A stretch of DNA of 64,000 nt. Source: Promethearchaeota archaeon. GTDB lineage: Archaea; Asgardarchaeota; Lokiarchaeia; Sigyniarchaeales; SOKP01. The stretch covers positions 1 through 64,000 of the forward strand of contig RDOE01000003.1 in NCBI GenBank assembly GCA_011364975.1, given 5' to 3'. Below, one piece after another: positions 1 through 64,000 of this stretch. The position numbers were made by a program, and so were the translations under genes. Under the pieces are notes generated by a model. That model had not been told where the DNA came from and did not search any database. It saw only the letters and a list, made by a program, of their open reading frames with translations. How positions within the stretch are numbered: the first letter of the stretch is position 1; each line of letters starts with the position of its first letter.

Positions 1-135
1 AAGAATGAAATGGTTTTGGTTGGAAAAACACTCCAATTTTTTTCCAGTTAATTCTATTAATGCTGTTTTCCGGCTTTAAGTTAGCTTTAAATACTTTTTT
101 TTAAAAATAAAGTAAATAAAGAGAAAATTGGAATT

Positions 136-318
136 ATGATTCGTTGTGAATTTTGCGGAGTTTTTATTGAGAACAAAGAATTAGATCGGCATTATAAAGT
201 AACTTTGGGTGATCTAGTCTCAGGAAAATTCTATGGAAAAAAGCACATTTATTACCATAGAGAATGTTTAGATGTCTTAAAGAAAGCAAACAGAGAACAA
301 ATTTCACAAATTCACTAA
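136..318 (+). CDS. small putative Zn-binding protein
   Basis: 60 aa with N-terminal CEFC and distal YHREC (CxxC...HxxC, treble-clef-like); AT-rich TTTAAATA box upstream. Confidence 0.6.
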   Translation: MIRCEFCGVFIENKELDRHYKVTLGDLVSGKFYGKKHIYYHRECLDVLKKANREQISQIH

Positions 319-384
319 ATACTACACTACTTTTTTGCAAAAGAATTTAATAATGTTAATGAGATATATTTCGTAGTTATATCA

Positions 385-1590
385 TTATAAGTAGAGATAA
401 CCTTGGTGATTACCTTTAGTACTTAACCTTAAACTTCCTAAAAGGATTTTTTTGACTTCAATTTGTTCTTTATAACTCATATCTGAATATAACAATATAT
501 AATTCTTTTCAATATTTATAATGAAAAGAAGACCAATTTTAATCATTTTAGAGTCTTCCGTCATAAGAGAAATAATAACGTAATGATAAGGTAGCGTAAT
601 CAAGCTGTTTTTATTAATCTCTACTTCCATGAGATTATCATTTTCTTTATTATAATCGGATTTAACAAATTTAATTCCGTCTAAAGGTATCGTGATCTTC
701 CTATAAGTTTCTAAAACCTTTGCAAATTGACTTTGGCGTAGGAATCGTCTTTCTTCTTTATCTTTTTCATAGAAATATTTATTTTTTTGCTTTAGATGAA
801 GAATTTTCCTATGTTTTGATTTCGAAGCATCCTTTTCAATCTCCTTTAATTCTTCTACTGTATCATCGTCAAATATGATTAAAATATCCGGATCAACATT
901 ATTAATAAAAAAAGTTTTGTAAACAATTCCTGCTTCCGTTTTAATCCAGCCATCCGTGTCAATTAGTATAAAATCTGTATCTTTATGCCTTTTATTATAA
1001 TTTTCAATTAGTTCCTTGCATGAATGAGATACAATGTATTTAAAATTAGATTTTGGGAACGTGCTGCCAATGAATATAGTTTCTTCAGTTTCAATATCAG
1101 CACTCGAAACTATAGAATTCTTTATTTTTCCTATATTTAAAGTAGTAGGAAGATACATCAACTGCTGGCCAAGATCTGAGTCTAAATATCCTCCTTTTAA
1201 GCCTTCTCTTAAGAAATTATTAGCTAAATATTTGATAAGGGTAGTTTTTCCACTACTAATTCCTAAGACCATAATTTTGAGAGGATTATTGTTGCTTCTT
1301 TTTTTAATCTCAGATAATATTTTATCCTTGGCATTTTTCCACTCCTCATTAATGGTATTTTCTTCAATATAGGTTATATTTTCTTTATTATTGGAAAAAA
1401 TTTCAATCTCTGATGTCTCAAGAGCATATAAGGGATATAAATGGGCACTAGGAACAACAAGCACGTTTTCCTCTTCTTTTTTATTTGGATTGAAATATTT
1501 ACCAAATACTTCAAGTTTTCCCTTCAATAATTCGACTCTAGAAGGGCCTTTCACTAATATAGTGTGTCCTTTCTCAGCATTATGTATCAT
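385..1590 (-). CDS. Clp1/Grc3/Nol9-family polynucleotide 5'-hydroxyl kinase
   Basis: P-loop GISSGKTT, DSDLGQ and IDTDGW motifs, ERRFLR lid, N-terminal beta domain (LVKGPSRVELLKG). Confidence 0.85.
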   Translation of the reverse strand: MIHNAEKGHTILVKGPSRVELLKGKLEVFGKYFNPNKKEEENVLVVPSAHLYPLYALETSEIEIFSNNKENITYIEENTINEEWKNAKDKILSEIKKRSNNNPLKIMVLGISSGKTTLIKYLANNFLREGLKGGYLDSDLGQQLMYLPTTLNIGKIKNSIVSSADIETEETIFIGSTFPKSNFKYIVSHSCKELIENYNKRHKDTDFILIDTDGWIKTEAGIVYKTFFINNVDPDILIIFDDDTVEELKEIEKDASKSKHRKILHLKQKNKYFYEKDKEERRFLRQSQFAKVLETYRKITIPLDGIKFVKSDYNKENDNLMEVEINKNSLITLPYHYVIISLMTEDSKMIKIGLLFIINIEKNYILLYSDMSYKEQIEVKKILLGSLRLSTKGNHQGYLYL

Positions 1591-1688
1591 ATGTAACCCA
1601 GTTTAGCTTTTCTAATAAAATAATACACTATTTTATACTATCATTATATAGTTATTAACTAAAAGAAAAATACTTTTCTTTTCAGAAA

Positions 1689-2132
1689 TTAAATTTTTAA
1701 TTCATATATATGTAATACTTCTTGAAAACCCAATTTAGTAAATAAAATTTGTGCAACCTTATCTACATTTTGTTTTAATGCTAATCTAATTGATGTGATA
1801 TGATTACTTTTTAAATAATCAATCATATGGCGCATAAGTTCTTCACCAATTCCCAACCTTCTGCTCTCCTCTTTAACAATCAAATTTGTAATATAGCCAA
1901 ACCGATCACCATTCTCTGATGTTCTTATTGAACAATTTCCCATACCTAAAATTGAATTTGTCTCATCATCAATTGCAACTAGAATCTCTGTGTTTGAATT
2001 TCTACTCATTTGTTCAATTAGACTAATTCTCCATCTTTCCTCATCAAATTCTTGTCCTCTTAATTGACATAGATTTTTCATGAGTAATGTTATTTCATCA
2101 ATATCCCTATTGGTCAATTCCCTAATTTTCAT
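1689..2132 (-). CDS. GNAT-family N-acetyltransferase
   Basis: motif A LIVKEESRRLGIGEELM and C-terminal LFTKLGF. Confidence 0.9.
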   Translation of the reverse strand: MKIRELTNRDIDEITLLMKNLCQLRGQEFDEERWRISLIEQMSRNSNTEILVAIDDETNSILGMGNCSIRTSENGDRFGYITNLIVKEESRRLGIGEELMRHMIDYLKSNHITSIRLALKQNVDKVAQILFTKLGFQEVLHIYELKI

Positions 2133-2223
2133 TCTTTTAAATTTAAAATAATATCGAAACCATTATTTAAGAATAAACTATTAAAAATTTGATATATAAT
2201 TTTCGGATGTAGAATAAAAAATG

Positions 2224-2988
2224 TTATAGCGCAATATCACGTATGAACTTATTAAGTTCTTTTACAATCTGCAAATGATCAGGACAGTTTAAAATTGAAT
2301 GGTCATTATTTTCGAGCCAAACCTTCCTTTTTTTGATAGAATTAATCCTTTTATAAATTTCTTCCATACTTTCTTTATTGATCTGGGTATCTTTCTTCCC
2401 CTGAAATATTAAAATTGGACTTTTAATCTCCGGTAAAATAGCTTTCAGCTCCTTTAATAATAACTTAGTTTTTTTAAGCACGTTTAAAGGAATTTTATCA
2501 TAACCCACCCATTCTCCATTAGTCTCTTCTTTAAATTTTTCTGAAGGAATCTTATGGTATTTCATAAAAGGCTTAATAATCGGTACTAATTTTACCCCTA
2601 TTCCTCTTATTCCGATTGGTGTACTAATAATAAACATACCGTTAACCTTAAATTGAGCTGCTAATAATAAAGAAAAAATCCCTCCCATAGAATGACCCCC
2701 TACAATGATAGTAGAACAGGTTTCCTTTAGGGTATTATATTCCTTTATTAAGGCTCTTTTCCATATATCGATAGTGACACGCCTTAAATCTTCGGGCTTA
2801 GTTCCAAAACCTGGTAATAAGGGAATATGAATCGTAAACTTATTTTCTTTATAGATATCCTCTGCTAATGGTTTTAAATCAGCACAAGTTCCTCCACCAC
2901 CACCAGGAATCATTAAAATTCCAATATGGTTTCCTTTATAATGAAAGGGACCTGCTCCCGGTAAAAATTGATTAATCGTATTATTCAT
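2224..2988 (-). CDS. alpha/beta hydrolase (carboxylesterase / monoacylglycerol lipase-like)
   Basis: nucleophile elbow GHSMGG, QGKKD acid, NDH histidine, LPGFGT motif. Confidence 0.85.
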   Translation of the reverse strand: MNNTINQFLPGAGPFHYKGNHIGILMIPGGGGGTCADLKPLAEDIYKENKFTIHIPLLPGFGTKPEDLRRVTIDIWKRALIKEYNTLKETCSTIIVGGHSMGGIFSLLLAAQFKVNGMFIISTPIGIRGIGVKLVPIIKPFMKYHKIPSEKFKEETNGEWVGYDKIPLNVLKKTKLLLKELKAILPEIKSPILIFQGKKDTQINKESMEEIYKRINSIKKRKVWLENNDHSILNCPDHLQIVKELNKFIRDIAL

Positions 2989-3039
2989 AAAGGATTACCT
3001 AGTTATTTTTTAGTGATATTAAAAATAAAGAAAAAAAGT

Positions 3040-3567
3040 TCATTTTTTAAATTGTTTATAGCATGGAATGCACATATTACTATTCTGATAATTCATGATG
3101 CGACTACTCATTGTAAGTTCTCCACAAACTTCACATGGGACCGAATCTTCTATGGTTGCCATACTGGGAGGATCATACTCTACTTCTTTAATGGTAAATA
3201 TTTGTTCTGGTTCTAAACTCAATAATTTTTGAATTTTTTCATCTCTTGAAAGTTTTTTATCTTCGAAAATTGATGGTTTTAATGAAAGTCTTATTGCTTT
3301 TTGTTTCCTCCTACTATATAAGGTATAATTATTTTTACCATAATCATGATGAATTAGATTTCCTTTACCATAAGTGGTACTAAGTATCGCTTGTAATGCA
3401 TCCACACTACAATTATTTGTTTCAACTACCGCAACTAATTCTTCATCAGGAGAGTGCTCAAATCCATATTTAAGGAAAAATTTTGCAGCTAGCACACCAA
3501 TTGCCACCCCAGGACATAAATGTCCATGAAACATAGTGGCTTTTTTCATTAAATCTTTGGTTTCCAT
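3040..3567 (-). CDS. FmdE/FwdE family protein with C-terminal Zn finger
   Basis: FHGHLCPG, CSVDALQ, TYGKGNL and CEVCGE...CIPC. Confidence 0.9.
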   Translation of the reverse strand: METKDLMKKATMFHGHLCPGVAIGVLAAKFFLKYGFEHSPDEELVAVVETNNCSVDALQAILSTTYGKGNLIHHDYGKNNYTLYSRRKQKAIRLSLKPSIFEDKKLSRDEKIQKLLSLEPEQIFTIKEVEYDPPSMATIEDSVPCEVCGELTMSSRIMNYQNSNMCIPCYKQFKK

Positions 3568-3651
3568 GTCTTATCAATTAATAAATGTAGATACAATAAA
3601 CTTCTCTAAATATATTATTTATATGAAGATTTAAATATATTTATAATAATC

Positions 3652-4146
3652 ATGAAATTTTTAGTTGATGCGATGCTAGGGAAGCTCGCTAGATTTTTAC
3701 GAATTTTTGGTTATGATACTATCTATGCTAATGATTTGATACCATATTATAATATAGATCCAGTACCTGATGAAAAATTATTAGAATATGCTTTAGACAG
3801 TAGAAGAACTATTATTACTAAAGATCTTGCTTTTTATTTAAAAATAAAAGATAATGCTATTTTTCTTGAAGGGGCGGGAGTATACAATTACTTAAAACAA
3901 CTTAAATTAAAACTAAATTTAGAATATAATTTCCAAATTGAGCACGGTAGATGTTCTGTATGCAATAGTTCTTTGGTAAAAGTTTCAGATAAAAGTTCAA
4001 TAAAAGATCAAATCAAACCAGAAAGTTTCAGAAACTATTCCGATTTTTATCAGTGCTCAAATAAAGAATGTAGTCAAATATTCTGGGAGGGGCCTCATAT
4101 CACGGATATAGTTGCGAAAATAAAGAAAATAATTGATTATAAATGA
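3652..4146 (+). CDS. Mut7-C RNase (PIN-like) domain protein
   Basis: KFLVDAMLGKLARFLRIFGYDT, RCSVCN and CSNKEC..IFWEGPH. Confidence 0.9.
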   Translation: MKFLVDAMLGKLARFLRIFGYDTIYANDLIPYYNIDPVPDEKLLEYALDSRRTIITKDLAFYLKIKDNAIFLEGAGVYNYLKQLKLKLNLEYNFQIEHGRCSVCNSSLVKVSDKSSIKDQIKPESFRNYSDFYQCSNKECSQIFWEGPHITDIVAKIKKIIDYK

Positions 4147-4150
4147 TCTT

Positions 4151-4378
4151 TTATTTATTTAAATAATTTAATTTAATATCATTAAATTTTAATTTGACCT
4201 TTTCTGCCTCTTCTTTCGCTCCTCCTTTCTCAAACATAGTATGGGCTTGAGATAGGAGTTCAAGGCATTTTCTATATTCCTTATTTTTAAAATGATTCTC
4301 TGAAAGTTCCACTAGATAATGCCCTTTTTTGACATAAAATTCAATAAATTGTCCAGAAGTATCTATTTTTTCGCTCAT
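4151..4378 (-). CDS. small TPR-like helical hypothetical protein
   Basis: helical repeat pattern (EYRKCLELLSQAHTMFEKGG); start placed at MSEKID rather than the upstream ATG at 4429. Confidence 0.55.
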   Translation of the reverse strand: MSEKIDTSGQFIEFYVKKGHYLVELSENHFKNKEYRKCLELLSQAHTMFEKGGAKEEAEKVKLKFNDIKLNYLNK

Positions 4379-4457
4379 TACATCAATTTCAAAAAAAAAT
4401 TCCTTTATATGTATCTTAGAAAATAGCATTAAATAAAATTATCTAAAAATTTTAAGC

Positions 4458-5897
4458 TTATAATTTTTCTGCCTTTTCTCGAAATAACTTCATTTGAATA
4501 ACTTGGCCGGATAATCGAGAACTATGTGCAGCAAAAGCCATTAGGTGACTTTCTAAAATTGCTCGTGCATTAGTTAATGGTTGAGATTTATCTTTATCAA
4601 GGACATTATCTAAAAAGGCAGAAATTAGTAGATCATCTCCGCCTCCATGAGCTTTTGTATTTAATGTTAAATCTTTAGTAAATATAATTTTTTCTTCTCC
4701 ATTATAATGATCATTTATAGTTATCTTCTGACCGCAATCCCTAAATTCTCCGAATAATGTTCCTCTTGTCCCGTCAATCCTTAAAGTTCTGCCTTCACGT
4801 TCACTAAATCCATGCATTATTAACGTAGCAGTTGCACCGTTCATAAACTCTATATTAACTACTTGATGATCGACAACATCGTTATCACATTTATATACGC
4901 ACCTACCATAAGGGCTTGACCTTAAAATTTCCATCTTTGCTCCATCAGAAAAATCTTCTCTCTCGTATGCATCTTGACCGAAATATAACGGCTCTACAGG
5001 CCATTCCCTCCAATAAGTTAAACTATTCAATGGTTTAATAACTTTAGAAAGGTATTTCAACCATATCTTATGCTCTTTTCTTAAATTAGCTAGAAATCTT
5101 AATCCTCTATTATTACTGTACTTCATTATCTGAAGAATAGGAGCAATATCAATATAAATCCTTGGAGCATAATATAAACAGGAGTTTTCGATTGGACAAC
5201 CCTCTATACAGTAATTTGGAGCACTTTTTGGGGCATTATTATGAGTAAAATGTAATAAACTTCCAAATGAGCTTATCTTCTTTGGTAAGGCTCCTATCAT
5301 CCAATATAATAAATCAAGGTCATGACAACATTTTGCTAATATCATAGGAGAAGATTGTGCTTGATTCCTCCAATTTCCTCTTACAAACGAATGAGCCATA
5401 TGATACCAGCTAACATTTTCGCTATGGGAAATATTCACGATCTCTCCCAGCACCTTATTTCGAATAAGTTCAGTTATTTTCGAAAAAAAGTCAGTATATC
5501 TTAATACATGACCGATACCTAATATACGTCCTGTGTTTTCTGCACATTTTACAATTTTTATACACCCTTCTAAAGTATTAGCCATTGGTTTTTCCAATAA
5601 TACATCATAACCTTTCTTTAAAGCTCGAATGGTTGGTTCAATATGCATTTGGTCTTGAGTACAAATAAACGCAATGTTAGCTAGTTGTTCCTTTTCAAGT
5701 AGATCTGTCCAACTATCAAAACATGATTTTAAGGGTATATTATGTAATCTGGCAAAATGCTCCCTTCGGCTTTTAATTGGCTCTGCTACTGCAACAAATT
5801 TTAATCTATTAGGATAATTTAAGGCGTATTGACCATAAACGGTCATACCTCTATTACCTGCTCCGCATAAAATTGCGCTTATCGGATGATTTATTAT
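4458..5897 (-). CDS. Gfo/Idh/MocA family NAD(P)-dependent oxidoreductase (start probably ATA at 5897)
   Basis: EKPMA and KCCHDLD motifs; the Rossmann motif AILCGAGNRG lies in frame upstream of the ATG at 5846. Confidence 0.85.
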   Translation of the reverse strand: MINHPISAILCGAGNRGMTVYGQYALNYPNRLKFVAVAEPIKSRREHFARLHNIPLKSCFDSWTDLLEKEQLANIAFICTQDQMHIEPTIRALKKGYDVLLEKPMANTLEGCIKIVKCAENTGRILGIGHVLRYTDFFSKITELIRNKVLGEIVNISHSENVSWYHMAHSFVRGNWRNQAQSSPMILAKCCHDLDLLYWMIGALPKKISSFGSLLHFTHNNAPKSAPNYCIEGCPIENSCLYYAPRIYIDIAPILQIMKYSNNRGLRFLANLRKEHKIWLKYLSKVIKPLNSLTYWREWPVEPLYFGQDAYEREDFSDGAKMEILRSSPYGRCVYKCDNDVVDHQVVNIEFMNGATATLIMHGFSEREGRTLRIDGTRGTLFGEFRDCGQKITINDHYNGEEKIIFTKDLTLNTKAHGGGDDLLISAFLDNVLDKDKSQPLTNARAILESHLMAFAAHSSRLSGQVIQMKLFREKAEKL

Positions 5898-5898
5898 A

Positions 5899-7026
5899 TC
5901 AGAACACCTCTTTGCAATTAGAGGTATTTATTTTACCTGATTTCAGTAATTCATCTAATATCACTATAGCTGCCATTGCCTCAACGATAACAACGGCTCT
6001 TGGCACAATGCAAGGATCATGGCGCCCTTCCAATTTTAAATCCACTCCTTTCATAACCTTAATATTTATTGTTTTTTGTACCTTACCTATTGAAGCGGTG
6101 GGTTTTACAGCAACAGTAAATTCTATAGGCATCCCTGTAGAAAGTCCTCCAATTATTCCTCCCGCGTCATTTTTTGATGTTATAATTTTATTTTGGTATA
6201 TAATCCATGGATCATTATGTTCTGATCCTCTCATAGATGCAGCTTTGAAACCAATCCCGAACTCAATCCCTTTAATAGCTGGTATAGAAAACATTGCCTT
6301 ACTGATATTTGATTCTAGACTGCCAAAAATTGGACTCCCTATTCCAGGAGGCACATTATTTATTATACATTTAATTGTGCCTCCGATCGAGTCATTCTCT
6401 TTTTTCACGGTTTCAATTTCATTTATCATCTCATTTGATAGAACCAAATTTAGCGCATTCACAGGGGAGCTATCCCGTAATGCGATTAATTTATTCATAT
6501 TTTCACAAGAGTATTGTTGATTATCCCAGACATTACCAATACTTTTCGTATAAGCAAACGGAATAATTCCATAATCTTTTAAAATCATTTTTGCTAATGC
6601 TCCCGCTATTACATATCCTACTGTGATTCTCCCCGAAAATCGTCCTGATCCACGATAATCAGCAAAACCTTTATATTTGACATAAGCAGGATAATCAGCA
6701 TGTGAGGGCCTGATAATATCTTTAATCTTTTCATAATGGAAGGACTTAACATCTTCATTTCTCACAATTATGGATAATGGCGCACCTGTAGTGCTATTAT
6801 TAAACACGCCCGATAAAATTTCAAATTCATCTGGTTCCATACGTGATGAAGTTAAATTTGAAAGTCCAGGTCTCCTCTTATTCAATTCATTCTGAATAAA
6901 ATTTTTATCGATGTTCAGACCAGGAGGTACTCCATCAATTACAACCCCGACTATTCTCCCATGACTTTCTCCAAAAGAAGTTATTCTAAAAATAGTACCA
7001 AAAGAATTATCAGTCATAATAATCAA
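5899..7026 (-). CDS. aroC: chorismate synthase
   Basis: GESHG, RPSHAD, GRFSGR and GRHDPC signatures. Confidence 0.97.
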   Translation of the reverse strand: MIIMTDNSFGTIFRITSFGESHGRIVGVVIDGVPPGLNIDKNFIQNELNKRRPGLSNLTSSRMEPDEFEILSGVFNNSTTGAPLSIIVRNEDVKSFHYEKIKDIIRPSHADYPAYVKYKGFADYRGSGRFSGRITVGYVIAGALAKMILKDYGIIPFAYTKSIGNVWDNQQYSCENMNKLIALRDSSPVNALNLVLSNEMINEIETVKKENDSIGGTIKCIINNVPPGIGSPIFGSLESNISKAMFSIPAIKGIEFGIGFKAASMRGSEHNDPWIIYQNKIITSKNDAGGIIGGLSTGMPIEFTVAVKPTASIGKVQKTINIKVMKGVDLKLEGRHDPCIVPRAVVIVEAMAAIVILDELLKSGKINTSNCKEVF

Positions 7027-7220
7027 CTCATTATAAAGTTGTTAAATTAATCAATAGTATAAGTAAAAATAAATTATTATACTCATTCTTTCTATTATTT
7101 TTTTTCTTGTATCAGTATATTTAAGACAAATTTTATGATATATTAATATATTAACTTTACATAAGTATATCACGAAACTTTTATTCCTATTTAAAACAAT
7201 TTAAAAAGAAGGAGAATCAA

Positions 7221-8543
7221 TTGGAAATTAAAATTAAGCCAACGATTAAGTTAAATGGGGATATTAGAGCCCCGCCTTCGAAAAGTTACTCTCATCGAGC
7301 TTTTATGGCTTCAAGTTTAGCAGACGGAGTATCAGTTATTAAAAATGCTTTAGTTGGAGGAGATGTTGAGATCACAATCAAGATATTAAAGAAACTAGGA
7401 GTACATATCTCTAAAGTATCTGAAAATAATTACATGGTTAAAGGATTAGGTGGTATATTCAAACCGTGTAAAGAAGTTGTTGATATTGGAAATTCAGGTA
7501 CGTCTATTAGGATTTTTAGTGCATTAGCTTTACTAGTTGAAGGAGGTTTACAATTTACAGGAGTATTTTTTGAAAGAAAAAGACCCATAATACCACTGCT
7601 CGAAGCTCTTATAAAATGGGGAGGTTCTTATAATATAAATGCCGGATTATTGTCTATTAAGAGAAAAAAGGGCAAATGCAATGATGTAGAGATAAGAGGG
7701 GATGTAAGTTCCCAATTTATCACTGCATTATTAATGGTTGGTCCTCTAATCTCTTGTAAAAAAATTAACCATCTAACGCTCAATATTATATCCCCTTTAA
7801 TATCTTATCCCTATATAGCTATTACTTTAAAAGTCTTAAAGCATTATGGTATAAATATACAGGAACAGATAAATGACAAGAGGTTAGGAAAATACATAAT
7901 ACCTTGTCAGCAATACTATAGAGCTCAGAATTTTATAATCCCGGGAGATTTTTCTTCAGTTTCTTATATCATAGCTGCTGGCGTTTTAAGTTTTGATGAC
8001 TCATTGATAACTATATCCAATTTAGATTTTAATAGTCCTCAAGGCGATAAAAGATTAATTGAGATTTTGCAAGATATGGGCGCTCAAATTGAAATGAATA
8101 AAGAAAAAGGAATTTTAATAATTAAAGGAAATTTAAGGAAAAATCCGTTAAAAGGATTAGATATCAATATTCAAGATAACCCTGATTTATTTCCAATTCT
8201 TGCAGTAATTGGGGTATTCGCGATTGGAAAAACCTCCCTTTATAACGCAAAAAGTTTAAGGTATAAAGAAAGTGATAGAATTTCTATTATGGCTCGAGAA
8301 TTAAAAAAGATGGGTGTAAATGTTGAGGAAAGTGAAGATGGATTAACTATACATCATTGCACTGAGTTAAAGGGAATAGAGGTATTACATGAGAATGATC
8401 ATAGAATAGCTATGGCTTTAACAATAGCAAATCTATATGCTATGACAAATTCAAAAATTGAACGGATCGATATCGTTCAAGATTCATATCCCTCTTTTAT
8501 AAGCGATCTTATAAAATTGGGGGCATCGATAGAAATTATTTAA
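7221..8543 (+). CDS. aroA: 3-phosphoshikimate 1-carboxyvinyltransferase (EPSP synthase)
   Basis: PPSKSYSHR, GNSGTSIR, SSQF, KESDRI, DHRIAM; TTG start after AAGGAG. Confidence 0.97.
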   Translation: MEIKIKPTIKLNGDIRAPPSKSYSHRAFMASSLADGVSVIKNALVGGDVEITIKILKKLGVHISKVSENNYMVKGLGGIFKPCKEVVDIGNSGTSIRIFSALALLVEGGLQFTGVFFERKRPIIPLLEALIKWGGSYNINAGLLSIKRKKGKCNDVEIRGDVSSQFITALLMVGPLISCKKINHLTLNIISPLISYPYIAITLKVLKHYGINIQEQINDKRLGKYIIPCQQYYRAQNFIIPGDFSSVSYIIAAGVLSFDDSLITISNLDFNSPQGDKRLIEILQDMGAQIEMNKEKGILIIKGNLRKNPLKGLDINIQDNPDLFPILAVIGVFAIGKTSLYNAKSLRYKESDRISIMARELKKMGVNVEESEDGLTIHHCTELKGIEVLHENDHRIAMALTIANLYAMTNSKIERIDIVQDSYPSFISDLIKLGASIEII

Positions 8544-8559
8544 ATATGTTAAAAAAGAT

Positions 8560-8976
8560 TTATCTGAAAGACTTTTGTCTTCTTTTTCGAGCTTTCGATC
8601 CACCAAAATGTTTAGGTTCGGTTCTTCTTGAATCTCCTGAAAGTAATGACTCATCATATTCTCTTAATGTTTTCTCTATCGTTTTTGTGCCAAGAAATTT
8701 ATTAATTAATTTTGCGATTGCAATTCGTACCGCATTAGTTTGGCCCATTTTACCGCCACCTTCTACATTTATGATAATATTACACTTATCAAGCTTAGGG
8801 TGTCCAATAACTTCTAAGACTTCTTGTATTCTCAATCTTGCAATTTCAGGCTCATATAGGGCTAAGGGGACATTATTAATTTTTACCTGGCCTTTAGAAG
8901 GATAACGTAAAACTGCTCGTGCAATTGCTGTTTTTCGTTTACCTGCTGCTTGAATAACCTTACTTTTTTCTGACAT
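8560..8976 (-). CDS. rps9: 30S ribosomal protein S9 (uS9)
   Basis: GKRKTAIARA, GGGKMGQ, C-terminal KARKRRQKSFR. Confidence 0.97.
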   Translation of the reverse strand: MSEKSKVIQAAGKRKTAIARAVLRYPSKGQVKINNVPLALYEPEIARLRIQEVLEVIGHPKLDKCNIIINVEGGGKMGQTNAVRIAIAKLINKFLGTKTIEKTLREYDESLLSGDSRRTEPKHFGGSKARKRRQKSFR

Positions 8977-8981
8977 TTTGA

Positions 8982-9452
8982 TTACACCTCTATAGTTTTG
9001 TTATTCCATCCAATTCTCATACAAAGATTTTCTAAAGTAATATATTTATTATAATAGGAAAGTCTAGTTCTTTCTGCATTTGGGATTTCTTGGGGGATTA
9101 ATTTTTGATATCTTTTTCTAAATCTTTCGGGAATGTCAGCAATATAAACATGGACTCGACTTATAGCTTCCTTGCCTCTAAGTTTTTTTCGGGGTAACAT
9201 TTTCTTTATAACAGCTCGCATAAAAACATCCGGACGTCTTGGCCAGAAAGGACCTCTACGAGGATTTGTAGCTGTACTGATATTTAATTTCGCTAAATAT
9301 TTTTGATGAATATCTTCTTTAGTTCCACTTATAATACAATCTTTAGAATTTATTACGACTATAAGATTTCCTAATAATGCTTTTTTAGCAATTTGGCTGC
9401 AAAATCGACCTAAGATTTTATTTTTTGCATCAAATAATAAGTATTCCTGCAT
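8982..9452 (-). CDS. rpl13: 50S ribosomal protein L13 (uL13)
   Basis: DAKNKILGRFCSQIAK, GPFWPRRPD, MLP; conserved position before rps9. Confidence 0.95.
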   Translation of the reverse strand: MQEYLLFDAKNKILGRFCSQIAKKALLGNLIVVINSKDCIISGTKEDIHQKYLAKLNISTATNPRRGPFWPRRPDVFMRAVIKKMLPRKKLRGKEAISRVHVYIADIPERFRKRYQKLIPQEIPNAERTRLSYYNKYITLENLCMRIGWNNKTIEV

Positions 9453-9483
9453 ATTTTCAACACTTTCTCACTATTATATTAAT

Positions 9484-9840
9484 TCAATAAAATAATTTAA
9501 CATTTTTACCGTCAGGATTTTGCTCTAATAACTCCTCGATTGAAATAAGCTTGCTTCCCGACTTTTCAATTTTATCTTTAGCTGATGTAGAATAATCTAA
9601 ACATGCGATTGTGAGTTTATGATCTAAATCACCTAAAGCTAAAATTTTGCCAGGTATCACTATGGTATCATTTTCCTTAGTTTTTTTATTAATTCGATAT
9701 AAATTAGCTTCAATTCTATTCCTTCTAGGTCCAGATATTTTTTTTGAAACTTGTTTCCAAATTCGTCGCTTAGTTTTCCATAAATCACGTATTAGTTTCC
9801 TTTGATAATAATTGCTTGGACCTGTTATTCGATGGCTCAT
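9484..9840 (-). CDS. rpl18e: 50S ribosomal protein L18e (eL18)
   Basis: NLYRINK, IVIPGKIL, SAKDKIEKSG; position between rpoD and rpl13. Confidence 0.95.
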   Translation of the reverse strand: MSHRITGPSNYYQRKLIRDLWKTKRRIWKQVSKKISGPRRNRIEANLYRINKKTKENDTIVIPGKILALGDLDHKLTIACLDYSTSAKDKIEKSGSKLISIEELLEQNPDGKNVKLFY

Positions 9841-9917
9841 AGTATTTCACTCATTAATTATTAACTCTTGAAATATAAAGTCTTAAATTTATAATATTTT
9901 AATAAATTTTTGATTAT

Positions 9918-10757
9918 TCATGTCTCTATCTTTAATTCTTCTAGTTTGGTAGCGAATTCATCAATTTTTTCGGTAAATATTTCAAAAGTTTTTTTGATAA
10001 TTGTTTTAAATGGTAATACACCATCACTTTCTATCGAAAAAATGTAAGCATCCTTTTTATGTAATACTTTAATTTTACCCTCTGATATTTTTTCACAAGA
10101 TTTACATAATGTGCAAACTTTCCAGTAATCTTCCTTTAATTTCAAGTTTTTTTTACTATCTAATTCAAATAGCTTGAAAGGACACATTTTCGCGATTTCT
10201 TCATTTTCTTCTTCATTTTTTAAATCTTTTTCATTAAATTCTACAATCGGGTAATATCTAAAAAAGACATTAGAAACAGCTTGCCATTTTGCATGATCTT
10301 TTGCTCTTCCTAATACTGCATAAGCTTCAATTATAACTTTGTTATTTTTATCGATTTTAACAATGGGTATATTAGGATCAACTGGAATTATTTTAGGGTC
10401 ATTAGATTTTAAATCACCCGAATAAATAATCAGAGGAGAATTCGTTGCATTAGTTATTTCACACGTTAAGGATACTTGGCACATTGGACAGCCATATCCT
10501 GAGCATTCACATTCTCGAGGGAGTTTATATACATCTAAATCCGTTTTTAGAGGGAGCATTCCTAATCTGTGAGCAATAATTTCATCGTAAAGTGGGCTAT
10601 CGTTTTTTAAAATAATTACTTCATCTATCGCCATAACTGGTATTTCTGTCAAAATGATTCTCCTTATGGCATTAATCATTTCAATTGAAATTCCTTCTAC
10701 CTCTAAAACTAAATTCTGTTCATTTTGTTGTAGTACATCAAGCTTCACAGGACTCAT
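9918..10757 (-). CDS. rpoD: DNA-directed RNA polymerase subunit D (Rpo3)
   Basis: NAIRRIIL, YDEIIAHRLG, HAKWQ, FSIESDG; Zn loop CECSGYGCPMC and Fe-S-like CP...CTLCKSC. Confidence 0.97.
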   Translation of the reverse strand: MSPVKLDVLQQNEQNLVLEVEGISIEMINAIRRIILTEIPVMAIDEVIILKNDSPLYDEIIAHRLGMLPLKTDLDVYKLPRECECSGYGCPMCQVSLTCEITNATNSPLIIYSGDLKSNDPKIIPVDPNIPIVKIDKNNKVIIEAYAVLGRAKDHAKWQAVSNVFFRYYPIVEFNEKDLKNEEENEEIAKMCPFKLFELDSKKNLKLKEDYWKVCTLCKSCEKISEGKIKVLHKKDAYIFSIESDGVLPFKTIIKKTFEIFTEKIDEFATKLEELKIET

Positions 10758-10862
10758 AATAAATGAATACTCGTATATTAATTAATTATAACTAGGTGAT
10801 TGCTAAAATCAGCTATTTAAGATAAATTTTTCTATTAAATTTTAAAAAAAGAAATAAAAATA

Positions 10863-12191
10863 CTAATAAAACTTGATATATTCATATGCTTTATTAGGAG
10901 ATTGAAAGCAATATTTAATCTCTTGAAAGCCCTTTTTAAACTCTATAACTTGTTCTCTTATTTTTTTAGGATCTGACTTATCAACGATAACCTTCTTAAT
11001 AAATTCTGCGATATCTTCCATTTCTGTTTTCCCCATACCTAAGCGGGTGACTTCAGAGGTACCTAATCGAAGTCCTCCAGGATTCTGATAATGCCTCCCT
11101 TCCTGAATATCCCATGGAAGTAAGTTCCGATTAAGTATAATATTACATTTCTCTAATAATGCTTCGATATCTCCTCCTAAACCTATAGTCTTTTCAAATT
11201 TGGTGATATCTACCACAATCTGATGAGATTCGGTGAACCCCTTATGTTCCATTAAAACATTAATTCCTCTTTCATTTAAGGCTTGAGCTAAAGCTTTTGC
11301 ATTCTGAATTACATTTTTATGATATTCTTTCCCGAACTCAAGCATTTCTGCAAATGCTACAGCTAATGCTGCCACATTATGTAAATGATGATTAGAAAGC
11401 AATGCTGGAAAAGTGCATGATCTCAATGTTTCAATTAAATCTTCCCGATTTGACACAAGTGTACCATGCTGAGGCCCTGGCAGTGTTTTATGGGTACTCA
11501 TAGTCATAACATCAGCCCCCTCCCTTAAAGGGTCTTGAAAGTATCCTGAACCTATTAAACCAGCTACATGAGCTGCATCATAACCAACATTCGCTCCAAC
11601 TTCTTTAGCTACTTCACTAAGTTCTTTTACTGGATGAGGAAATAAAAATACGGATCCCCCAAATAAAACAAGTTCTGGTTCAAAACTTCTTATTATTTTT
11701 GCGGTTTTATCTACATCTAAATTCATTTCATCATTATCAAAGGCCATATATTCAATATTCAAGCCTCTAACTGTCCCTGCTGTTCCATAAATGGCCATAC
11801 CACTTTTTGTGAATTTAGGTGCATGAGAGATATGTCCTCCTTTAGGAATTGGCATAATGAGCATTTTACCATTGTTATCAGAAGTAAATGCATTATACAT
11901 TGCTAAATTTGCAACAACTCCAGATATCGGTCTAACATCAGCATGAATACACTTGAAATATTCTTTTGCTAATTCCATGCAAATATCTTCTACCATATCA
12001 ATATATTTGCATCCTGCATAAACACGCTGTCCAACCCATCCTTCTGCATATCTATGACTCATATCACAATTTGCAGCTTCATCTACAGCAGGACTAGTTA
12101 TGTTCTCAGAAGCAATCAATGGAATTGAATCACTAAATAATCTATTATGTTCCATTAAAATTTGTCTAATTTCTTCAACTTTATTTCTCAA
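10863..12191 (-). CDS. glyA: serine hydroxymethyltransferase (archaeal type)
   Basis: LIASEN, RYAEG, GGHISH, PLP lysine STHKT, GLRLGT. Confidence 0.97.
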   Translation of the reverse strand: MRNKVEEIRQILMEHNRLFSDSIPLIASENITSPAVDEAANCDMSHRYAEGWVGQRVYAGCKYIDMVEDICMELAKEYFKCIHADVRPISGVVANLAMYNAFTSDNNGKMLIMPIPKGGHISHAPKFTKSGMAIYGTAGTVRGLNIEYMAFDNDEMNLDVDKTAKIIRSFEPELVLFGGSVFLFPHPVKELSEVAKEVGANVGYDAAHVAGLIGSGYFQDPLREGADVMTMSTHKTLPGPQHGTLVSNREDLIETLRSCTFPALLSNHHLHNVAALAVAFAEMLEFGKEYHKNVIQNAKALAQALNERGINVLMEHKGFTESHQIVVDITKFEKTIGLGGDIEALLEKCNIILNRNLLPWDIQEGRHYQNPGGLRLGTSEVTRLGMGKTEMEDIAEFIKKVIVDKSDPKKIREQVIEFKKGFQEIKYCFQSPNKAYEYIKFY

Positions 12192-12351
12192 TATTAATCA
12201 GTCTAAAATCTAATTTTAAATCTACAGTTAAAAAAGTATAAATTTCCAAATATTTTAAACCTTTTGGCTAAAATAAGTATTTAATATGCTCCAAATCAAA
12301 AAACGTTGGTTGAGAATTAAGCTAAGAAATTCTCTCTTAATTTAATGATAC

Positions 12352-13281
12352 TTATCCCTTTGATTTTTCTAAAATTAGTCGAGCTTCATAAAGATTTAAT
12401 TTCTTTCCCGCTTTCTGTTTCTCCAAAGCTTCAGCTAATTTGTCCTGCTTCAATTTTTCTAATTCTTCCATTCGTTTAGTATTTACCTTATATGGCCTTC
12501 TTGTGCTCTTATCAAAATTTTGTGGTCTTTTTCCTCTAGATACTTTTTTTCTTTGGTTCATTAGTCTCAAAAATCGCTCATGATAATCATCAGCGGCTTT
12601 TTTATTAACAATTAGCTCTTCTTCAAGAGATTTTTTTTTTTCTCGTAGATTGTTGACATATTGATAGGTTTCATGCATTTTTGCATGATAATTTTGAGAT
12701 TTATTTGACCACTTATTCAATTGTTCGTAAATTTTATTCAAATTTAATTTAACAATTTTAATTTTTTTTTCAAGTTTGAATAATTCACTATTTTGTTCTT
12801 CAGAAAGATATTTTTGTTTCATTTCAGCTAATTCTTTGATTTTATCTATGATAGCATTCTCTTCAGTAATATCGAGGTATTCAATTTCGATTTTTCTCTC
12901 CAAATTTTCAATTTTTCGCTCTATTTGTTTAATAGAAAAAACTTTTTTTGATTCTCCATTACTTTTATTTATTTTGAGAATGTTTTTTTTCTCATCAATA
13001 AAACCATCGAGTATCTTTTTATATTCAATCTTCTTATCTTTTAATTTCTTAACTTTACTATTCCAGTAATCACGTTTTTTTTGGTAATTTTCTTTTGCAA
13101 TTTTTAGTTGTGCTTCAACCTGATTATCAATTTCCTGTAACTCATTAATGTAATCTTTTGTTTTTTGGTTTAGATCATCTCTTTTCTTACGAAACTCTTC
13201 AATTTGAAACTGAAGTTCTTTAAAAGAGAGGTTTGAAGCTTGAGACGTACCTGTGTTGTCCCTACTCATAGATAAATTCAT
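12352..13281 (-). CDS. archaeal coiled-coil protein (COG1340-like)
   Basis: long heptad K/E-rich helix, KRDDLN start motif, ADDYHE and C-terminal GKKLNLYE typical of this family. Confidence 0.75.
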   Translation of the reverse strand: MNLSMSRDNTGTSQASNLSFKELQFQIEEFRKKRDDLNQKTKDYINELQEIDNQVEAQLKIAKENYQKKRDYWNSKVKKLKDKKIEYKKILDGFIDEKKNILKINKSNGESKKVFSIKQIERKIENLERKIEIEYLDITEENAIIDKIKELAEMKQKYLSEEQNSELFKLEKKIKIVKLNLNKIYEQLNKWSNKSQNYHAKMHETYQYVNNLREKKKSLEEELIVNKKAADDYHERFLRLMNQRKKVSRGKRPQNFDKSTRRPYKVNTKRMEELEKLKQDKLAEALEKQKAGKKLNLYEARLILEKSKG

Positions 13282-13590
13282 TAAAAAGTATTAATAAAAA
13301 GCGATACTTAACTCTTGATTAATTAATTCAATTTAACATTTATTTTATATTTTTTGTAAAACATAATAAAAAAGGGGAAATAGAATAATAATTACTGACA
13401 ATTGTGTATAGAATAGAACTTAGAGTTCCCTTTATTCATCTTTTCTTATTCCATGTATTCTTATAACTTTAAAGGTAAACAAGCTGATTTTTAATATACT
13501 AAAAATTATTATTAATAAATCGATTTTTATAAAAAATACAATTATTTACTAGTAATTACTGAAATTTTTTTTGGTTTCTGGTGAAAATTT

Positions 13591-14469
13591 ATGACTGATG
13601 ATTTAATAGAGGAAAATGATCTGGTTTTTCTTATTTTAGATGATAGAAGAAGATGGTTAATTAAAGTAAAATCAGGAAAAGAGTTTCAAACACATAAGGG
13701 TACTATTTTCTATGATGATATTATAGGAAAAACTTTTGGTTCAGTTACTTTTTCAAAACCTTACGATTCTCAAGGATATAAATTTTATCTCCTCAAACCA
13801 CTTCCTTCAGATTATGTTACTCATATGACTAGAAAGACCCAAATTATTTATCCTGAAGATGCGGGACTCATTTTAATGTATTCTGGAATAGGACCTGGAA
13901 GTCGGGTGCTCGAAGCAGGATGTGGCTCCGGAGCATTAACATGTATCTTAGGCAACTATGTTAGACCTAATGGCCATATCTATTCATATGATATTAGTGA
14001 AAAAAGCCTTAAACAAGCAAATAAAAATATTCATAGTGCCAAATTGAGTGACATAATATCTATAACCTATGGAGATATATTAAAAGATGATCTAAACCTA
14101 AAAGATATTGATTCTATCGTTTTAGATATGCCCCAACCATGGGATGCAATAGAAAAAGTGAAAAAATACTTACGAACGAGCGGAACTTTAGTTTCTTTTT
14201 CACCCACAATTGAACAAGTAAAGAAAACGACTGCTGCCTTACGTGAGAACGCCTTTATTGAAGTTAATACCTATGAATTAATAAAAAGGCGTTATCAAGT
14301 CAAGGAAAATGCTACGAGACCAGAAGTACGCATGATAGGGCATACAGGTTTTCTTACTTTTGCCAGAAATGTACATGATGAAGAGAATCCCTTTCGAGAA
14401 AGAAAACCAGAAAAATCAGTGTTTGTTGATTTAAACGGAATGCCATTAAGGAGTAGTGATCTATCTTGA
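13591..14469 (+). CDS. trmI: tRNA (adenine57/58-N1) methyltransferase
   Basis: RKTQIIYPED, VLEAGCGSGALT, LDMPQPW, FSPTIEQV, GHTGFL. Confidence 0.95.
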   Translation: MTDDLIEENDLVFLILDDRRRWLIKVKSGKEFQTHKGTIFYDDIIGKTFGSVTFSKPYDSQGYKFYLLKPLPSDYVTHMTRKTQIIYPEDAGLILMYSGIGPGSRVLEAGCGSGALTCILGNYVRPNGHIYSYDISEKSLKQANKNIHSAKLSDIISITYGDILKDDLNLKDIDSIVLDMPQPWDAIEKVKKYLRTSGTLVSFSPTIEQVKKTTAALRENAFIEVNTYELIKRRYQVKENATRPEVRMIGHTGFLTFARNVHDEENPFRERKPEKSVFVDLNGMPLRSSDLS

Positions 14470-14801
14470 TAGAATATGAAGAATTTAATAAATTAGATAT
14501 CAGAGTCGCTCTTATCAAATCTTGTGAACTCATCCCTAAAGCAAAAAATCTTTATAAGTTATCATTAGATTGCGGAGAAGAAAGATTACGACAAATCATT
14601 ACGGGTATATCTCAATTTTATAAAGAAGAAGAATTAATTGGGCGTAAAATAGTAATTCTTATGAATTTAAAACCAAAAATCATTATGGGTGAGCTAAGTG
14701 AAGGTATGCTTCTTGCTGCTGATTTTAAAGGAGAACCATTTCTATTACTGATAGATGAAAGAAATGGAAAAGATGTGCCGCCAGGCTCTAAAATAAAGTA
14801 A
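14466..14801 (+). CDS. Trbp111/CsaA-like tRNA-binding OB-fold protein
   Basis: FNKLDIRV, RQIITGI, NLKP..MG..SEGMLLAA. Confidence 0.92.
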   Translation: MIEYEEFNKLDIRVALIKSCELIPKAKNLYKLSLDCGEERLRQIITGISQFYKEEELIGRKIVILMNLKPKIIMGELSEGMLLAADFKGEPFLLLIDERNGKDVPPGSKIK

Positions 14802-15221
14802 TTAGAATCCTTTCAATTTCACACCAGTTTGTAACTCTTTCTTTTTCTTAAATCGTTCTGTTTTAAAAAAATATTTCTTCTTCTCCGGTAAAATATCAAT
14901 ATATTTTCGTAAAATATCTTCAACAAAAGACTTAGTAGCTTTATTCGGAATTTTACCGGGATCTGTGAGGTTAGATAAAATCTCTTTATCCTTAACATCA
15001 TCCGAAAGGCCTAAATTCTTAAGAGGTATATGAAAAGAATGAGTAAACCATCCTTTGCTCTTCTCTTCATGTGCAATGACTCTTAATATATTTTCTTCTT
15101 CCTTTTTAATTTTGAAATCGACAAGTTTCTTGCCAGGGCGTACGATAATAGAAGCGTAAAGTGGAATTTTATTTTTTGGGTCATGTATTTTTTTATAAAA
15201 TTCCTTTAATTTATCACTCAT
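14802..15221 (-). CDS. hypothetical basic protein
   Basis: 139-aa ORF with its own upstream intergenic region; no recognised motif. Confidence 0.6.
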   Translation of the reverse strand: MSDKLKEFYKKIHDPKNKIPLYASIIVRPGKKLVDFKIKKEEENILRVIAHEEKSKGWFTHSFHIPLKNLGLSDDVKDKEILSNLTDPGKIPNKATKSFVEDILRKYIDILPEKKKYFFKTERFKKKKELQTGVKLKGF

Positions 15222-15317
15222 AGTAGTTCTATAAACCTATTATTCCTAAGATATAAATAGTTTAAAGTAAAATACCTAATTAAATTTATTATAACAAATA
15301 ATTACAGAGAAAAAATA

Positions 15318-15737
15318 ATGATTGTATTAAAGTCATTTGAAATAAAAACTAAACCTTTTTGTGATGTAATTAATATTACAAATCAAGTCCAAAATACTTT
15401 AAAAGAAAGTGGTCTGCATAGCGGGATTGTAAATGTCCATGTAGCAGGATCAACTGCATCAATTTCAACTACAGAATTTGAACCTGGGTTAGTACAACAT
15501 GATATCAAGGATTTTCTGGAAAACCTGTTACCATATGATGCCCATTATAGACACCATCAAACGTGGGGAGACCATAATGGAAGTGGTCATTTAAGAAGCT
15601 TTCTACTTAAAACTTCACAAACCTTTCCATTTCATAATACAACTTTGATTTTAGGAACCTGGCAACAAATTATTTTTATCGAATGCGATGAAAAGCCCCG
15701 GAATCGAAAAATTTATTGTCAAATTATAGGAGAGTAG
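15318..15737 (+). CDS. YjbQ/UPF0047 family protein
   Basis: GSTAS, EFEPGL, NGSGHLRS, LGTWQQI. Confidence 0.93.
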   Translation: MIVLKSFEIKTKPFCDVINITNQVQNTLKESGLHSGIVNVHVAGSTASISTTEFEPGLVQHDIKDFLENLLPYDAHYRHHQTWGDHNGSGHLRSFLLKTSQTFPFHNTTLILGTWQQIIFIECDEKPRNRKIYCQIIGE

Positions 15738-15761
15738 AAAAAAAATACTCTAATTAATAAA

Positions 15762-15983
15762 TTATTTCTTATCCATAATGTTACCAAATTCATTTAGTAA
15801 CATATGATATACTTCGCGACGTCGAACATCTTCGAATTTACTTATCATTTTTAAAACTGTTTTATGCCTTTCTTGTATCATGCTTTTAAACATGGGAATT
15901 TTTCTTATAATATTATCAAATTTATTTTTTTGGTGGATTTGATAATTAAGAAATTCTAAAAATTTATTATCTTCTTCGAACAC
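15762..15983 (-). CDS. small hypothetical protein
   Basis: GTG start preceded by GAGGA SD-like motif; 73 aa helical. Confidence 0.5.
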   Translation of the reverse strand: MFEEDNKFLEFLNYQIHQKNKFDNIIRKIPMFKSMIQERHKTVLKMISKFEDVRRREVYHMLLNEFGNIMDKK

Positions 15984-16231
15984 TCTAATCCTCTTTATTG
16001 AATATTAACTTGACAATAATATCACTGATTCGAATTAAAAATAATAGTATCATGTAAATGTTGTTCAAGTAATATTCAAAGTATGAGATATGTTGAAGAA
16101 AATTCTAAGATACACATAAGATTAAAAATAAGAATTTTCTCCTTCTAATAAAAAATTACTTGTAAATAAAAAGAAGAGATTTAAATCTCTATTTTTAAAA
16201 TTAATGTTACTTATATGATAAAGGGAATATT

Positions 16232-17164
16232 ATGGATGATTTGTTAAAGATTATTATAGCTGGGCTTGATAATGCTGGTAAAACCTCTATTTTAACGGCC
16301 TTAAACAAGAAATACGACTTCCACAAAGATATCGTTTCTCTCACTCCAACCATAAGAGTAGAATATCATGCTACTGAATTTTTAAAAAAAAAAGTTATTT
16401 TCTGGGATCTTGGAGGTCAAAAACAATACAGAGCCCTCTATGAAGAAAAGCAAGATCTATATTTTGCAGATACTGATTTACTGGTATATATCATTGATAT
16501 CCAAGATAAAGAACGTTATAACACCTCCCTTGAATATTTAGATATGATCTTACATCATTTCGATACACATAAGATGGATATTCCTCTTATCATAAGTTTC
16601 CATAAATTTGATCCAGAAATTCATGGAAATAATGACATTCTTTTTGAAATTGAAAAATTTAAATCAAAAATTAATAGGACTTACAATTCATTTAAGATTC
16701 TCTATCAACAAACCTCTATATATGATATTATTTCAATAGTACAATTAGTCTCTTATGGACTCTCGGTTTTTGATGATAAATTTTTCGCCCTTTCAGAGTT
16801 ATTAGAAGACTATCTTAATGAATTTGGCAGTAAATCCCTTATTTTATTTGATAAAAATGGAATTATAATTAGTGAATTTTACAGCGAGTTAATCGAACCT
16901 GAGATCTATTTAGAACTTATAGAATCAATTAAAGACCATTTATTTCTTCTTAAAAGAATGCAGGAAGAATCTTACGAGACTGAATATACGTTCTCTTCTA
17001 TTGGAGATGACTTAATTTCTTATTTACATAGAATTGAACTAAAAGGAGAATCTATTTTTGTATCTGTTATCATCAACGAACACCTTAAAGAACAATTCCT
17101 GATAAGATTTACAGATTTCATATCAGATTTAACAAGTATCTTAATTCCACTCTTAGTTTCTTGA
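16232..17164 (+). CDS. small GTPase (Arf/Rag-like) fused to a C-terminal roadblock/longin-like domain
   Basis: G1 GLDNAGKTS, G2 PT, G3 WDLGGQ, G4 HKFD, G5 TSIYD; C-terminal SLILFDKNGIIISEF. Confidence 0.85.
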   Translation: MDDLLKIIIAGLDNAGKTSILTALNKKYDFHKDIVSLTPTIRVEYHATEFLKKKVIFWDLGGQKQYRALYEEKQDLYFADTDLLVYIIDIQDKERYNTSLEYLDMILHHFDTHKMDIPLIISFHKFDPEIHGNNDILFEIEKFKSKINRTYNSFKILYQQTSIYDIISIVQLVSYGLSVFDDKFFALSELLEDYLNEFGSKSLILFDKNGIIISEFYSELIEPEIYLELIESIKDHLFLLKRMQEESYETEYTFSSIGDDLISYLHRIELKGESIFVSVIINEHLKEQFLIRFTDFISDLTSILIPLLVS

Positions 17165-17187
17165 TGATTTTTTAAAATAAACCTAAT

Positions 17188-18297
17188 TTAATCGAGATGG
17201 AGTAATTTCTTTGATTTATCTATTAACTTTTCTTTTCTTTCTCGATGCTTTTTAATAAAAGATAAAACTTTATCTGCACATTGCTTTTTATGATCTCCAC
17301 ACATTAATTCACCCTTAACACATCCTTGAAAATCCTCAGAAATCTGTTTATCATCATCTTCAAAAAAGTATATCAACATTTTATAAATCATACATTTCTG
17401 AGGTTCTCCGCCCAATTCTTTCTGTTCAGCTTTATTCCTTCTTCCACCCGTAAGTGATCCCATTACTTTTTTCCTAATTGATTCTAAAGATTCATTGAAT
17501 GTAAAATAACTGTTTGGATTCCTTTTTGACATTTTATCTGCTCCATCTATTCCCGCTAATAGAAAATGATAGGTCGATGCTGGTCGAAAGAAGGTCTTAT
17601 AACTTCTCTGGGTCAAATCTCTTGTTAGTCTCAAGTGTGGTGCTTGATCTATCCCTACTGGTACCACTGTTGGTTGCTCACCATCTAGGATCTGAGGTAA
17701 AAGGATATCTCCAACCTGTATTAAGGATGCAATGTATAATCCAAATGTTCTTTCTCCATATATTGCATTTAGCATATTCTGAGTGACAAGACGGCTAACT
17801 CTAAAACATATATCCTTTACAATCGGTTCTTTTGATTGTCTCCAAATATAAGCCTTTTTAGGGGATGGATCTAATCCTAAAGCTAATATATCTGCTAAAT
17901 TATCGATTGCAGTTGTTTCGGCCTCTTCAAATGTAATACCATTGTCTTCCCAAGATTCTATATCAGCGATACAATAATATGCTTTACCCCCTAATTTCTG
18001 AAAATCCACGATTTCCATAGCAGTTGTTAATGTTCCTAGATGAAACGGGCCTGATGGTTTGATTCCGCTCATAACAGCCCAATTTTGGTTATTTTCAATA
18101 GCTTTAAGAATTAAATCTAAATCAATATGCCCAAAAATAATTTTTCTCCGAATAAATTTATGTTGGAATAATTTTAGTTTTACATTATCACTTATTTCTT
18201 CAATACCGAAATCTTTTATTAATCTTGTATAGTCCTCATCTTCTAACTTACCAGAACCCCATGGATCAATTTTAAATCCGTTATAATTTTTAGACAT
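17188..18297 (-). CDS. trpS: tryptophanyl-tRNA synthetase
   Basis: IDPWG, SGIKPSGPFHLG (HIGH), VPVGIDQAPH, KMSK, TGGR; start placed at MSKNY. Confidence 0.95.
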   Translation of the reverse strand: MSKNYNGFKIDPWGSGKLEDEDYTRLIKDFGIEEISDNVKLKLFQHKFIRRKIIFGHIDLDLILKAIENNQNWAVMSGIKPSGPFHLGTLTTAMEIVDFQKLGGKAYYCIADIESWEDNGITFEEAETTAIDNLADILALGLDPSPKKAYIWRQSKEPIVKDICFRVSRLVTQNMLNAIYGERTFGLYIASLIQVGDILLPQILDGEQPTVVPVGIDQAPHLRLTRDLTQRSYKTFFRPASTYHFLLAGIDGADKMSKRNPNSYFTFNESLESIRKKVMGSLTGGRRNKAEQKELGGEPQKCMIYKMLIYFFEDDDKQISEDFQGCVKGELMCGDHKKQCADKVLSFIKKHRERKEKLIDKSKKLLHLD

Positions 18298-18457
18298 AAT
18301 GATCAACTTCGAAAATTCTTTGTTAATAATAAAAATAAAACCCAAATAAAAAATTTTAAGATAAGTCAATTAATTTATTTTTTAAAGCTTTCAAAGCTGT
18401 TTCAAAATGATGTATAAATTTCTAGGAAGAAATAGATAAAATTATCGATTACATAAT

Positions 18458-18946
18458 TTGCGAGTTAAAAGCATGAGTATTATAAATTCATCTACTTTTC
18501 CCAAAATTGATAATCAAGCTGATCTCGAACGTAAAAGGGAAATGGGTAAAACCTTTTTATTTTGCGTACTTTTTATTCTATTAATTTTTCTGTTTTCTAA
18601 TGTTTACATGTATGGGGATTTAATAAGCCTATTTACAATTATTACTATTATACTTACAATCCTTTTACTCTATTTGTATCCAAAAATCCACAATACTATC
18701 AATCAAAACCAATCGAGTAAAAAACCTAATGAAATGGTTATACTCGAGCAAGATATTTTTAATTTTTTGGTGAAGAACCAAGGAATATCTTATAGAAAGG
18801 AAGAAATAATCAATATTTATCTTAATAATAAAAAATTTGATGTAGATTCAACCATTATCAAAGAAGCAATATCTAATTTAGCAAACTCGAACAAAGTAAC
18901 CTGCATTATTATATCTGGCGAACTCTCATTTCTTGTTGAAAAATAG
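18458..18946 (+). CDS. two-TM membrane protein with C-terminal wHTH-like domain
   Basis: two hydrophobic helices followed by IFNFL..NQG..Y...I....L...K.V pattern. Confidence 0.55.
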   Translation: MRVKSMSIINSSTFPKIDNQADLERKREMGKTFLFCVLFILLIFLFSNVYMYGDLISLFTIITIILTILLLYLYPKIHNTINQNQSSKKPNEMVILEQDIFNFLVKNQGISYRKEEIINIYLNNKKFDVDSTIIKEAISNLANSNKVTCIIISGELSFLVEK

Positions 18947-19119
18947 ATTATTTTGTATGGAATTTAATTATTTCCTCATTGAAATATTTTTAAATATCAA
19001 CTTTATAATTTAAATTGATTCTTCTCTAACTTTTTTTTAAAATGCCATCAATTATAATATTTTTATACAAAATTATAAACCGTATCAATATTAGTTTAAA
19101 CTTTCTTTATTACAATACA

Positions 19120-19521
19120 ATGATAGAAAATGAAAAAAAATCTGATGAGTATTGGAAAAAAAAATTAACAAAAGATCAATATTATGTATTAAGAGAAAAA
19201 GGGACTGAAGCTCCATTTACAGGAAAATATTTAGATAATAAAGAGAAAGGCATATATTATTGTGCTGGATGTGGTACGCCCTTATTTGATTCAGGCACTA
19301 AGTTCAAATCTGGTACAGGATGGCCTAGCTTTTATACTGCAATAGAAAAAGATAATATTAAAGAAATTAAAGACACGAGCTACGGAATGATAAGAACTGA
19401 AGTTTTATGTAGTAAATGTGGAGGGCATCTAGGACATGTGTTCAACGATGGCCCTCGTCCTACGGGAATGAGATATTGTATAAATTCTATTTCATTAGAT
19501 ATTATATCAGAAAAGGAATAA
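19120..19521 (+). CDS. msrB: peptide methionine-R-sulfoxide reductase
   Basis: [35 protein letters not shown]; start placed at MIENEKK. Confidence 0.97.
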
Positions 19522-19545
19522 TTTTTTTCTTCCTTTAAGGTTAAT

Positions 19546-19998
19546 TTAAAGTGTTACTATTGATGAATTTTTATATTCTTTTAAAACCATATTTGAAATG
19601 GTTTTAGTTACGAATTGTTCTTCATTTAATTCTCTAATAAAGTTGTGCACATCACCCGCTTCTTTGAAACGGCAGATCAAAGCTGCGGATTGTTCCCCTG
19701 TTGTATGGAATACTGAACAAACTTCTGGTTTACTTTTAATCTTCTCTAAAATTTCCTGAGTGTGTTTTCCATCTATTTGAATTCGGATTAAAAAAGTAAG
19801 TTTAAATCCTAACTGTTCATTGTTTAATTTAACGGTATATCCCTCAATAATCTTATTATTTTCGAGCTTTGAGATTCGATTGTGTATTGTTCCAATTGAT
19901 ATTCCTAACATATCTTGAATTTCGCGATAACTTGTTTTTGCATTCTCCTGAAGAATTTTAATTATATCCTTATCTATTTCATCAAGAGCTTTCTTCAT
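19546..19998 (-). CDS. Lrp/AsnC family transcriptional regulator
   Basis: LDEIDKDII..LQENAK HTH and C-terminal RAM domain (TTGE). Confidence 0.92.
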   Translation of the reverse strand: MKKALDEIDKDIIKILQENAKTSYREIQDMLGISIGTIHNRISKLENNKIIEGYTVKLNNEQLGFKLTFLIRIQIDGKHTQEILEKIKSKPEVCSVFHTTGEQSAALICRFKEAGDVHNFIRELNEEQFVTKTISNMVLKEYKNSSIVTL

Positions 19999-20187
19999 TT
20001 TCTCATATATAAAAAATTAATTATTATTAAATTAAACGAATTTCAGAATATGTTAAAATAATTAAACAAGCTTTATAATTTTTGGAAAATTAATTTGATT
20101 TTTATATAATGATCTCTAAATCACAAAATTCTTAAAATCCATCTCATTTAATAGATTAATTATAATAAAAATGATTAAGTGAAAATC

Positions 20188-21774
20188 ATGTCTGTACCAA
20201 TATTAATATTAAAGGAAGGAACAGAAGAAACAAAAGAAAAAGAAGCTCGGATGCAAAACATAAATGCAATAATGGCAATAACCGATACTGTAAAATCAAC
20301 TTTAGGGCCAAAAGGTATGAATAAAATGATCGTGGACTCCGTTGGAGATGTTACGATTACAAATGATGGCGCGGAAATCTTAAAACAACTAGATATTGAA
20401 AATGTGGCTGCTAATATGATGGTTAATGTAGCAAAATCTATCGATGAAGATATCGGAGATGGTACAACCACAGCTGTAATCTTTTCAGCTGCATTATTAA
20501 GTAACGCTTTGGAATTGATAGAACAAGATGTTCACCCCAAACCTATCACCCATGGTTACAAATTAGCAGCAGATAAAGCATTGGAACTGGTTAATCAATT
20601 AGCTATAAAAGTATCAAAAGACGATGAAAACATTTTTAGAAATGTTGCCAAAACAGCGATGAATTCTAAAGATATAGTCGGTATTAAAGACTTTTTTGCG
20701 AATCTAGCGTATGATGCTATAAAACATATTAGAGATGAGGATGGAAATACTTTTTCAAAAGTTGCAAATGTAAAAATTGTCAAAGCTCCTGGAAAATCTC
20801 TTAAAGATACAGAATTAATTAACGGAGTTTATATTGAGAAAGAAAAAGTAGATTCTGGGATGCCTGATGTGTTAAAAAATGCTAAAATTGCAGTGATCCG
20901 GAGAAAGTTAGATGTAGTAAAAACTGAATTTGATGCTCAAATTAGAATTTCGAATCCAGAAGATATACAGAAGTTTTTGGATCAAGAAGATAAAATGCTC
21001 CAAAAACACCTCTCTAAATTCAAGGAATTGGGCGTAAATATGATTGTAAATAGTCAAGACATCTCAGATAAATTTGGAGCTTATTTAGCACGTGAAGGAA
21101 TAGCAGCAATAAAGAATCTCGGAGACAATGATATAAAGGCAGTCTCTAAAGCTACAGGAGCAACCAGAGTAGATGATATTAGTTCATTAAGCGCCAACGA
21201 TTTAGGCTATGCCGAGACTATCAAATTTCATAAGCTTGAAAAGAATGATTATACTTTATTTACAGGATGTAAAAATCCAAAATCGGTATCAATTCTTCTG
21301 AAAGGTGGGTTAGAGAAGGTTTTAAACTCTGCTGAAATAAGTTTACATGATGTGTTATGTGTAATCGCGAAAGTCATGGATACTGAAAGCGTTATAGCCG
21401 GAGGAGGCGCAATATATATAGAAATTGCTAAGAAGTTACGAGATTATGCTAATAAAATAAGTGGTAAAGAACAACTTGCCATAAACGCGTTTGCGCTTGC
21501 ATTAGAGGAAATCCCAAAGACTCTAATTCGAAATGCTGGTTTAGATGAAATTGAAAAAATGACTGAACTACGAGCAGCCCATAAGACTGATACAGATAAA
21601 TGGATGGGCATCGATACCATTAATAACGAGATAAGTGATAATTTTAAGAAAGGGATCGTCGAACCTGCTGCTTTAATTAATCATGTTATCAAAGCTGGAA
21701 GCGAATTAGCTAATTTAATATTGAGAGTAGACCGAATTATTAGTGCTAAAGGTTCTAAGTCTAAAGAAATGTAA
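20188..21774 (+). CDS. ths: thermosome (group II chaperonin) subunit
   Basis: PILILKEG, TLGPKGM, TNDGA, GDGTTTA, GGGA, LRVD; start placed at MSVPIL. Confidence 0.96.
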   Translation: MSVPILILKEGTEETKEKEARMQNINAIMAITDTVKSTLGPKGMNKMIVDSVGDVTITNDGAEILKQLDIENVAANMMVNVAKSIDEDIGDGTTTAVIFSAALLSNALELIEQDVHPKPITHGYKLAADKALELVNQLAIKVSKDDENIFRNVAKTAMNSKDIVGIKDFFANLAYDAIKHIRDEDGNTFSKVANVKIVKAPGKSLKDTELINGVYIEKEKVDSGMPDVLKNAKIAVIRRKLDVVKTEFDAQIRISNPEDIQKFLDQEDKMLQKHLSKFKELGVNMIVNSQDISDKFGAYLAREGIAAIKNLGDNDIKAVSKATGATRVDDISSLSANDLGYAETIKFHKLEKNDYTLFTGCKNPKSVSILLKGGLEKVLNSAEISLHDVLCVIAKVMDTESVIAGGGAIYIEIAKKLRDYANKISGKEQLAINAFALALEEIPKTLIRNAGLDEIEKMTELRAAHKTDTDKWMGIDTINNEISDNFKKGIVEPAALINHVIKAGSELANLILRVDRIISAKGSKSKEM

Positions 21775-21909
21775 TTTTTTATTAATTTTTTCTATTTTTT
21801 TTTACCTCTATTAAATATTTTAAAGATTTTATCTTCTTTAATAAGGTTTAAAATGATTATAAAACTCTTTATCCTATTGAGATTGAAAGCTTTTTATTTT
21901 CTATAACAA

Positions 21910-23823
21910 TTGAGTGAAATGGATATTTCTAGAGAATTATTAAGATATGTGGATGTGGGTTTATTATCCCGCAGTGATTTTGAGAAATTATTAGAATTGA
22001 AAAATGAGCATGTATTAAAGATAATTACTCAATTCGTTGATTTATGCTCCCCAAATAAACTTACAGTGATTTCTGATGCACAAGATGATATAGAGTATGT
22101 AAGAAACATGGCTATCATAAATAGAGAAGAAATTGAGCTGGCCTTGGCTGGTCATACTGTTCATTACGACGGTTTCTTTACTATGTCAAATCACGATCAA
22201 GCAAGAGATAAAAACAATACACAAGTACTTATTCCAAAAGAAGAACAGGGCAAATATCCTTGGATTAATACTATGGAAAGAGAACAAGGATTAAAAGAGA
22301 TATTTGAGATTATGAAAGGATGTATGAAAGATCATGAATGTATCGTACGTTTCTTTTGTTTAGGTCCGAAAGGATCCCGATTTTCTATTCTAGCCCTTCA
22401 ATTAACGGATTCGTTTTATGTAGCACATAGTGAGGATCTTCTATATCGGGAAGGATATGAAGAATTTAAAAGATTAAAAGGATCCAACGATTTTTTTTAT
22501 TTTATCCATTCTTCTGGAGAATTAATAGGGAATCCTCCAGTTACTAAGAACTTAGAAAAAAGAAGAATCTATATTGATTTACAAGAAGGCCGAGTTCTAA
22601 CGGTTAATAATCAATATGCTGGTAATTCCCTTGGTCTTAAAAAACTAGCATTGAGATTAGGTATTTATAAAGCTAATAATGAAGATTGGCTAACAGAGCA
22701 TTATTTTATAATGGGATTGCATCCTAGGGGAAAAAGTAGAACAACATATGCTTGCGGAGCATATCCTAGTGCATGTGGTAAAACATCTACAGCAATGTTA
22801 CCAGGACAAACAATAATTGGAGATGATATTGCGTATATTAGAAAATGGGAAGATGGATATTGTCATGGAGTAAATATTGAGCATGGGATATTTGGAATTA
22901 TAAAAGATGTTAATTTGCAAGATGATCCTGAAATCTTTAAAGCACTGACTTCTCCTAGAGAAACTATTTTTTCAAATGTATTGATAAAAGATAATGTTCC
23001 TTATTGGTTAGGTGATGGAAGAAAACATCCAGAAACCGGTTTTAATTTTTCTGGTGATTGGTATCATGGAAAAGAAGACATTGATGGAATCGAAATTCCT
23101 CTAGCACATCCAAATGCTCGTTATACAATAAGAATAAGCGAGCTTCCTAATGCAAATCCAAATTTGAATGCTTCTAATGGAGTTCCTATCCATTTGATAT
23201 TCTATGGTGGAAGAGATTCTGATACTATGCCCCCTATTATAGAAAGTTTTAATTGGGAACATGGTGTTTATTTAGGAGCAACCATCGAATCTGAAACAAC
23301 TTCAGCTACTATTGGAAAAGAAGGTGTTAGAACCATGCAACCAATGGCGAATTTGGATTTTCTAGTGGTAAGTATGGGAAGGTATTTAAAAAATCATCAA
23401 GTTTTTGGCAAAAATTTAAAATATCCGCCTAAAGTCTTTACTACAAATTACTTTTTGAAGAATGAAAAAGGTAAATATCTAAATGGTATCCTTGATAAAT
23501 TAGTTTGGGTAATGTGGGCAGAATTAAGAGTTCATAATGACATTACAGCTATTGAAACTCCAATTGGATATATCCCATTATATTCAGATTTAAAGTTTCT
23601 CTTCAGGGAATATCTTAACAAGGATTATTCTAAAGAAGAATACACGCAACAATTTTCTTTAAGGATAACTAAATTATTATCAAAACTAGATAGAGTTGAA
23701 AAAATGTATAGCAGGGAAGAAAATATACCTGATTTCTTCTGGAATACACTAATGCAACAGAGAAAGAAACTTAATTTCTTGAAGAGTGAAAAAGGAGATA
23801 TAATCTCTCCTTTAGACCTATAA
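21910..23823 (+). CDS. pckG: phosphoenolpyruvate carboxykinase (GTP)
   Basis: YAGNSLGLKK, PSACGKTS, GDDIAY, HPNARY, YGGRDSD. Confidence 0.96.
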   Translation: MSEMDISRELLRYVDVGLLSRSDFEKLLELKNEHVLKIITQFVDLCSPNKLTVISDAQDDIEYVRNMAIINREEIELALAGHTVHYDGFFTMSNHDQARDKNNTQVLIPKEEQGKYPWINTMEREQGLKEIFEIMKGCMKDHECIVRFFCLGPKGSRFSILALQLTDSFYVAHSEDLLYREGYEEFKRLKGSNDFFYFIHSSGELIGNPPVTKNLEKRRIYIDLQEGRVLTVNNQYAGNSLGLKKLALRLGIYKANNEDWLTEHYFIMGLHPRGKSRTTYACGAYPSACGKTSTAMLPGQTIIGDDIAYIRKWEDGYCHGVNIEHGIFGIIKDVNLQDDPEIFKALTSPRETIFSNVLIKDNVPYWLGDGRKHPETGFNFSGDWYHGKEDIDGIEIPLAHPNARYTIRISELPNANPNLNASNGVPIHLIFYGGRDSDTMPPIIESFNWEHGVYLGATIESETTSATIGKEGVRTMQPMANLDFLVVSMGRYLKNHQVFGKNLKYPPKVFTTNYFLKNEKGKYLNGILDKLVWVMWAELRVHNDITAIETPIGYIPLYSDLKFLFREYLNKDYSKEEYTQQFSLRITKLLSKLDRVEKMYSREENIPDFFWNTLMQQRKKLNFLKSEKGDIISPLDL

Positions 23824-23896
23824 ATTAAAATTTTTTAATTATAATCCAAAGGTTTTTTTAAAAATATTAATTAAGATTTTAAAAAAGATTGATGAG

Positions 23897-24544
23897 ATGA
23901 AAAATATGGCTTCAACTGGTGGAATAACTTATTCTGTTGCAGAATTTAACACTATTGTTACTATGTTAGGTTGTTTATGTGCTACAGTACAACTTTACAC
24001 AGGGTGGTATAGTGCTTATTATAAGAAAAAAATAGCGCTAATTAAAACGAATGACATCTTATTTCGAACACATAGGGCATTTGGAGGATTTGCTACAACC
24101 CTTTACTTTCTTGGTTTATTTGCAGGATTAACTGGATTTATTGGTGCTTTAATTTTTAATATTCCTCCTTTTGAAGGTACAGATTTAAGTTTTATGGTTC
24201 ATGTATGGCCAAGTTTTGCAGTAATGATTGTAATAATTTGGAAAACCTATATTTCCTATTTTCGGAAACCTTCCATCTATAAGAAAGGAAAGTGGTTAGG
24301 GATCGCAACATTTCTTGCTTGGGCATTTACTTGGATTTCATCTGCTTTCTCATATTATTTAAGAACTTTACCCTCAAACCCCCAACATCCTTCTCCAACA
24401 TATTTGCTACCATTTGATCTATTATGGCTTCAAATATTAATCCCATTTTTAATAGGAACGTTGATTAGTTACTTTGTACTACAGACTGCACATAAATTAG
24501 AATTAAGAAAAGAACAAAGTTCTATGAAAAAAGCTGAAAAATAA
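23897..24544 (+). CDS. multi-TM membrane protein, possibly cytochrome b-like
   Basis: about 5 hydrophobic helices with intramembrane-type His in RTHRAFG and MVHVWP. Confidence 0.55.
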   Translation: MKNMASTGGITYSVAEFNTIVTMLGCLCATVQLYTGWYSAYYKKKIALIKTNDILFRTHRAFGGFATTLYFLGLFAGLTGFIGALIFNIPPFEGTDLSFMVHVWPSFAVMIVIIWKTYISYFRKPSIYKKGKWLGIATFLAWAFTWISSAFSYYLRTLPSNPQHPSPTYLLPFDLLWLQILIPFLIGTLISYFVLQTAHKLELRKEQSSMKKAEK

Positions 24545-24545
24545 T

Positions 24546-25226
24546 TTATGCTAAAAATTTAAGGCCATCTTTTACTTTATAAGTACGATTAAAACGATCT
24601 ACTTCAATAAACCTTTTAATTTCAAGATTATTTAAGAGATCTCTCATTTCAATAGAACTTTTATTTAACTTCTCGGAAAGGCCTTCTATATCATTTTCAT
24701 AATTACGTAATACTACTAGTAGTGAAGAATAATTATCATATATTTGATTAACCAAATACTTTAACGATTCTTGTAGATTCTCACCAGTTCGGGTACTCGT
24801 TGGGAAGACCATTACATCATCTTTTAAATAATTCTGGGACCTAATTATCTCTGGATGGCGTGCCCCGGCTAAATCTTGTTTATTTGCAAGATATACAATT
24901 GGAGTCTCAGGTTCAATAGCTTTCCTAATCGCATTTAAAATTATTATTGCATCTTCATCCTTTTCTGGATGCACCGCATCGAAAATAAAAATAACCCCAT
25001 CAGTTCCTCTGATTAGCACGTCTCTCATGACGTTAAATCTTAATAATCCTGGAGTACCAAAAAGAAAGACATCAAACCCATTTAATTTAACACAACCGAG
25101 ATCCATACCAACGGTATAGTATTTGTTATCTCTTGCTTTGGCTTCTACATTTAACGCTTTATCATCAAGATATTTAATAAAACTTGATTTACCAGCTTGC
25201 AAAGCCCCGCTCACAACAATTTTCAA
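24546..25226 (-). CDS. small GTPase (MglA/ATP_bind_1-like) with C-terminal wHTH
   Basis: GALQAGKSS, TVGMDLG, LFGTPG (G3 without Asp), ANKQD; C-terminal LNNLEIKRFI..D....Y wing. Confidence 0.85.
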   Translation of the reverse strand: MKIVVSGALQAGKSSFIKYLDDKALNVEAKARDNKYYTVGMDLGCVKLNGFDVFLFGTPGLLRFNVMRDVLIRGTDGVIFIFDAVHPEKDEDAIIILNAIRKAIEPETPIVYLANKQDLAGARHPEIIRSQNYLKDDVMVFPTSTRTGENLQESLKYLVNQIYDNYSSLLVVLRNYENDIEGLSEKLNKSSIEMRDLLNNLEIKRFIEVDRFNRTYKVKDGLKFLA

Positions 25227-25521
25227 TGTAAAGACCTCTTTAATTAATTTCGTCGGATTCTAATTGTATTATATGGCTTATTATTAAATTATTAACTTAA
25301 TTTGTTTTATTATTATGATTAATATTTGGATAATATCAATTCCTAAATTTAAAAATAAGCTCTGACAATTTTGTTTTCTTTTTACGTACGACAAAAGATT
25401 GTTAGCGGTTGTGTGTACAAATCTTAATTTTTAAGTTTTAATGCTTAGAAATAAACATTTCTGACAAGAACATAATAAATGAGAAAATTCTTTTGAAATG
25501 TATTTTTTTTTAGCTTTAATA

Positions 25522-26184
25522 ATGGATAATTTAGAAAATCAATACCAAGATATCATAAAGCATTTTCCTAATGTTAAGCTTAATAATAATTTAATATCTC
25601 ATCTTTCAATTACCATAAAGAATGGAAACATTTTGGAAATTGATTATAGAAATTTTCCCAAAAAACCTAAAGTTAAACTACTCAATCAAAAGGGGGAGGT
25701 ATATAGAAAACTTGATAGGGTGATTTATTCCTTAAATACTTGGAAATCAAATCATCCTAAAAAAATCTCAGAAATAATCAATGAAATCATAATTTTTATT
25801 AACAATTTGGAATCTAACACTATTTTAATAAAAGCTGAATTATTAGAGGGAATTTTGCGTTTATGTCATGAACATCATCCAAGAGAAATCTTAGGAATTT
25901 TGAAAACGGAAAAAAATATTTTTACTGAATTCATTTTGCCTCCAGGCACACTTACTTCAAATACATCTGGGATATATTCTTCCTCTAGACTGCCATTAGA
26001 TAATTTTTATCAGGCAAGTGTTCATTCACATCCTTCTGGAAATCTTCGTCCCTCACCACAAGATTTAGGGGATATTTTTAAAAAGTTCAAATGTCATTTC
26101 ATAATAGGATTCCCTTATGGACCAAAAAATATAAGATGTTATGATAAAAATGGAAAAATACTAAACATTAAAGTTATAAAATAA
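25522..26184 (+). CDS. JAB/MPN+ (JAMM) metalloprotease with N-terminal UBC/UEV/RWD-like domain
   Basis: HPREILGIL and SVHSHPSGNLRPSPQD (E...HxH...S..D); N-terminal NFPKKPKV ... W..NHP..I..II.EI; start placed at MDNLEN. Confidence 0.8.
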   Translation: MDNLENQYQDIIKHFPNVKLNNNLISHLSITIKNGNILEIDYRNFPKKPKVKLLNQKGEVYRKLDRVIYSLNTWKSNHPKKISEIINEIIIFINNLESNTILIKAELLEGILRLCHEHHPREILGILKTEKNIFTEFILPPGTLTSNTSGIYSSSRLPLDNFYQASVHSHPSGNLRPSPQDLGDIFKKFKCHFIIGFPYGPKNIRCYDKNGKILNIKVIK

Positions 26185-26556
26185 TCCAACAGTAAGAAAT
26201 AATGCCAATTTTATTCTTTCTTATAAAGAATAAATTTTATTTTATCTCTATTAACAACGAAATTTTACTAAAATGAAAAAGTTATTTTTTTCAATTTTTT
26301 TTACCTTTTAAGATGAAAACTCAGTAATTATATTGTTTAATCTGATCTATATAGTAACTTTTAATGACATTTTTATGCTAAAAATTAACATAATCCGTCA
26401 TTTCAATAAATTTTAAATACTCTTTTAGGATTAGTTTACATTATAAAAGATATTATTACTAGATTTAACAATATACTTTTTTTTTAATTGTTAATTCTTA
26501 ACTCATGTAAATTTTTTAATAAAAATCAAACATAAATTTTTGAATTCAGAAAGAAA

Positions 26557-29500
26557 ATGTCGGAAAATAAGTTAAGTTCAATAATGATTATAGGAGCAGG
26601 TATTTCGGGGATTGAAGCAAGTTTATCGTTGGCAGAACAAGGTTATAAAGTGATACTTGTAGAAAGAACCTCCTCAGTTGGAGGTAGAATGGCACAACTA
26701 GACAAAACATTTCCTACTTTGGATTGTTCTATATGTATTCTCGCACCAAAAATGGTTGAAAGTAGTAGACATCCTAATATCGAACTTCTTCCTTATTCTG
26801 AAGTGGAAGAAATCAATGGTGAAGCAGGCAAATTTACCGTTAAAATAAAGAAGAAGGCTAAATACGTGAATTGGGATGTTTGCACTGGTTGTGGAGCCTG
26901 TAGTGAAAAATGCCCTATGAAAAAAATACCTTCCGAATTTGAAGAATCTATGGGAAATCGTACAGCAATATATATTCCATTTCCTCAAGCAGTTCCACGT
27001 AAAGCAGTGATAGATGCTAAAAAGTGTCTTTATCTAACGAAGGGAGCCTGTCAATTATGTGAAAAAGAATGTGAAGCTGGAGCGATAAATTGGGAGGATA
27101 AAGATGAATTAAAAACCTATGACGTTGCTTCTATTATCGTTGCTACTGGGTATGATCAACTTAATCCTTCTGTAATAGATAGATATCATTTTGAAGAATA
27201 TCCAAACGTTATAACTGCCATGCAATATGAGAGATTATTGAGTGCATCGGGCCCTACTGGAGGAGAACTAATACGTCCATCTGATAAAAAACATGCTCAT
27301 AATATAGCTTTTGTTGCATGTGTTGGATCTCGTAATGAGGATCTATGTGCATATTGTTCTAAATTTTGTTGCATGTATATGGCAAAAGAAGGAGTGGTAA
27401 CGAGAGAACATGCTCCAGAAACAGATGTACATATTTATTTCAATGATATTCGCGTTATTGGAAAAAATCAAGAAGAATTTATAGAGAGAGCAAAAGAAGA
27501 ATATGATTTACATTATCATCATGGAATCCCGGGGGATGTAAGAGAAAATCCGGAAAATCATAATTTGTACGTTAAATCAGCTAATTTAGATACAGGAGAA
27601 GTTGAAACAAGAGAATTTGACCTTGTAGTGTTAGCAAATGCCGTAAAACCAAGAGAAGATGCCGAACAGTTAGCTAAAATACTGGGAATTGAACGAAATG
27701 AATTAGGTTTTTTCAAAACAGATAATTCTACGGAAGACCTAAAATCTACTCGTGAGGGCATCTTCGTAACAGGATCATGTCAATCTCCTGATGATATTGC
27801 AAATTCTGTGGCTAAAGCAGGTGGAGCTGCAGCATTAGCTGCTACATATGCCGTTCCGTTAAGTGCGGAAGAGACTAAAGTAGAACTCCCACCATTAAGA
27901 GAAGTAAAACCTAGTGATGCACCTAAGATAGGTGTGTTCATATGTAGATGCGGGATAAACATCGGAGGATATATGGACATTCCCAATTTAGTTGATTATG
28001 CTAAGTCATTACCTCACGTTGCCTTTGCGATGGAAAACAAATATAGTTGTTCCCAATTAACACAAGATATTATTAAAGAAAAGATATCCGAGCTAGATTT
28101 GAATAGGGTTGTTGTTGCGGCATGTACTCCACGAACCCATGAACCGTTATTCCAGAAAACTATCAGGGAGGCAGGACTAAACGAATATTTATTCAATTTT
28201 GTCAGTATTCGTGAATTAGATTCATGGGTACATATGCATGACAATCCTAGAGCTACAGATAAAGCGAAAGACCTTATTAGAATGGGTGTTGCTCGAGTAA
28301 GTAATCAAAAACCAGAGTATAAAATTAAAGGAAAGGTCGTTCCAGAGGCTCTGGTGGTAGGTGGAGGAATCTCAGGAATAAGTGCCGCAATTGAAATTGC
28401 AAATAAAGGCTTTAAAGTGCATCTTGTTGAACAAACCGATAAATTAGGGGGTCAATTAAATTTAATCTACAAAATCAATTTTGACCGTATTGATTCAAAA
28501 CAATTCTTAGAAGGAACATTAAAGCAATATAATCAAATGAAGAACATCATCACTTACTTAAATTCGAATGTCTTGGATGTTAAAGGATCCATTGGAGATT
28601 TTAAAGTTAAAGTCAAAAATAAAATTGAAAACAAAGAATTCGATTTAAATGTGGGTACAATTATCACTGCGACAGGTGCTTATGAATATAAGCCCAAAGG
28701 GTGGTACCATTATGGAGAGAATGAGAATGTAATGACTCAATTAGAACTTTCAGAAAAGCTAAGAAAAAATGAGCTAAAAGATGGTGAGACGTTTGTTTTC
28801 ATACATTGTGTTGGGTCTAGACAACCAGAAGGTGGTAACGGAGTAACATATTGTTCCTTAATCTGCTGTTCTGAATCGATCAGACATGCTTTATATGTTA
28901 AAGAGAATTACCCTAATTCAAATCTTTACGTATTATATCGAGATATTCGCGTAGGAACAGACGAAGAACCTTATTACTGGAAAGCTCGGGAAAATATTAA
29001 CTATATACGATTTAATGATTATCCCACTGTTGATATCAAAAATGGAAAACTAATGGTAAATGTAAAAGATATATTAACACAAGTCGATCTTAATATTGAA
29101 GCAGATAAAGTAATATTATCCACTCCATTAATTCCAAATGACACCCAAAAGTTAGGAGAGATGATCAAATGTGCAAGAGACCAAAACGGGTTTTTCTTAG
29201 AAGCACATATTAAATTGCGACCTGTTGATTTTGCAACAGACGGAATATATTTATCAGGTACCTGCCATGGCCCAAAAGGAATCGCAGATTCTATTTCTCA
29301 AGGACGAGCCGCTGCAGCGCATGCGTTAATTCCCCTAATTTCAGGAGAAGTTGAAAATGAACCACTAGTATCAGTTGTAAACTCTGCATTATGCATTGCA
29401 TGTCAGAAGTGTGAAGAAGTGTGTAATTTTGGTGCTATTGGAGTCAACTTTGATAACGAAATATTAGTATCTGAATCTAATCCATTACTTTGTAAAGGTT

Positions 29501-30054
29501 GTGGAGATTGTGCTGCCGCTTGTCCTGCAGGAGCAATTACTATGAGTCATTTTGCTGATGAGCAAATTACTCCCATGATCCGGGAAGCTGTAAAAGGTGA
29601 TTTTGTTGATGAAAGACCTCGTATTGTAGCGTTCTTATGCAATTGGTGTAGTTATGCCGGAGCCGATACTTGTGGAGTAAGTAGGTTTCAATATCCTACC
29701 AATATAAGACCCATCAGAGTCATGTGTACAGGTAGAATTCCAAAAAGTTTCATTTTACAGGCATTTCTGGAAGGTGCAGACGGTGTTTTTGTTGGGGGTT
29801 GTCATATTGGCGATTGTCATTATTTAGAAGGGAATTATGATATGTTAAGACGATATAATGAAGTTCATGAAATCTTAGAAAAGGTAGGAATTAATCGAGA
29901 GAGATATCGATTAGAATGGGTTTCAGCAAGTGAGGGAAAGCGATTTTCTCAAGTTGTTACTGAGTTTGTAGATAAAGTAAAAGAGTTAGGTCCTATGCCA
30001 AAAACAGGAGATAGAATTGAACCTAAAAAAGAAAAAGTTAAGGAGAGTGCATAA
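26557..30054 (+). CDS. hdrA: large heterodisulfide reductase subunit A (two FAD modules) fused to MvhD
   Basis: GAGISG...GGRMAQLDKTFPTLDCS, ferredoxin CxxCxxCxxxCP motifs, IGVFICRCG, second GGGISG, EAHIKLRPVD, C-terminal FLCNWCSYAGAD...RVMCTGR...GCHIGDCHY (MvhD). Confidence 0.95.
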   Translation: MSENKLSSIMIIGAGISGIEASLSLAEQGYKVILVERTSSVGGRMAQLDKTFPTLDCSICILAPKMVESSRHPNIELLPYSEVEEINGEAGKFTVKIKKKAKYVNWDVCTGCGACSEKCPMKKIPSEFEESMGNRTAIYIPFPQAVPRKAVIDAKKCLYLTKGACQLCEKECEAGAINWEDKDELKTYDVASIIVATGYDQLNPSVIDRYHFEEYPNVITAMQYERLLSASGPTGGELIRPSDKKHAHNIAFVACVGSRNEDLCAYCSKFCCMYMAKEGVVTREHAPETDVHIYFNDIRVIGKNQEEFIERAKEEYDLHYHHGIPGDVRENPENHNLYVKSANLDTGEVETREFDLVVLANAVKPREDAEQLAKILGIERNELGFFKTDNSTEDLKSTREGIFVTGSCQSPDDIANSVAKAGGAAALAATYAVPLSAEETKVELPPLREVKPSDAPKIGVFICRCGINIGGYMDIPNLVDYAKSLPHVAFAMENKYSCSQLTQDIIKEKISELDLNRVVVAACTPRTHEPLFQKTIREAGLNEYLFNFVSIRELDSWVHMHDNPRATDKAKDLIRMGVARVSNQKPEYKIKGKVVPEALVVGGGISGISAAIEIANKGFKVHLVEQTDKLGGQLNLIYKINFDRIDSKQFLEGTLKQYNQMKNIITYLNSNVLDVKGSIGDFKVKVKNKIENKEFDLNVGTIITATGAYEYKPKGWYHYGENENVMTQLELSEKLRKNELKDGETFVFIHCVGSRQPEGGNGVTYCSLICCSESIRHALYVKENYPNSNLYVLYRDIRVGTDEEPYYWKARENINYIRFNDYPTVDIKNGKLMVNVKDILTQVDLNIEADKVILSTPLIPNDTQKLGEMIKCARDQNGFFLEAHIKLRPVDFATDGIYLSGTCHGPKGIADSISQGRAAAAHALIPLISGEVENEPLVSVVNSALCIACQKCEEVCNFGAIGVNFDNEILVSESNPLLCKGCGDCAAACPAGAITMSHFADEQITPMIREAVKGDFVDERPRIVAFLCNWCSYAGADTCGVSRFQYPTNIRPIRVMCTGRIPKSFILQAFLEGADGVFVGGCHIGDCHYLEGNYDMLRRYNEVHEILEKVGINRERYRLEWVSASEGKRFSQVVTEFVDKVKELGPMPKTGDRIEPKKEKVKESA

Positions 30055-30057
30055 AAA

Positions 30058-30591
30058 GTGACTGAGATGTTAAAGAAAAATGCGGATAATTTAGATCATT
30101 CATTTAGATATGAAATAAGTGCAAAAGTTGGGGCTAAATCACTTCTTAAATGCATTCAGTGCGGTGTTTGTAGTAGTGGTTGTACTGTGACTGAATATGT
30201 AGACTTACAACCCCATAGAGTCGTTGCTTCGTGTCTTTTAGGCTTAAAAGAGGAAGTGTTATCCAGTAATGCAATTTGGACTTGTTCATTGTGCCATAGA
30301 TGTACTGAGAGATGCCCTAAAAACGTTGATTATTCCTTTATTTTAGCGTTATTAAGAAATTTGGCAGTAAAGGAAGGAAAAATTCCGAAAGAATACTCAA
30401 GTACTGTGGTCACTATCTATAATAATGGATATGTTGTTCCATATACGGGGGGATTGAAAGATAATATTGATAGACGACGAGGAAAAATGGGATTACCAGA
30501 ATTAGTCCCCCCGGACCTCAAAGAGATTCAATTTATAATTGAAGAAACAGGTCTTGGGGCTCTTGCAAAAGAAAAGGAGGATGATAAATAA
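30058..30591 (+). CDS. hdrC: heterodisulfide reductase subunit C
   Basis: CIQCGVCSSGC and IWTCSLCHRCTERCP, LRNLA. Confidence 0.93.
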   Translation: MTEMLKKNADNLDHSFRYEISAKVGAKSLLKCIQCGVCSSGCTVTEYVDLQPHRVVASCLLGLKEEVLSSNAIWTCSLCHRCTERCPKNVDYSFILALLRNLAVKEGKIPKEYSSTVVTIYNNGYVVPYTGGLKDNIDRRRGKMGLPELVPPDLKEIQFIIEETGLGALAKEKEDDK

Positions 30592-31478
30592 TGAAAAAAG
30601 AATTGGGATTTTTTATTGGATGCACAATACCGCTTAAATTACCTCATTTAGAAAAGGCTTTTAGGGATGTAGCAAATATATTAGGCTTGAAACTTAGGGA
30701 AATGGAAGGTGTTAGCTGCTGCCCAGAACCAGTTTCTCTTCAATCATTAAATATGGATACTTGGGTAACCTTAGGGGCTAGAAATTTAGCTATCGCTGAA
30801 AAGATGGGTGTAGACATTTTAACCATATGTTCTGGGTGTTATGAAACGTTAAAGACAGTAAGTGTATTACTAAAGGAGGATAAAGAATATCTGAAGAAGA
30901 TAAATACAATTTTGAATAAAATCAATTACAAATATACTGGTAAAACTAAAGTATATCACTTTGTAGAATTATTTAGTGAACCTGAATGGTTAGAAAAGAT
31001 AAAAAGTTTAGTAGTAAAGCCACTAGATGATTTGAATTTAGCAGTTCATTACGGTTGCCATTTGGTTAGACCAAGTAAAATCATGCAATTCGATCACCCT
31101 GAAAAACCAGAGAAAATTGATGTCATTCTTCAAGCGCTTGGTGCTAAAACGCTAGATTTTGCCAATAAACTTGAATGTTGTGGATACTGTGCTAGATTAC
31201 AAGAGGAGATTGGTGAAAAATTGGTTGAAGATAAAATGACGGAATTATGTGAGCTTGAGGAAGGAGTAGATGGGTTGATTGCAGTCTGTCCTGCTTGTGT
31301 TACACAATATGATAGAAAAGAGAAAATTATAGCAAGAAAATCCGGTAAAGAGTTAGATATCCCTGTACTCTATTTAGCAGAAATGATGGCAGTAGCACTA
31401 GGTGTAGAATTAGAAGATCTAAGTTTAAAAAATAGAAGTGTAAAACCCGATAAGTTAATTGAGAAATTAACATCCTAA
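30591..31478 (+). CDS. hdrB: heterodisulfide reductase subunit B
   Basis: FIGC, SCCP, CSGC, HYGCH, CCG, CPAC CCG-domain motifs. Confidence 0.93.
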   Translation: MKKELGFFIGCTIPLKLPHLEKAFRDVANILGLKLREMEGVSCCPEPVSLQSLNMDTWVTLGARNLAIAEKMGVDILTICSGCYETLKTVSVLLKEDKEYLKKINTILNKINYKYTGKTKVYHFVELFSEPEWLEKIKSLVVKPLDDLNLAVHYGCHLVRPSKIMQFDHPEKPEKIDVILQALGAKTLDFANKLECCGYCARLQEEIGEKLVEDKMTELCELEEGVDGLIAVCPACVTQYDRKEKIIARKSGKELDIPVLYLAEMMAVALGVELEDLSLKNRSVKPDKLIEKLTS

Positions 31479-31570
31479 GAAGTGTATTTTTTTTCAAAAC
31501 ACAAATTAAGATTAAATTAATGAATCAAAACAAAAAAATGAAAGAAATTTGAAAAAAGGAGTTATGTAAT

Positions 31571-32269
31571 ATGATTATTACTCAACAAAAAGATATAAAC
31601 GAAATTTACGAGATGGTAAAAAACTACAAAAAAATTTTAATTGCTGGCTGTGATGGATGTTGTCAACCACCTCGCTCTTTAAATGAAGCTAAAGTACTTG
31701 GGCAGCTTTTGGAATTAAAGGCGAGAACTGAAGGGAAGGAGTTAAAATGGAAAGCTATAACAGTTCTAAGGCAATGTGATGATAGAATAGCGGCTACTAC
31801 TGTAAGTCCCCATATTGAGAATTACGATGCTATTGTATCATTAGCTTGTGGTCTTGGAGTAGTGATGTTAAATAAGGTATTGCCAAAAATTTTGACTTTT
31901 CCTGCTCAAAATAGCATGTTTGGAGGAGCCCAAAATAGTGGTGAAAATAGCTTTATTGAATACTGCGAGGAATGTGGTGATTGTATAATTGGAGAAACCG
32001 GTGGAGTTTGTCCGAGAGCAGGGTGTGCTAAACATCTTAGCAACGGACCCTGTGGAGGGATGGTAGATGGAAAGTGTGAAGTTGGTGGATATACTATTCC
32101 TTGTGCCTGGGTACAAATGTGGACTAGATTAAAAGAATTTAATAGGCTAGACTTATTTAAGAAATATCGAGGCCCTAGAGATTATCGTACTTCAACCAGC
32201 CCAAGTTACTTAACAATCTATAAAGAATATACTAATGAAAAAGAAGAGAAGGTGGAGGCGAAAGAATAA
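31571..32269 (+). CDS. metV: methylenetetrahydrofolate reductase Fe-S/Zn subunit MetV, copy 1
   Basis: GCDGC, RQCD, LACGLG, CEECGDC...TGGVCP...CAK.LSNGPCGG...KCEV...CAW. Confidence 0.88.
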   Translation: MIITQQKDINEIYEMVKNYKKILIAGCDGCCQPPRSLNEAKVLGQLLELKARTEGKELKWKAITVLRQCDDRIAATTVSPHIENYDAIVSLACGLGVVMLNKVLPKILTFPAQNSMFGGAQNSGENSFIEYCEECGDCIIGETGGVCPRAGCAKHLSNGPCGGMVDGKCEVGGYTIPCAWVQMWTRLKEFNRLDLFKKYRGPRDYRTSTSPSYLTIYKEYTNEKEEKVEAKE

Positions 32270-32270
32270 A

Positions 32271-33224
32271 ATGACTAAAAGACCGGCATATAGTAAATTA
32301 TGCAAAGCTATCGAAGATGGTCATTTCGTATTCACTGGAGAACTTGAGCCTAAAAAAATCTTGGATCTTAGTGAGATTTTTCATTCTGCTGAAGAAATGA
32401 AGAAAACAGGCAAAATTGTCGCAGCTAACGTGACCGACGGACCACAAGGAGATGCATATATGTCATCATTAGTCCCGAGTTATCTTATTCAAGATAAGGT
32501 AGGTATTGAAGCGGTTTGGCAAGTTACCGTTCGAGATCGTAATCGTGTAGCCTTATTTGGAGATGTAGTCGCAGGTTCGGTTTTAGGTTTAAAGAACATC
32601 TTAACGCTTACCGGAGATCATACAGCTTTGGGTGATCATAAAAAAGGACGTCCAGTTTACGATATTGATAGCACTCAATTCTGTGAAATGCTTTCCAAGA
32701 TGATTGATGAAGGAACTGATTATGAAGGTAATCCTCTTGAAGGGGGAAAAATTGAAATGAACTTTGGATGCGTAGCCAACCCAAATAGCAACCCAAGGGA
32801 ACCAGAAATTTTTAAAGTAGGCCGTAAAGTCGAACAAGGAGTAGATTTCATTCAAACCCAAACTGCTTTTGACATAGATCAAGCAAAAGAATTTCTTAAG
32901 GAATTAGAGCAATTCAATGTTCCCGTATTACTAGGAGTGTTTCCTCTCAAATCTTATGGTATAGCCTGGTATTTTGATGCTTACATACCTGGAGTTTCAG
33001 TTCCTAAGGATTTATTAGGGGCCTTAAAGAAAGCTGAAAAAGATAACAAGGGAGATAAACAGGCAAAATATGATGCCCTCGATAAGATCAATATTGAATT
33101 TTTCGAACCATTTATCAAAGAAATCAAGAAAAGTACGAAAGCAGCGGGGATTCATTGCATGGCAGTTGAATACGAAAGACTTTTTGATCCTTTACTTAGA
33201 GAATATCCGAAATACGTCAAGTAA
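32271..33224 (+). CDS. metF: methylenetetrahydrofolate reductase flavoprotein MetF, copy 1
   Basis: TGELEP, ANVTD, QVTVRDRNR, LTGDH, FIQTQ, GIHCM; start placed at MTKRP after GGAGG. Confidence 0.92.
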   Translation: MTKRPAYSKLCKAIEDGHFVFTGELEPKKILDLSEIFHSAEEMKKTGKIVAANVTDGPQGDAYMSSLVPSYLIQDKVGIEAVWQVTVRDRNRVALFGDVVAGSVLGLKNILTLTGDHTALGDHKKGRPVYDIDSTQFCEMLSKMIDEGTDYEGNPLEGGKIEMNFGCVANPNSNPREPEIFKVGRKVEQGVDFIQTQTAFDIDQAKEFLKELEQFNVPVLLGVFPLKSYGIAWYFDAYIPGVSVPKDLLGALKKAEKDNKGDKQAKYDALDKINIEFFEPFIKEIKKSTKAAGIHCMAVEYERLFDPLLREYPKYVK

Positions 33225-33322
33225 ATTTCTTTAAAACAAAAAAATCTGAGAAAAAATATATTTTTAATTTTTATTTAACATTTTTTTAAAAAAAAAGAAT
33301 AAAAGAAGGAGTATGTAAAAAT

Positions 33323-33796
33323 ATGAAAAATTTAGATGATAAAGATAAACGAATTTTAGAAATGCTTATAGAAGATTCAAGAAGAGCCTACAAAGAAATA
33401 GCTGATCAATTATCTAATGAAGGTATGGCATTATCAGAGTCAACCGTTAGAAAGCGTGTAATCAAATTACAAGAGGATGGTGTAATCGAAAAGTTTACGA
33501 TTAAAGTTTGTAGGGAGGATGAAAGATGTATTATAGCATTTCTTACTTTAATCCCAAAGTCCGAATCGGAGATTAAAGAATTATTACGAGAAACCCAGAT
33601 TCTTCCACAATGTGATGAAGTTTATTTTCTTGCTGGACAATGTGGGATATTATTAAAAGTTCAAGTCCCAGAAATTACAGAATTAGATGCAGTTATTGAG
33701 AATTTCCGTGGACGAAGTGACGTAAAAAGCGTTGAAAGAGTATGTGTAGTTCTTAAATCATTAAAAGAATCTAAAGATAGTCGTGTACCTCTATAA
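33323..33796 (+). CDS. Lrp/AsnC family transcriptional regulator
   Basis: LDDKDKRIL, SESTVRKRV..L...GVIEKFT. Confidence 0.92.
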   Translation: MKNLDDKDKRILEMLIEDSRRAYKEIADQLSNEGMALSESTVRKRVIKLQEDGVIEKFTIKVCREDERCIIAFLTLIPKSESEIKELLRETQILPQCDEVYFLAGQCGILLKVQVPEITELDAVIENFRGRSDVKSVERVCVVLKSLKESKDSRVPL

Positions 33797-33818
33797 CGTA
33801 ATCTCTATTTAAGAGATA

Positions 33819-34841
33819 TTAGCTCTGATAATACAATTTTCCATCTTTTAAATGTTTCTGAACAATGCCTTTATCCTCAAGATATAATAAATGGCCTACT
33901 ACCTCACTAAGAGCCATATAAGAATTAATATCATCCATATCATTTCCAAAATGAATTCTAGCTATTTCAAAAGGTGTTTTCGGTGCGTTTTTTATTACTT
34001 CTGATATTTCTTTTAATCTTATTCTATGATGCTCCTTGATTTCTTGTATTCTTTCATGGGGATTATAAATTATTTCTTGGTGCGCGGGAAATATAATTTT
34101 TGGATTTAATCTATCTATTATATCCAAGGAATTAAGATATTGATCTAATACATTATTGAAGTTATACTCTTTATATTGTTCATATAAGAATTTCGGCACG
34201 ATAAAATTACCTATGTGAGGAGTAATTCGACTCAGAATATGATCTCCGGAAAATAAATACTTTCTACTGGTATCGAATATACAAATATGGCCAAAACTAT
34301 GTCCTGGAGTCCAAATTACTTCTAAGTTGTTTAATATCTTATCACCATTATGCACAATAATATCTGGCTTTTCAAATATTCTTAATTTTGGCCAGTAAGT
34401 AAAGTATTGTATGATTCTTTGTCGATCCTCTTCAGTAAGTCCATATCTTTTCATCTGATAAGACATCTCAATAGCTTGTTTTTCAATTTCCGGAAGTTTT
34501 GCTTTATCTGTTTCCCAACTTAAGACTTGCTGGGTAATATCGTGCATTATTATTTTAGTGTTTGGGCTTTTGCGCCTTAAAGTTTTAATCAATCCAATAT
34601 GATCTAAATGATGATGTGTAATAATACAGTAATCAATATCTTCCGCCTTAAATCCAAGGCTATGAAGTTCAGAAAAAAATAAATTAATCCAATTTGCATT
34701 ATTCAATCCGGCATCAATCAAAACATTCTTCCCTTCTACTTCAACTATATATAGTCTTGTGAATTTTACAGGAAAAGGGACATCGATTTTAATTTGGAAG
34801 ATATCCTCAATCTGCGCTGATTCAGAGGTAATTTTTACCAT
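33819..34841 (-). CDS. metallo-beta-lactamase-fold hydrolase with C-terminal wHTH
   Basis: THHHLDHIG, TPGHS, SGDH, PAH. Confidence 0.92.
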   Translation of the reverse strand: MVKITSESAQIEDIFQIKIDVPFPVKFTRLYIVEVEGKNVLIDAGLNNANWINLFFSELHSLGFKAEDIDYCIITHHHLDHIGLIKTLRRKSPNTKIIMHDITQQVLSWETDKAKLPEIEKQAIEMSYQMKRYGLTEEDRQRIIQYFTYWPKLRIFEKPDIIVHNGDKILNNLEVIWTPGHSFGHICIFDTSRKYLFSGDHILSRITPHIGNFIVPKFLYEQYKEYNFNNVLDQYLNSLDIIDRLNPKIIFPAHQEIIYNPHERIQEIKEHHRIRLKEISEVIKNAPKTPFEIARIHFGNDMDDINSYMALSEVVGHLLYLEDKGIVQKHLKDGKLYYQS

Positions 34842-34958
34842 AGTAATTTCCTTACTTAATCAAATATCCTTTATTAAGAAAAATGAGCTCTGTATATTTA
34901 TTTTATGGTTATTAACCAATATTCTAATTGATATTATCAATACAACCAAAATAGTCTC

Positions 34959-36146
34959 TTATTGGGGATAAATACCTTCTTCTTCACGGGTTGAAACCAT
35001 TGCTAGGAAATTCTCCAATTTAACTGATGGATTGATGCTATGCCCAGAACTAAATATATATCCACCCCCAGGTCCTAAAGCTCTTATTAGCTTCTTAGAA
35101 TATTCTTTGATAAAAATGGGTTCTTTATCTGCTAAATCTTGAGGAGAAACGTTTCCGATAAAAGTTACATCATTTCCATATCGTTCATGCAATTTAAAAA
35201 TATCATATTTTGGGTTAGCTGTTGTGGGTTCAATAGGATGAATTGCATCAAACCCTACTTTTACTAAATCACCAAAAATAGGTTCTAAATCTCCGCAGCT
35301 GTGAAATAGGACATTAATACCTTTAGAATGACAATAATTGCAAAGTTTTTCGTACCAAGGAAACAAGATCTCCTTATAGTTATTAGGATTTGTTAGTAAT
35401 CCTGATTTAAAGCCAAGGTCATCAAATAACATAATTGCTGTTGATTCGCCCCATTCAATCAATCTTTTAGCTAATTCTAGTGCGAAATTTCCATATTTAT
35501 CGATGACCTTTTTTGCGAATTTTTTTCCAATTAATAATTTGCTAAACTGAGTAAACCCAAATGCTTGCCATGATGATTCAAAAATGCCCCATATAGTTGG
35601 TATAACCGCGATATTTCCTTCAAATTCCTTTTCTACCTTTTTCATCATGTCATAAATACGTTTTCTTCTTGGGTTGTCGGGATCGAGCAAAGAAAATTTC
35701 TCAAAATCTTCGAAACTTTTAAAATAACCATCTTTGTAATATGCTATGTCCATATTATCTGATGGATTTTTTTTCAAATCGAAAATCCTACCATATTCAT
35801 CAATAAATCCCTCCTTCATACAGAAAGTTGGAAAGAAGATATAGCCAGATAAAGGAATTTGAGCCAAATCAATTCCTATCTTAGAAAAAAGACCAAGATA
35901 TTGTTTTATGGTGTTTTTTAGATATGATCGGGATTCAGTAGCAGCTAATATGGTGTTAGTGAACTCATCAATTATTCCCCTACAAAGGTTATACGTATCT
36001 GCAAAACTCTTTGCCATACCTTGTAAATAGTAACCTTCAGAATAATGATCACAGATTTTTAAATTATCTATGGATAATTCGAACCAGGGAATCTTATCCG
36101 GTTCTTCATGATCTAGTTCTCTTAAAACTCTATCCCTAGCTTTCAT
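34959..36146 (-). CDS. uroporphyrinogen decarboxylase / MtaA-CmuA methyltransferase family protein
   Basis: RDRV...L.HEEPD.IP, DDLG, FHSCG, GNV, GGGYIFSSGHSI. Confidence 0.85.
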   Translation of the reverse strand: MKARDRVLRELDHEEPDKIPWFELSIDNLKICDHYSEGYYLQGMAKSFADTYNLCRGIIDEFTNTILAATESRSYLKNTIKQYLGLFSKIGIDLAQIPLSGYIFFPTFCMKEGFIDEYGRIFDLKKNPSDNMDIAYYKDGYFKSFEDFEKFSLLDPDNPRRKRIYDMMKKVEKEFEGNIAVIPTIWGIFESSWQAFGFTQFSKLLIGKKFAKKVIDKYGNFALELAKRLIEWGESTAIMLFDDLGFKSGLLTNPNNYKEILFPWYEKLCNYCHSKGINVLFHSCGDLEPIFGDLVKVGFDAIHPIEPTTANPKYDIFKLHERYGNDVTFIGNVSPQDLADKEPIFIKEYSKKLIRALGPGGGYIFSSGHSINPSVKLENFLAMVSTREEEGIYPQ

Positions 36147-36240
36147 ACTTTTATTTATTATATATCGTTATTAAACTTAATTTTGCCTAAAAATCGCTCT
36201 AAAAAGAATCAATATCTTAAAAATAAAAAAAAAGATTTTT

Positions 36241-36951
36241 TTAATCTTTTAATCCATAATACATAAGCCAAAAACTGCTTAAATACCCGATCCTTACAAA
36301 AATTATTGTAAATCCTGGTATTGTTAATCCTTCTAATAGTCCAAAAACGCAAAAGCATAGAGATCCCATAGAAATGAGGAAAAACTTTTTTTTTAGGATA
36401 CCAGTTGATTGAAAAGCCTTTATTAAAAATCCAGTACTAAGGAGAACGATAACAGTTAATAAAAAGAATGCCATCAACATACCTGCTAAAGAAAATATAT
36501 TAAGATTGTAATCAATTAATCCCTCTCCCAACACTGCTGGGTAAGCAAAATTAAAAGAATCAAAAGGAGTTGTAATTACTATAATTTCGAAAACAATGCC
36601 AAGTATAATAAATAGAGAGACAACATACCATTTTGCTTTAGGAATTAATAATTTTTCTCCTATAAAAATTGCTGTTATAACCGCTAGAGGAAGCCAGATA
36701 TAACTTAAAATACCCACCAATCCAAATGTATTATCTAAATTAGTGTGTATAAAAATTACAAGAAGGAAATCTAAAAATACTCCTAGAAAAGCTAATCCCG
36801 CAAATAAATTGGCTAAACCCAAGTAAAATAAGATATTGGCTTTTGTTTTTCTTGATTTATAAATAAAGAACAATCCAAAAATTATTCCAAAAATAACTAC
36901 TCCCGATGCTGTTATTCCATCAATCCAAAAGAAAATGTCAACCATATTCAC
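36241..36951 (-). CDS. seven-TM membrane protein of unknown function
   Basis: seven hydrophobic segments, no soluble output domain. Confidence 0.7.
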   Translation of the reverse strand: MNMVDIFFWIDGITASGVVIFGIIFGLFFIYKSRKTKANILFYLGLANLFAGLAFLGVFLDFLLVIFIHTNLDNTFGLVGILSYIWLPLAVITAIFIGEKLLIPKAKWYVVSLFIILGIVFEIIVITTPFDSFNFAYPAVLGEGLIDYNLNIFSLAGMLMAFFLLTVIVLLSTGFLIKAFQSTGILKKKFFLISMGSLCFCVFGLLEGLTIPGFTIIFVRIGYLSSFWLMYYGLKD

Positions 36952-37075
36952 TCACAATAATTTTTCAATTTTTAAATTATTATAAAAAGCTAAATTTCAT
37001 TCTTAGAATAATTATGCAAGAACTTTTTTATAAATTCTATTGAAAAAAATTGTTAATCGAAAAGATTTTGAAATC

Positions 37076-37387
37076 TCAAAAGGCAGATTTGGGTTTATCT
37101 TTCTTCTTTTCCTGGTTTTTATCTTTTTCAAAAAATAAAGACTTTTTCATGTCAAATTCCAAATCTCTTAATTTTTTTTTTATTTCAATAGGATTATAAT
37201 CATGTTTTAAAAGATCGATAATTGTTTCTCGCAAATTCTCTAAATTATCTACTGCACATTGATAAAAAATGTTACTCTCATCCATGCTCATGTTTAATAT
37301 TTCATATATTCCTGTTAGAGCGTCTCGAATTTTTTCATAATATTCCCAAGCTTTTTCTACATCTGATGGATGATCTTCATCTGACAT
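37076..37387 (-). CDS. hypothetical helical protein
   Basis: 103-aa ORF with protein-like composition, tandem with 37427..37765. Confidence 0.65.
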   Translation of the reverse strand: MSDEDHPSDVEKAWEYYEKIRDALTGIYEILNMSMDESNIFYQCAVDNLENLRETIIDLLKHDYNPIEIKKKLRDLEFDMKKSLFFEKDKNQEKKKDKPKSAF

Positions 37388-37426
37388 AATAAATAAAATA
37401 AGGTAAATAAAAAAAAGAAGTTTACT

Positions 37427-37765
37427 TTATAACACAGCTTTTATTTTCTTGGAAAGCTCTTTTGCTTCTGAATCAGAAGATTCAAGAAGTTTGAATGTTG
37501 CTTCTGCATTTACTTTAAGTGCACCATGTAATAACTTTTGAAGTCCAATTCTGGTAGATATTCTTTCATTTTTTTGTAAGTGAAAAATAACCATTCCTAA
37601 TTCGTTTTTCAGAGCTCCTTCAGCGGAGTTTAAACAAATATTCAATAAGGCAGGACATACTTCCTCAATGGTATCCATACTTACATGATTTGCTAAAGTA
37701 TAAATATCTTTTAATTTCTCATCAGAGAGCTGAGCAACTTTTTCCTGAAGTTTTAACATCGACAT
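37427..37765 (-). CDS. hypothetical helical protein
   Basis: 112-aa ORF, GTGAT SD-like motif upstream. Confidence 0.65.
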   Translation of the reverse strand: MSMLKLQEKVAQLSDEKLKDIYTLANHVSMDTIEEVCPALLNICLNSAEGALKNELGMVIFHLQKNERISTRIGLQKLLHGALKVNAEATFKLLESSDSEAKELSKKIKAVL

Positions 37766-38418
37766 TTTTTTATCACATTTTTTAATTTTTATGACTAAAT
37801 AATGTAAGAATAATCTAATATTTAAATGTTTTCGGCTAAAATTCTTCGTACTTTTTACGAGATCGGGAAAAATTTATAAAAAATTACTTTTTTTGAATAC
37901 TGTTTGACAGAAATCGGAATTATTATTCTTTTTAGGAAAGCTTTCCCATTTTTACTATTTTACAAAATATTATTATTCTAAAGAAAGCCTTTTTCTGGCA
38001 TTAACCTAACCTATTTCGGAATACAATCCAGAATTCACGAACGAATCAGTCATATATATCACAAAAAAAGTTATGAAAAAATGATCACAACTGAATAATT
38101 TGGTGCTTAAAATTATATAAATAATGCAAACATTTTTTATAGGCAATTAAAATTGAACAAATTATGTACTAAAGTATAAACTAAATAAAAACGTGATTTA
38201 AAGGGATAATCATATAAGATAATAAAAAAGAAATCGATAATTTTTTTCATTTTTGATGATATAAAGTATATAAATTTAGGTTTTAAGAAAGAATTGAAAA
38301 ATATTTATTTATGAATACAAAAATTTACTAACTATTCACTGTAAATATCAATTTTTCTTTTTATATTATTAAAATTCTCTAATAAATCTATTTATAAAAT
38401 CTTAAATTCCAATGTATT

Positions 38419-39915
38419 ATGAAAGAATATAGTATCTCTCAAATACAAGAATTAATGCATAAACATAAAATTTCAGGTAAGCAATTAGTACAACAATTTC
38501 TGGACAGAATTAATACAATTGATAAAAGTGGACCTAATCTAAATTCAGTTATTGAACTTAATCCCGATGCTTTAATTATTGCTGAAAATCTTGATAAGGA
38601 GAGAGAAAAAAACCAAATACGTAGCCCATTACACGGTATTCCTATTTTAATAAAGGATAATATCAATACCGCCGATAAAATGATGACGACAGCTGGTTCA
38701 ATGGCTCTTCAAGGACATATTGCCACGGAAGATGCATTTATAGTTAAAAAGCTTCGAACTGCCGGTGCTGTTATTTTAGGTAAAACTAACTTAAGTGAAT
38801 GGGCAAATTTTCGTTCTATACGATCAACTTCAGGATGGTGTTCCCGAGGGGGTCAAACAAAGAATCCTTATTGCCTTAATCGTAGTCCTTGCGGTTCAAG
38901 TTCTGGCTCTGCTGTAGCAGTCGCTGCTAATCTCTGTACGGCCGCAATTGGTACTGAAACTGATGGATCTATTATATGTCCATCACAAGTAAATTCTATC
39001 GTAGGTATTAAACCTACAGTAGGCCTTATAAGTCGTACTGGGATAATTCCTATTTCCCATAATCAGGACACTGCGGGACCTATGGCGAGAACTGTTACTG
39101 ATGCCGCAATACTCCTAACAATCCTGATTGGGGAAGACCATCAAGATTCAAAAACAATTAAATTAACCAATAAATTGCCTAAAGATTATATGGAATTTTT
39201 AGATATAGATGGGTTAAAAGGGACAAGAATAGGCGTTGCAAGAAACTATTTTGGAAAAAATAATCTCGTAGATCAGATAATGGAAAAATCAATAGAAGTA
39301 ATGCAATCCCAAGGTGCTATTATAATTGATCCTACGGACATTACGACCTTGAATGGTATAGAAGAGCCAGAAATTCAAGTTCTTCATTTTGACTTTAAGC
39401 ATGATATTAATGAGTATCTGGGTAAAATAAAATCAAAAGGATATCCTAAAAATCTAAAAGAACTCATTCAATTTAATAATGAACATAAGAATGAAGTGAT
39501 GCCTTATTTTGGTCAAGAATTACTTTTAGAAGCTGAACAAAAAGGCTCATTAGATTGTGAGGAATATAAAACTGCCCTTGAATTATGTCATCGTTATTCA
39601 AGAAAAGAAGGCATTGATGCCGTACTAAACGAGTATCAACTCGATGCCATTATTGCACCAAGTGGTGGACCAAGTTGGTTAATTGATTATATTAACGGTG
39701 ATCATTTCACTGGAGGGAGTTCCTCAATAGCTGCAGTTGCTGGGTATCCAAATATAACCGTTCCTGCAGGATATGTTTTTGGACTTCCTATCGGAATCTC
39801 TTTTTTTGGAGGCCAGTTTCAAGAACCAAAGCTTTTGAAAATAGCTTATGCTTTTGAACAAGTTACAAATATCCGGAAACCCCCTAAATTCTTAAACGCG
39901 ATTGAATTTAATTAA
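38419..39915 (+). CDS. amidase signature family enzyme
   Basis: PLHGIPILIKDN, GSSSGS, GTETDGSI (Ser-cisSer-Lys triad). Confidence 0.95.
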   Translation: MKEYSISQIQELMHKHKISGKQLVQQFLDRINTIDKSGPNLNSVIELNPDALIIAENLDKEREKNQIRSPLHGIPILIKDNINTADKMMTTAGSMALQGHIATEDAFIVKKLRTAGAVILGKTNLSEWANFRSIRSTSGWCSRGGQTKNPYCLNRSPCGSSSGSAVAVAANLCTAAIGTETDGSIICPSQVNSIVGIKPTVGLISRTGIIPISHNQDTAGPMARTVTDAAILLTILIGEDHQDSKTIKLTNKLPKDYMEFLDIDGLKGTRIGVARNYFGKNNLVDQIMEKSIEVMQSQGAIIIDPTDITTLNGIEEPEIQVLHFDFKHDINEYLGKIKSKGYPKNLKELIQFNNEHKNEVMPYFGQELLLEAEQKGSLDCEEYKTALELCHRYSRKEGIDAVLNEYQLDAIIAPSGGPSWLIDYINGDHFTGGSSSIAAVAGYPNITVPAGYVFGLPIGISFFGGQFQEPKLLKIAYAFEQVTNIRKPPKFLNAIEFN

Positions 39916-40012
39916 ATGTTGATATTATTAAAATATCTAAGCTAATCGCATTTTTATTATAAACTTACTAGTTTTTCAAAAGTTTAATAGAGCTCATTAT
40001 ATTAATGTAAAT

Positions 40013-41122
40013 ATGAGTCATATGGAATATGATAATCTTGCAGAATTAGTCGTTAAATACTCTGTTAAAGTTGAAAAAGGAGATAGAGTTCTATTAGAGG
40101 GTCCAACATTAGCTAAAGAACTTATCCAAGCACTATATGTACAAATTCTCAAAGCTGGAGGGCATCCATTAGTAAACTTAGAATTTGAAGGACGTCAAGA
40201 GTTATTTTTTAAATTTGCCTCTATTGAACAATTGGAATATATTGATGAAGTTCGTCAAAAAATGATAGAAGAATTTAATTGTTTTATAAGAATTAATGCT
40301 GATTATAATCCTAAAAAGCTATCTCTTGTAGATACAAAATTATTAACACTTTTTGGTACTGCTCCAGCCCGTAGAAAACTAAACGAAACATATATTAATC
40401 GTATAGCAAATGGTGATTTAAGATGGGTTTATGTTCCATATCCTTGCCAATCCTATGCCCAAGAAGCTTCTATGGATTTATTCTCCTATACTGAATTTGT
40501 AAAAGAGACTTTATTTCTTGATCGAGAAAATCCTATAGAAGAATGGCAAACCCTAGAAAAGAATCAAGAAAAAATTGTAAATTATCTTCAAAATTGTGAA
40601 TCTTTTCATATTATCGGAGAGGATACCAGTTTAGAACTAAAAATAAAAGGTAGAATTTGGAAGAATTCTTGTGGCCATGAAAATTTACCAGATGGTGAGA
40701 TTTTTACTTCTCCATTAGATAATTCTGTCAATGGACAAATAAGATTTTCATATCCTGGAATTTATTCTGGGAAAGAAATTGAAAATATTTTTCTGAAATT
40801 TAACGATGGAAAAGTAATTCAAGCCACTGCAGACAAAGGAAATGATTTTCTCCATGAAATTTTAGAAATTGAAAATGCCAATGTTCTAGGGGAGTTTGCA
40901 TTTGGTACAAATTATGGAATAACTAGGTTTACAAAAAATATGGCCTTTGATGAGAAAATGGGGGGTACAATCCATTGTGCTTTAGGATTAGCTTTTCCAG
41001 AATGTGGGGGTACAAACAAAAGCGCTATTCATTGGGATCTCCTTAAAGATATGAAACCTTCAGGATCGAAAGTTATTGCTGACGGGAAAGTAATCTATGA
41101 GGAAGGGAAATTTCTAATTTAA
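40013..41122 (+). CDS. aminopeptidase, family M29
   Basis: NLPDGEIFTSP, LGEFAFG, FDEKMGGTIHCALG, SAIHWD. Confidence 0.95.
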   Translation: MSHMEYDNLAELVVKYSVKVEKGDRVLLEGPTLAKELIQALYVQILKAGGHPLVNLEFEGRQELFFKFASIEQLEYIDEVRQKMIEEFNCFIRINADYNPKKLSLVDTKLLTLFGTAPARRKLNETYINRIANGDLRWVYVPYPCQSYAQEASMDLFSYTEFVKETLFLDRENPIEEWQTLEKNQEKIVNYLQNCESFHIIGEDTSLELKIKGRIWKNSCGHENLPDGEIFTSPLDNSVNGQIRFSYPGIYSGKEIENIFLKFNDGKVIQATADKGNDFLHEILEIENANVLGEFAFGTNYGITRFTKNMAFDEKMGGTIHCALGLAFPECGGTNKSAIHWDLLKDMKPSGSKVIADGKVIYEEGKFLI

Positions 41123-41734
41123 AAAGAGGAATTCAAGAGAAATCTTAAAACAACCCTTTAAAAAATCAAAAAAAACAAAAATACTCGAGTAGTAGAAGTT
41201 ACAAAAGATTTAAAAGCATCTCCTATAAAATTCTCCTCCATTGGATTTCTACTTGGTGGCCTTGCGGTACTCTTGGCAAACATCATTCCAAATATTCTCA
41301 ATATTTAATTTTTTAAATTTTTTCGTTTTACTTCATCTGATTTTTTTAAATTACACTTTAGTTACAGAATTATTTTTCATGGGTGATTATTAGTAGATTA
41401 ATAATATTAAAAATGCTTAAAAAAGAACTCTTTGAGCTTTCTTTTTCTATTGAAATTGAAGAATTTCCAATTTTCAAGTTTTTTTCTTTTTTTTACATAA
41501 AGTTATAGATAAATTCGTGTGAAAAATCCTTTAATTTAATCATAAAAATCCATAAAATAGATCATAAATATCTATTACGATCATTTAGATTTTGAATTAT
41601 CCAAAATCAATTGCCCTTTTCAAATGGTAGATAATTTTTTTTATCAAAATTTTGTTTATGATAATAAATAATAATAAATACTTTCATTAATTTTTTTTTC
41701 ATAATACTATTAAAAAAAAATTGAGGATATTAAA

Positions 41735-42400
41735 ATGACCATTATAACAACAAAAAAACCTTTTGAGGAGGTTTTAGGAGCCATCAAGAATGCAAAGAGA
41801 TTAACGATCGTATCTTGTGGATCCTGTGCAGCGATGTGTCAAACCGGAGGAACAGAAGGAGCGAAAGAGATGGCTGATAAGCTTGAGAAAGAGGGTTTTC
41901 AAATCACTACAGTTATTGTTCCAGAGGAAGTATGCGATAATCGTGTTATGAAGCAAGATTTCCGTAAAATTGAAGAAGATCTAGAAAATACCGACGCTAT
42001 CTTAACTTTAAGTTGTGGTCTTGGCGTAGCTAGCATAACAGAAGTGCTAAGTAAAAAGTTTCCGAATATTCCAGTATTTATTGGCACCAACACGGAGTTT
42101 ATGGGCATGACGGAGCGCATCGGAAGATTTTTTATGCGTTGTCGAGGGTGTGGTGATTGTCTTCTCAATGAAACTGGAGGAATTTGTCCTATTACAACTT
42201 GTGCGAAATCTCTCATGAATGGGCCCTGCGGTGGTATGGTAGATGGAAAATGTGAGGTTGGAAAGTACGAAAAAGATTGTGGCTGGATTTTAATTTATAA
42301 TCGATTGAAAGAATTAGGCCGATTAGATTTTTTCGAAAAATTAAGAGACCCAGTTGATTGGAGCGAATCTGGGCATCAAAGAGAAGTAGTATGGAGGTAG
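41735..42400 (+). CDS. metV: MetV, copy 2
   Basis: SCGSC, VCD, SCGLG, CRGCGDC...TGGICP...CAKSLMNGPCGG...KCEV...CGW. Confidence 0.88.
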   Translation: MTIITTKKPFEEVLGAIKNAKRLTIVSCGSCAAMCQTGGTEGAKEMADKLEKEGFQITTVIVPEEVCDNRVMKQDFRKIEEDLENTDAILTLSCGLGVASITEVLSKKFPNIPVFIGTNTEFMGMTERIGRFFMRCRGCGDCLLNETGGICPITTCAKSLMNGPCGGMVDGKCEVGKYEKDCGWILIYNRLKELGRLDFFEKLRDPVDWSESGHQREVVWR

Positions 42401-42408
42401 ATAAAAAA

Positions 42409-43347
42409 ATGGGAGAAAAAAAGTTTTTTTCTAAGTTGGGAGAAGCTTTATCTAAAGGAGACTTTATTCTCACTGGTGAATTAGAACCAGAAAAAACTAC
42501 TGATCTTAGCCATACAGTCGAAGAAGCTAGAGAAATGGCTCCTTATGTTGTTGCCGCTAATGTTACTGACAGCCCCTTAGGAATTGTGACTATAAATAGT
42601 ATGGCTGCATCTCATATTATTCAGAGTGAAACTGGGCTAGAATGCATCTGGCAATTGACTGTTAGAGATGTAAATAAGTTAGGAATTGTGGGCATGCTTA
42701 TGGGGGGTCATGCGTTAGGATTGAGAAACATTCTTTCTCTTACTGGGGATCATACAGCGTTAGGTGATATGCCTGAATCCAAACCAGTATTTGATCTCGA
42801 TTCAGCCACCTTAGTTAAGCTCGTACGAGAGGTGGTTGATAAAGGAACAATTAACGGTCATGAGATAGAGCATCCTCCCACCATTCATGTGGGGGCTGCT
42901 GCGAATCCCAATGCTAATCCAATGGATGCAGAGGTATTAAAAATAAAAAGAAAGGCACAAGCAGGAGCTGAATTTTTACAAACTCAAGTGGTATATGACC
43001 TAGATAAAACTATCGAATTTTTATCCGCAATAAAAAAGTATAATGTTCCTATTTTACTTGGAATCTTCCCAATGAAAAGCTATGCAATTGCCAAAGGTTT
43101 TGATGAGTTTGTCCCCGGTGTAAGTGTCCCAAAAGATATATTAGCTCGATGGAAGGGTATTAAAAACGATTACTCTACTGACAAGAAAATGATGAATGAA
43201 GTTTATGACCAAGCAAATTATGAATTTTTCAAACCATTTATTACGGAGCTAAGAAAGAAAAAACTTCTCGATGGAATCCATTGTATGGCGGTTCATTACC
43301 CTAGAATCTTTCCCAAGTTGACGGAAGTAATCAAAAATACTAATTAA
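42409..43347 (+). CDS. metF: MetF, copy 2
   Basis: TGELEP, ANVTDSP, QLTVRD, LTGDH, FLQTQ, GIHCM; start placed at MGEKK after GGAGGT. Confidence 0.92.
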   Translation: MGEKKFFSKLGEALSKGDFILTGELEPEKTTDLSHTVEEAREMAPYVVAANVTDSPLGIVTINSMAASHIIQSETGLECIWQLTVRDVNKLGIVGMLMGGHALGLRNILSLTGDHTALGDMPESKPVFDLDSATLVKLVREVVDKGTINGHEIEHPPTIHVGAAANPNANPMDAEVLKIKRKAQAGAEFLQTQVVYDLDKTIEFLSAIKKYNVPILLGIFPMKSYAIAKGFDEFVPGVSVPKDILARWKGIKNDYSTDKKMMNEVYDQANYEFFKPFITELRKKKLLDGIHCMAVHYPRIFPKLTEVIKNTN

Positions 43348-43399
43348 CCAAAATTATAATATACTAAACTTAGTTTTGGTTAACTTAATCTCTTTTTTT
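43344..43399 (+). terminator. hairpin plus T-tract after metF copy 2
   Basis: TTAACCAAAA (43344-43353) and TTTTGGTTAA (43374-43383) form a perfect 10-bp inverted repeat followed by CTCTTTTTTT. Confidence 0.5.
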
Positions 43400-43468
43400 A
43401 TATTTTATAATAATATTATTTAAATCAACCTGCAAGATTGATATTTTAAATAAAAATTTAAATATTTA

Positions 43469-44620
43469 TTGAATGTGAATATAATGTTTCAAGACATTAA
43501 TGAGGAAACTATATTTTTACTAAAAGTCGGATTTGAGCGCTCTCCAAATTCTCAAGTGTTAGCCGAGTATAGAAACGGAGATGTGCATATTTTAAAGGTC
43601 AATAAAGCGTTTACAGAATTTTATGGGTATAGTCAAGATGAGGTGTTAGATGGAAACCCTAGAATTTTGAATTCAAATAAGCAGGACCCACATTTTTTCA
43701 TAACTATGTGGGATGCCATTTTAGATCCCAAGATTGGGTTTTGGAGGGATGAAATTATAAACAAGCGTAAGGATGGCAGTTTGATCAATGTAATTCTCAC
43801 CATTAACACTATTTTTGATGAAGATAACTCTCCAAAATATTTTACTGCCTATCATGTTGATATTACCAAACGAAAGATTGCTGAAGAAAAGTTGAGGAAA
43901 TCAGAAGAAAAGTATCATTTAGCATATGAGCAAGCAGATTTATATAAAGATATCGTAGCTCATGATATTAATAATGTGTTACAAGTTATCAAATCTTCGC
44001 TAGAATTAAGTTCTTTATATTTTAATTCTCCAGAGAAAATGAGTAAAATAAAGGAATTATATGAGATTATGGAGGAACAAGTTATTCGAGGTTCTAATAT
44101 TATTTCAAATGTAGTTAAATTATCTGAACTCGATAAGGAACAAATTCTATCCGAAAAAGTTGAAAGTATAAATTTTCTAAAGAGATCAATAACTTACATA
44201 AAAGAAAGTTATCCAAGTAGAGAAATAAAAATTCAAACAAATTTCTATAAAGAAAGTGTTTACGTTTTAGCGAATAATTTGCTGTTAGATGTGTTTGAGA
44301 ATCTTTTAATTAATTCAATTAGACATAATGATAATCTAACTATTGAATTATTCGTTAAAGTCTCACCCATAGTAAAGGAAGGAAAAAATTATATTCTTTT
44401 TGAAATCAGCGATAACGGACGGGGAATTAACGATGAAAGAAAGCCAATTATATTTGAACATAGAAAAAATTTAAGAACTAAAACTATGGGAATGGGTTTA
44501 GGTTTATCTCTTGTGAAAAAGATAATTAATTCCTATAATGGGAGTATTTGGGTAGAGGATAGGGTAAAAGGAGCTTACCAAAAAGGAAGCTCATTTAAAT
44601 TTTTAATTCCAGAAGCTTAA
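43469..44620 (+). CDS. PAS/PAC sensor histidine kinase
   Basis: PAS (VNKAF..FYGY, W.DEIIN.RKDG, DITKRK), H-box HDINN, N-box ENLLINSIRH, DNGRG, GMGLGL. Confidence 0.93.
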   Translation: MNVNIMFQDINEETIFLLKVGFERSPNSQVLAEYRNGDVHILKVNKAFTEFYGYSQDEVLDGNPRILNSNKQDPHFFITMWDAILDPKIGFWRDEIINKRKDGSLINVILTINTIFDEDNSPKYFTAYHVDITKRKIAEEKLRKSEEKYHLAYEQADLYKDIVAHDINNVLQVIKSSLELSSLYFNSPEKMSKIKELYEIMEEQVIRGSNIISNVVKLSELDKEQILSEKVESINFLKRSITYIKESYPSREIKIQTNFYKESVYVLANNLLLDVFENLLINSIRHNDNLTIELFVKVSPIVKEGKNYILFEISDNGRGINDERKPIIFEHRKNLRTKTMGMGLGLSLVKKIINSYNGSIWVEDRVKGAYQKGSSFKFLIPEA

Positions 44621-45128
44621 TTAATTTCATTTTTGCTTTAAGAAAATTGGTACCCTCTCTTAAAACACTTCTGCTAATATTTTAAAGCATAATTACAGTT
44701 TATAGGAATTTAAATATCATGAATTGGATTTGTAAATATCTATCCTATTGAATGAAATAAATTTAATAGCATAGTTATCCTATGATATTGATAGAGAAGC
44801 TTAGAATTCTAATGGTTAGTATTATTAAGTTAAATAAATTTAAAAATATGATAATAATATCATCCCTAGCCATCCCGCATTTATAAGATAATTTCCTATT
44901 TGGTTAAAATATCAAAATTATTTTGATAAGCAACTGGCATCACGAATAAATGAGCCCTTTATGAATTTATGAATTATTGGTTAGATAATGATTATTATTA
45001 GAACAATTAGGTTTCTATTCGTGATTTCAGAAAGGTACGTAATTTACTATATCTTCTTTAGCAAAGCTTGATTTATCTTTTAAATCATTACTAAAAACTT
45101 TAAAAGTAATCTCAATACCATATGAAAT

Positions 45129-46655
45129 ATGGATACATATGATTTAGTTGTTGTTGGGTCTGGGGCGGGCTTAAATCTTCTTAATTATGGACTTGAAATG
45201 GGTCTTAATTGTGCTTTAGTAGAAGATACTAAACTTGGCGCTACTTGTTTAACACGAGGGTGTATTCCCTCAAAAGTATTAGTGCATCCTGCAGATTTAA
45301 TAAGAGAAGCAGAACATGCAAAAAAAGTAGGACTTACTTTTAAGGTAGAAGAAATTAACTGGGATTTCATTGCTAAAAGGATGTGGAGCCAAATCGATGA
45401 GAGTAGAGAGATAGAAAAAGGGCTTTCTGAAGTCCCCAATTTGAAATTATATAAGGGTATTGGAGAATTCATAGGAGAATATGAAATGCAAGTTAAATCG
45501 GTAAAATCTGGAGAAGTGATCGGGCATTTCAAAGCTGAGAAATTTGTATTAACTTCTGGAGCAAGATCATTTATTCCACCCATCGAAGGATTAGAAGAAG
45601 CAGGTTATATAACGAACGAAAACTTTTTTGGTGAAAAGTTCCCTAATAAACCGTGGGAAAGCTTAATAATTATTGGCGGTGGTGTAATAGCCGCTGAATT
45701 TGCGCATATTTTTTCAAGTTTTGGAACTGAAGTAACTATCGTAGAAATGCTTCCACGATTAGTTATGACAGAGGAACCTGAAATAAGTCAATTTATAGAG
45801 ACTAATTTTAAGAAAAGTATGAAGGTTTTTGTAAATCATAAAGCAATACGAGTAAAATTAAAGAAAAAGATAAAAGTTATTACAATCCAAAATGTAAAAA
45901 CAGGCGAGGAAATCGATCTTCACGCAGAAGAGGTATTAGTAGCCACAGGTCGTAAGTCTAATGCTGATCTTCTTAGAGTTGAAAAAACGGGAGTAGAAAC
46001 AGATCAAAGGGGCTGGATAAAAACGAATGAGTATCTGGAGACTACTAAGCCGAAAATTTGGTGTTTTGGAGATGCTAATGGGCTTTATCAATTTCGCCAT
46101 AAAGCAAATTACGAATCTGAAATATGTGCGAATAATATGTTTGGACCTCCTGAGGAAAAACGTACAGTAGATTATTCGGCTGTTCCATGGGCGATATTCA
46201 CTTATCCTCAAATTGGCCATGTAGGAATGACTCAAGAAGATGCGATAAATAAAGGGCATGAGATTTTTGTCGCGTTAAAAAATTACTCAAGTGTGGCAAA
46301 AGGTTTTGCCATGGGATATACTGAAAATGATGTTGATGATGGCTTCGTCAAATTAGTGATTGATAAATCCTATAAAATTTTAGGTGCCCACGTGGTTGGA
46401 CCTCATGCGGCAGTTTTAGTCCAACCTTTTGTTTATTTAATGAATTCTGGATATACATGTGATATGGAAGAATTTCCTGGAAGAGGAGGCCTTATGAAAT
46501 TAGGAAGAGCTTGCCCTGAAGCTGGCTCGTTTATGCCCATTTATAAGTCTATGGTAATTCATCCCTCCCTCAACGAAGTAGCAGGTTGGGCTATTGGAAA
46601 CATGAAACCAATAAATATTAAAATGGAACATCACCATCATCATCATGATGAATAA
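45129..46655 (+). CDS. pyridine nucleotide-disulfide oxidoreductase (dihydrolipoamide dehydrogenase / mycothione reductase-like)
   Basis: GSGAG, redox-active CLTRGCIPSK, GGGVIAAE, GD, HPSLNE. Confidence 0.9.
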   Translation: MDTYDLVVVGSGAGLNLLNYGLEMGLNCALVEDTKLGATCLTRGCIPSKVLVHPADLIREAEHAKKVGLTFKVEEINWDFIAKRMWSQIDESREIEKGLSEVPNLKLYKGIGEFIGEYEMQVKSVKSGEVIGHFKAEKFVLTSGARSFIPPIEGLEEAGYITNENFFGEKFPNKPWESLIIIGGGVIAAEFAHIFSSFGTEVTIVEMLPRLVMTEEPEISQFIETNFKKSMKVFVNHKAIRVKLKKKIKVITIQNVKTGEEIDLHAEEVLVATGRKSNADLLRVEKTGVETDQRGWIKTNEYLETTKPKIWCFGDANGLYQFRHKANYESEICANNMFGPPEEKRTVDYSAVPWAIFTYPQIGHVGMTQEDAINKGHEIFVALKNYSSVAKGFAMGYTENDVDDGFVKLVIDKSYKILGAHVVGPHAAVLVQPFVYLMNSGYTCDMEEFPGRGGLMKLGRACPEAGSFMPIYKSMVIHPSLNEVAGWAIGNMKPINIKMEHHHHHHDE

Positions 46656-46695
46656 TTCATTAACTCTTTTCCTCTTTTTTACCCAATTATCCCTC

Positions 46696-47859
46696 CTAAA
46701 TTTTAAAAAATTTTGAATCATGTTCTTTTAGAGAATCAGTAAGGACTAAACATAGTTTCTCTAAAACATTCGTATCAATTTTATCGATCCTATCATTAAC
46801 AGTATGCATATAGGCATGTGTTTCCACTCCACCAATTCCATATCCTTGAAACCCACGATCTCCTAAAAACCCTCCATCAGAATGAGTACCAAAAATTCTT
46901 TTTGTAATATGGGTTTTAATCGTAAGATTTCTATTATTATTTAATAGTAATCTATTGACATCTACTGCGTGATCCCCTTCGCTTCCTCCTGGGAACAAAA
47001 ATATATGCTTAGCTATAGATTCAAAATTAAATATTATCGACTTACTGGCATCAAAATTTTCTAAGTTATTATAAAAATGTCTTATACCCATTGTTCCGCA
47101 TTCTTCTGCTCCAGTAAAAAGAAACCACATGCTGTAATTTCGTAATCTATTTTCATGACTACTATAATAGTTTACCAGCTCTAAATTGCACGCTATTCCA
47201 GAGGCATTATCAATAGCTCCATCAGAACTATTATCAGTATTGTTAAGAAGCATCATTATTGAGGGAATTATATTTAAAATTAAAGGAAATAGTCCGATAA
47301 TATAAAATATCATTTGAAATCCAATAAATATTAAATTTTTAAGGCCTATAATAACCAATAGAATGATTGATGTATTGATCCAAAGCTTAATTATTTTTAT
47401 CCTGATTTCAACTTTAAATCTCTGCCCTTTGGAGTCTAAATGACTCATAAACATTACAATTCTATCATTATGCTTCATTTGAGACGATTCAGGATCAATC
47501 TTTACTAAAAGGTTTTGCGAATTGAATTTTGAAATAAAATGAATTTTTTCGGGCTTTCTTGTTATTATAATGGAAATTATCAATATTCCAAGTAATATGA
47601 GGGTAATTATCATAGAGAACATCATAGTCATATTCAAGTATAGTAATAATAGAATAAAAGAAATGGATAAAAATGCTATTTTGGGATACCATCTTGAATA
47701 AAACGAACTAAAAGTAAAATTTTGGACTTCAAAATTTAAATTTAAATTTTCTATCTGTTGCTTTAATTTACTAAAGGCTTCAAATTCAAATTTCGTTCCA
47801 GATAAACGAGGAAAAGCAAAATCCTTAAGGTTTTTTTTAATCCGTGCTTCTTCAATCAT
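46696..47859 (-). CDS. membrane-embedded M28 family metallopeptidase
   Basis: SHLDSK, GAIDNASG, GAEECG, HSD, MHT..D with inserted TM helices; start placed at MIEEARI. Confidence 0.85.
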   Translation of the reverse strand: MIEEARIKKNLKDFAFPRLSGTKFEFEAFSKLKQQIENLNLNFEVQNFTFSSFYSRWYPKIAFLSISFILLLLYLNMTMMFSMIITLILLGILIISIIITRKPEKIHFISKFNSQNLLVKIDPESSQMKHNDRIVMFMSHLDSKGQRFKVEIRIKIIKLWINTSIILLVIIGLKNLIFIGFQMIFYIIGLFPLILNIIPSIMMLLNNTDNSSDGAIDNASGIACNLELVNYYSSHENRLRNYSMWFLFTGAEECGTMGIRHFYNNLENFDASKSIIFNFESIAKHIFLFPGGSEGDHAVDVNRLLLNNNRNLTIKTHITKRIFGTHSDGGFLGDRGFQGYGIGGVETHAYMHTVNDRIDKIDTNVLEKLCLVLTDSLKEHDSKFFKI

Positions 47860-48099
47860 TATATACTTAATAAAAAAAAGAAACAAAAATAGTTTATTTT
47901 ATTTAATTTATCTACTTCCAATGATTTTTAGCAATAGTTTTCTATCCTTAAAATATGAAAATTCTAGGAAGAAACAGGTAGTTAATTCTATTACGCATCA
48001 AAATAGATTATATTAATTTGATTCCCTATTATAAATTTCAGAAAAAGAAACATTGAATGTAAAATTCAAATATTTAGTTTCTTTCAACAATACTAGTAA

Positions 48100-50037
48100 A
48101 TGATGCATTTAAAAAATAATCAGTTAGGTCAAATTTTTACTCCCGATTACGTAGCAGAATTTATGGTTAAGAATCTTAAAAAATATTATTCTGTTATTCA
48201 TAATATAGAAAATTTTGATAATGTAAAAGTTCTTGAACCATGTGCCGGGAAGGGAATATTTTTGAAATATCTCTTAAGGGAGGGATTTACTAATATCACT
48301 GCTTATGAATTAGATAAGAGTATTAAACCTTTTCTATTAAAAAAGTTCCCAAATATGAAATTTAAATTTGAGAATTTCTTAGGGGCTGACCCTGGTGATA
48401 AATTTGATATAATCATTGGAAATCCCCCCTATTTAGGTCAAAACTATAATGCAGAATTTTTTCAAGACTTAGTAAAAGAACATCCAATTTGTCAGAAATT
48501 TTTTATTGGAAATATGGATCTATTTTACTTCTTTATTCATTTGGGTATTATTAAATTAAATCCCGGGGCACTTCTTAGTTATATCACTACAAATTATTGG
48601 ATTACTAAATCTGAGAGAACGGGAATTAAAAAATTAAAACCCCATATCAAAAATGAGTGTTTTTTACTAGAATATATTGATTTATCAAAATTACAAATTT
48701 TTGAAAAAGCAACAGGCCAGCATAATTGTATATTTACATTACAAAAGAAAAGTAAAGCCGAAGTACAAAATAAAACGGATAAATCAATTAATATTATCCA
48801 AATTGGAAAGTCTTACAATACTAATCGAAATAAAAATAACTCATTTGAATTTATTTTTAATCAGATTCCGTTAGAAAGTCGGGTTCCTAATATTATAAAA
48901 TATAAGTCAGCTTTATCGAATAATGATTTAAGTTTAACTAATAGTTGGAATGTTATATTTCCAATAGAAACTGCCGAATTAATTAAAAAAATTGAGAATC
49001 AATGTAAAGTTGACAATGACATAACCTACTTAAAGGATTACTTTATCATTAGAAATGGATTAATACTGATTCAGGATGAAATTTTCATACTTAAAGAAGA
49101 TGTGAACATAAAAGTAAAAGGAAATGATATATATATCAAAGTTCAAGACGGATTCATTAAAATAAATGAAAAAGAAAAAGCTAGATTAAAAAAAATATAT
49201 AAAAGCAATGCGATAATTCCCTATAATTACAAAAAAGATAAACTCTCAGGATTTTTAATATATTTTAATAAAGAAGAATTCAACAATCAAGACTTAACTG
49301 TTCGGAACAAAAAAATAACACTGAAATATCCTAACCTAATAAAATACTTGAATCAGTTTAAGGATCAGTTGGAACAAATTTTAATTAATGCTAAAGAAAA
49401 TGTTTTTGACATTTATTTTCCTCGAAGAGGAAGCTTTATCATTCAATATAATCAATCTAATAAGAGACAACTAACCAATCTTGAAAGATATTATGATAAA
49501 TTTCCTAAAATTATATTTAAATACATCTCCAATTCGAATACGTTCGGTTATACAACAGAATCCTATTATGCTACATCGGATACCTACTTTATCTGGCCTA
49601 GGAATATGGAGCAAAAGCTTGATTATCTATTTCTTATCGCTTATCTTAATTCAAAACTAGTTAAATTCCTATTTATAGCAAAAAATATGTTTATTAAAAG
49701 GAGTAAAACAAAGTTAGAGGATAATTTACCATTACCAAATCTCAACCAATATCATGGAATCACAGATAAAAATACAATTAATTTGATCAGATCACTTACA
49801 AGGTTAATTTTAAAAATGCAAAATGGTGAAGATATTAATAATTTTACGGAACGAGTAGTAGAACTAGAACAGTTAGGTGAAGTTTTAAAAAAAGATATAT
49901 TAAGTCAATTTAAAGAAAATAAAAAAAATTTGGATGTAGATTTTATTCAAAAAATTATTGATTCTCTCTTTTTTAAATTATTTAATGTAGAAGAGAAGCA
50001 AATTGATGATCTAATAAAGAAATACTACAAATTTTAA
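48100..50037 (+). CDS. N6-adenine DNA methyltransferase (TaqI/Eco57I-like, with target recognition domain)
   Basis: LGQIFTP, LEPCAGKG, IIGNPPY, DLFYFF, LNSKL. Confidence 0.9.
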   Translation: MMHLKNNQLGQIFTPDYVAEFMVKNLKKYYSVIHNIENFDNVKVLEPCAGKGIFLKYLLREGFTNITAYELDKSIKPFLLKKFPNMKFKFENFLGADPGDKFDIIIGNPPYLGQNYNAEFFQDLVKEHPICQKFFIGNMDLFYFFIHLGIIKLNPGALLSYITTNYWITKSERTGIKKLKPHIKNECFLLEYIDLSKLQIFEKATGQHNCIFTLQKKSKAEVQNKTDKSINIIQIGKSYNTNRNKNNSFEFIFNQIPLESRVPNIIKYKSALSNNDLSLTNSWNVIFPIETAELIKKIENQCKVDNDITYLKDYFIIRNGLILIQDEIFILKEDVNIKVKGNDIYIKVQDGFIKINEKEKARLKKIYKSNAIIPYNYKKDKLSGFLIYFNKEEFNNQDLTVRNKKITLKYPNLIKYLNQFKDQLEQILINAKENVFDIYFPRRGSFIIQYNQSNKRQLTNLERYYDKFPKIIFKYISNSNTFGYTTESYYATSDTYFIWPRNMEQKLDYLFLIAYLNSKLVKFLFIAKNMFIKRSKTKLEDNLPLPNLNQYHGITDKNTINLIRSLTRLILKMQNGEDINNFTERVVELEQLGEVLKKDILSQFKENKKNLDVDFIQKIIDSLFFKLFNVEEKQIDDLIKKYYKF

Positions 50038-50106
50038 TTTTTAAGTAAATTTAACCTAATTTTTAACTTGATCGCCATAAAAACTTTGTTTCAGAAGTGA
50101 ATATTT

Positions 50107-51165
50107 TTAACCAAACGAAATACCACCTGATTTTGTTAACAAGCTAACATCATTCCATATATAACTGGTGTCTATCATGGTAGGGGAATTACAACTATAG
50201 CATTTTTCGCTTTCTTCAATAAAATTCTTAAAAATGGGAAGTTGTAAGACTTTATTTACAGAAATTTCTCTTAAGTTAGCAATTGGTTTATCTAATTTAA
50301 GACAATTTTCAATATCTCCATTGGAATTAACAAACATAAAAATTTTTTTTGTATGACAATCATAGGGCTTTTTCCCTCCAATAAAGTGGTTTAAGTATGG
50401 TTCAGAATTTACTATTTTTGAACCACTTCTTTTTGCTTTCAAAATTTTTTCAAATGCTGTATTTATTTCGTCATCAGTAGCAGAAAGGCTTCCTTTTTCA
50501 TCTATACTACCTGTTGAGAAATGGCGAATAGTATTAATTATATTAAATGCAACGGGAATGTCCATCTTATTTGATAATTGAATCATCTCTTCAACACGAT
50601 TAATATTGTATTTGCTTATTGAGAAGCTAAATTGTAATGAGATATAAGGATAACAGTTTTTAATAATATTAATAGATTCCATTATTTTATTATATAATCC
50701 CTTCAGTCCTCTGATATTGTCATGCTCTTCCAACCTGGGTGAATCCAGAGAGATAAGAACAAAATCTAAATCGTTTCCAATCTCTTTGATCTTTTGTGGA
50801 AGAAACCACCCATTAGTAACTATTCCAACGATAGTAAATTCACATGTATTTTTAACAAACTTGATAATTTCCACAATATCCTTCCTAATAAGGGGTTCTC
50901 CACCCCATAATATTGTAACTATAAATCCAGCTTCTTTTGCTTCTCTATATATTCGTTTTATTTCCTCTAATGATAACTCATCTTTCTTTTGATTATCCTT
51001 CCAAAGGCAGGTTTCACAGCTACAATTACATTTCAGCGTAGTAAGGAAATGAAAAATGAATGGTTTGTATTTGCTTTCTTTTGCTTCTTTTGCGGCTATC
51101 GCTAATTTAGCAAGTTGTACTTTTCTTTTCCTTTTAATTTGTTTCATGATTGACTCTTCTTCCAT
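50107..51165 (-). CDS. radical SAM protein with Twitch/SPASM-like C-terminus
   Basis: CNCSCETC (CxxxCxxC), GGEPL, TNG, SLD, C-terminal C...G...C...CYSC. Confidence 0.9.
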   Translation of the reverse strand: MEEESIMKQIKRKRKVQLAKLAIAAKEAKESKYKPFIFHFLTTLKCNCSCETCLWKDNQKKDELSLEEIKRIYREAKEAGFIVTILWGGEPLIRKDIVEIIKFVKNTCEFTIVGIVTNGWFLPQKIKEIGNDLDFVLISLDSPRLEEHDNIRGLKGLYNKIMESINIIKNCYPYISLQFSFSISKYNINRVEEMIQLSNKMDIPVAFNIINTIRHFSTGSIDEKGSLSATDDEINTAFEKILKAKRSGSKIVNSEPYLNHFIGGKKPYDCHTKKIFMFVNSNGDIENCLKLDKPIANLREISVNKVLQLPIFKNFIEESEKCYSCNSPTMIDTSYIWNDVSLLTKSGGISFG

Positions 51166-51232
51166 AACTATATGTGTTTTAGTAAATTATTTATCATTAA
51201 CGGAACTAATATTGAAATCTCCATGAAATTTA

Positions 51233-52294
51233 ATGAATGAATTTCCTCAATTTGATGATGTAGGTAGCTTTCCCTTACCGCAAAATATAGATAAAGAAAC
51301 TTTCAATAAATTTTATTGGATTGCTTACAAAGCTTTTGTTAATAATGTCGATATTTATGAAAATCGGGGTATTTTAACCTATTATATAAATCCACTTATC
51401 GAGGCTTTTAGATTTAAATTGAATGCAGGAGTTCAAATTATAAATTATCCGCAATTAATGGATATGCATAACCAATTCTTAAAACCTATTGCTGATTTTG
51501 AGTTAGAGCCTGGACTAATTCAAGATGACAAAGCAGTAATATCTGAGGCTACCCTTATTTATCAATTTGCCAAAAAGTATTATGAAAACAATTCAAAACC
51601 AATAAAATTAAAATTATGTGTCACTGGTCCAGTAGAACTTTATGTTAAAAAGCATAAATTCACAGTTTATTATGATTTGGCCCTAAATTATGCAAAATCA
51701 GTAAATAAATTTTTAAAAAATTCAATAATCAATAATAAATTTATACAAACTTCGATCATTTCAATAGATGAGCCCTCATTTGGCTATGTCGATTTATTAA
51801 ATATCAGCGATGACGAAATTGTTAGATTATTTGACAAATCTCTTGAAGGAACAAAATCTCATGGGAGTAATGTTCAAATTCATATTCATACTTTAAATAG
51901 AGCTGATGTTCCGCTTAAATCTAAATATATTGATATCTTGACATGTGAATATGCCTCAAATAAATCAAACAAAATCCCCTATAAAACCTTAGAACAATAC
52001 GACAAATTTATTCGGGTTGGAATCTGTAGAACCAATATTGATAATATCATTGCTGAAAATCTAGATAAAGGAAAAAAATTGGAATATTTGCAAACACCAC
52101 AAGGAATGTCTAGTCTAATTGACTCAAAAGACATGATTAAAAAAAATCTAATGGAAAGTATAACTTTATATGGTTCCCGTTTAAAATATATTGGTCCAGA
52201 TTGTGGATTAGGCGGTTGGCCTTCTCAAAAGGCGGCTTTTGAACTTCTTTCGCGAACTGAATCGGTTATTCGCGAAGTAAAATATGAACTATAA
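51233..52294 (+). CDS. cobalamin-independent methionine synthase-like protein (single MetE catalytic barrel)
   Basis: DDVGSFPLP, TGP, IDEPS, GPDCGL; metal motif reads HIH rather than HxC. Confidence 0.75.
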   Translation: MNEFPQFDDVGSFPLPQNIDKETFNKFYWIAYKAFVNNVDIYENRGILTYYINPLIEAFRFKLNAGVQIINYPQLMDMHNQFLKPIADFELEPGLIQDDKAVISEATLIYQFAKKYYENNSKPIKLKLCVTGPVELYVKKHKFTVYYDLALNYAKSVNKFLKNSIINNKFIQTSIISIDEPSFGYVDLLNISDDEIVRLFDKSLEGTKSHGSNVQIHIHTLNRADVPLKSKYIDILTCEYASNKSNKIPYKTLEQYDKFIRVGICRTNIDNIIAENLDKGKKLEYLQTPQGMSSLIDSKDMIKKNLMESITLYGSRLKYIGPDCGLGGWPSQKAAFELLSRTESVIREVKYEL

Positions 52295-52360
52295 TATAAT
52301 TTAGTTTCTCAAAAAAATAGAGCTTAAAATAGTTTATCGAAGAATAAGAATCAAAAGATA

Positions 52361-52969
52361 TTGTCATTATTTAGCATGATAATTGATCATTTGACTCAAT
52401 CAATCCAATTAAAGATTTGTTATTTTGGACCAGCTCTATCTGGAAAAACTACTTCGATTAAAGCGCTTTTTAATCATTTTGGAATAGAAGAAAGAGTATT
52501 ATGTATTGAAAGTAGTGTAAATCGTACCCTTTTCTTTGATTATGGAACAATAACTTTTGAAAATCAAAAATGGCTGCTCAAACTTCATCTTTATTCAACA
52601 ACCGGACAAGACTTTTATATAATTACAAGACCAACCACTCTAAAAGCATTAGATGGCATGATTTTTGTCATCGATTCCCAAGAAGATGCGTATTATCGAA
52701 ATTTGACTTCATGGTATGAGTTATATAATTACTTTGAGGATGAGCTCATTAATTTACCAAAAGTTTTTGCTTTTAACAAGCAAGATTTATTTGATTTATT
52801 TGAACCTTCCCTTTTCTTAGAAAATATCAATTATTTTAAACTTAATAATCTATTAATTAACAACACAATTGCAATTGAGGGGGAGGGCATTCTAAACTGC
52901 TTTGAAGATTTACTATCCCTGATCTTTAACAATTTAAATAAAACACCATTAGCTACGCTACCTACTTAA
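52361..52969 (+). CDS. MglA-like small GTPase
   Basis: KICYFGPALSGKTT, RTLFFD, STTGQ, NKQDL as in MglA family. Confidence 0.85.
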   Translation: MSLFSMIIDHLTQSIQLKICYFGPALSGKTTSIKALFNHFGIEERVLCIESSVNRTLFFDYGTITFENQKWLLKLHLYSTTGQDFYIITRPTTLKALDGMIFVIDSQEDAYYRNLTSWYELYNYFEDELINLPKVFAFNKQDLFDLFEPSLFLENINYFKLNNLLINNTIAIEGEGILNCFEDLLSLIFNNLNKTPLATLPT

Positions 52970-53111
52970 ATCATAATGGATTTATATTTAATATTTTATT
53001 TTCTATTTCCTTCTTATTTTATTGGATATCTTTAGTATTATTAAAAGTAATAAATTCATATCTAGACAGTTATTCTTCATAAAAAACAAGTTTTTATAGG
53101 TGAATTCGTAT

Positions 53112-53133
53112 TCATTTAATGTAAATTAAATGA
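53112..53133. promoter_or_regulatory. palindromic operator candidate in hsp20-cdc48 promoter
   Basis: TCATTTAAT-GTAA-ATTAAATGA perfect 9-bp inverted repeat just downstream of TATA-like TTTTTATA (53091-53098). Confidence 0.5.
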
Positions 53134-53184
53134 TGTTAATTTGTTCTTTACAAATAATTAAAAAAAAAAAGGATTGAACATAAA

Positions 53185-53802
53185 ATGTCTGATGAGTTTG
53201 ATGATGATTATAATGATTTTTTTGAACGTATACGGGATTATTTGAAAATTGATCCTGAAAAGTTTGATTTTGACATTATATTCATGCCCGAATTAGATTT
53301 AAATCAAAATTTTAATCCAGATAACCAAGAATTTAATGGGTTTAAAGTGAACTATCATTTTGAAAAAGGAATGGACAAGCCCGAGATAAAAATTGAAGGA
53401 GATTTTGATAATGAAAAACTTAAGGATTATTTTAAAAATTTAAATGTTCAAAACTATCCTCGATTAAAGCCCTTTATAAGAAAGCAAAATAAGAATATAA
53501 TTGAGAGTCGTTCCTTAACATTACAGCCAAGAGAAGAGGAGTTTGTAATCAAAAAAAAGGATCTTTACTATGAATTAAATTTAACAACGAATGGTGCTGA
53601 AATAGTAGTCGAAGCTCCGGGTGTAGAAAAAGGGCATGTCATTTTATCATTAACTGACAACGGAAAGAAATTGAAAATTATTATTCGAAATAGATTTGAT
53701 GAATTTGAGAAGATAATACCATTACCATTTGAATCTATTTTGGAGAATCACAGTTTAGAAATAAATAATGGTATCATTTCAATTGAGATTTATAAAAAAT
53801 GA
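53185..53802 (+). CDS. Hsp20/alpha-crystallin-like small heat shock protein (divergent)
   Basis: VVEAPGVEK, IPLP, INNGIISIEI; adjacent to cdc48. Confidence 0.75.
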   Translation: MSDEFDDDYNDFFERIRDYLKIDPEKFDFDIIFMPELDLNQNFNPDNQEFNGFKVNYHFEKGMDKPEIKIEGDFDNEKLKDYFKNLNVQNYPRLKPFIRKQNKNIIESRSLTLQPREEEFVIKKKDLYYELNLTTNGAEIVVEAPGVEKGHVILSLTDNGKKLKIIIRNRFDEFEKIIPLPFESILENHSLEINNGIISIEIYKK

Positions 53803-53876
53803 AATTAAAATCATAAAAATAAAGAAAAAAAATTATAATTATAGATATTAAATAAGATTATAACTGATGGGGAATC

Positions 53877-56192
53877 ATGAGTGGAATATCAACACGATAT
53901 AAAGATAAGAATAATAGATTAAGAGTAAGAGATGCATTTAAAGAAGATTCTGGTGCTGGTCGAGTAAGAATCGATGCTGAAATAGCGAAATCCTTAAAGT
54001 TACAAAATGGTGATGCTATCGAGATCGTCAATCCTACGACCAAATCAAGAACGGTGGGATTATTATTTCCGAGTAAACAAGAAGATGAATCCACCGGAAT
54101 AATAAGACTAGACCAATATTTAAGAAGAAATATTAATATAGCGATAGATGATATTGTAGAGATACGTAAAATTAAGGCAGTTGCTGCTGAAGAAGTAAAA
54201 CTTGCTGGATTAAAAGAGGCTGTTATTATAAGTCCTAAATATTTGGCGAATGTTTTAGAAAATAGAGTTATAACTAATGGTGACATTTTAACTTTTTATA
54301 ATTATAACAAGAGATATGATTTTGTTGTTGTAGACTTCTTTCCAAAAGCAGAAGCAGTTCAGATTCAATTAGATTCAAAAATTACATTTAGTAAAGAAAC
54401 TCATAAAGAATTAATTGAAAGAGAAAAAATTAGAGTTAGTTATGAAGATATTGGTGGATTAGGAGATGAAATTCAAAAGATTCGGGAAATGATTGAATTA
54501 CCGATTAGACATCCGGAACTATTCAAAAGAATAGGGATTGACCCTCCAAAAGGAGTATTACTTCATGGACCCCCCGGTACTGGTAAAACGCTATTAGCAC
54601 GGGCAGTTGCTTTTGAGACTGAAGCTCACTTTATAACAATCAGTGGTCCCGAAATAATGAGCAAATTCTATGGTCAAAGTGAAGAAAATCTGAGGAAAGT
54701 TTTTGAGGAAGCAAAAAAAGAGGCACCCTCGATTATTTTTATTGACGAATTAGATTCTATTGCTCCAAAAAGAGGAGAAGTCACTGGAGAAGTTGAAAGA
54801 AGAGTAGTTGCACAGTTATTATCTTTATTGGACGGATTAGAAGGGCGAGGAGAGGTTATTGTTATTGGTGCGACTAATCGAGTAAATGATATTGATCCTG
54901 CTTTAAGACGGCCAGGAAGATTTGACCGAGAGATTGAGATTGGTGTACCTGACACTAGTGGTCGCCATGAAATTTTACAGATTCATACACGCGGTATGCC
55001 TTTAGATGAAAAAGTTAATTTAAAAGAAATATCCGAAAAAACTCACGGTTTTGTGGGTGCTGACATTGAAGCGTTAGCAAAAGAGGCTGCCATGTTAGCA
55101 ATTAGAGAGATACTTCCAACAATTAATTTAGATAAACCTATACCTTTTGAAGTTTTAGACTCAATAAAGATTAAAATGGATAACTTTACTACAGCTTTAA
55201 GTAGTATCGAACCTTCTGCCTTAAGGGAAGTAGTAATATCGCAGCCCAAGGAAACCTGGGATGATGTTGGAGGATTAGAGGACGCTAGATTGCAATTACA
55301 AGAAGTAATTGAATGGCCTCTGAAATATCCTGAGTTGTATAAACATCTTAGCGCTAAACCCCCTAATGGTATCCTATTATATGGCCCACCAGGTTCAGGT
55401 AAAACACTAATCGCAAAAGCATTAGCTCATGAGAGTGAAATCAATTTTATTTCAGTAAAAGGTCCTGAATTCTTATCAAAGTGGGTTGGAGAGAGTGAGA
55501 AGGCAGTGAGGGAGACCTTTAGAAAAGCACGTTCTGCAGCACCTTGTATCATATTTTTTGATGAAATTGATGCCATAGCAGGCATACGAGGAAGATTCGC
55601 TGGTTCAGAAGTGACAGAACAAGTGGTATCTCAGCTATTAACTGAAATGGATGGTTTAGAAGACCTAAAAGATGTAATCTTAGTAGCAGCAACAAATAGA
55701 CCGGATATGTTGGATCCTGCTCTATTACGATCGGGAAGGTTTGGAAGGCACATTGAAATCCCTATTCCTGATTATGAAGCGAGAAAACAGATATTTAAAA
55801 TTCATCTTAAAAATAAACCTATTTCTAAAGAGATATCAATAGAACAACTTACTGAGCAATTAGAGGGTTATACTGGAGCAGATATTCAAGCAATATGTGA
55901 GGAAGCTACTCTTTTCACAATAAGAGAGGCAATTTCCTTAGTAAATGAAAGAAGACGTGAATTATTTGATTACAATCAAAAATTAGAGCTATTAAAAATT
56001 GAGAAACCTAACAATCCAGAAATTACCCAACTAACCGATAAAATAAAGGAGCTACAATCTAAAATGTTAAGTAAAATATCTATCTCAAAAGAAGCTTTAG
56101 ATAAAGCTATTGATAAGGTTCTCAAAGGAGCTGAGAGAGCTAAGAAGGCTCAGGAAAATTATTCAAAAGCAGCTGAAGATTTGTATCGATAA
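53877..56192 (+). CDS. cdc48: Cdc48/VAT (p97) AAA+ ATPase
   Basis: double-psi N-domain, two Walker A ([16 protein letters not shown]), two SRH ([17 protein letters not shown]), C-terminal HbYX tail LYR. Confidence 0.97.
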
Positions 56193-56232
56193 CATCAATA
56201 ATATGAAAAAGGTATCATAGGAGGAAAAAATT

Positions 56233-57051
56233 ATGGAATTAGAAGAAAGTGAAAGAGAAGAGCAGTTAATTAGTTTAGACGCTTTATTAGAAATTCTTGG
56301 AAATCCTACAAGACGGATGATTTTATCAAAATTGGCTAAAGTCCCTCATTCTGCGCCCGAGTTGGCAACTTCTTTAGGTATAACACGGCAAGCAGTACAT
56401 AGTCAGTTGAATACGCTAATTGATAATAATATTATAGAAGATATTGATCCCGAGGAAAAGAGAGGAGGAAAATATAGAATTAAAAGCAATTTATCAGTAC
56501 GGATTGATATTTCTCCTGATTATTATGATATTAGATATCATACCAGAGAATCTGGATCTGGAGCTGATATTAAAGAATTAAAAGATCTTACATGCTCCAT
56601 AGATTATTCTAAAATTAAAACAGCAGAAGAAAAACTCATCTTTATTGGAGATCAGATAAGAAATATAGAAAAAGACATTCTTAATCTCGAAAGCAATAGA
56701 AGGGAACTTGTAAATCAAAAAGAATGCCTTATATTAGAGCTTAAAGATATAATGAATAACCAGTATAAGCAAAAACTCGTGAACTTGTTAAAGGAAAGTG
56801 GTTTGAGCGAGAAAAATTTGCGAACTAGCTTAAATCTAAGCGAAGAGATCTTTTTTACAATGTTTTTTCATCCTGAACGATATTTTGATCGAATCAACAT
56901 CAATGAATTATTAGATGATTTATTCTTCTCAAATATGGACAGATATGAAAGGCCTCAGAAATTTGGTTCTGTAAAACAACTCTTAGAAGATTTGTCTCGT
57001 TTAATGGGATTCCTAAGAGAGGATGATGATGATTGGTTTTTTAATTTCTAA
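56233..57051 (+). CDS. ArsR-type wHTH regulator, Phr/HSR1-like heat-shock repressor
   Basis: LLEILGNPTRRMIL...ELA..LG...QAV..L..L...KY.I...L...I.ISP followed by coiled coil; synteny with hsp20 and cdc48. Confidence 0.8.
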   Translation: MELEESEREEQLISLDALLEILGNPTRRMILSKLAKVPHSAPELATSLGITRQAVHSQLNTLIDNNIIEDIDPEEKRGGKYRIKSNLSVRIDISPDYYDIRYHTRESGSGADIKELKDLTCSIDYSKIKTAEEKLIFIGDQIRNIEKDILNLESNRRELVNQKECLILELKDIMNNQYKQKLVNLLKESGLSEKNLRTSLNLSEEIFFTMFFHPERYFDRININELLDDLFFSNMDRYERPQKFGSVKQLLEDLSRLMGFLREDDDDWFFNF

Positions 57052-57118
57052 TTACTTTATTTCATTTTACAATTTTTAACTTAAAAATGGTTTAATATAA
57101 CACTAAATTGGTGGGATT

Positions 57119-57625
57119 ATGGATTTACAAGAATTGAAAACAGAGTTACCTGAAATATTTAAACAAGTCAAAAAAGATGTACGAAAGGTTTTAGGTCGTA
57201 ATGTGCATCGGGCTGGCTTAAGCTTAGGTCTCGTCGAAATGGGAATGTTTCAGGGGGGTTTTATAGGTGGTATGCATTTTGCTCCCGGAACCGATATAGT
57301 AATGAATAAAACCCCGTTAAAAATCATCCTATCATCTCAACCTTATGAAGTAGTTTGGGCTTATGTTTATCATATACTTTTACATGAATATATTCATTCT
57401 TTAGGGATAATTAATGAGCATATATGCAGAGAAAAAACTCTTGAAGTGAGTAAAGAGATATTTAAAGAAGCTGATCATCCCGCAATTATTCTTGCTGAAA
57501 AAGGTATTGGTTTTTTTATACCAAACTTGAAAATAACCTATATTCCTCCTGAAATGCGGCCAGATGGTTTGCTGATTGAATATATCTCCAATTTTGATCA
57601 AGACAGTATGACTTATTATTCCTAA
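57119..57625 (+). CDS. small zincin metallopeptidase
   Basis: HILLHEYIHSLG (HExxH) with downstream Glu. Confidence 0.75.
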   Translation: MDLQELKTELPEIFKQVKKDVRKVLGRNVHRAGLSLGLVEMGMFQGGFIGGMHFAPGTDIVMNKTPLKIILSSQPYEVVWAYVYHILLHEYIHSLGIINEHICREKTLEVSKEIFKEADHPAIILAEKGIGFFIPNLKITYIPPEMRPDGLLIEYISNFDQDSMTYYS

Positions 57626-57719
57626 TCTAAATAGGTTATTTCAATTATCAGTTAATATTAATAAAGTAGAGTAATTAGTATAATTTGAACATATTAATTA
57701 TACGTGCTGGAGATATATC

Positions 57720-58784
57720 ATTACTGAAGCTTCAAAAAATCAAGATCATGAGCTCGATGAAATCGAAAAAACATTAGATCTTGCATTAAACGAATTACTT
57801 TTAAAATGGAAATTTAAAAATGTAAATAAAACTTTACACTATGACATTAAAAAATGTATCGGATGTTCTTTATGTAAGCTGGTTTGTCCTGTTGATGCAA
57901 TAGAACTTGGACCTATACCTGAAATAGCTCAAAATATATTAGATGACACTAATCCAAAATTGCTCATAGACCATGAAAAATGTTGTTATTGCTTATTATG
58001 TGTAATAGTATGCCCTACTGATGCTTTTCATGAAAATATTGAACCTGAAGGACATATTTCTTTAGATGAGTTTCCCTCAATAGGTAAATTCTATAAAATT
58101 GATATAGATAATTGTATAGAAGATATAAATAATGAAATCTGTCAATTATGCTTAAATGTTCGTGAACGTAATCAGATTAAGGAGTATTATAAAATATCAA
58201 AAGAATGCCCGACAAATTGTTTTTCTATTGATTCTCCTATAAATGGAGATGTACTCATTAAAAAAAATATGCTGCATAAATGTGATCCCCAAGGATGTAA
58301 AGCTTGTATTAATATATGTCCTGTGGAATCATTTTTTATCCCTGAGAGTGCCGAAGATGTAGTAAAGTATGGGAAAATAGCTTGTAATGAGGATAAGTGC
58401 TTTTACTGTGGCGCATGTGAAAATTCGTGCCCAGATGATTTAATAAAAGTCAATCGAACTGATATCCGAATCTTAAATCCTAAAAAGAAAGGTAATTACC
58501 CATGGATAGAAGGTTGGCTAAATAGTATAAAGAAAATATTACGTACGGCTTTAATTGAGGGAAAAGAGCAAATTCAAATTCCAACAGTAGAAGAATATAT
58601 AGAACAAATTAAGACAAAAGAATTGAGAGATGTACCTCAACTTTCTGAAGAGGATAAGAAGCAATTTAATGCTTTAAACGGAAAAATTCAGAATATGCTA
58701 AGTTCATCAAAAATTAGATATTGGATCAAGGATAAAAAAGTAGATAAAGTAGTTAAGGAATTAAGAAAATTTCTTAATCCGTAA
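57720..58784 (+). CDS. FwdF-like polyferredoxin (start probably ATT at 57720)
   Basis: in-frame CIGCSLCKLVCP upstream of the TTG at 57960, then CCYCLLCVIVCP, CDPQGCKACINICP, CFYCGACENSCP. Confidence 0.85.
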   Translation: MTEASKNQDHELDEIEKTLDLALNELLLKWKFKNVNKTLHYDIKKCIGCSLCKLVCPVDAIELGPIPEIAQNILDDTNPKLLIDHEKCCYCLLCVIVCPTDAFHENIEPEGHISLDEFPSIGKFYKIDIDNCIEDINNEICQLCLNVRERNQIKEYYKISKECPTNCFSIDSPINGDVLIKKNMLHKCDPQGCKACINICPVESFFIPESAEDVVKYGKIACNEDKCFYCGACENSCPDDLIKVNRTDIRILNPKKKGNYPWIEGWLNSIKKILRTALIEGKEQIQIPTVEEYIEQIKTKELRDVPQLSEEDKKQFNALNGKIQNMLSSSKIRYWIKDKKVDKVVKELRKFLNP

Positions 58785-58788
58785 AAAA

Positions 58789-59325
58789 ATGAAAAATAGC
58801 TTATCATTTAAAAACAAACCAAGAATTTTAGTGTTCCTACATGGAACCAGTATCATGCATAGAAACGCCTTAGGACTTTCAAGAGAGAAAATAATACAAC
58901 AAATTGTAGAAGGGATTGATGATTCAATCATTGATTTTATTTCATATATTCCAATTGGTAATGTTGTAGAAAAATTAACTACATGGCAGAAACAAGGTGC
59001 TCAGATATCTTATCTGAGTTCACATTTCTCTCTTGAAGATGTTAAAAAAGATGAACTAGTATTAAAGAGATATAGGTTTCCAAAAGGACTTATATTCTAC
59101 CGAAAAGAGAAAAATTGGAATTTACCAATTGAAGAAGCTAAACCAGATATACTAATTGAGGATAATTGTGAGAGTATTGGTGGTGAGTATCAAATGACTT
59201 ATCCTAATCTTAACCTTAAATTGAAATCTAAAATACATTCAATTGTTATAAAAGAATTTAGCGGAATTGATCAGCTTCCCGATGATATCGAAGAATTAAA
59301 AAAATTTAAATCTCTCTCTTTTTAG
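58789..59325 (+). CDS. HAD-fold-like hypothetical protein
   Basis: ILVFLHGT (degenerate motif I), YLSS, PDILIEDNC. Confidence 0.55.
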   Translation: MKNSLSFKNKPRILVFLHGTSIMHRNALGLSREKIIQQIVEGIDDSIIDFISYIPIGNVVEKLTTWQKQGAQISYLSSHFSLEDVKKDELVLKRYRFPKGLIFYRKEKNWNLPIEEAKPDILIEDNCESIGGEYQMTYPNLNLKLKSKIHSIVIKEFSGIDQLPDDIEELKKFKSLSF

Positions 59326-59453
59326 ATTACTTAATATTGAAAATCTAGCAAGGGATTGATAAACCAACTTACTGAATAATAAATTCTTTAAAAATCATCC
59401 TAAAATCTTTTATTTAATAAAATTAATATTAATCTTTATAGAGGTGGATTTTA

Positions 59454-59723
59454 ATTAGTCAAAAAATTTTTAAAATAGTCGGAACCATTAAAGATGTTAA
59501 AGGACATTGTACTGCTAACCATAAAAAAGGTGAGCACTTTGAATTAAGTGGTCATAGTGCTAATGGATTATGTGGATTTTTTTATCATGATATTTTTCCA
59601 TCTATCTTAACACTACAATTTGGTGGAACCTTCCCTTGGTCGTCAAATCCAGACATCGTTGAAGTAGAATGCCCGGATCGAATGAATACGGTAAAGATGG
59701 AATTAAAACGAATAAGAAACTAA
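59454..59723 (+). CDS. TIGR04076-like small Cys-containing protein (not in ORF track; ATT start)
   Basis: own translation: ISQKIFKIVGTIKDVKGHCTANHKKGEHFELSGHSANGLCGFFYHDIFPSILTLQFGGTFPWSSNPDIVEVECPDRMNTVKMELKRIRN; SD GAGGTGG at 59441-59447. Confidence 0.8.
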   Translation: MSQKIFKIVGTIKDVKGHCTANHKKGEHFELSGHSANGLCGFFYHDIFPSILTLQFGGTFPWSSNPDIVEVECPDRMNTVKMELKRIRN

Positions 59724-59869
59724 AATATTAGAAGTTATGTGAACTTCTCTAATTTTTTCTTACTTTTTCAATAATTTTATTGAGACTAAAAACCTGTTTG
59801 TTTTTATAATTAAAATTGAACCTAAGTACAATTAATCAATAAAAATGAAAAATATTAGTACATTTTATT

Positions 59870-60142
59870 ATGATTCTAAAATTAAAAATTAAATCAAATC
59901 ATACTACTAATAAAAAACAAATCTTCGTTTGGATACAGAATAATAAAGAGTTTAAGAATGATATTGACCAACTTTTACAATTCTTTAAGGATAATACTAA
60001 GATAAAGACAATTTACAAGCTTCATAAATATTACAAAATAACTTCCCGAAATCCAGCTATTATGCTCTCTCTTCTTAGCACGATTCAAGAAATAATACCA
60101 GAAATATATTTTACATCCGATGGAACCATCGATCTTGAGTAA
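59870..60142 (+). CDS. hypothetical protein
   Basis: 90-aa ORF with ATG start filling the gap before the tRNA. Confidence 0.55.
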   Translation: MILKLKIKSNHTTNKKQIFVWIQNNKEFKNDIDQLLQFFKDNTKIKTIYKLHKYYKITSRNPAIMLSLLSTIQEIIPEIYFTSDGTIDLE

Positions 60143-60246
60143 TTTACTAAAGCTTGATTCTTTAATTTCTATTTAATCCATCCCTATAATTAGTAAATTT
60201 CTCTCTTCTTTACAATTTCATAACTTTAAATTTTAAGTAGAATGAG

Positions 60247-60348
60247 TGGGAGAGGGGGGATTCGAACCCCCGGCCCCTTGGTCCCAAACCAAGATTCATG
60301 CTGTAGAAAGGCACACTACAGTATCATACCAGGCTAGACCACCCTCCC
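60247..60348 (-). tRNA. tRNA-Pro(UGG) with 28-nt intron (60295-60322)
   Basis: acceptor GGGAGGG/CTCTCCC, D-arm GTCT-AGCCTGGTA-TGAT, anticodon arm CTTGG-TTTGGGA-CCAAG, T-arm GGGGG-TTCGAAT-CCCCC; CCA not encoded. Confidence 0.93.
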
Positions 60349-60539
60349 GTTAACATATGGGATGAGATACTTTAACATTACATCCAAATCATTTCAAGAA
60401 AAAACGATTGATTGTAAATTTTTTACTTATTCAATTTATATGATGATATAGATAACAAAAAATAGTAAAGTAAAAAAATTTTACCTTTGGTAATAAAGGT
60501 CATTTGTAACAAAATATTAAACTAAATTCACCTTATAAA

Positions 60540-61118
60540 ATGAAAATATCTATTAATTTACAACAGATCGGAGAATTGGATAGGACTATTTTAAGAACTC
60601 TTAAAAAAAATCTAAAATGGGCATTAAAAAGCTTTAATATTAATCTTGAAATTCTTGAAGAAGTTATCCCATTAACAACTGCAGAATATAATCCTTTTAA
60701 GAGACAGTATGATGCAAATTTGATCATGCAAAATCTCTTTAAATCTTATAAAGAGAAAGGCCTTTTTCGAATTCTTGGAATTCTGGATAATGATATTTAT
60801 GTAAACCGATATAATTTCATATTTGGTTCGGCGAGACATCCAGATAAAATATATTCACCGTATTCACCAGTTGCTTTAATCTCCATTTTTCGCTTACGAG
60901 AGGAATTTTGGGGGTTTCAAGCGGATCAAGCACTATTTGAATTAAGGATTTTAAAAGAAGCTTTACATGAACTAGGTCATACGTTCGGATTAATTCATTG
61001 TGAAAATGATTGCATTATGATTTTTTCAAATTCTATTGATGATACTGATAATAAACCTCCAAAATTTTGTGAAAGCTGTAAGTCAAGTATAGAAATCTTT
61101 CTTAAAAACGAAATCTAA
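60540..61118 (+). CDS. amzA: archaemetzincin Zn metalloprotease
   Basis: RQYDA, NFIFG, KEALHELGHTFGLIHC...CIM.FSNS...D.K...FC..C. Confidence 0.93.
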   Translation: MKISINLQQIGELDRTILRTLKKNLKWALKSFNINLEILEEVIPLTTAEYNPFKRQYDANLIMQNLFKSYKEKGLFRILGILDNDIYVNRYNFIFGSARHPDKIYSPYSPVALISIFRLREEFWGFQADQALFELRILKEALHELGHTFGLIHCENDCIMIFSNSIDDTDNKPPKFCESCKSSIEIFLKNEI

Positions 61119-62134
61119 CCGTATCTCTCTTTAAATTTATTATATAAATCTGAACTGAGTTTTAAAATTCGCTTAGACCCTTTTACAATCTTAACTAAAT
61201 CCTCAGGAATGTTTTTTAATCCAAAATAAGCTCCAGCTAAACCACCTCCAATAGCTCCTACTGTATCACTATCTCCACCCGCAGTTGCTAAGCTATATAA
61301 ACAATCTTTAAATGAGGATAAACTTTTTAAGAAAATAAAGATGGCACATGCCACTGTACTTAAAGTATAGGGATGTACAAATGCTTTTCCCAAATATTGC
61401 TCAATGAAATAGGGAGATCTAACCCCTGCCTGCGAGAACTTTATTAATCCCGCTTCAATTGGAATATTTAAATTTTGCTTCACTTTGTCTAAAATTTCAA
61501 CAAGCTCATTCCATATTGGCTCATTAGAATCCAAGATTGGGGAGGTTATTGTAGTAAAGAAACGATCAATAGGAATCGAAGTCTCTGGAGTTAATTCAAT
61601 CAAATATGCAATTGCTCGTGCAATTACTATAGCTCCAGCTGAGGCTGCTGGATGGGAGTGTGTAAGTTGGCTTGTCTTTAAAACTGTATCGCATAAATTA
61701 GTAATATCTTTGCAGTAAAATAATCCTAAGGGTGAAATTCTCATTGCTGTGCCGTTTCCTCCTGAGTTTGAAGCAGCATTTTCCCATGGTATCCCATATC
61801 GTAACTTTTTAATTGAAGAGATACATCCAAACCCAGGACCAATAGGTGGATCATCCAGCCATGCTATATATTCTCTGATAAAATTATCTAGGTTAAATCC
61901 TGAACCTTGAATAAGGGCTTGAGTAGTATGTATTGTTAATTGGGTATCATCCGTATATGTATTAAATAAATGTTTGTGTTTATTAAGGTAATCTTCGAAA
62001 ATTGTGAACTTAGCATATATCTCTTCTCTTATCATACCTTCAAATGGATGGCCTAAGGTATCACCAATACTCACACCTAAAAGGGTTCCAGAAAATTTAT
62101 CTAGATAATCTATAAATCTCACTTCATACTTCAA
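61115..62134 (-). CDS. ADP-ribosylglycohydrolase (DraG/ARH3 family)
   Basis: GDTLG, YTDDTQ, GNGTAMR, THSH, GGDSDT. Confidence 0.93.
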   Translation of the reverse strand: MKYEVRFIDYLDKFSGTLLGVSIGDTLGHPFEGMIREEIYAKFTIFEDYLNKHKHLFNTYTDDTQLTIHTTQALIQGSGFNLDNFIREYIAWLDDPPIGPGFGCISSIKKLRYGIPWENAASNSGGNGTAMRISPLGLFYCKDITNLCDTVLKTSQLTHSHPAASAGAIVIARAIAYLIELTPETSIPIDRFFTTITSPILDSNEPIWNELVEILDKVKQNLNIPIEAGLIKFSQAGVRSPYFIEQYLGKAFVHPYTLSTVACAIFIFLKSLSSFKDCLYSLATAGGDSDTVGAIGGGLAGAYFGLKNIPEDLVKIVKGSKRILKLSSDLYNKFKERYG

Positions 62135-62284
62135 TCATGTATTATTTAATCTATTAACTAATTAAGATAAGGATCTGAGTAATCCTTATAAATGAATCTT
62201 ACTGATTAATATTTTAATTAATTTTTCTTTAAATAATTTTAAAGATTTATACTATTCAAATATTAAATTTTTATTGATTGAAAT

Positions 62285-63184
62285 ATGAAAAAGTTAGAAA
62301 AACTTCAAAATGTAATCACTGCATTGATTACTCCTTTTAATGAGGATTATTCACTAGATGTAGATAAATATAGAGAATTTATTCGCTTTCAGATTGAAAA
62401 TGGTTGTCAACCATTAACCATGGGCACTACTGGAGAGTCAGCTACCCTTTCTCACGAGGAACATCATCAAGCAATAGACATTACTGTTGATGAGGCAAAA
62501 AAGTCAGGAAAAGATCCATTTGTATTAGCTGGAGCAGGAAGTAATTCTACTAAAGAATCTATTTCGTTATGTCAGTATGCTGAAAAAGCTGGGGCAGACG
62601 GTCTTCTAGTTGTCACACCTTATTATAATAAACCAGCACAACATTCTCTAATTGATCATTATAGTGCCCTGGCAGATGCAGTATCTTTGCCCATTATCAT
62701 ATACAACGTTCCCGGTCGAACTGGGTGTAACATTGAACCCGAAACAGTCTCTAAATTGGCTAATTCCAAAGATAATATTGTTGGTATTAAATGTGCAAGT
62801 GGAAATATTGATCAGATCACTAGATATTTTAAATTATGCCCCGAAGATTTTATTGTTCTGAGTGGTGATGATGTTCTTACTTACCATATAATGGCTCTTG
62901 GAGGAAAAGGTGTAATCAGTGTTGCATCAAATATTATGCCTGTTAAATTATTTGAATTTACTTCTAGTATGCTGGATGGAAATTGGGGAAAAGCCAGGAA
63001 AATGCAATTAGAATTGTATGATTTATTCAAGATATTATTTATAGAAACCAATCCTGGTCCCGTTAAATATGCGGCAGAACTCATGGGACTTATGAATAAG
63101 AGAATGCGCTTACCTTTAACACCTCCCTTAGAACAAAGTCAAAATAAAATTAAGGATGTACTTATAAATTTAAAATTAATCTAA
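62285..63184 (+). CDS. dapA: 4-hydroxy-tetrahydrodipicolinate synthase
   Basis: ALITPF, GTTGES, PYYNKP, YNVPGRTG, GIK, ETNPGPVK. Confidence 0.96.
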   Translation: MKKLEKLQNVITALITPFNEDYSLDVDKYREFIRFQIENGCQPLTMGTTGESATLSHEEHHQAIDITVDEAKKSGKDPFVLAGAGSNSTKESISLCQYAEKAGADGLLVVTPYYNKPAQHSLIDHYSALADAVSLPIIIYNVPGRTGCNIEPETVSKLANSKDNIVGIKCASGNIDQITRYFKLCPEDFIVLSGDDVLTYHIMALGGKGVISVASNIMPVKLFEFTSSMLDGNWGKARKMQLELYDLFKILFIETNPGPVKYAAELMGLMNKRMRLPLTPPLEQSQNKIKDVLINLKLI

Positions 63185-63208
63185 TAATGTAATTTTTGAG
63201 GGAAAAAA

Positions 63209-64000
63209 TTGATTAAATTATTAATTTTTGGTCCAACGGGTTCTATGGGAAGATTGATTACGGAATTAGCCTTAAAAGATAACGAAATTCAGATAGTTGC
63301 TGTATGTGATATTAATAATGTGGGAACTACTTTACAATCACTAATTGCTGTTGAAGATAAGAATAAATTAATAATCGAAGATGTTAATAACCTTCAACAA
63401 ATAATTGAAAAGACAAAACCTGAAGTTGCAGTTGATTTCACTATTGCGAAAGCAACTGAAAAGAATTGCATGATATGCGTAGAGAACGGAGTAAGATGCA
63501 TAATAGGTACAACTGCACTCACGGATGAATTTTTAAAAAAATTTAGTGATTTAGTTAAAAAAAATAATGCTCCTGCTGTTATATCTCCCAATATGGCCAC
63601 GGGTGTAAATTTAATATTTAAAGTGGCAGGGATCTTAGCACAATATTTAAGTGATTGGGATATTGAAATAATTGAAGCTCATCATAAACGAAAACTAGAT
63701 TCTCCTAGTGGTACTGCTTTGAAGATTGGTAAAATCATTGCTGAATCTCTCGGTAAAAGTTTAGAGACCGTTGCCAAATTTGGAAGGAATAAGGGACTCA
63801 ATAAAAGAGAAGTAGGCGCTAAGAATGAGATTGGATTTCATGCAATTCGGGGGGGAGATATTGTGGGGGATCACACAATTTTATATGCTGGGCCAGGAGA
63901 AAGGATAGAATTAAAACATCAAGCTCATAGTCGGATGTGTTTCGCAGAAGGAGCAATTAAAGCTATAAAGTTTATTGTAAATGCTAAAGAAAACAAAATT
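63209..64000 (+). CDS. dapB: 4-hydroxy-tetrahydrodipicolinate reductase (runs off window end)
   Basis: own translation from TTG 63209: IKLLIFGPTGSMG...VDFT...GTT...SPNMATG...EAHHKRKLDSPSGTA...IRGGDIVGDH. Confidence 0.95.
   Translation, partial: MIKLLIFGPTGSMGRLITELALKDNEIQIVAVCDINNVGTTLQSLIAVEDKNKLIIEDVNNLQQIIEKTKPEVAVDFTIAKATEKNCMICVENGVRCIIGTTALTDEFLKKFSDLVKKNNAPAVISPNMATGVNLIFKVAGILAQYLSDWDIEIIEAHHKRKLDSPSGTALKIGKIIAESLGKSLETVAKFGRNKGLNKREVGAKNEIGFHAIRGGDIVGDHTILYAGPGERIELKHQAHSRMCFAEGAIKAIKFIVNAKENKI

Follow-up and report, generated by a model that had tools for sequence, protein, structure and literature searches.

The Hdr-type ('6S') MTHFR of acetogens, MetFV-HdrABC-MvhD, was reportedly described by Mock in 2014. 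In Moorella its genes are reported as one transcription unit. The complex is attributed to Moorella thermoacetica and Sporomusa ovata (Yi 2021, Kremp 2022), and pull-downs in Sporomusa show that MetVF binds Hdr/MvhD in this bacterial counterpart (Kremp 2022). A stand-alone '2S-type' MetFV, dependent on reduced ferredoxin, is described for Clostridium ljungdahlii (Yi 2021). [quoted passage not shown]

The window analysed here is a stretch of 64,000 nucleotides from a Promethearchaeota archaeon (contig RDOE01000003.1) whose genome is 99% complete. Inspection of its ORFs and raw sequence at positions 26557-33224 of the + strand reveals five co-oriented genes encoding an HdrA-MvhD fusion, HdrC, HdrB, MetV and MetF (Table 1). 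The identities and gaps given for these genes in an earlier note on this DNA, and the resemblance it saw in them to the MetFV-HdrABC-MvhD system of acetogens, are borne out by the ORFs and by Pfam and PDB matches: hdrA-mvhD and hdrC are 3 nt apart, hdrC and hdrB overlap by 1 nt, and gaps of 92 nt and 1 nt precede metV and metF, respectively. The metF ORF spans 32235-33224, and its first ATG past the metV stop, at 32271, has GGTGGAGG just 5' of it. In the 1165-aa protein, Pfam recognizes Rossmann/FAD domains at aa 7-102 and 598-737, 4Fe-4S at aa 940-996 and a FlpD/MvhD domain at aa 1023-1145 (177 bits, cut-off 22.3), with no match to a Fer4_20/GltD-type domain. Methanogen Hdr chains in the PDB match HdrA, MvhD, HdrB and HdrC of the window; the two 4Fe-4S motifs characteristic of HdrC are present, and HdrB has two CCG stretches (83 bits, cut-off 20.6), the cysteines of both being visible in the alignment to 8RVU_b. 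MetV1 falls in the MetV family DUF5981 (96.5 bits, cut-off 23) and has 13 invariant or near-invariant Cys among 50 sequences, while a PDB sequence search found no solved structure for any MetV relative. MetF1 is a member of the MTHFR family (88.8 bits, cut-off 24) and aligns with Thermus MTHFR 1V93 (E 5e-7) at the Glu and Asp motif positions of the family.

Table 1. Features of the Hdr-metVF locus and of the second metV-metF pair in the window
Feature	Position	Strand	Basis or remark
hdrA-mvhD (1165 aa)	26557-30054	+	predicted tandem single-chain HdrA + MvhD; Pfam, PDB matches
HdrA half 1 (aa 1-445)	26557-27891	+	5ODC_A 146-513 aligns to aa 9-381
HdrA half 2 (aa 454-1008)	27916-29580	+	aligned to 5ODC_A
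MvhD domain, [2Fe-2S] type (aa 1020-1147)	29614-29997	+	PDB MvhD chains, E 1e-47 to 1e-53
hdrC (177 aa, GTG start)	30058-30591	+	Pfam Fer4_8/Fer4_17; 7BKB_C, E 3e-22
hdrB (295 aa)	30591-31478	+	two CCG domains; 8RVU_b, E 5.5e-71
hdrB-metV spacer (92 nt)	31479-31570	+	T8 run at 31487-31494
metV1 (232 aa), Fe-S/Zn subunit	31571-32269	+	Pfam DUF5981
metF1 (317 aa), MTHFR-family catalytic subunit	32271-33224	+	Pfam MTHFR; Thermus MTHFR match
Lrp/AsnC-type regulator, directly 3' of metF	33323-33796	+	Pfam
metV2, metF2 (Hdr-free pair)	41735-42400, 42409-43347 (metF2 ATG 42409)	+	2S-type candidate

The earlier identification of the first gene as an HdrA-MvhD fusion holds, and can be refined: judged from its sequence, HdrA is a single-chain pseudo-dimer (a tandem, double HdrA) without GltD. 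Half 1 consists of a thioredoxin-reductase-like FAD domain with an inserted 2x[4Fe-4S] ferredoxin domain and lacks the N-terminal domain. Half 2, in which aa 454-620 correspond to 5ODC_A 2-168 and aa 874-1008 to 512-646, has the N-terminal [4Fe-4S] domain, the FAD domain and, ahead of MvhD, the C-terminal ferredoxin domain, but shows an 80-aa alignment gap at the expected place of the inserted ferredoxin domain. Hand-counted along the printed alignment, C57/C60 of half 1 are equivalent to Cys194/Cys197 of 5ODC_A and E225/K277 to E356/K409, and all four residues are invariant in 65/65 full-length relatives. At the corresponding positions of half 2, Cys197 is replaced by E or Q, E356 by S (56/65) and K409 by R (54/65). 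The E356/K409 signature, which marks a bifurcating HdrA flavin by the criterion of Kremp 2022, is hence kept in half 1 and missing from half 2. At least 120 clusters of ~1160 aa with 77-92% identity to HdrA-MvhD are labelled Promethearchaeota or Lokiarchaeota.

The adjacency of the Hdr and met genes is conserved. An Hdr-family gene lies directly 5' of metV-metF in 80/80 related Promethearchaeota loci, which are kin rather than independent (MetF1 identity 69-95%), and a second family of the class has the full cluster in one genome (G004) and hdrA-mvhD-metVF in another (G006). Such conserved linkage shows that the adjacency is not due to chance. hdrB adjoins metV in 66 of the 80 loci, 55 having the complete hdrA-C-B-metV-metF and 11 the same order cut by a contig end. 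The other 14 loci have an MvhD-ending protein directly 5' of metV, without hdrCB and at 18-40 nt (86 nt in L051). In two of these 14 the upstream protein is apparently GltD/NfnB-like: a domain scan of L088 identifies a GltD-like-Fd-MvhD protein in place of HdrA, and the tblastn pattern of L089 probably reflects the same replacement. What every variant keeps is a C-terminal unit of ferredoxin and MvhD adjoining metV. The Lrp/AsnC gene 3' of metF is kept in 75/80 related loci; this gene, the tandem HdrA and a second metV-metF pair at 41735-43347 were not listed in the earlier note.

A MetV-Hdr interface is also predicted. The complex model of HdrA 930-1165 with MetV1 scored 0.69 (runs 0.69, 0.71 and 0.67) compared to 0.00 for the best of three controls, the mark being reached by 58/80 solved complexes and 2/110 mismatched pairs, a calibration that is approximate here, where own alignments were used. 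The runs have at least 95% of contacts in common, with a partner pLDDT of at least 87. Since solved structures were found for none of the MetV relatives, the score is unlikely to derive from a memorized complex of this kind. According to the model, MetV would dock on the ferredoxin-MvhD end of HdrA, with the invariant MetV motif around C27-C31 facing the ferredoxin domain of HdrA at its Cys motifs.

The 'operon' of the earlier note is a candidate transcription unit, a reading tempered by the spacer between hdrB and metV. Here the T8 run is flanked by GTGT/ACAC and followed first by a stretch rich in A and then by a GGAG ribosome site. Within 30 nt past the hdrB stop, a run of at least five T is found in 66/67 spacers of relatives versus 152/462 in the genome control, and one of at least six T in 59/67 versus 91/462. 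This conserved oligo-T run suggests that transcription may stop or attenuate ahead of metV, the spacer possibly being an archaeal terminator or attenuator combined with a separate metVF promoter.

No hydrogenase, Fdh or GltD-like module was found among the scanned ORFs of at least 90 aa in the window, as had been claimed, and no NiFe large subunit on its contig; the matches in the genome lie on contigs C119 and C180. Eleven loci of the genome carry an MvhD, and two NiFe hydrogenases are encoded outside the window's contig. To call the electron partner unknown may be misleading, as it is probably MetFV itself that plugs into MvhD. The second pair, MetVF2, lies 9.5 kb downstream of the cluster without Hdr genes (MetF1/MetF2 45% and MetV1/MetV2 41% identical). 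In one genus (4/4 genomes) MetVF2 provides the only MetF while Ftr is present and Mer absent, and MetVF1-Hdr is therefore not the sole candidate for the Mer step.

The genome of the window encodes Ftr, Mch, Mtd, CofH (F420 synthesis) and CdhC (CODH/ACS), while the best match to Mer (TIGR03555), at 66 bits, falls short of the cut-off of 348.7 and Fhs was not found. Among 60 genomes of its own family, 59 have Ftr and 52 a MetF1-type gene, and none has Mer over the cut-off or Fhs. With Mer and Fhs missing and the other functions in place, the MetVF enzyme probably reduces methylene-H4MPT, and we infer that H4MPT rather than H4F is the pterin. A quick tree places MetF1 in an archaeal clade with Bathyarchaeia, apart from bacterial MetFV-type rows. 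MetF1 as a true Mer was rejected, as it belongs to another family than TIGR03555; the claim is that it stands in for Mer. At about -320 mV, methylene-H4MPT is poorly suited as the high-potential acceptor when electrons from H2 or NADH are to be bifurcated.

The cluster is best described as a putative archaeal variant of the Hdr-type MTHFR known from Moorella and Sporomusa. On balance, and by a modest preference, we read it as an archaeal Hdr-type methylene-tetrahydropterin reductase that most likely supplies the Mer step in this genome, which has the H4MPT methyl branch and CODH/ACS but no Mer. MetF1, the flavin subunit, is predicted to interconvert methylene- and methyl-pterin, while MetV1, the Fe-S subunit, would wire it to the C-terminal ferredoxin-MvhD end of the pseudo-dimeric HdrA. 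The half-1 flavin, with its bifurcation signature and inserted ferredoxin domain, would then join three arms: MetFV/pterin via MvhD, a disulfide-type substrate at HdrBC, and ferredoxin. MetFV would thus occupy the place of the MvhAG hydrogenase of methanogens, and the enzyme would supply the step which Mer performs there. The interpretation in the earlier note, with its possible coupling to bifurcation or confurcation, gains from the conserved adjacency, the modelled interface, the E/K residues of half 1 and the absence of Mer; as with the pterin, it is by inference that we arrive at bifurcation or confurcation, the substrate of HdrBC and the reaction direction. The account in Kremp 2022 of a bacterial complex never purified intact counts against this reading, as do the missing signature in half 2, the potential of methylene-H4MPT, the second, Hdr-free MetVF pair and the oligo-T run ahead of metV. 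Were it correct, the Hdr-linked MetVF would probably supply the sole missing step in carbon fixation, a step that thereby becomes testable.

A possible but doubtful alternative is an acetogen-like, Hdr-coupled methylene-tetrahydrofolate reductase serving an H4F C1 pool, as in the catabolism of serine, glycine and histidine or in methionine supply, with the Mer step carried out by MetVF2 or another enzyme. FolD in the genome and SHMT in the window make an H4F pool possible, and the co-occurrence of true Mer and the cluster in G004 and G006 implies that the cluster does more than merely substitute for Mer. The genus with MetVF2 only, Ftr and no Mer points the same way, as do the characterised MetFV enzymes treated in Yi 2021, which all use H4F. 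Yet Fhs is lacking in all 60 own-family genomes, MetF1 groups with Bathyarchaeia and not with the bacterial rows, the clade may have shifted to H4MPT (Chadwick 2022), and an H4MPT branch complete save for Mer needs some reductase.

Tight linkage need not mean a complex: hdrACB and metVF-lrp may be separate transcription units, MetVF1 alone acting as a reduced-ferredoxin-dependent 2S-type enzyme and HdrABC serving another donor, e.g. MvhAG elsewhere. This would agree with the oligo-T run in the 92-nt spacer, with the 11 loci carrying MvhD and the two NiFe hydrogenases that the genome encodes elsewhere, with the sufficiency of ferredoxin for 2S-type MetFV (Yi 2021) and with the looseness of the Sporomusa complex (Kremp 2022). 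We nevertheless judge it improbable, given adjacency in 80/80 loci over 69-95% MetF1 identity and two families, the ferredoxin-MvhD protein kept 18-40 nt from metV in the variants, the modelled interface (0.69 versus 0.00 in controls) and a free MetVF2 already there for a stand-alone role. A complex may also form without bifurcation, HdrA-MvhD being a plain wire from ferredoxin or an HdrBC thiol to MetFV. Non-bifurcating HdrA homologues are known (Kremp 2022, citing Appel 2021), and the absence of HdrBC in 14/80 loci and the apparent replacement of HdrA by a GltD-like NAD(P)H module in 2/80 (one scanned) indicate that the three-arm design is dispensable. However, the E/K signature and inserted ferredoxin domain of half 1 are invariant and both HdrB CCG motifs keep their cysteines, which makes such a wire very unlikely.

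Like the Hdr-type MTHFR of Moorella and Sporomusa, the locus encodes six functional parts side by side on a single strand, metV preceding metF, and has an HdrA enlarged by a second thioredoxin-reductase-like domain (Chadwick 2022, Kremp 2022). The E/K signature in only one of two flavin domains is shared with S. ovata (Kremp 2022), and the complementary loss of Cys197 and the N-terminal domain between the halves with Moorella HdrA (Chadwick 2022). In contrast to both, HdrA and MvhD form one fused protein, which reduces the genes from six to five, the order is hdrA-C-B rather than hdrCBA-mvhD, and half 1 retains the inserted ferredoxin domain, which is reported to be missing from the HdrA-like C-terminal part in Sporomusa and Moorella (Kremp 2022). 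The GltD/NAD(P)H domain of Moorella is lacking, and the tandem HdrA is nearer the Sporomusa than the Moorella architecture. The host also differs, having an H4MPT methyl branch without Mer or Fhs and a MetF1 that groups with Bathyarchaeia. MetV and MetF form a core common to the window and the 2S-type; MetVF2 has the gene arrangement of the latter, whereas MetVF1 is linked to Hdr or MvhD throughout and shares only 41-45% identity with MetVF2.

HdrA, HdrB, HdrC and MvhD have clear homologues in the methanogen MvhAGD-HdrABC (5ODC, 7BKB, 8RVU), the CCG cysteines, Cys194/197 motif, N-terminal domain and both ferredoxin domains each being present once. While methanogen HdrA is a homodimer, the single polypeptide here has only one set of arms, and MetVF takes the position of MvhAG, which does not adjoin the cluster. 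As in the archaea treated in Chadwick 2022, the Mer-less host has an H4MPT branch and a MetV-MetF pair. In ANME-1, MetFV is not placed beside Hdr in that work, whereas the Hdr linkage here is tight (80/80 loci), and beyond the clusters it describes the locus offers a defined tandem HdrA-MvhD fusion together with HdrCB.

The cluster at 26557-33224 of the plus strand comprises hdrA-mvhD, hdrC, hdrB, metV and metF (see table), and both the five genes and their spacing, as claimed in the earlier note, are borne out by the ORF listing and the raw sequence. The Pfam assignments of all five proteins lie well above the curated cut-offs, and the identities of HdrA, MvhD, HdrB and HdrC are confirmed by sequence matches to solved methanogen Hdr-Mvh complexes. 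MetF of this Hdr-linked pair (MetF1) is only a distant relative of the solved MTHFRs (best E 5e-7), and neither a sequence nor a fold search of the PDB turned up a solved relative for MetV (MetV1). The closest homologues of the cluster proteins carry the source names Promethearchaeota or Lokiarchaeota, which, together with the Arf/Ras/RagA-like GTPases encoded in the window, marks the organism as a Loki-type Asgard archaeon. The assembly holding the window amounts to 3.74 Mb in 200 contigs and is 99% complete, with 6% contamination.

Genes of the Hdr-linked metVF locus, and segments of the HdrA-MvhD protein with their equivalents in the methanogen structure 5ODC
Feature	Position	Strand	Assignment
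hdrA-mvhD	26557-30054	+	Pfam FlpD/MvhD, FAD/Rossmann, 4Fe-4S
hdrC	30058-30591	+	Pfam Fer4_8/17
hdrB	30591-31478	+	Pfam: two CCG stretches
metV	31571-32269	+	Pfam DUF5981 (MetV family)
metF	32271-33224	+	Pfam MTHFR
Lrp/AsnC gene	33323-33796		Pfam; downstream of metF
HdrA segment	aa 9-381		5ODC HdrA 146-513; flavin domain with inserted ferredoxin domain
HdrA segment	aa 454-620		5ODC HdrA 2-168; N-terminal cluster domain
HdrA segment	aa 874-1008		5ODC HdrA 512-646; C-terminal ferredoxin domain
HdrA-MvhD segment	aa 1020-1147		MvhD

For the 1165-aa HdrA-MvhD protein, the homologues include at least 120 cluster representatives, about 1160 aa long and 77-92% identical, and MetF1 shows a similar pattern (84-94% identity). 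A scan of species-representative genomes yielded 80 related loci, all in MAGs labelled Promethearchaeota, other Asgard names or 'uncultured archaeon', and HdrA and MetF are highly conserved across the loci examined (77-95% identity). The Hdr-metVF adjacency is kept in these relatives, an Hdr-family gene standing directly upstream of metV in 80/80 loci by tblastn with the window's proteins, a count which, like the others over these loci, shows conservation rather than independent events because the loci are kin. The full order hdrA-hdrC-hdrB-metV-metF is present in 55/80 and the same order, cut by a contig end, in 11/80, and an Lrp/AsnC gene follows metF in 75/80. An Arf-like gene occurs near the cluster in 47/80.

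The other 14 loci lack hdrCB and have a gene ending in MvhD directly before metV. Two of them are contig-cut, one (L051) has a single tandem hdrA, and nine (L076, L077, L078, L080, L083, L085, L090, L092 and L093) have two successive tandem-hdrA sets, at about 30-7260. In both of the loci examined for this, L076 and L080, TAA stops break the first set into three ORFs of about 431, 555 and 256 aa; selenocysteine in the relatives' HdrA was accordingly rejected, the in-frame stops of L080 being TAA gene borders. One MAG, bin22, holds a complete-type cluster as well as a contig-cut locus with the MvhD end directly upstream of metV (L047 and L082). The last two of the 14, L088 and L089, carry a 910-aa protein matching HdrA at its ferredoxin-MvhD end only. 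In L088 (4545-7277) the place of HdrA-C-B is taken by a GltD/NfnB-like module (Fer4_20 + Pyr_redox_2) in front of a ferredoxin domain and MvhD, and the identical hit pattern of the L089 protein indicates that it is probably of the same type. This arrangement points to a version of the MetVF enzyme that is linked to NAD(P)H. PEPCK lies upstream in L051 and L088, as in the window, and the variants therefore look like positional equivalents. Common to every variant is a C-terminal ferredoxin and MvhD unit beside metV.

The relationships of MetF were assessed in a quick tree with SH-aLRT support only. Its 60 rows comprise 13 of the 80 MetF1 loci, the paralogues and those of the library representatives P0242-P0299 with a length of 270-345 aa, fusions and fragments excluded. 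MetF1 from the Hdr-linked loci groups in a single clade (SH-aLRT 99) that takes in the sequence of G004, a genome of another family. The hdrCB-less and GltD variants nest within this clade beside a complete-type locus, and module loss or replacement therefore looks derived. MetF1, the MetF2 of a second, Hdr-free pair in the window and a Bathyarchaeota/Hecatellales representative form a clade to which none of the 32 bacterial-type rows, a Clostridioides protein among them, belongs. In the class sample of 71 genomes at least 85% complete, 60 of them in the window's family, a MetF1-type gene (at least 66% identity) is present in 52 of these 60, and G004 has one with 62% identity. One genus (4/4 genomes) has the MetF2 type only, with no Hdr nearby in the three genomes examined. 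Across 161 phylum-level genomes the MetF1 type is confined to the window's family, apart from a lone 74% match, which sits on a contig of 2.6 kb. In other Asgard families MetF is present once (43-52% identity), and 101 of the 161 gave no match at E ≤ 1e-60. Among 12 metF loci from other families, hdrA is directly downstream of metF in one, 3-6 kb off on the opposite strand in four and not found within the fetched stretch in seven. Tight linkage thus characterises the MetF1 clade in Lokiarchaeia. At one locus of another Asgard family (L101, G093:C12:46000-57000), an hdrA homologue (51% identity, residues 2-603) comes immediately after metV-metF, which is a different way of joining the same parts.

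The second pair, metV2-metF2 (41735-43347, plus strand), lies 9.5 kb downstream of the cluster without Hdr neighbours, shares 41% (MetV) and 45% (MetF) identity with the Hdr-linked one, and is flanked by a PAS histidine kinase gene and a dihydrolipoamide-dehydrogenase-like gene (45129-46655). In L083 and L092 a MetVF2 pair is likewise found, about 6-7 kb downstream of MetVF1. The window also encodes a RagA/Gtr1-like and two Arf/Ras-like GTPases (16232-17164, plus; 24546-25226, minus; 52361-52969, plus), of the eukaryote-signature type typical of Asgard archaea, together with a serine hydroxymethyltransferase (10863-12191), an FmdE-family protein (3040-3567) and a URO-D/MtaA-like protein (34959-36146), all three on the minus strand. 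A link of the cluster to the URO-D/MtaA-like gene was rejected, as this gene is present in 0/80 loci and, when only loci whose sequence extends 3.2 kb or more past metF are counted, in 0/56. The genome as a whole is unusually rich in MvhD/Hdr loci, and three of its 11 MvhD/FlpD matches, with two in-frame TGA each (C145:9717-10085, C69:3869-4237 and C149:49119-49487), are candidate selenocysteine-containing VhuD-like proteins.

Judged from its alignment to 5ODC, HdrA is a single-chain pseudo-dimer of two HdrA-like halves (half 1, aa 1-445; half 2, aa 454-1008), which were aligned together with 65 full-length relatives. Half 1 retains C57/C60, the Cys194/Cys197 pair of 5ODC HdrA, in 65/65 sequences, and E225/K277 also in 65/65. 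The latter are E356/K409 by counting along the 5ODC alignment, the residues marking bifurcating HdrA flavins according to Kremp et al. 2022, citing Appel 2021. In half 2 the alignment shows an 80-aa gap in place of the inserted ferredoxin domain; this half has E or Q at the Cys197 position, S at the E356 position in 56/65 (E in 9) and R at the K409 position in 54/65 (K in 10). The complementary losses, of the N-terminal domain in half 1 and of Cys197 in half 2, match the account that Chadwick 2022 gives of tandem HdrAs, among them the MetFV-associated HdrA of Moorella.

The contact between MetV and the Hdr proteins, which the earlier note had left to multimer structure prediction, was modelled with HdrA 930-1165 (ferredoxin domain and MvhD) and MetV1, using an HdrA alignment of 45 rows (A2, the window and 44 of 71 usable loci) and a MetV1 alignment of 50 rows (A1, the window and 49 of 80 loci). 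An interface is predicted with a score of 0.69 (runs 0.69, 0.71 and 0.67) vs 0.00 for the best of three controls. In calibration, 58 of 80 solved complexes attained 0.69, as did 2 of 110 mismatched pairs; these counts are only rough here because own alignments were used. The runs have at least 95% of contacts in common, and the partner pLDDT is at least 87. On the MetV side the predicted interface takes in residues 8-66, with the invariant G26-C27-D28-G29-C30 and the nearly invariant C31; on the other it takes in chain residues 16-22 and 60-63, i.e. HdrA 945-951 and 989-992 (the ferredoxin-domain Cys motifs), and MvhD residues 133-142 and 177-183. The model supports binding of MetV1 to the ferredoxin-MvhD end of HdrA, and, as the PDB holds no MetV relative, the score is unlikely to reflect a similar complex already known to the predictor. 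Pull-downs in Sporomusa linked MetV and MetF with HdrA, HdrB and MvhD (Kremp 2022). The AlphaFold model of MetV itself has a mean pLDDT of 68.6, with a confident N-domain (aa 1-116) and a poor Cys-rich C-half. An MvhD-like fold of this N-domain is unsupported, the PDB fold search returning generic alpha/beta folds (best E 4.6e-4, TM 0.31) and no Hdr or Mvh chain among the matches to the MetV model.

Within the cluster, hdrA/hdrC/hdrB are packed (3-nt gap, 1-nt overlap), as are metV/metF (1-nt gap). The 92-nt hdrB-metV spacer (31479-31570) opens with a T8 run (31487-31494) flanked by GTGT and ACAC. A run of at least five T no more than 30 nt from the hdrB stop is found in 66/67 homologous spacers and one of at least six T in 59/67, compared to 152/462 and 91/462, respectively, of the co-directional gaps of 40-150 nt taken as genome control. 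The run is kept although the remainder of the spacer has diverged; GTGT...ACAC forms a small inverted repeat around it, and inverted repeats of at least 4 nt occur there in 27/67 spacers. The hdrCB-less variants have a gap of 18-40 nt to metV, except L051 (86 nt, with a similar T-run). Oligo-T is the archaeal termination signal, so it is possible that metVF-lrp is transcribed from a separate promoter or that attenuation of hdrACB transcripts takes place at the spacer. The datasets holding 26557-33224 are 20 DNA contigs (sediment, estuary, mangrove and soil metagenomes), with no RNA set among them, and an Rfam search over 25000-35000 returned only a chance-level match (E 0.13, under the gathering score) and no riboswitch or known RNA in the spacers. 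The functional linkage of hdr and metVF is well supported; the operon status of the locus is unproven.

The window's genome contains Ftr, Mch, Mtd, CofH (F420 synthesis), CdhC of CODH/ACS and FolD, as well as two NiFe hydrogenase large subunits on contigs other than that of the window. Neither Fhs nor Mer, the F420-dependent methylene-H4MPT reductase of methanogens, was found in it, the best match to Mer reaching 66 bits vs a cut-off of 348.7. Mer is above cut-off in 4/71 class genomes and in 0/60 of the window's family, while Ftr is present in 67/71 and 59/60, respectively. Fhs occurs in 5/71, all from a sister family that includes a closed 4.36-Mb genome without Ftr and with only a distant stand-alone MetVF. 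This pattern agrees with Zhang et al. 2025, who describe cultured Loki strains as having part of an H4F branch in place of the H4MPT one. [quoted passage not shown] This replacement of Mer is limited as a reading because G004 and G006 have a true Mer together with the Hdr-metVF cluster, and because the genus with MetF2 only implies that the Hdr-linked pair is not indispensable.

In the favoured mechanism, MetF1 would interconvert methylene and methyl pterin, with MetV1 as the electron carrier into or out of the ferredoxin-MvhD end of HdrA. The flavin of half 1 would join this MetFV arm with HdrBC and, via the inserted ferredoxin domain, with ferredoxin; the CCG clusters of HdrB are intact by sequence comparison. 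MetFV would take the place held by MvhAG in methanogens, and a search of the window for another donor gene would be superfluous. The methylene/methyl-H4MPT couple, at about -320 mV, lies midway between CoM-S-S-CoB (about -140 mV) and ferredoxin (about -500 mV), and reversible bifurcation or confurcation would thus be allowed. The H4F couple lies at -200 mV, and with H4F as the pterin an acetogen-type scheme would apply instead. The pterin used, the HdrBC substrate and the physiological direction of MetVF1-Hdr are all inferred here, and Asgard heterodisulfide substrates are called 'unidentified' by Valentin-Alvarado et al. 2024. A bolder reading, which we consider rather improbable, is that MetF1V1-HdrA(MvhD)BC is the methylene-H4MPT reductase of Mer-less archaea, working as a reversible three-way bifurcase with the methyl-/methylene-H4MPT couple at middle potential, in Lokiarchaeia and, by extension, in the ANME-1/Bathyarchaeia-type MetF clade. 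Electrons from methyl-H4MPT would then be split to the disulfide at HdrBC and to ferredoxin; working acetogenically, the enzyme would confurcate ferredoxin and a thiol onto methylene-H4MPT. On MvhD, MetFV would slot in directly where the MvhAG hydrogenase otherwise sits, and the lineage variants (two tandem HdrA genes; the GltD-like-MvhD protein) would represent naturally occurring exchanges of the third arm.

Several major uncultured groups of archaea combine an H4MPT Wood-Ljungdahl methyl branch with the lack of Mer: ANME-1, Bathyarchaeia and, as seen here, most of one Lokiarchaeia family. Two questions meet in the cluster: by what route such Mer-less archaea reduce or oxidise at the methylene/methyl level, and whether this step conserves energy; and how the bacterial Hdr-type MTHFR works. 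The compact five-gene version with single-chain HdrA, the natural swaps and the predicted MetV docking site make the question directly testable. The cluster is not surprising to specialists, yet it is a compact, conserved and testable system for both questions, and it bears on the models of Asgard energy metabolism (hydrogen-dependent acetogenesis vs syntrophic oxidation) used in eukaryote-origin scenarios.

Hdr-type MTHFR is known from two bacteria (Yi 2021, Kremp 2022). MetFV-HdrA-MvhD clusters have been noted in Syntrophoarchaeum, and Asgard MetF has been put in an ANME-1-type clade (Chadwick 2022). No description of an hdr-metVF cluster in Asgard archaea was found in the literature searched, and subscription papers and supplements may have one. 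The 942-aa HdrA of Sporomusa is nearer in domain order to the window's HdrA than is the Moorella protein, which has 1487 aa and a GltD insert (Kremp 2022), whereas Pfam finds no GltD-type domain in the window's HdrA. Unlike in both bacterial systems, MvhD is fused to HdrA in the window. New relative to the known Hdr-type MTHFR are thus the archaeal, Mer-less H4MPT setting, the single-chain HdrA-MvhD with the ferredoxin-exit domain kept, and the natural module swaps.
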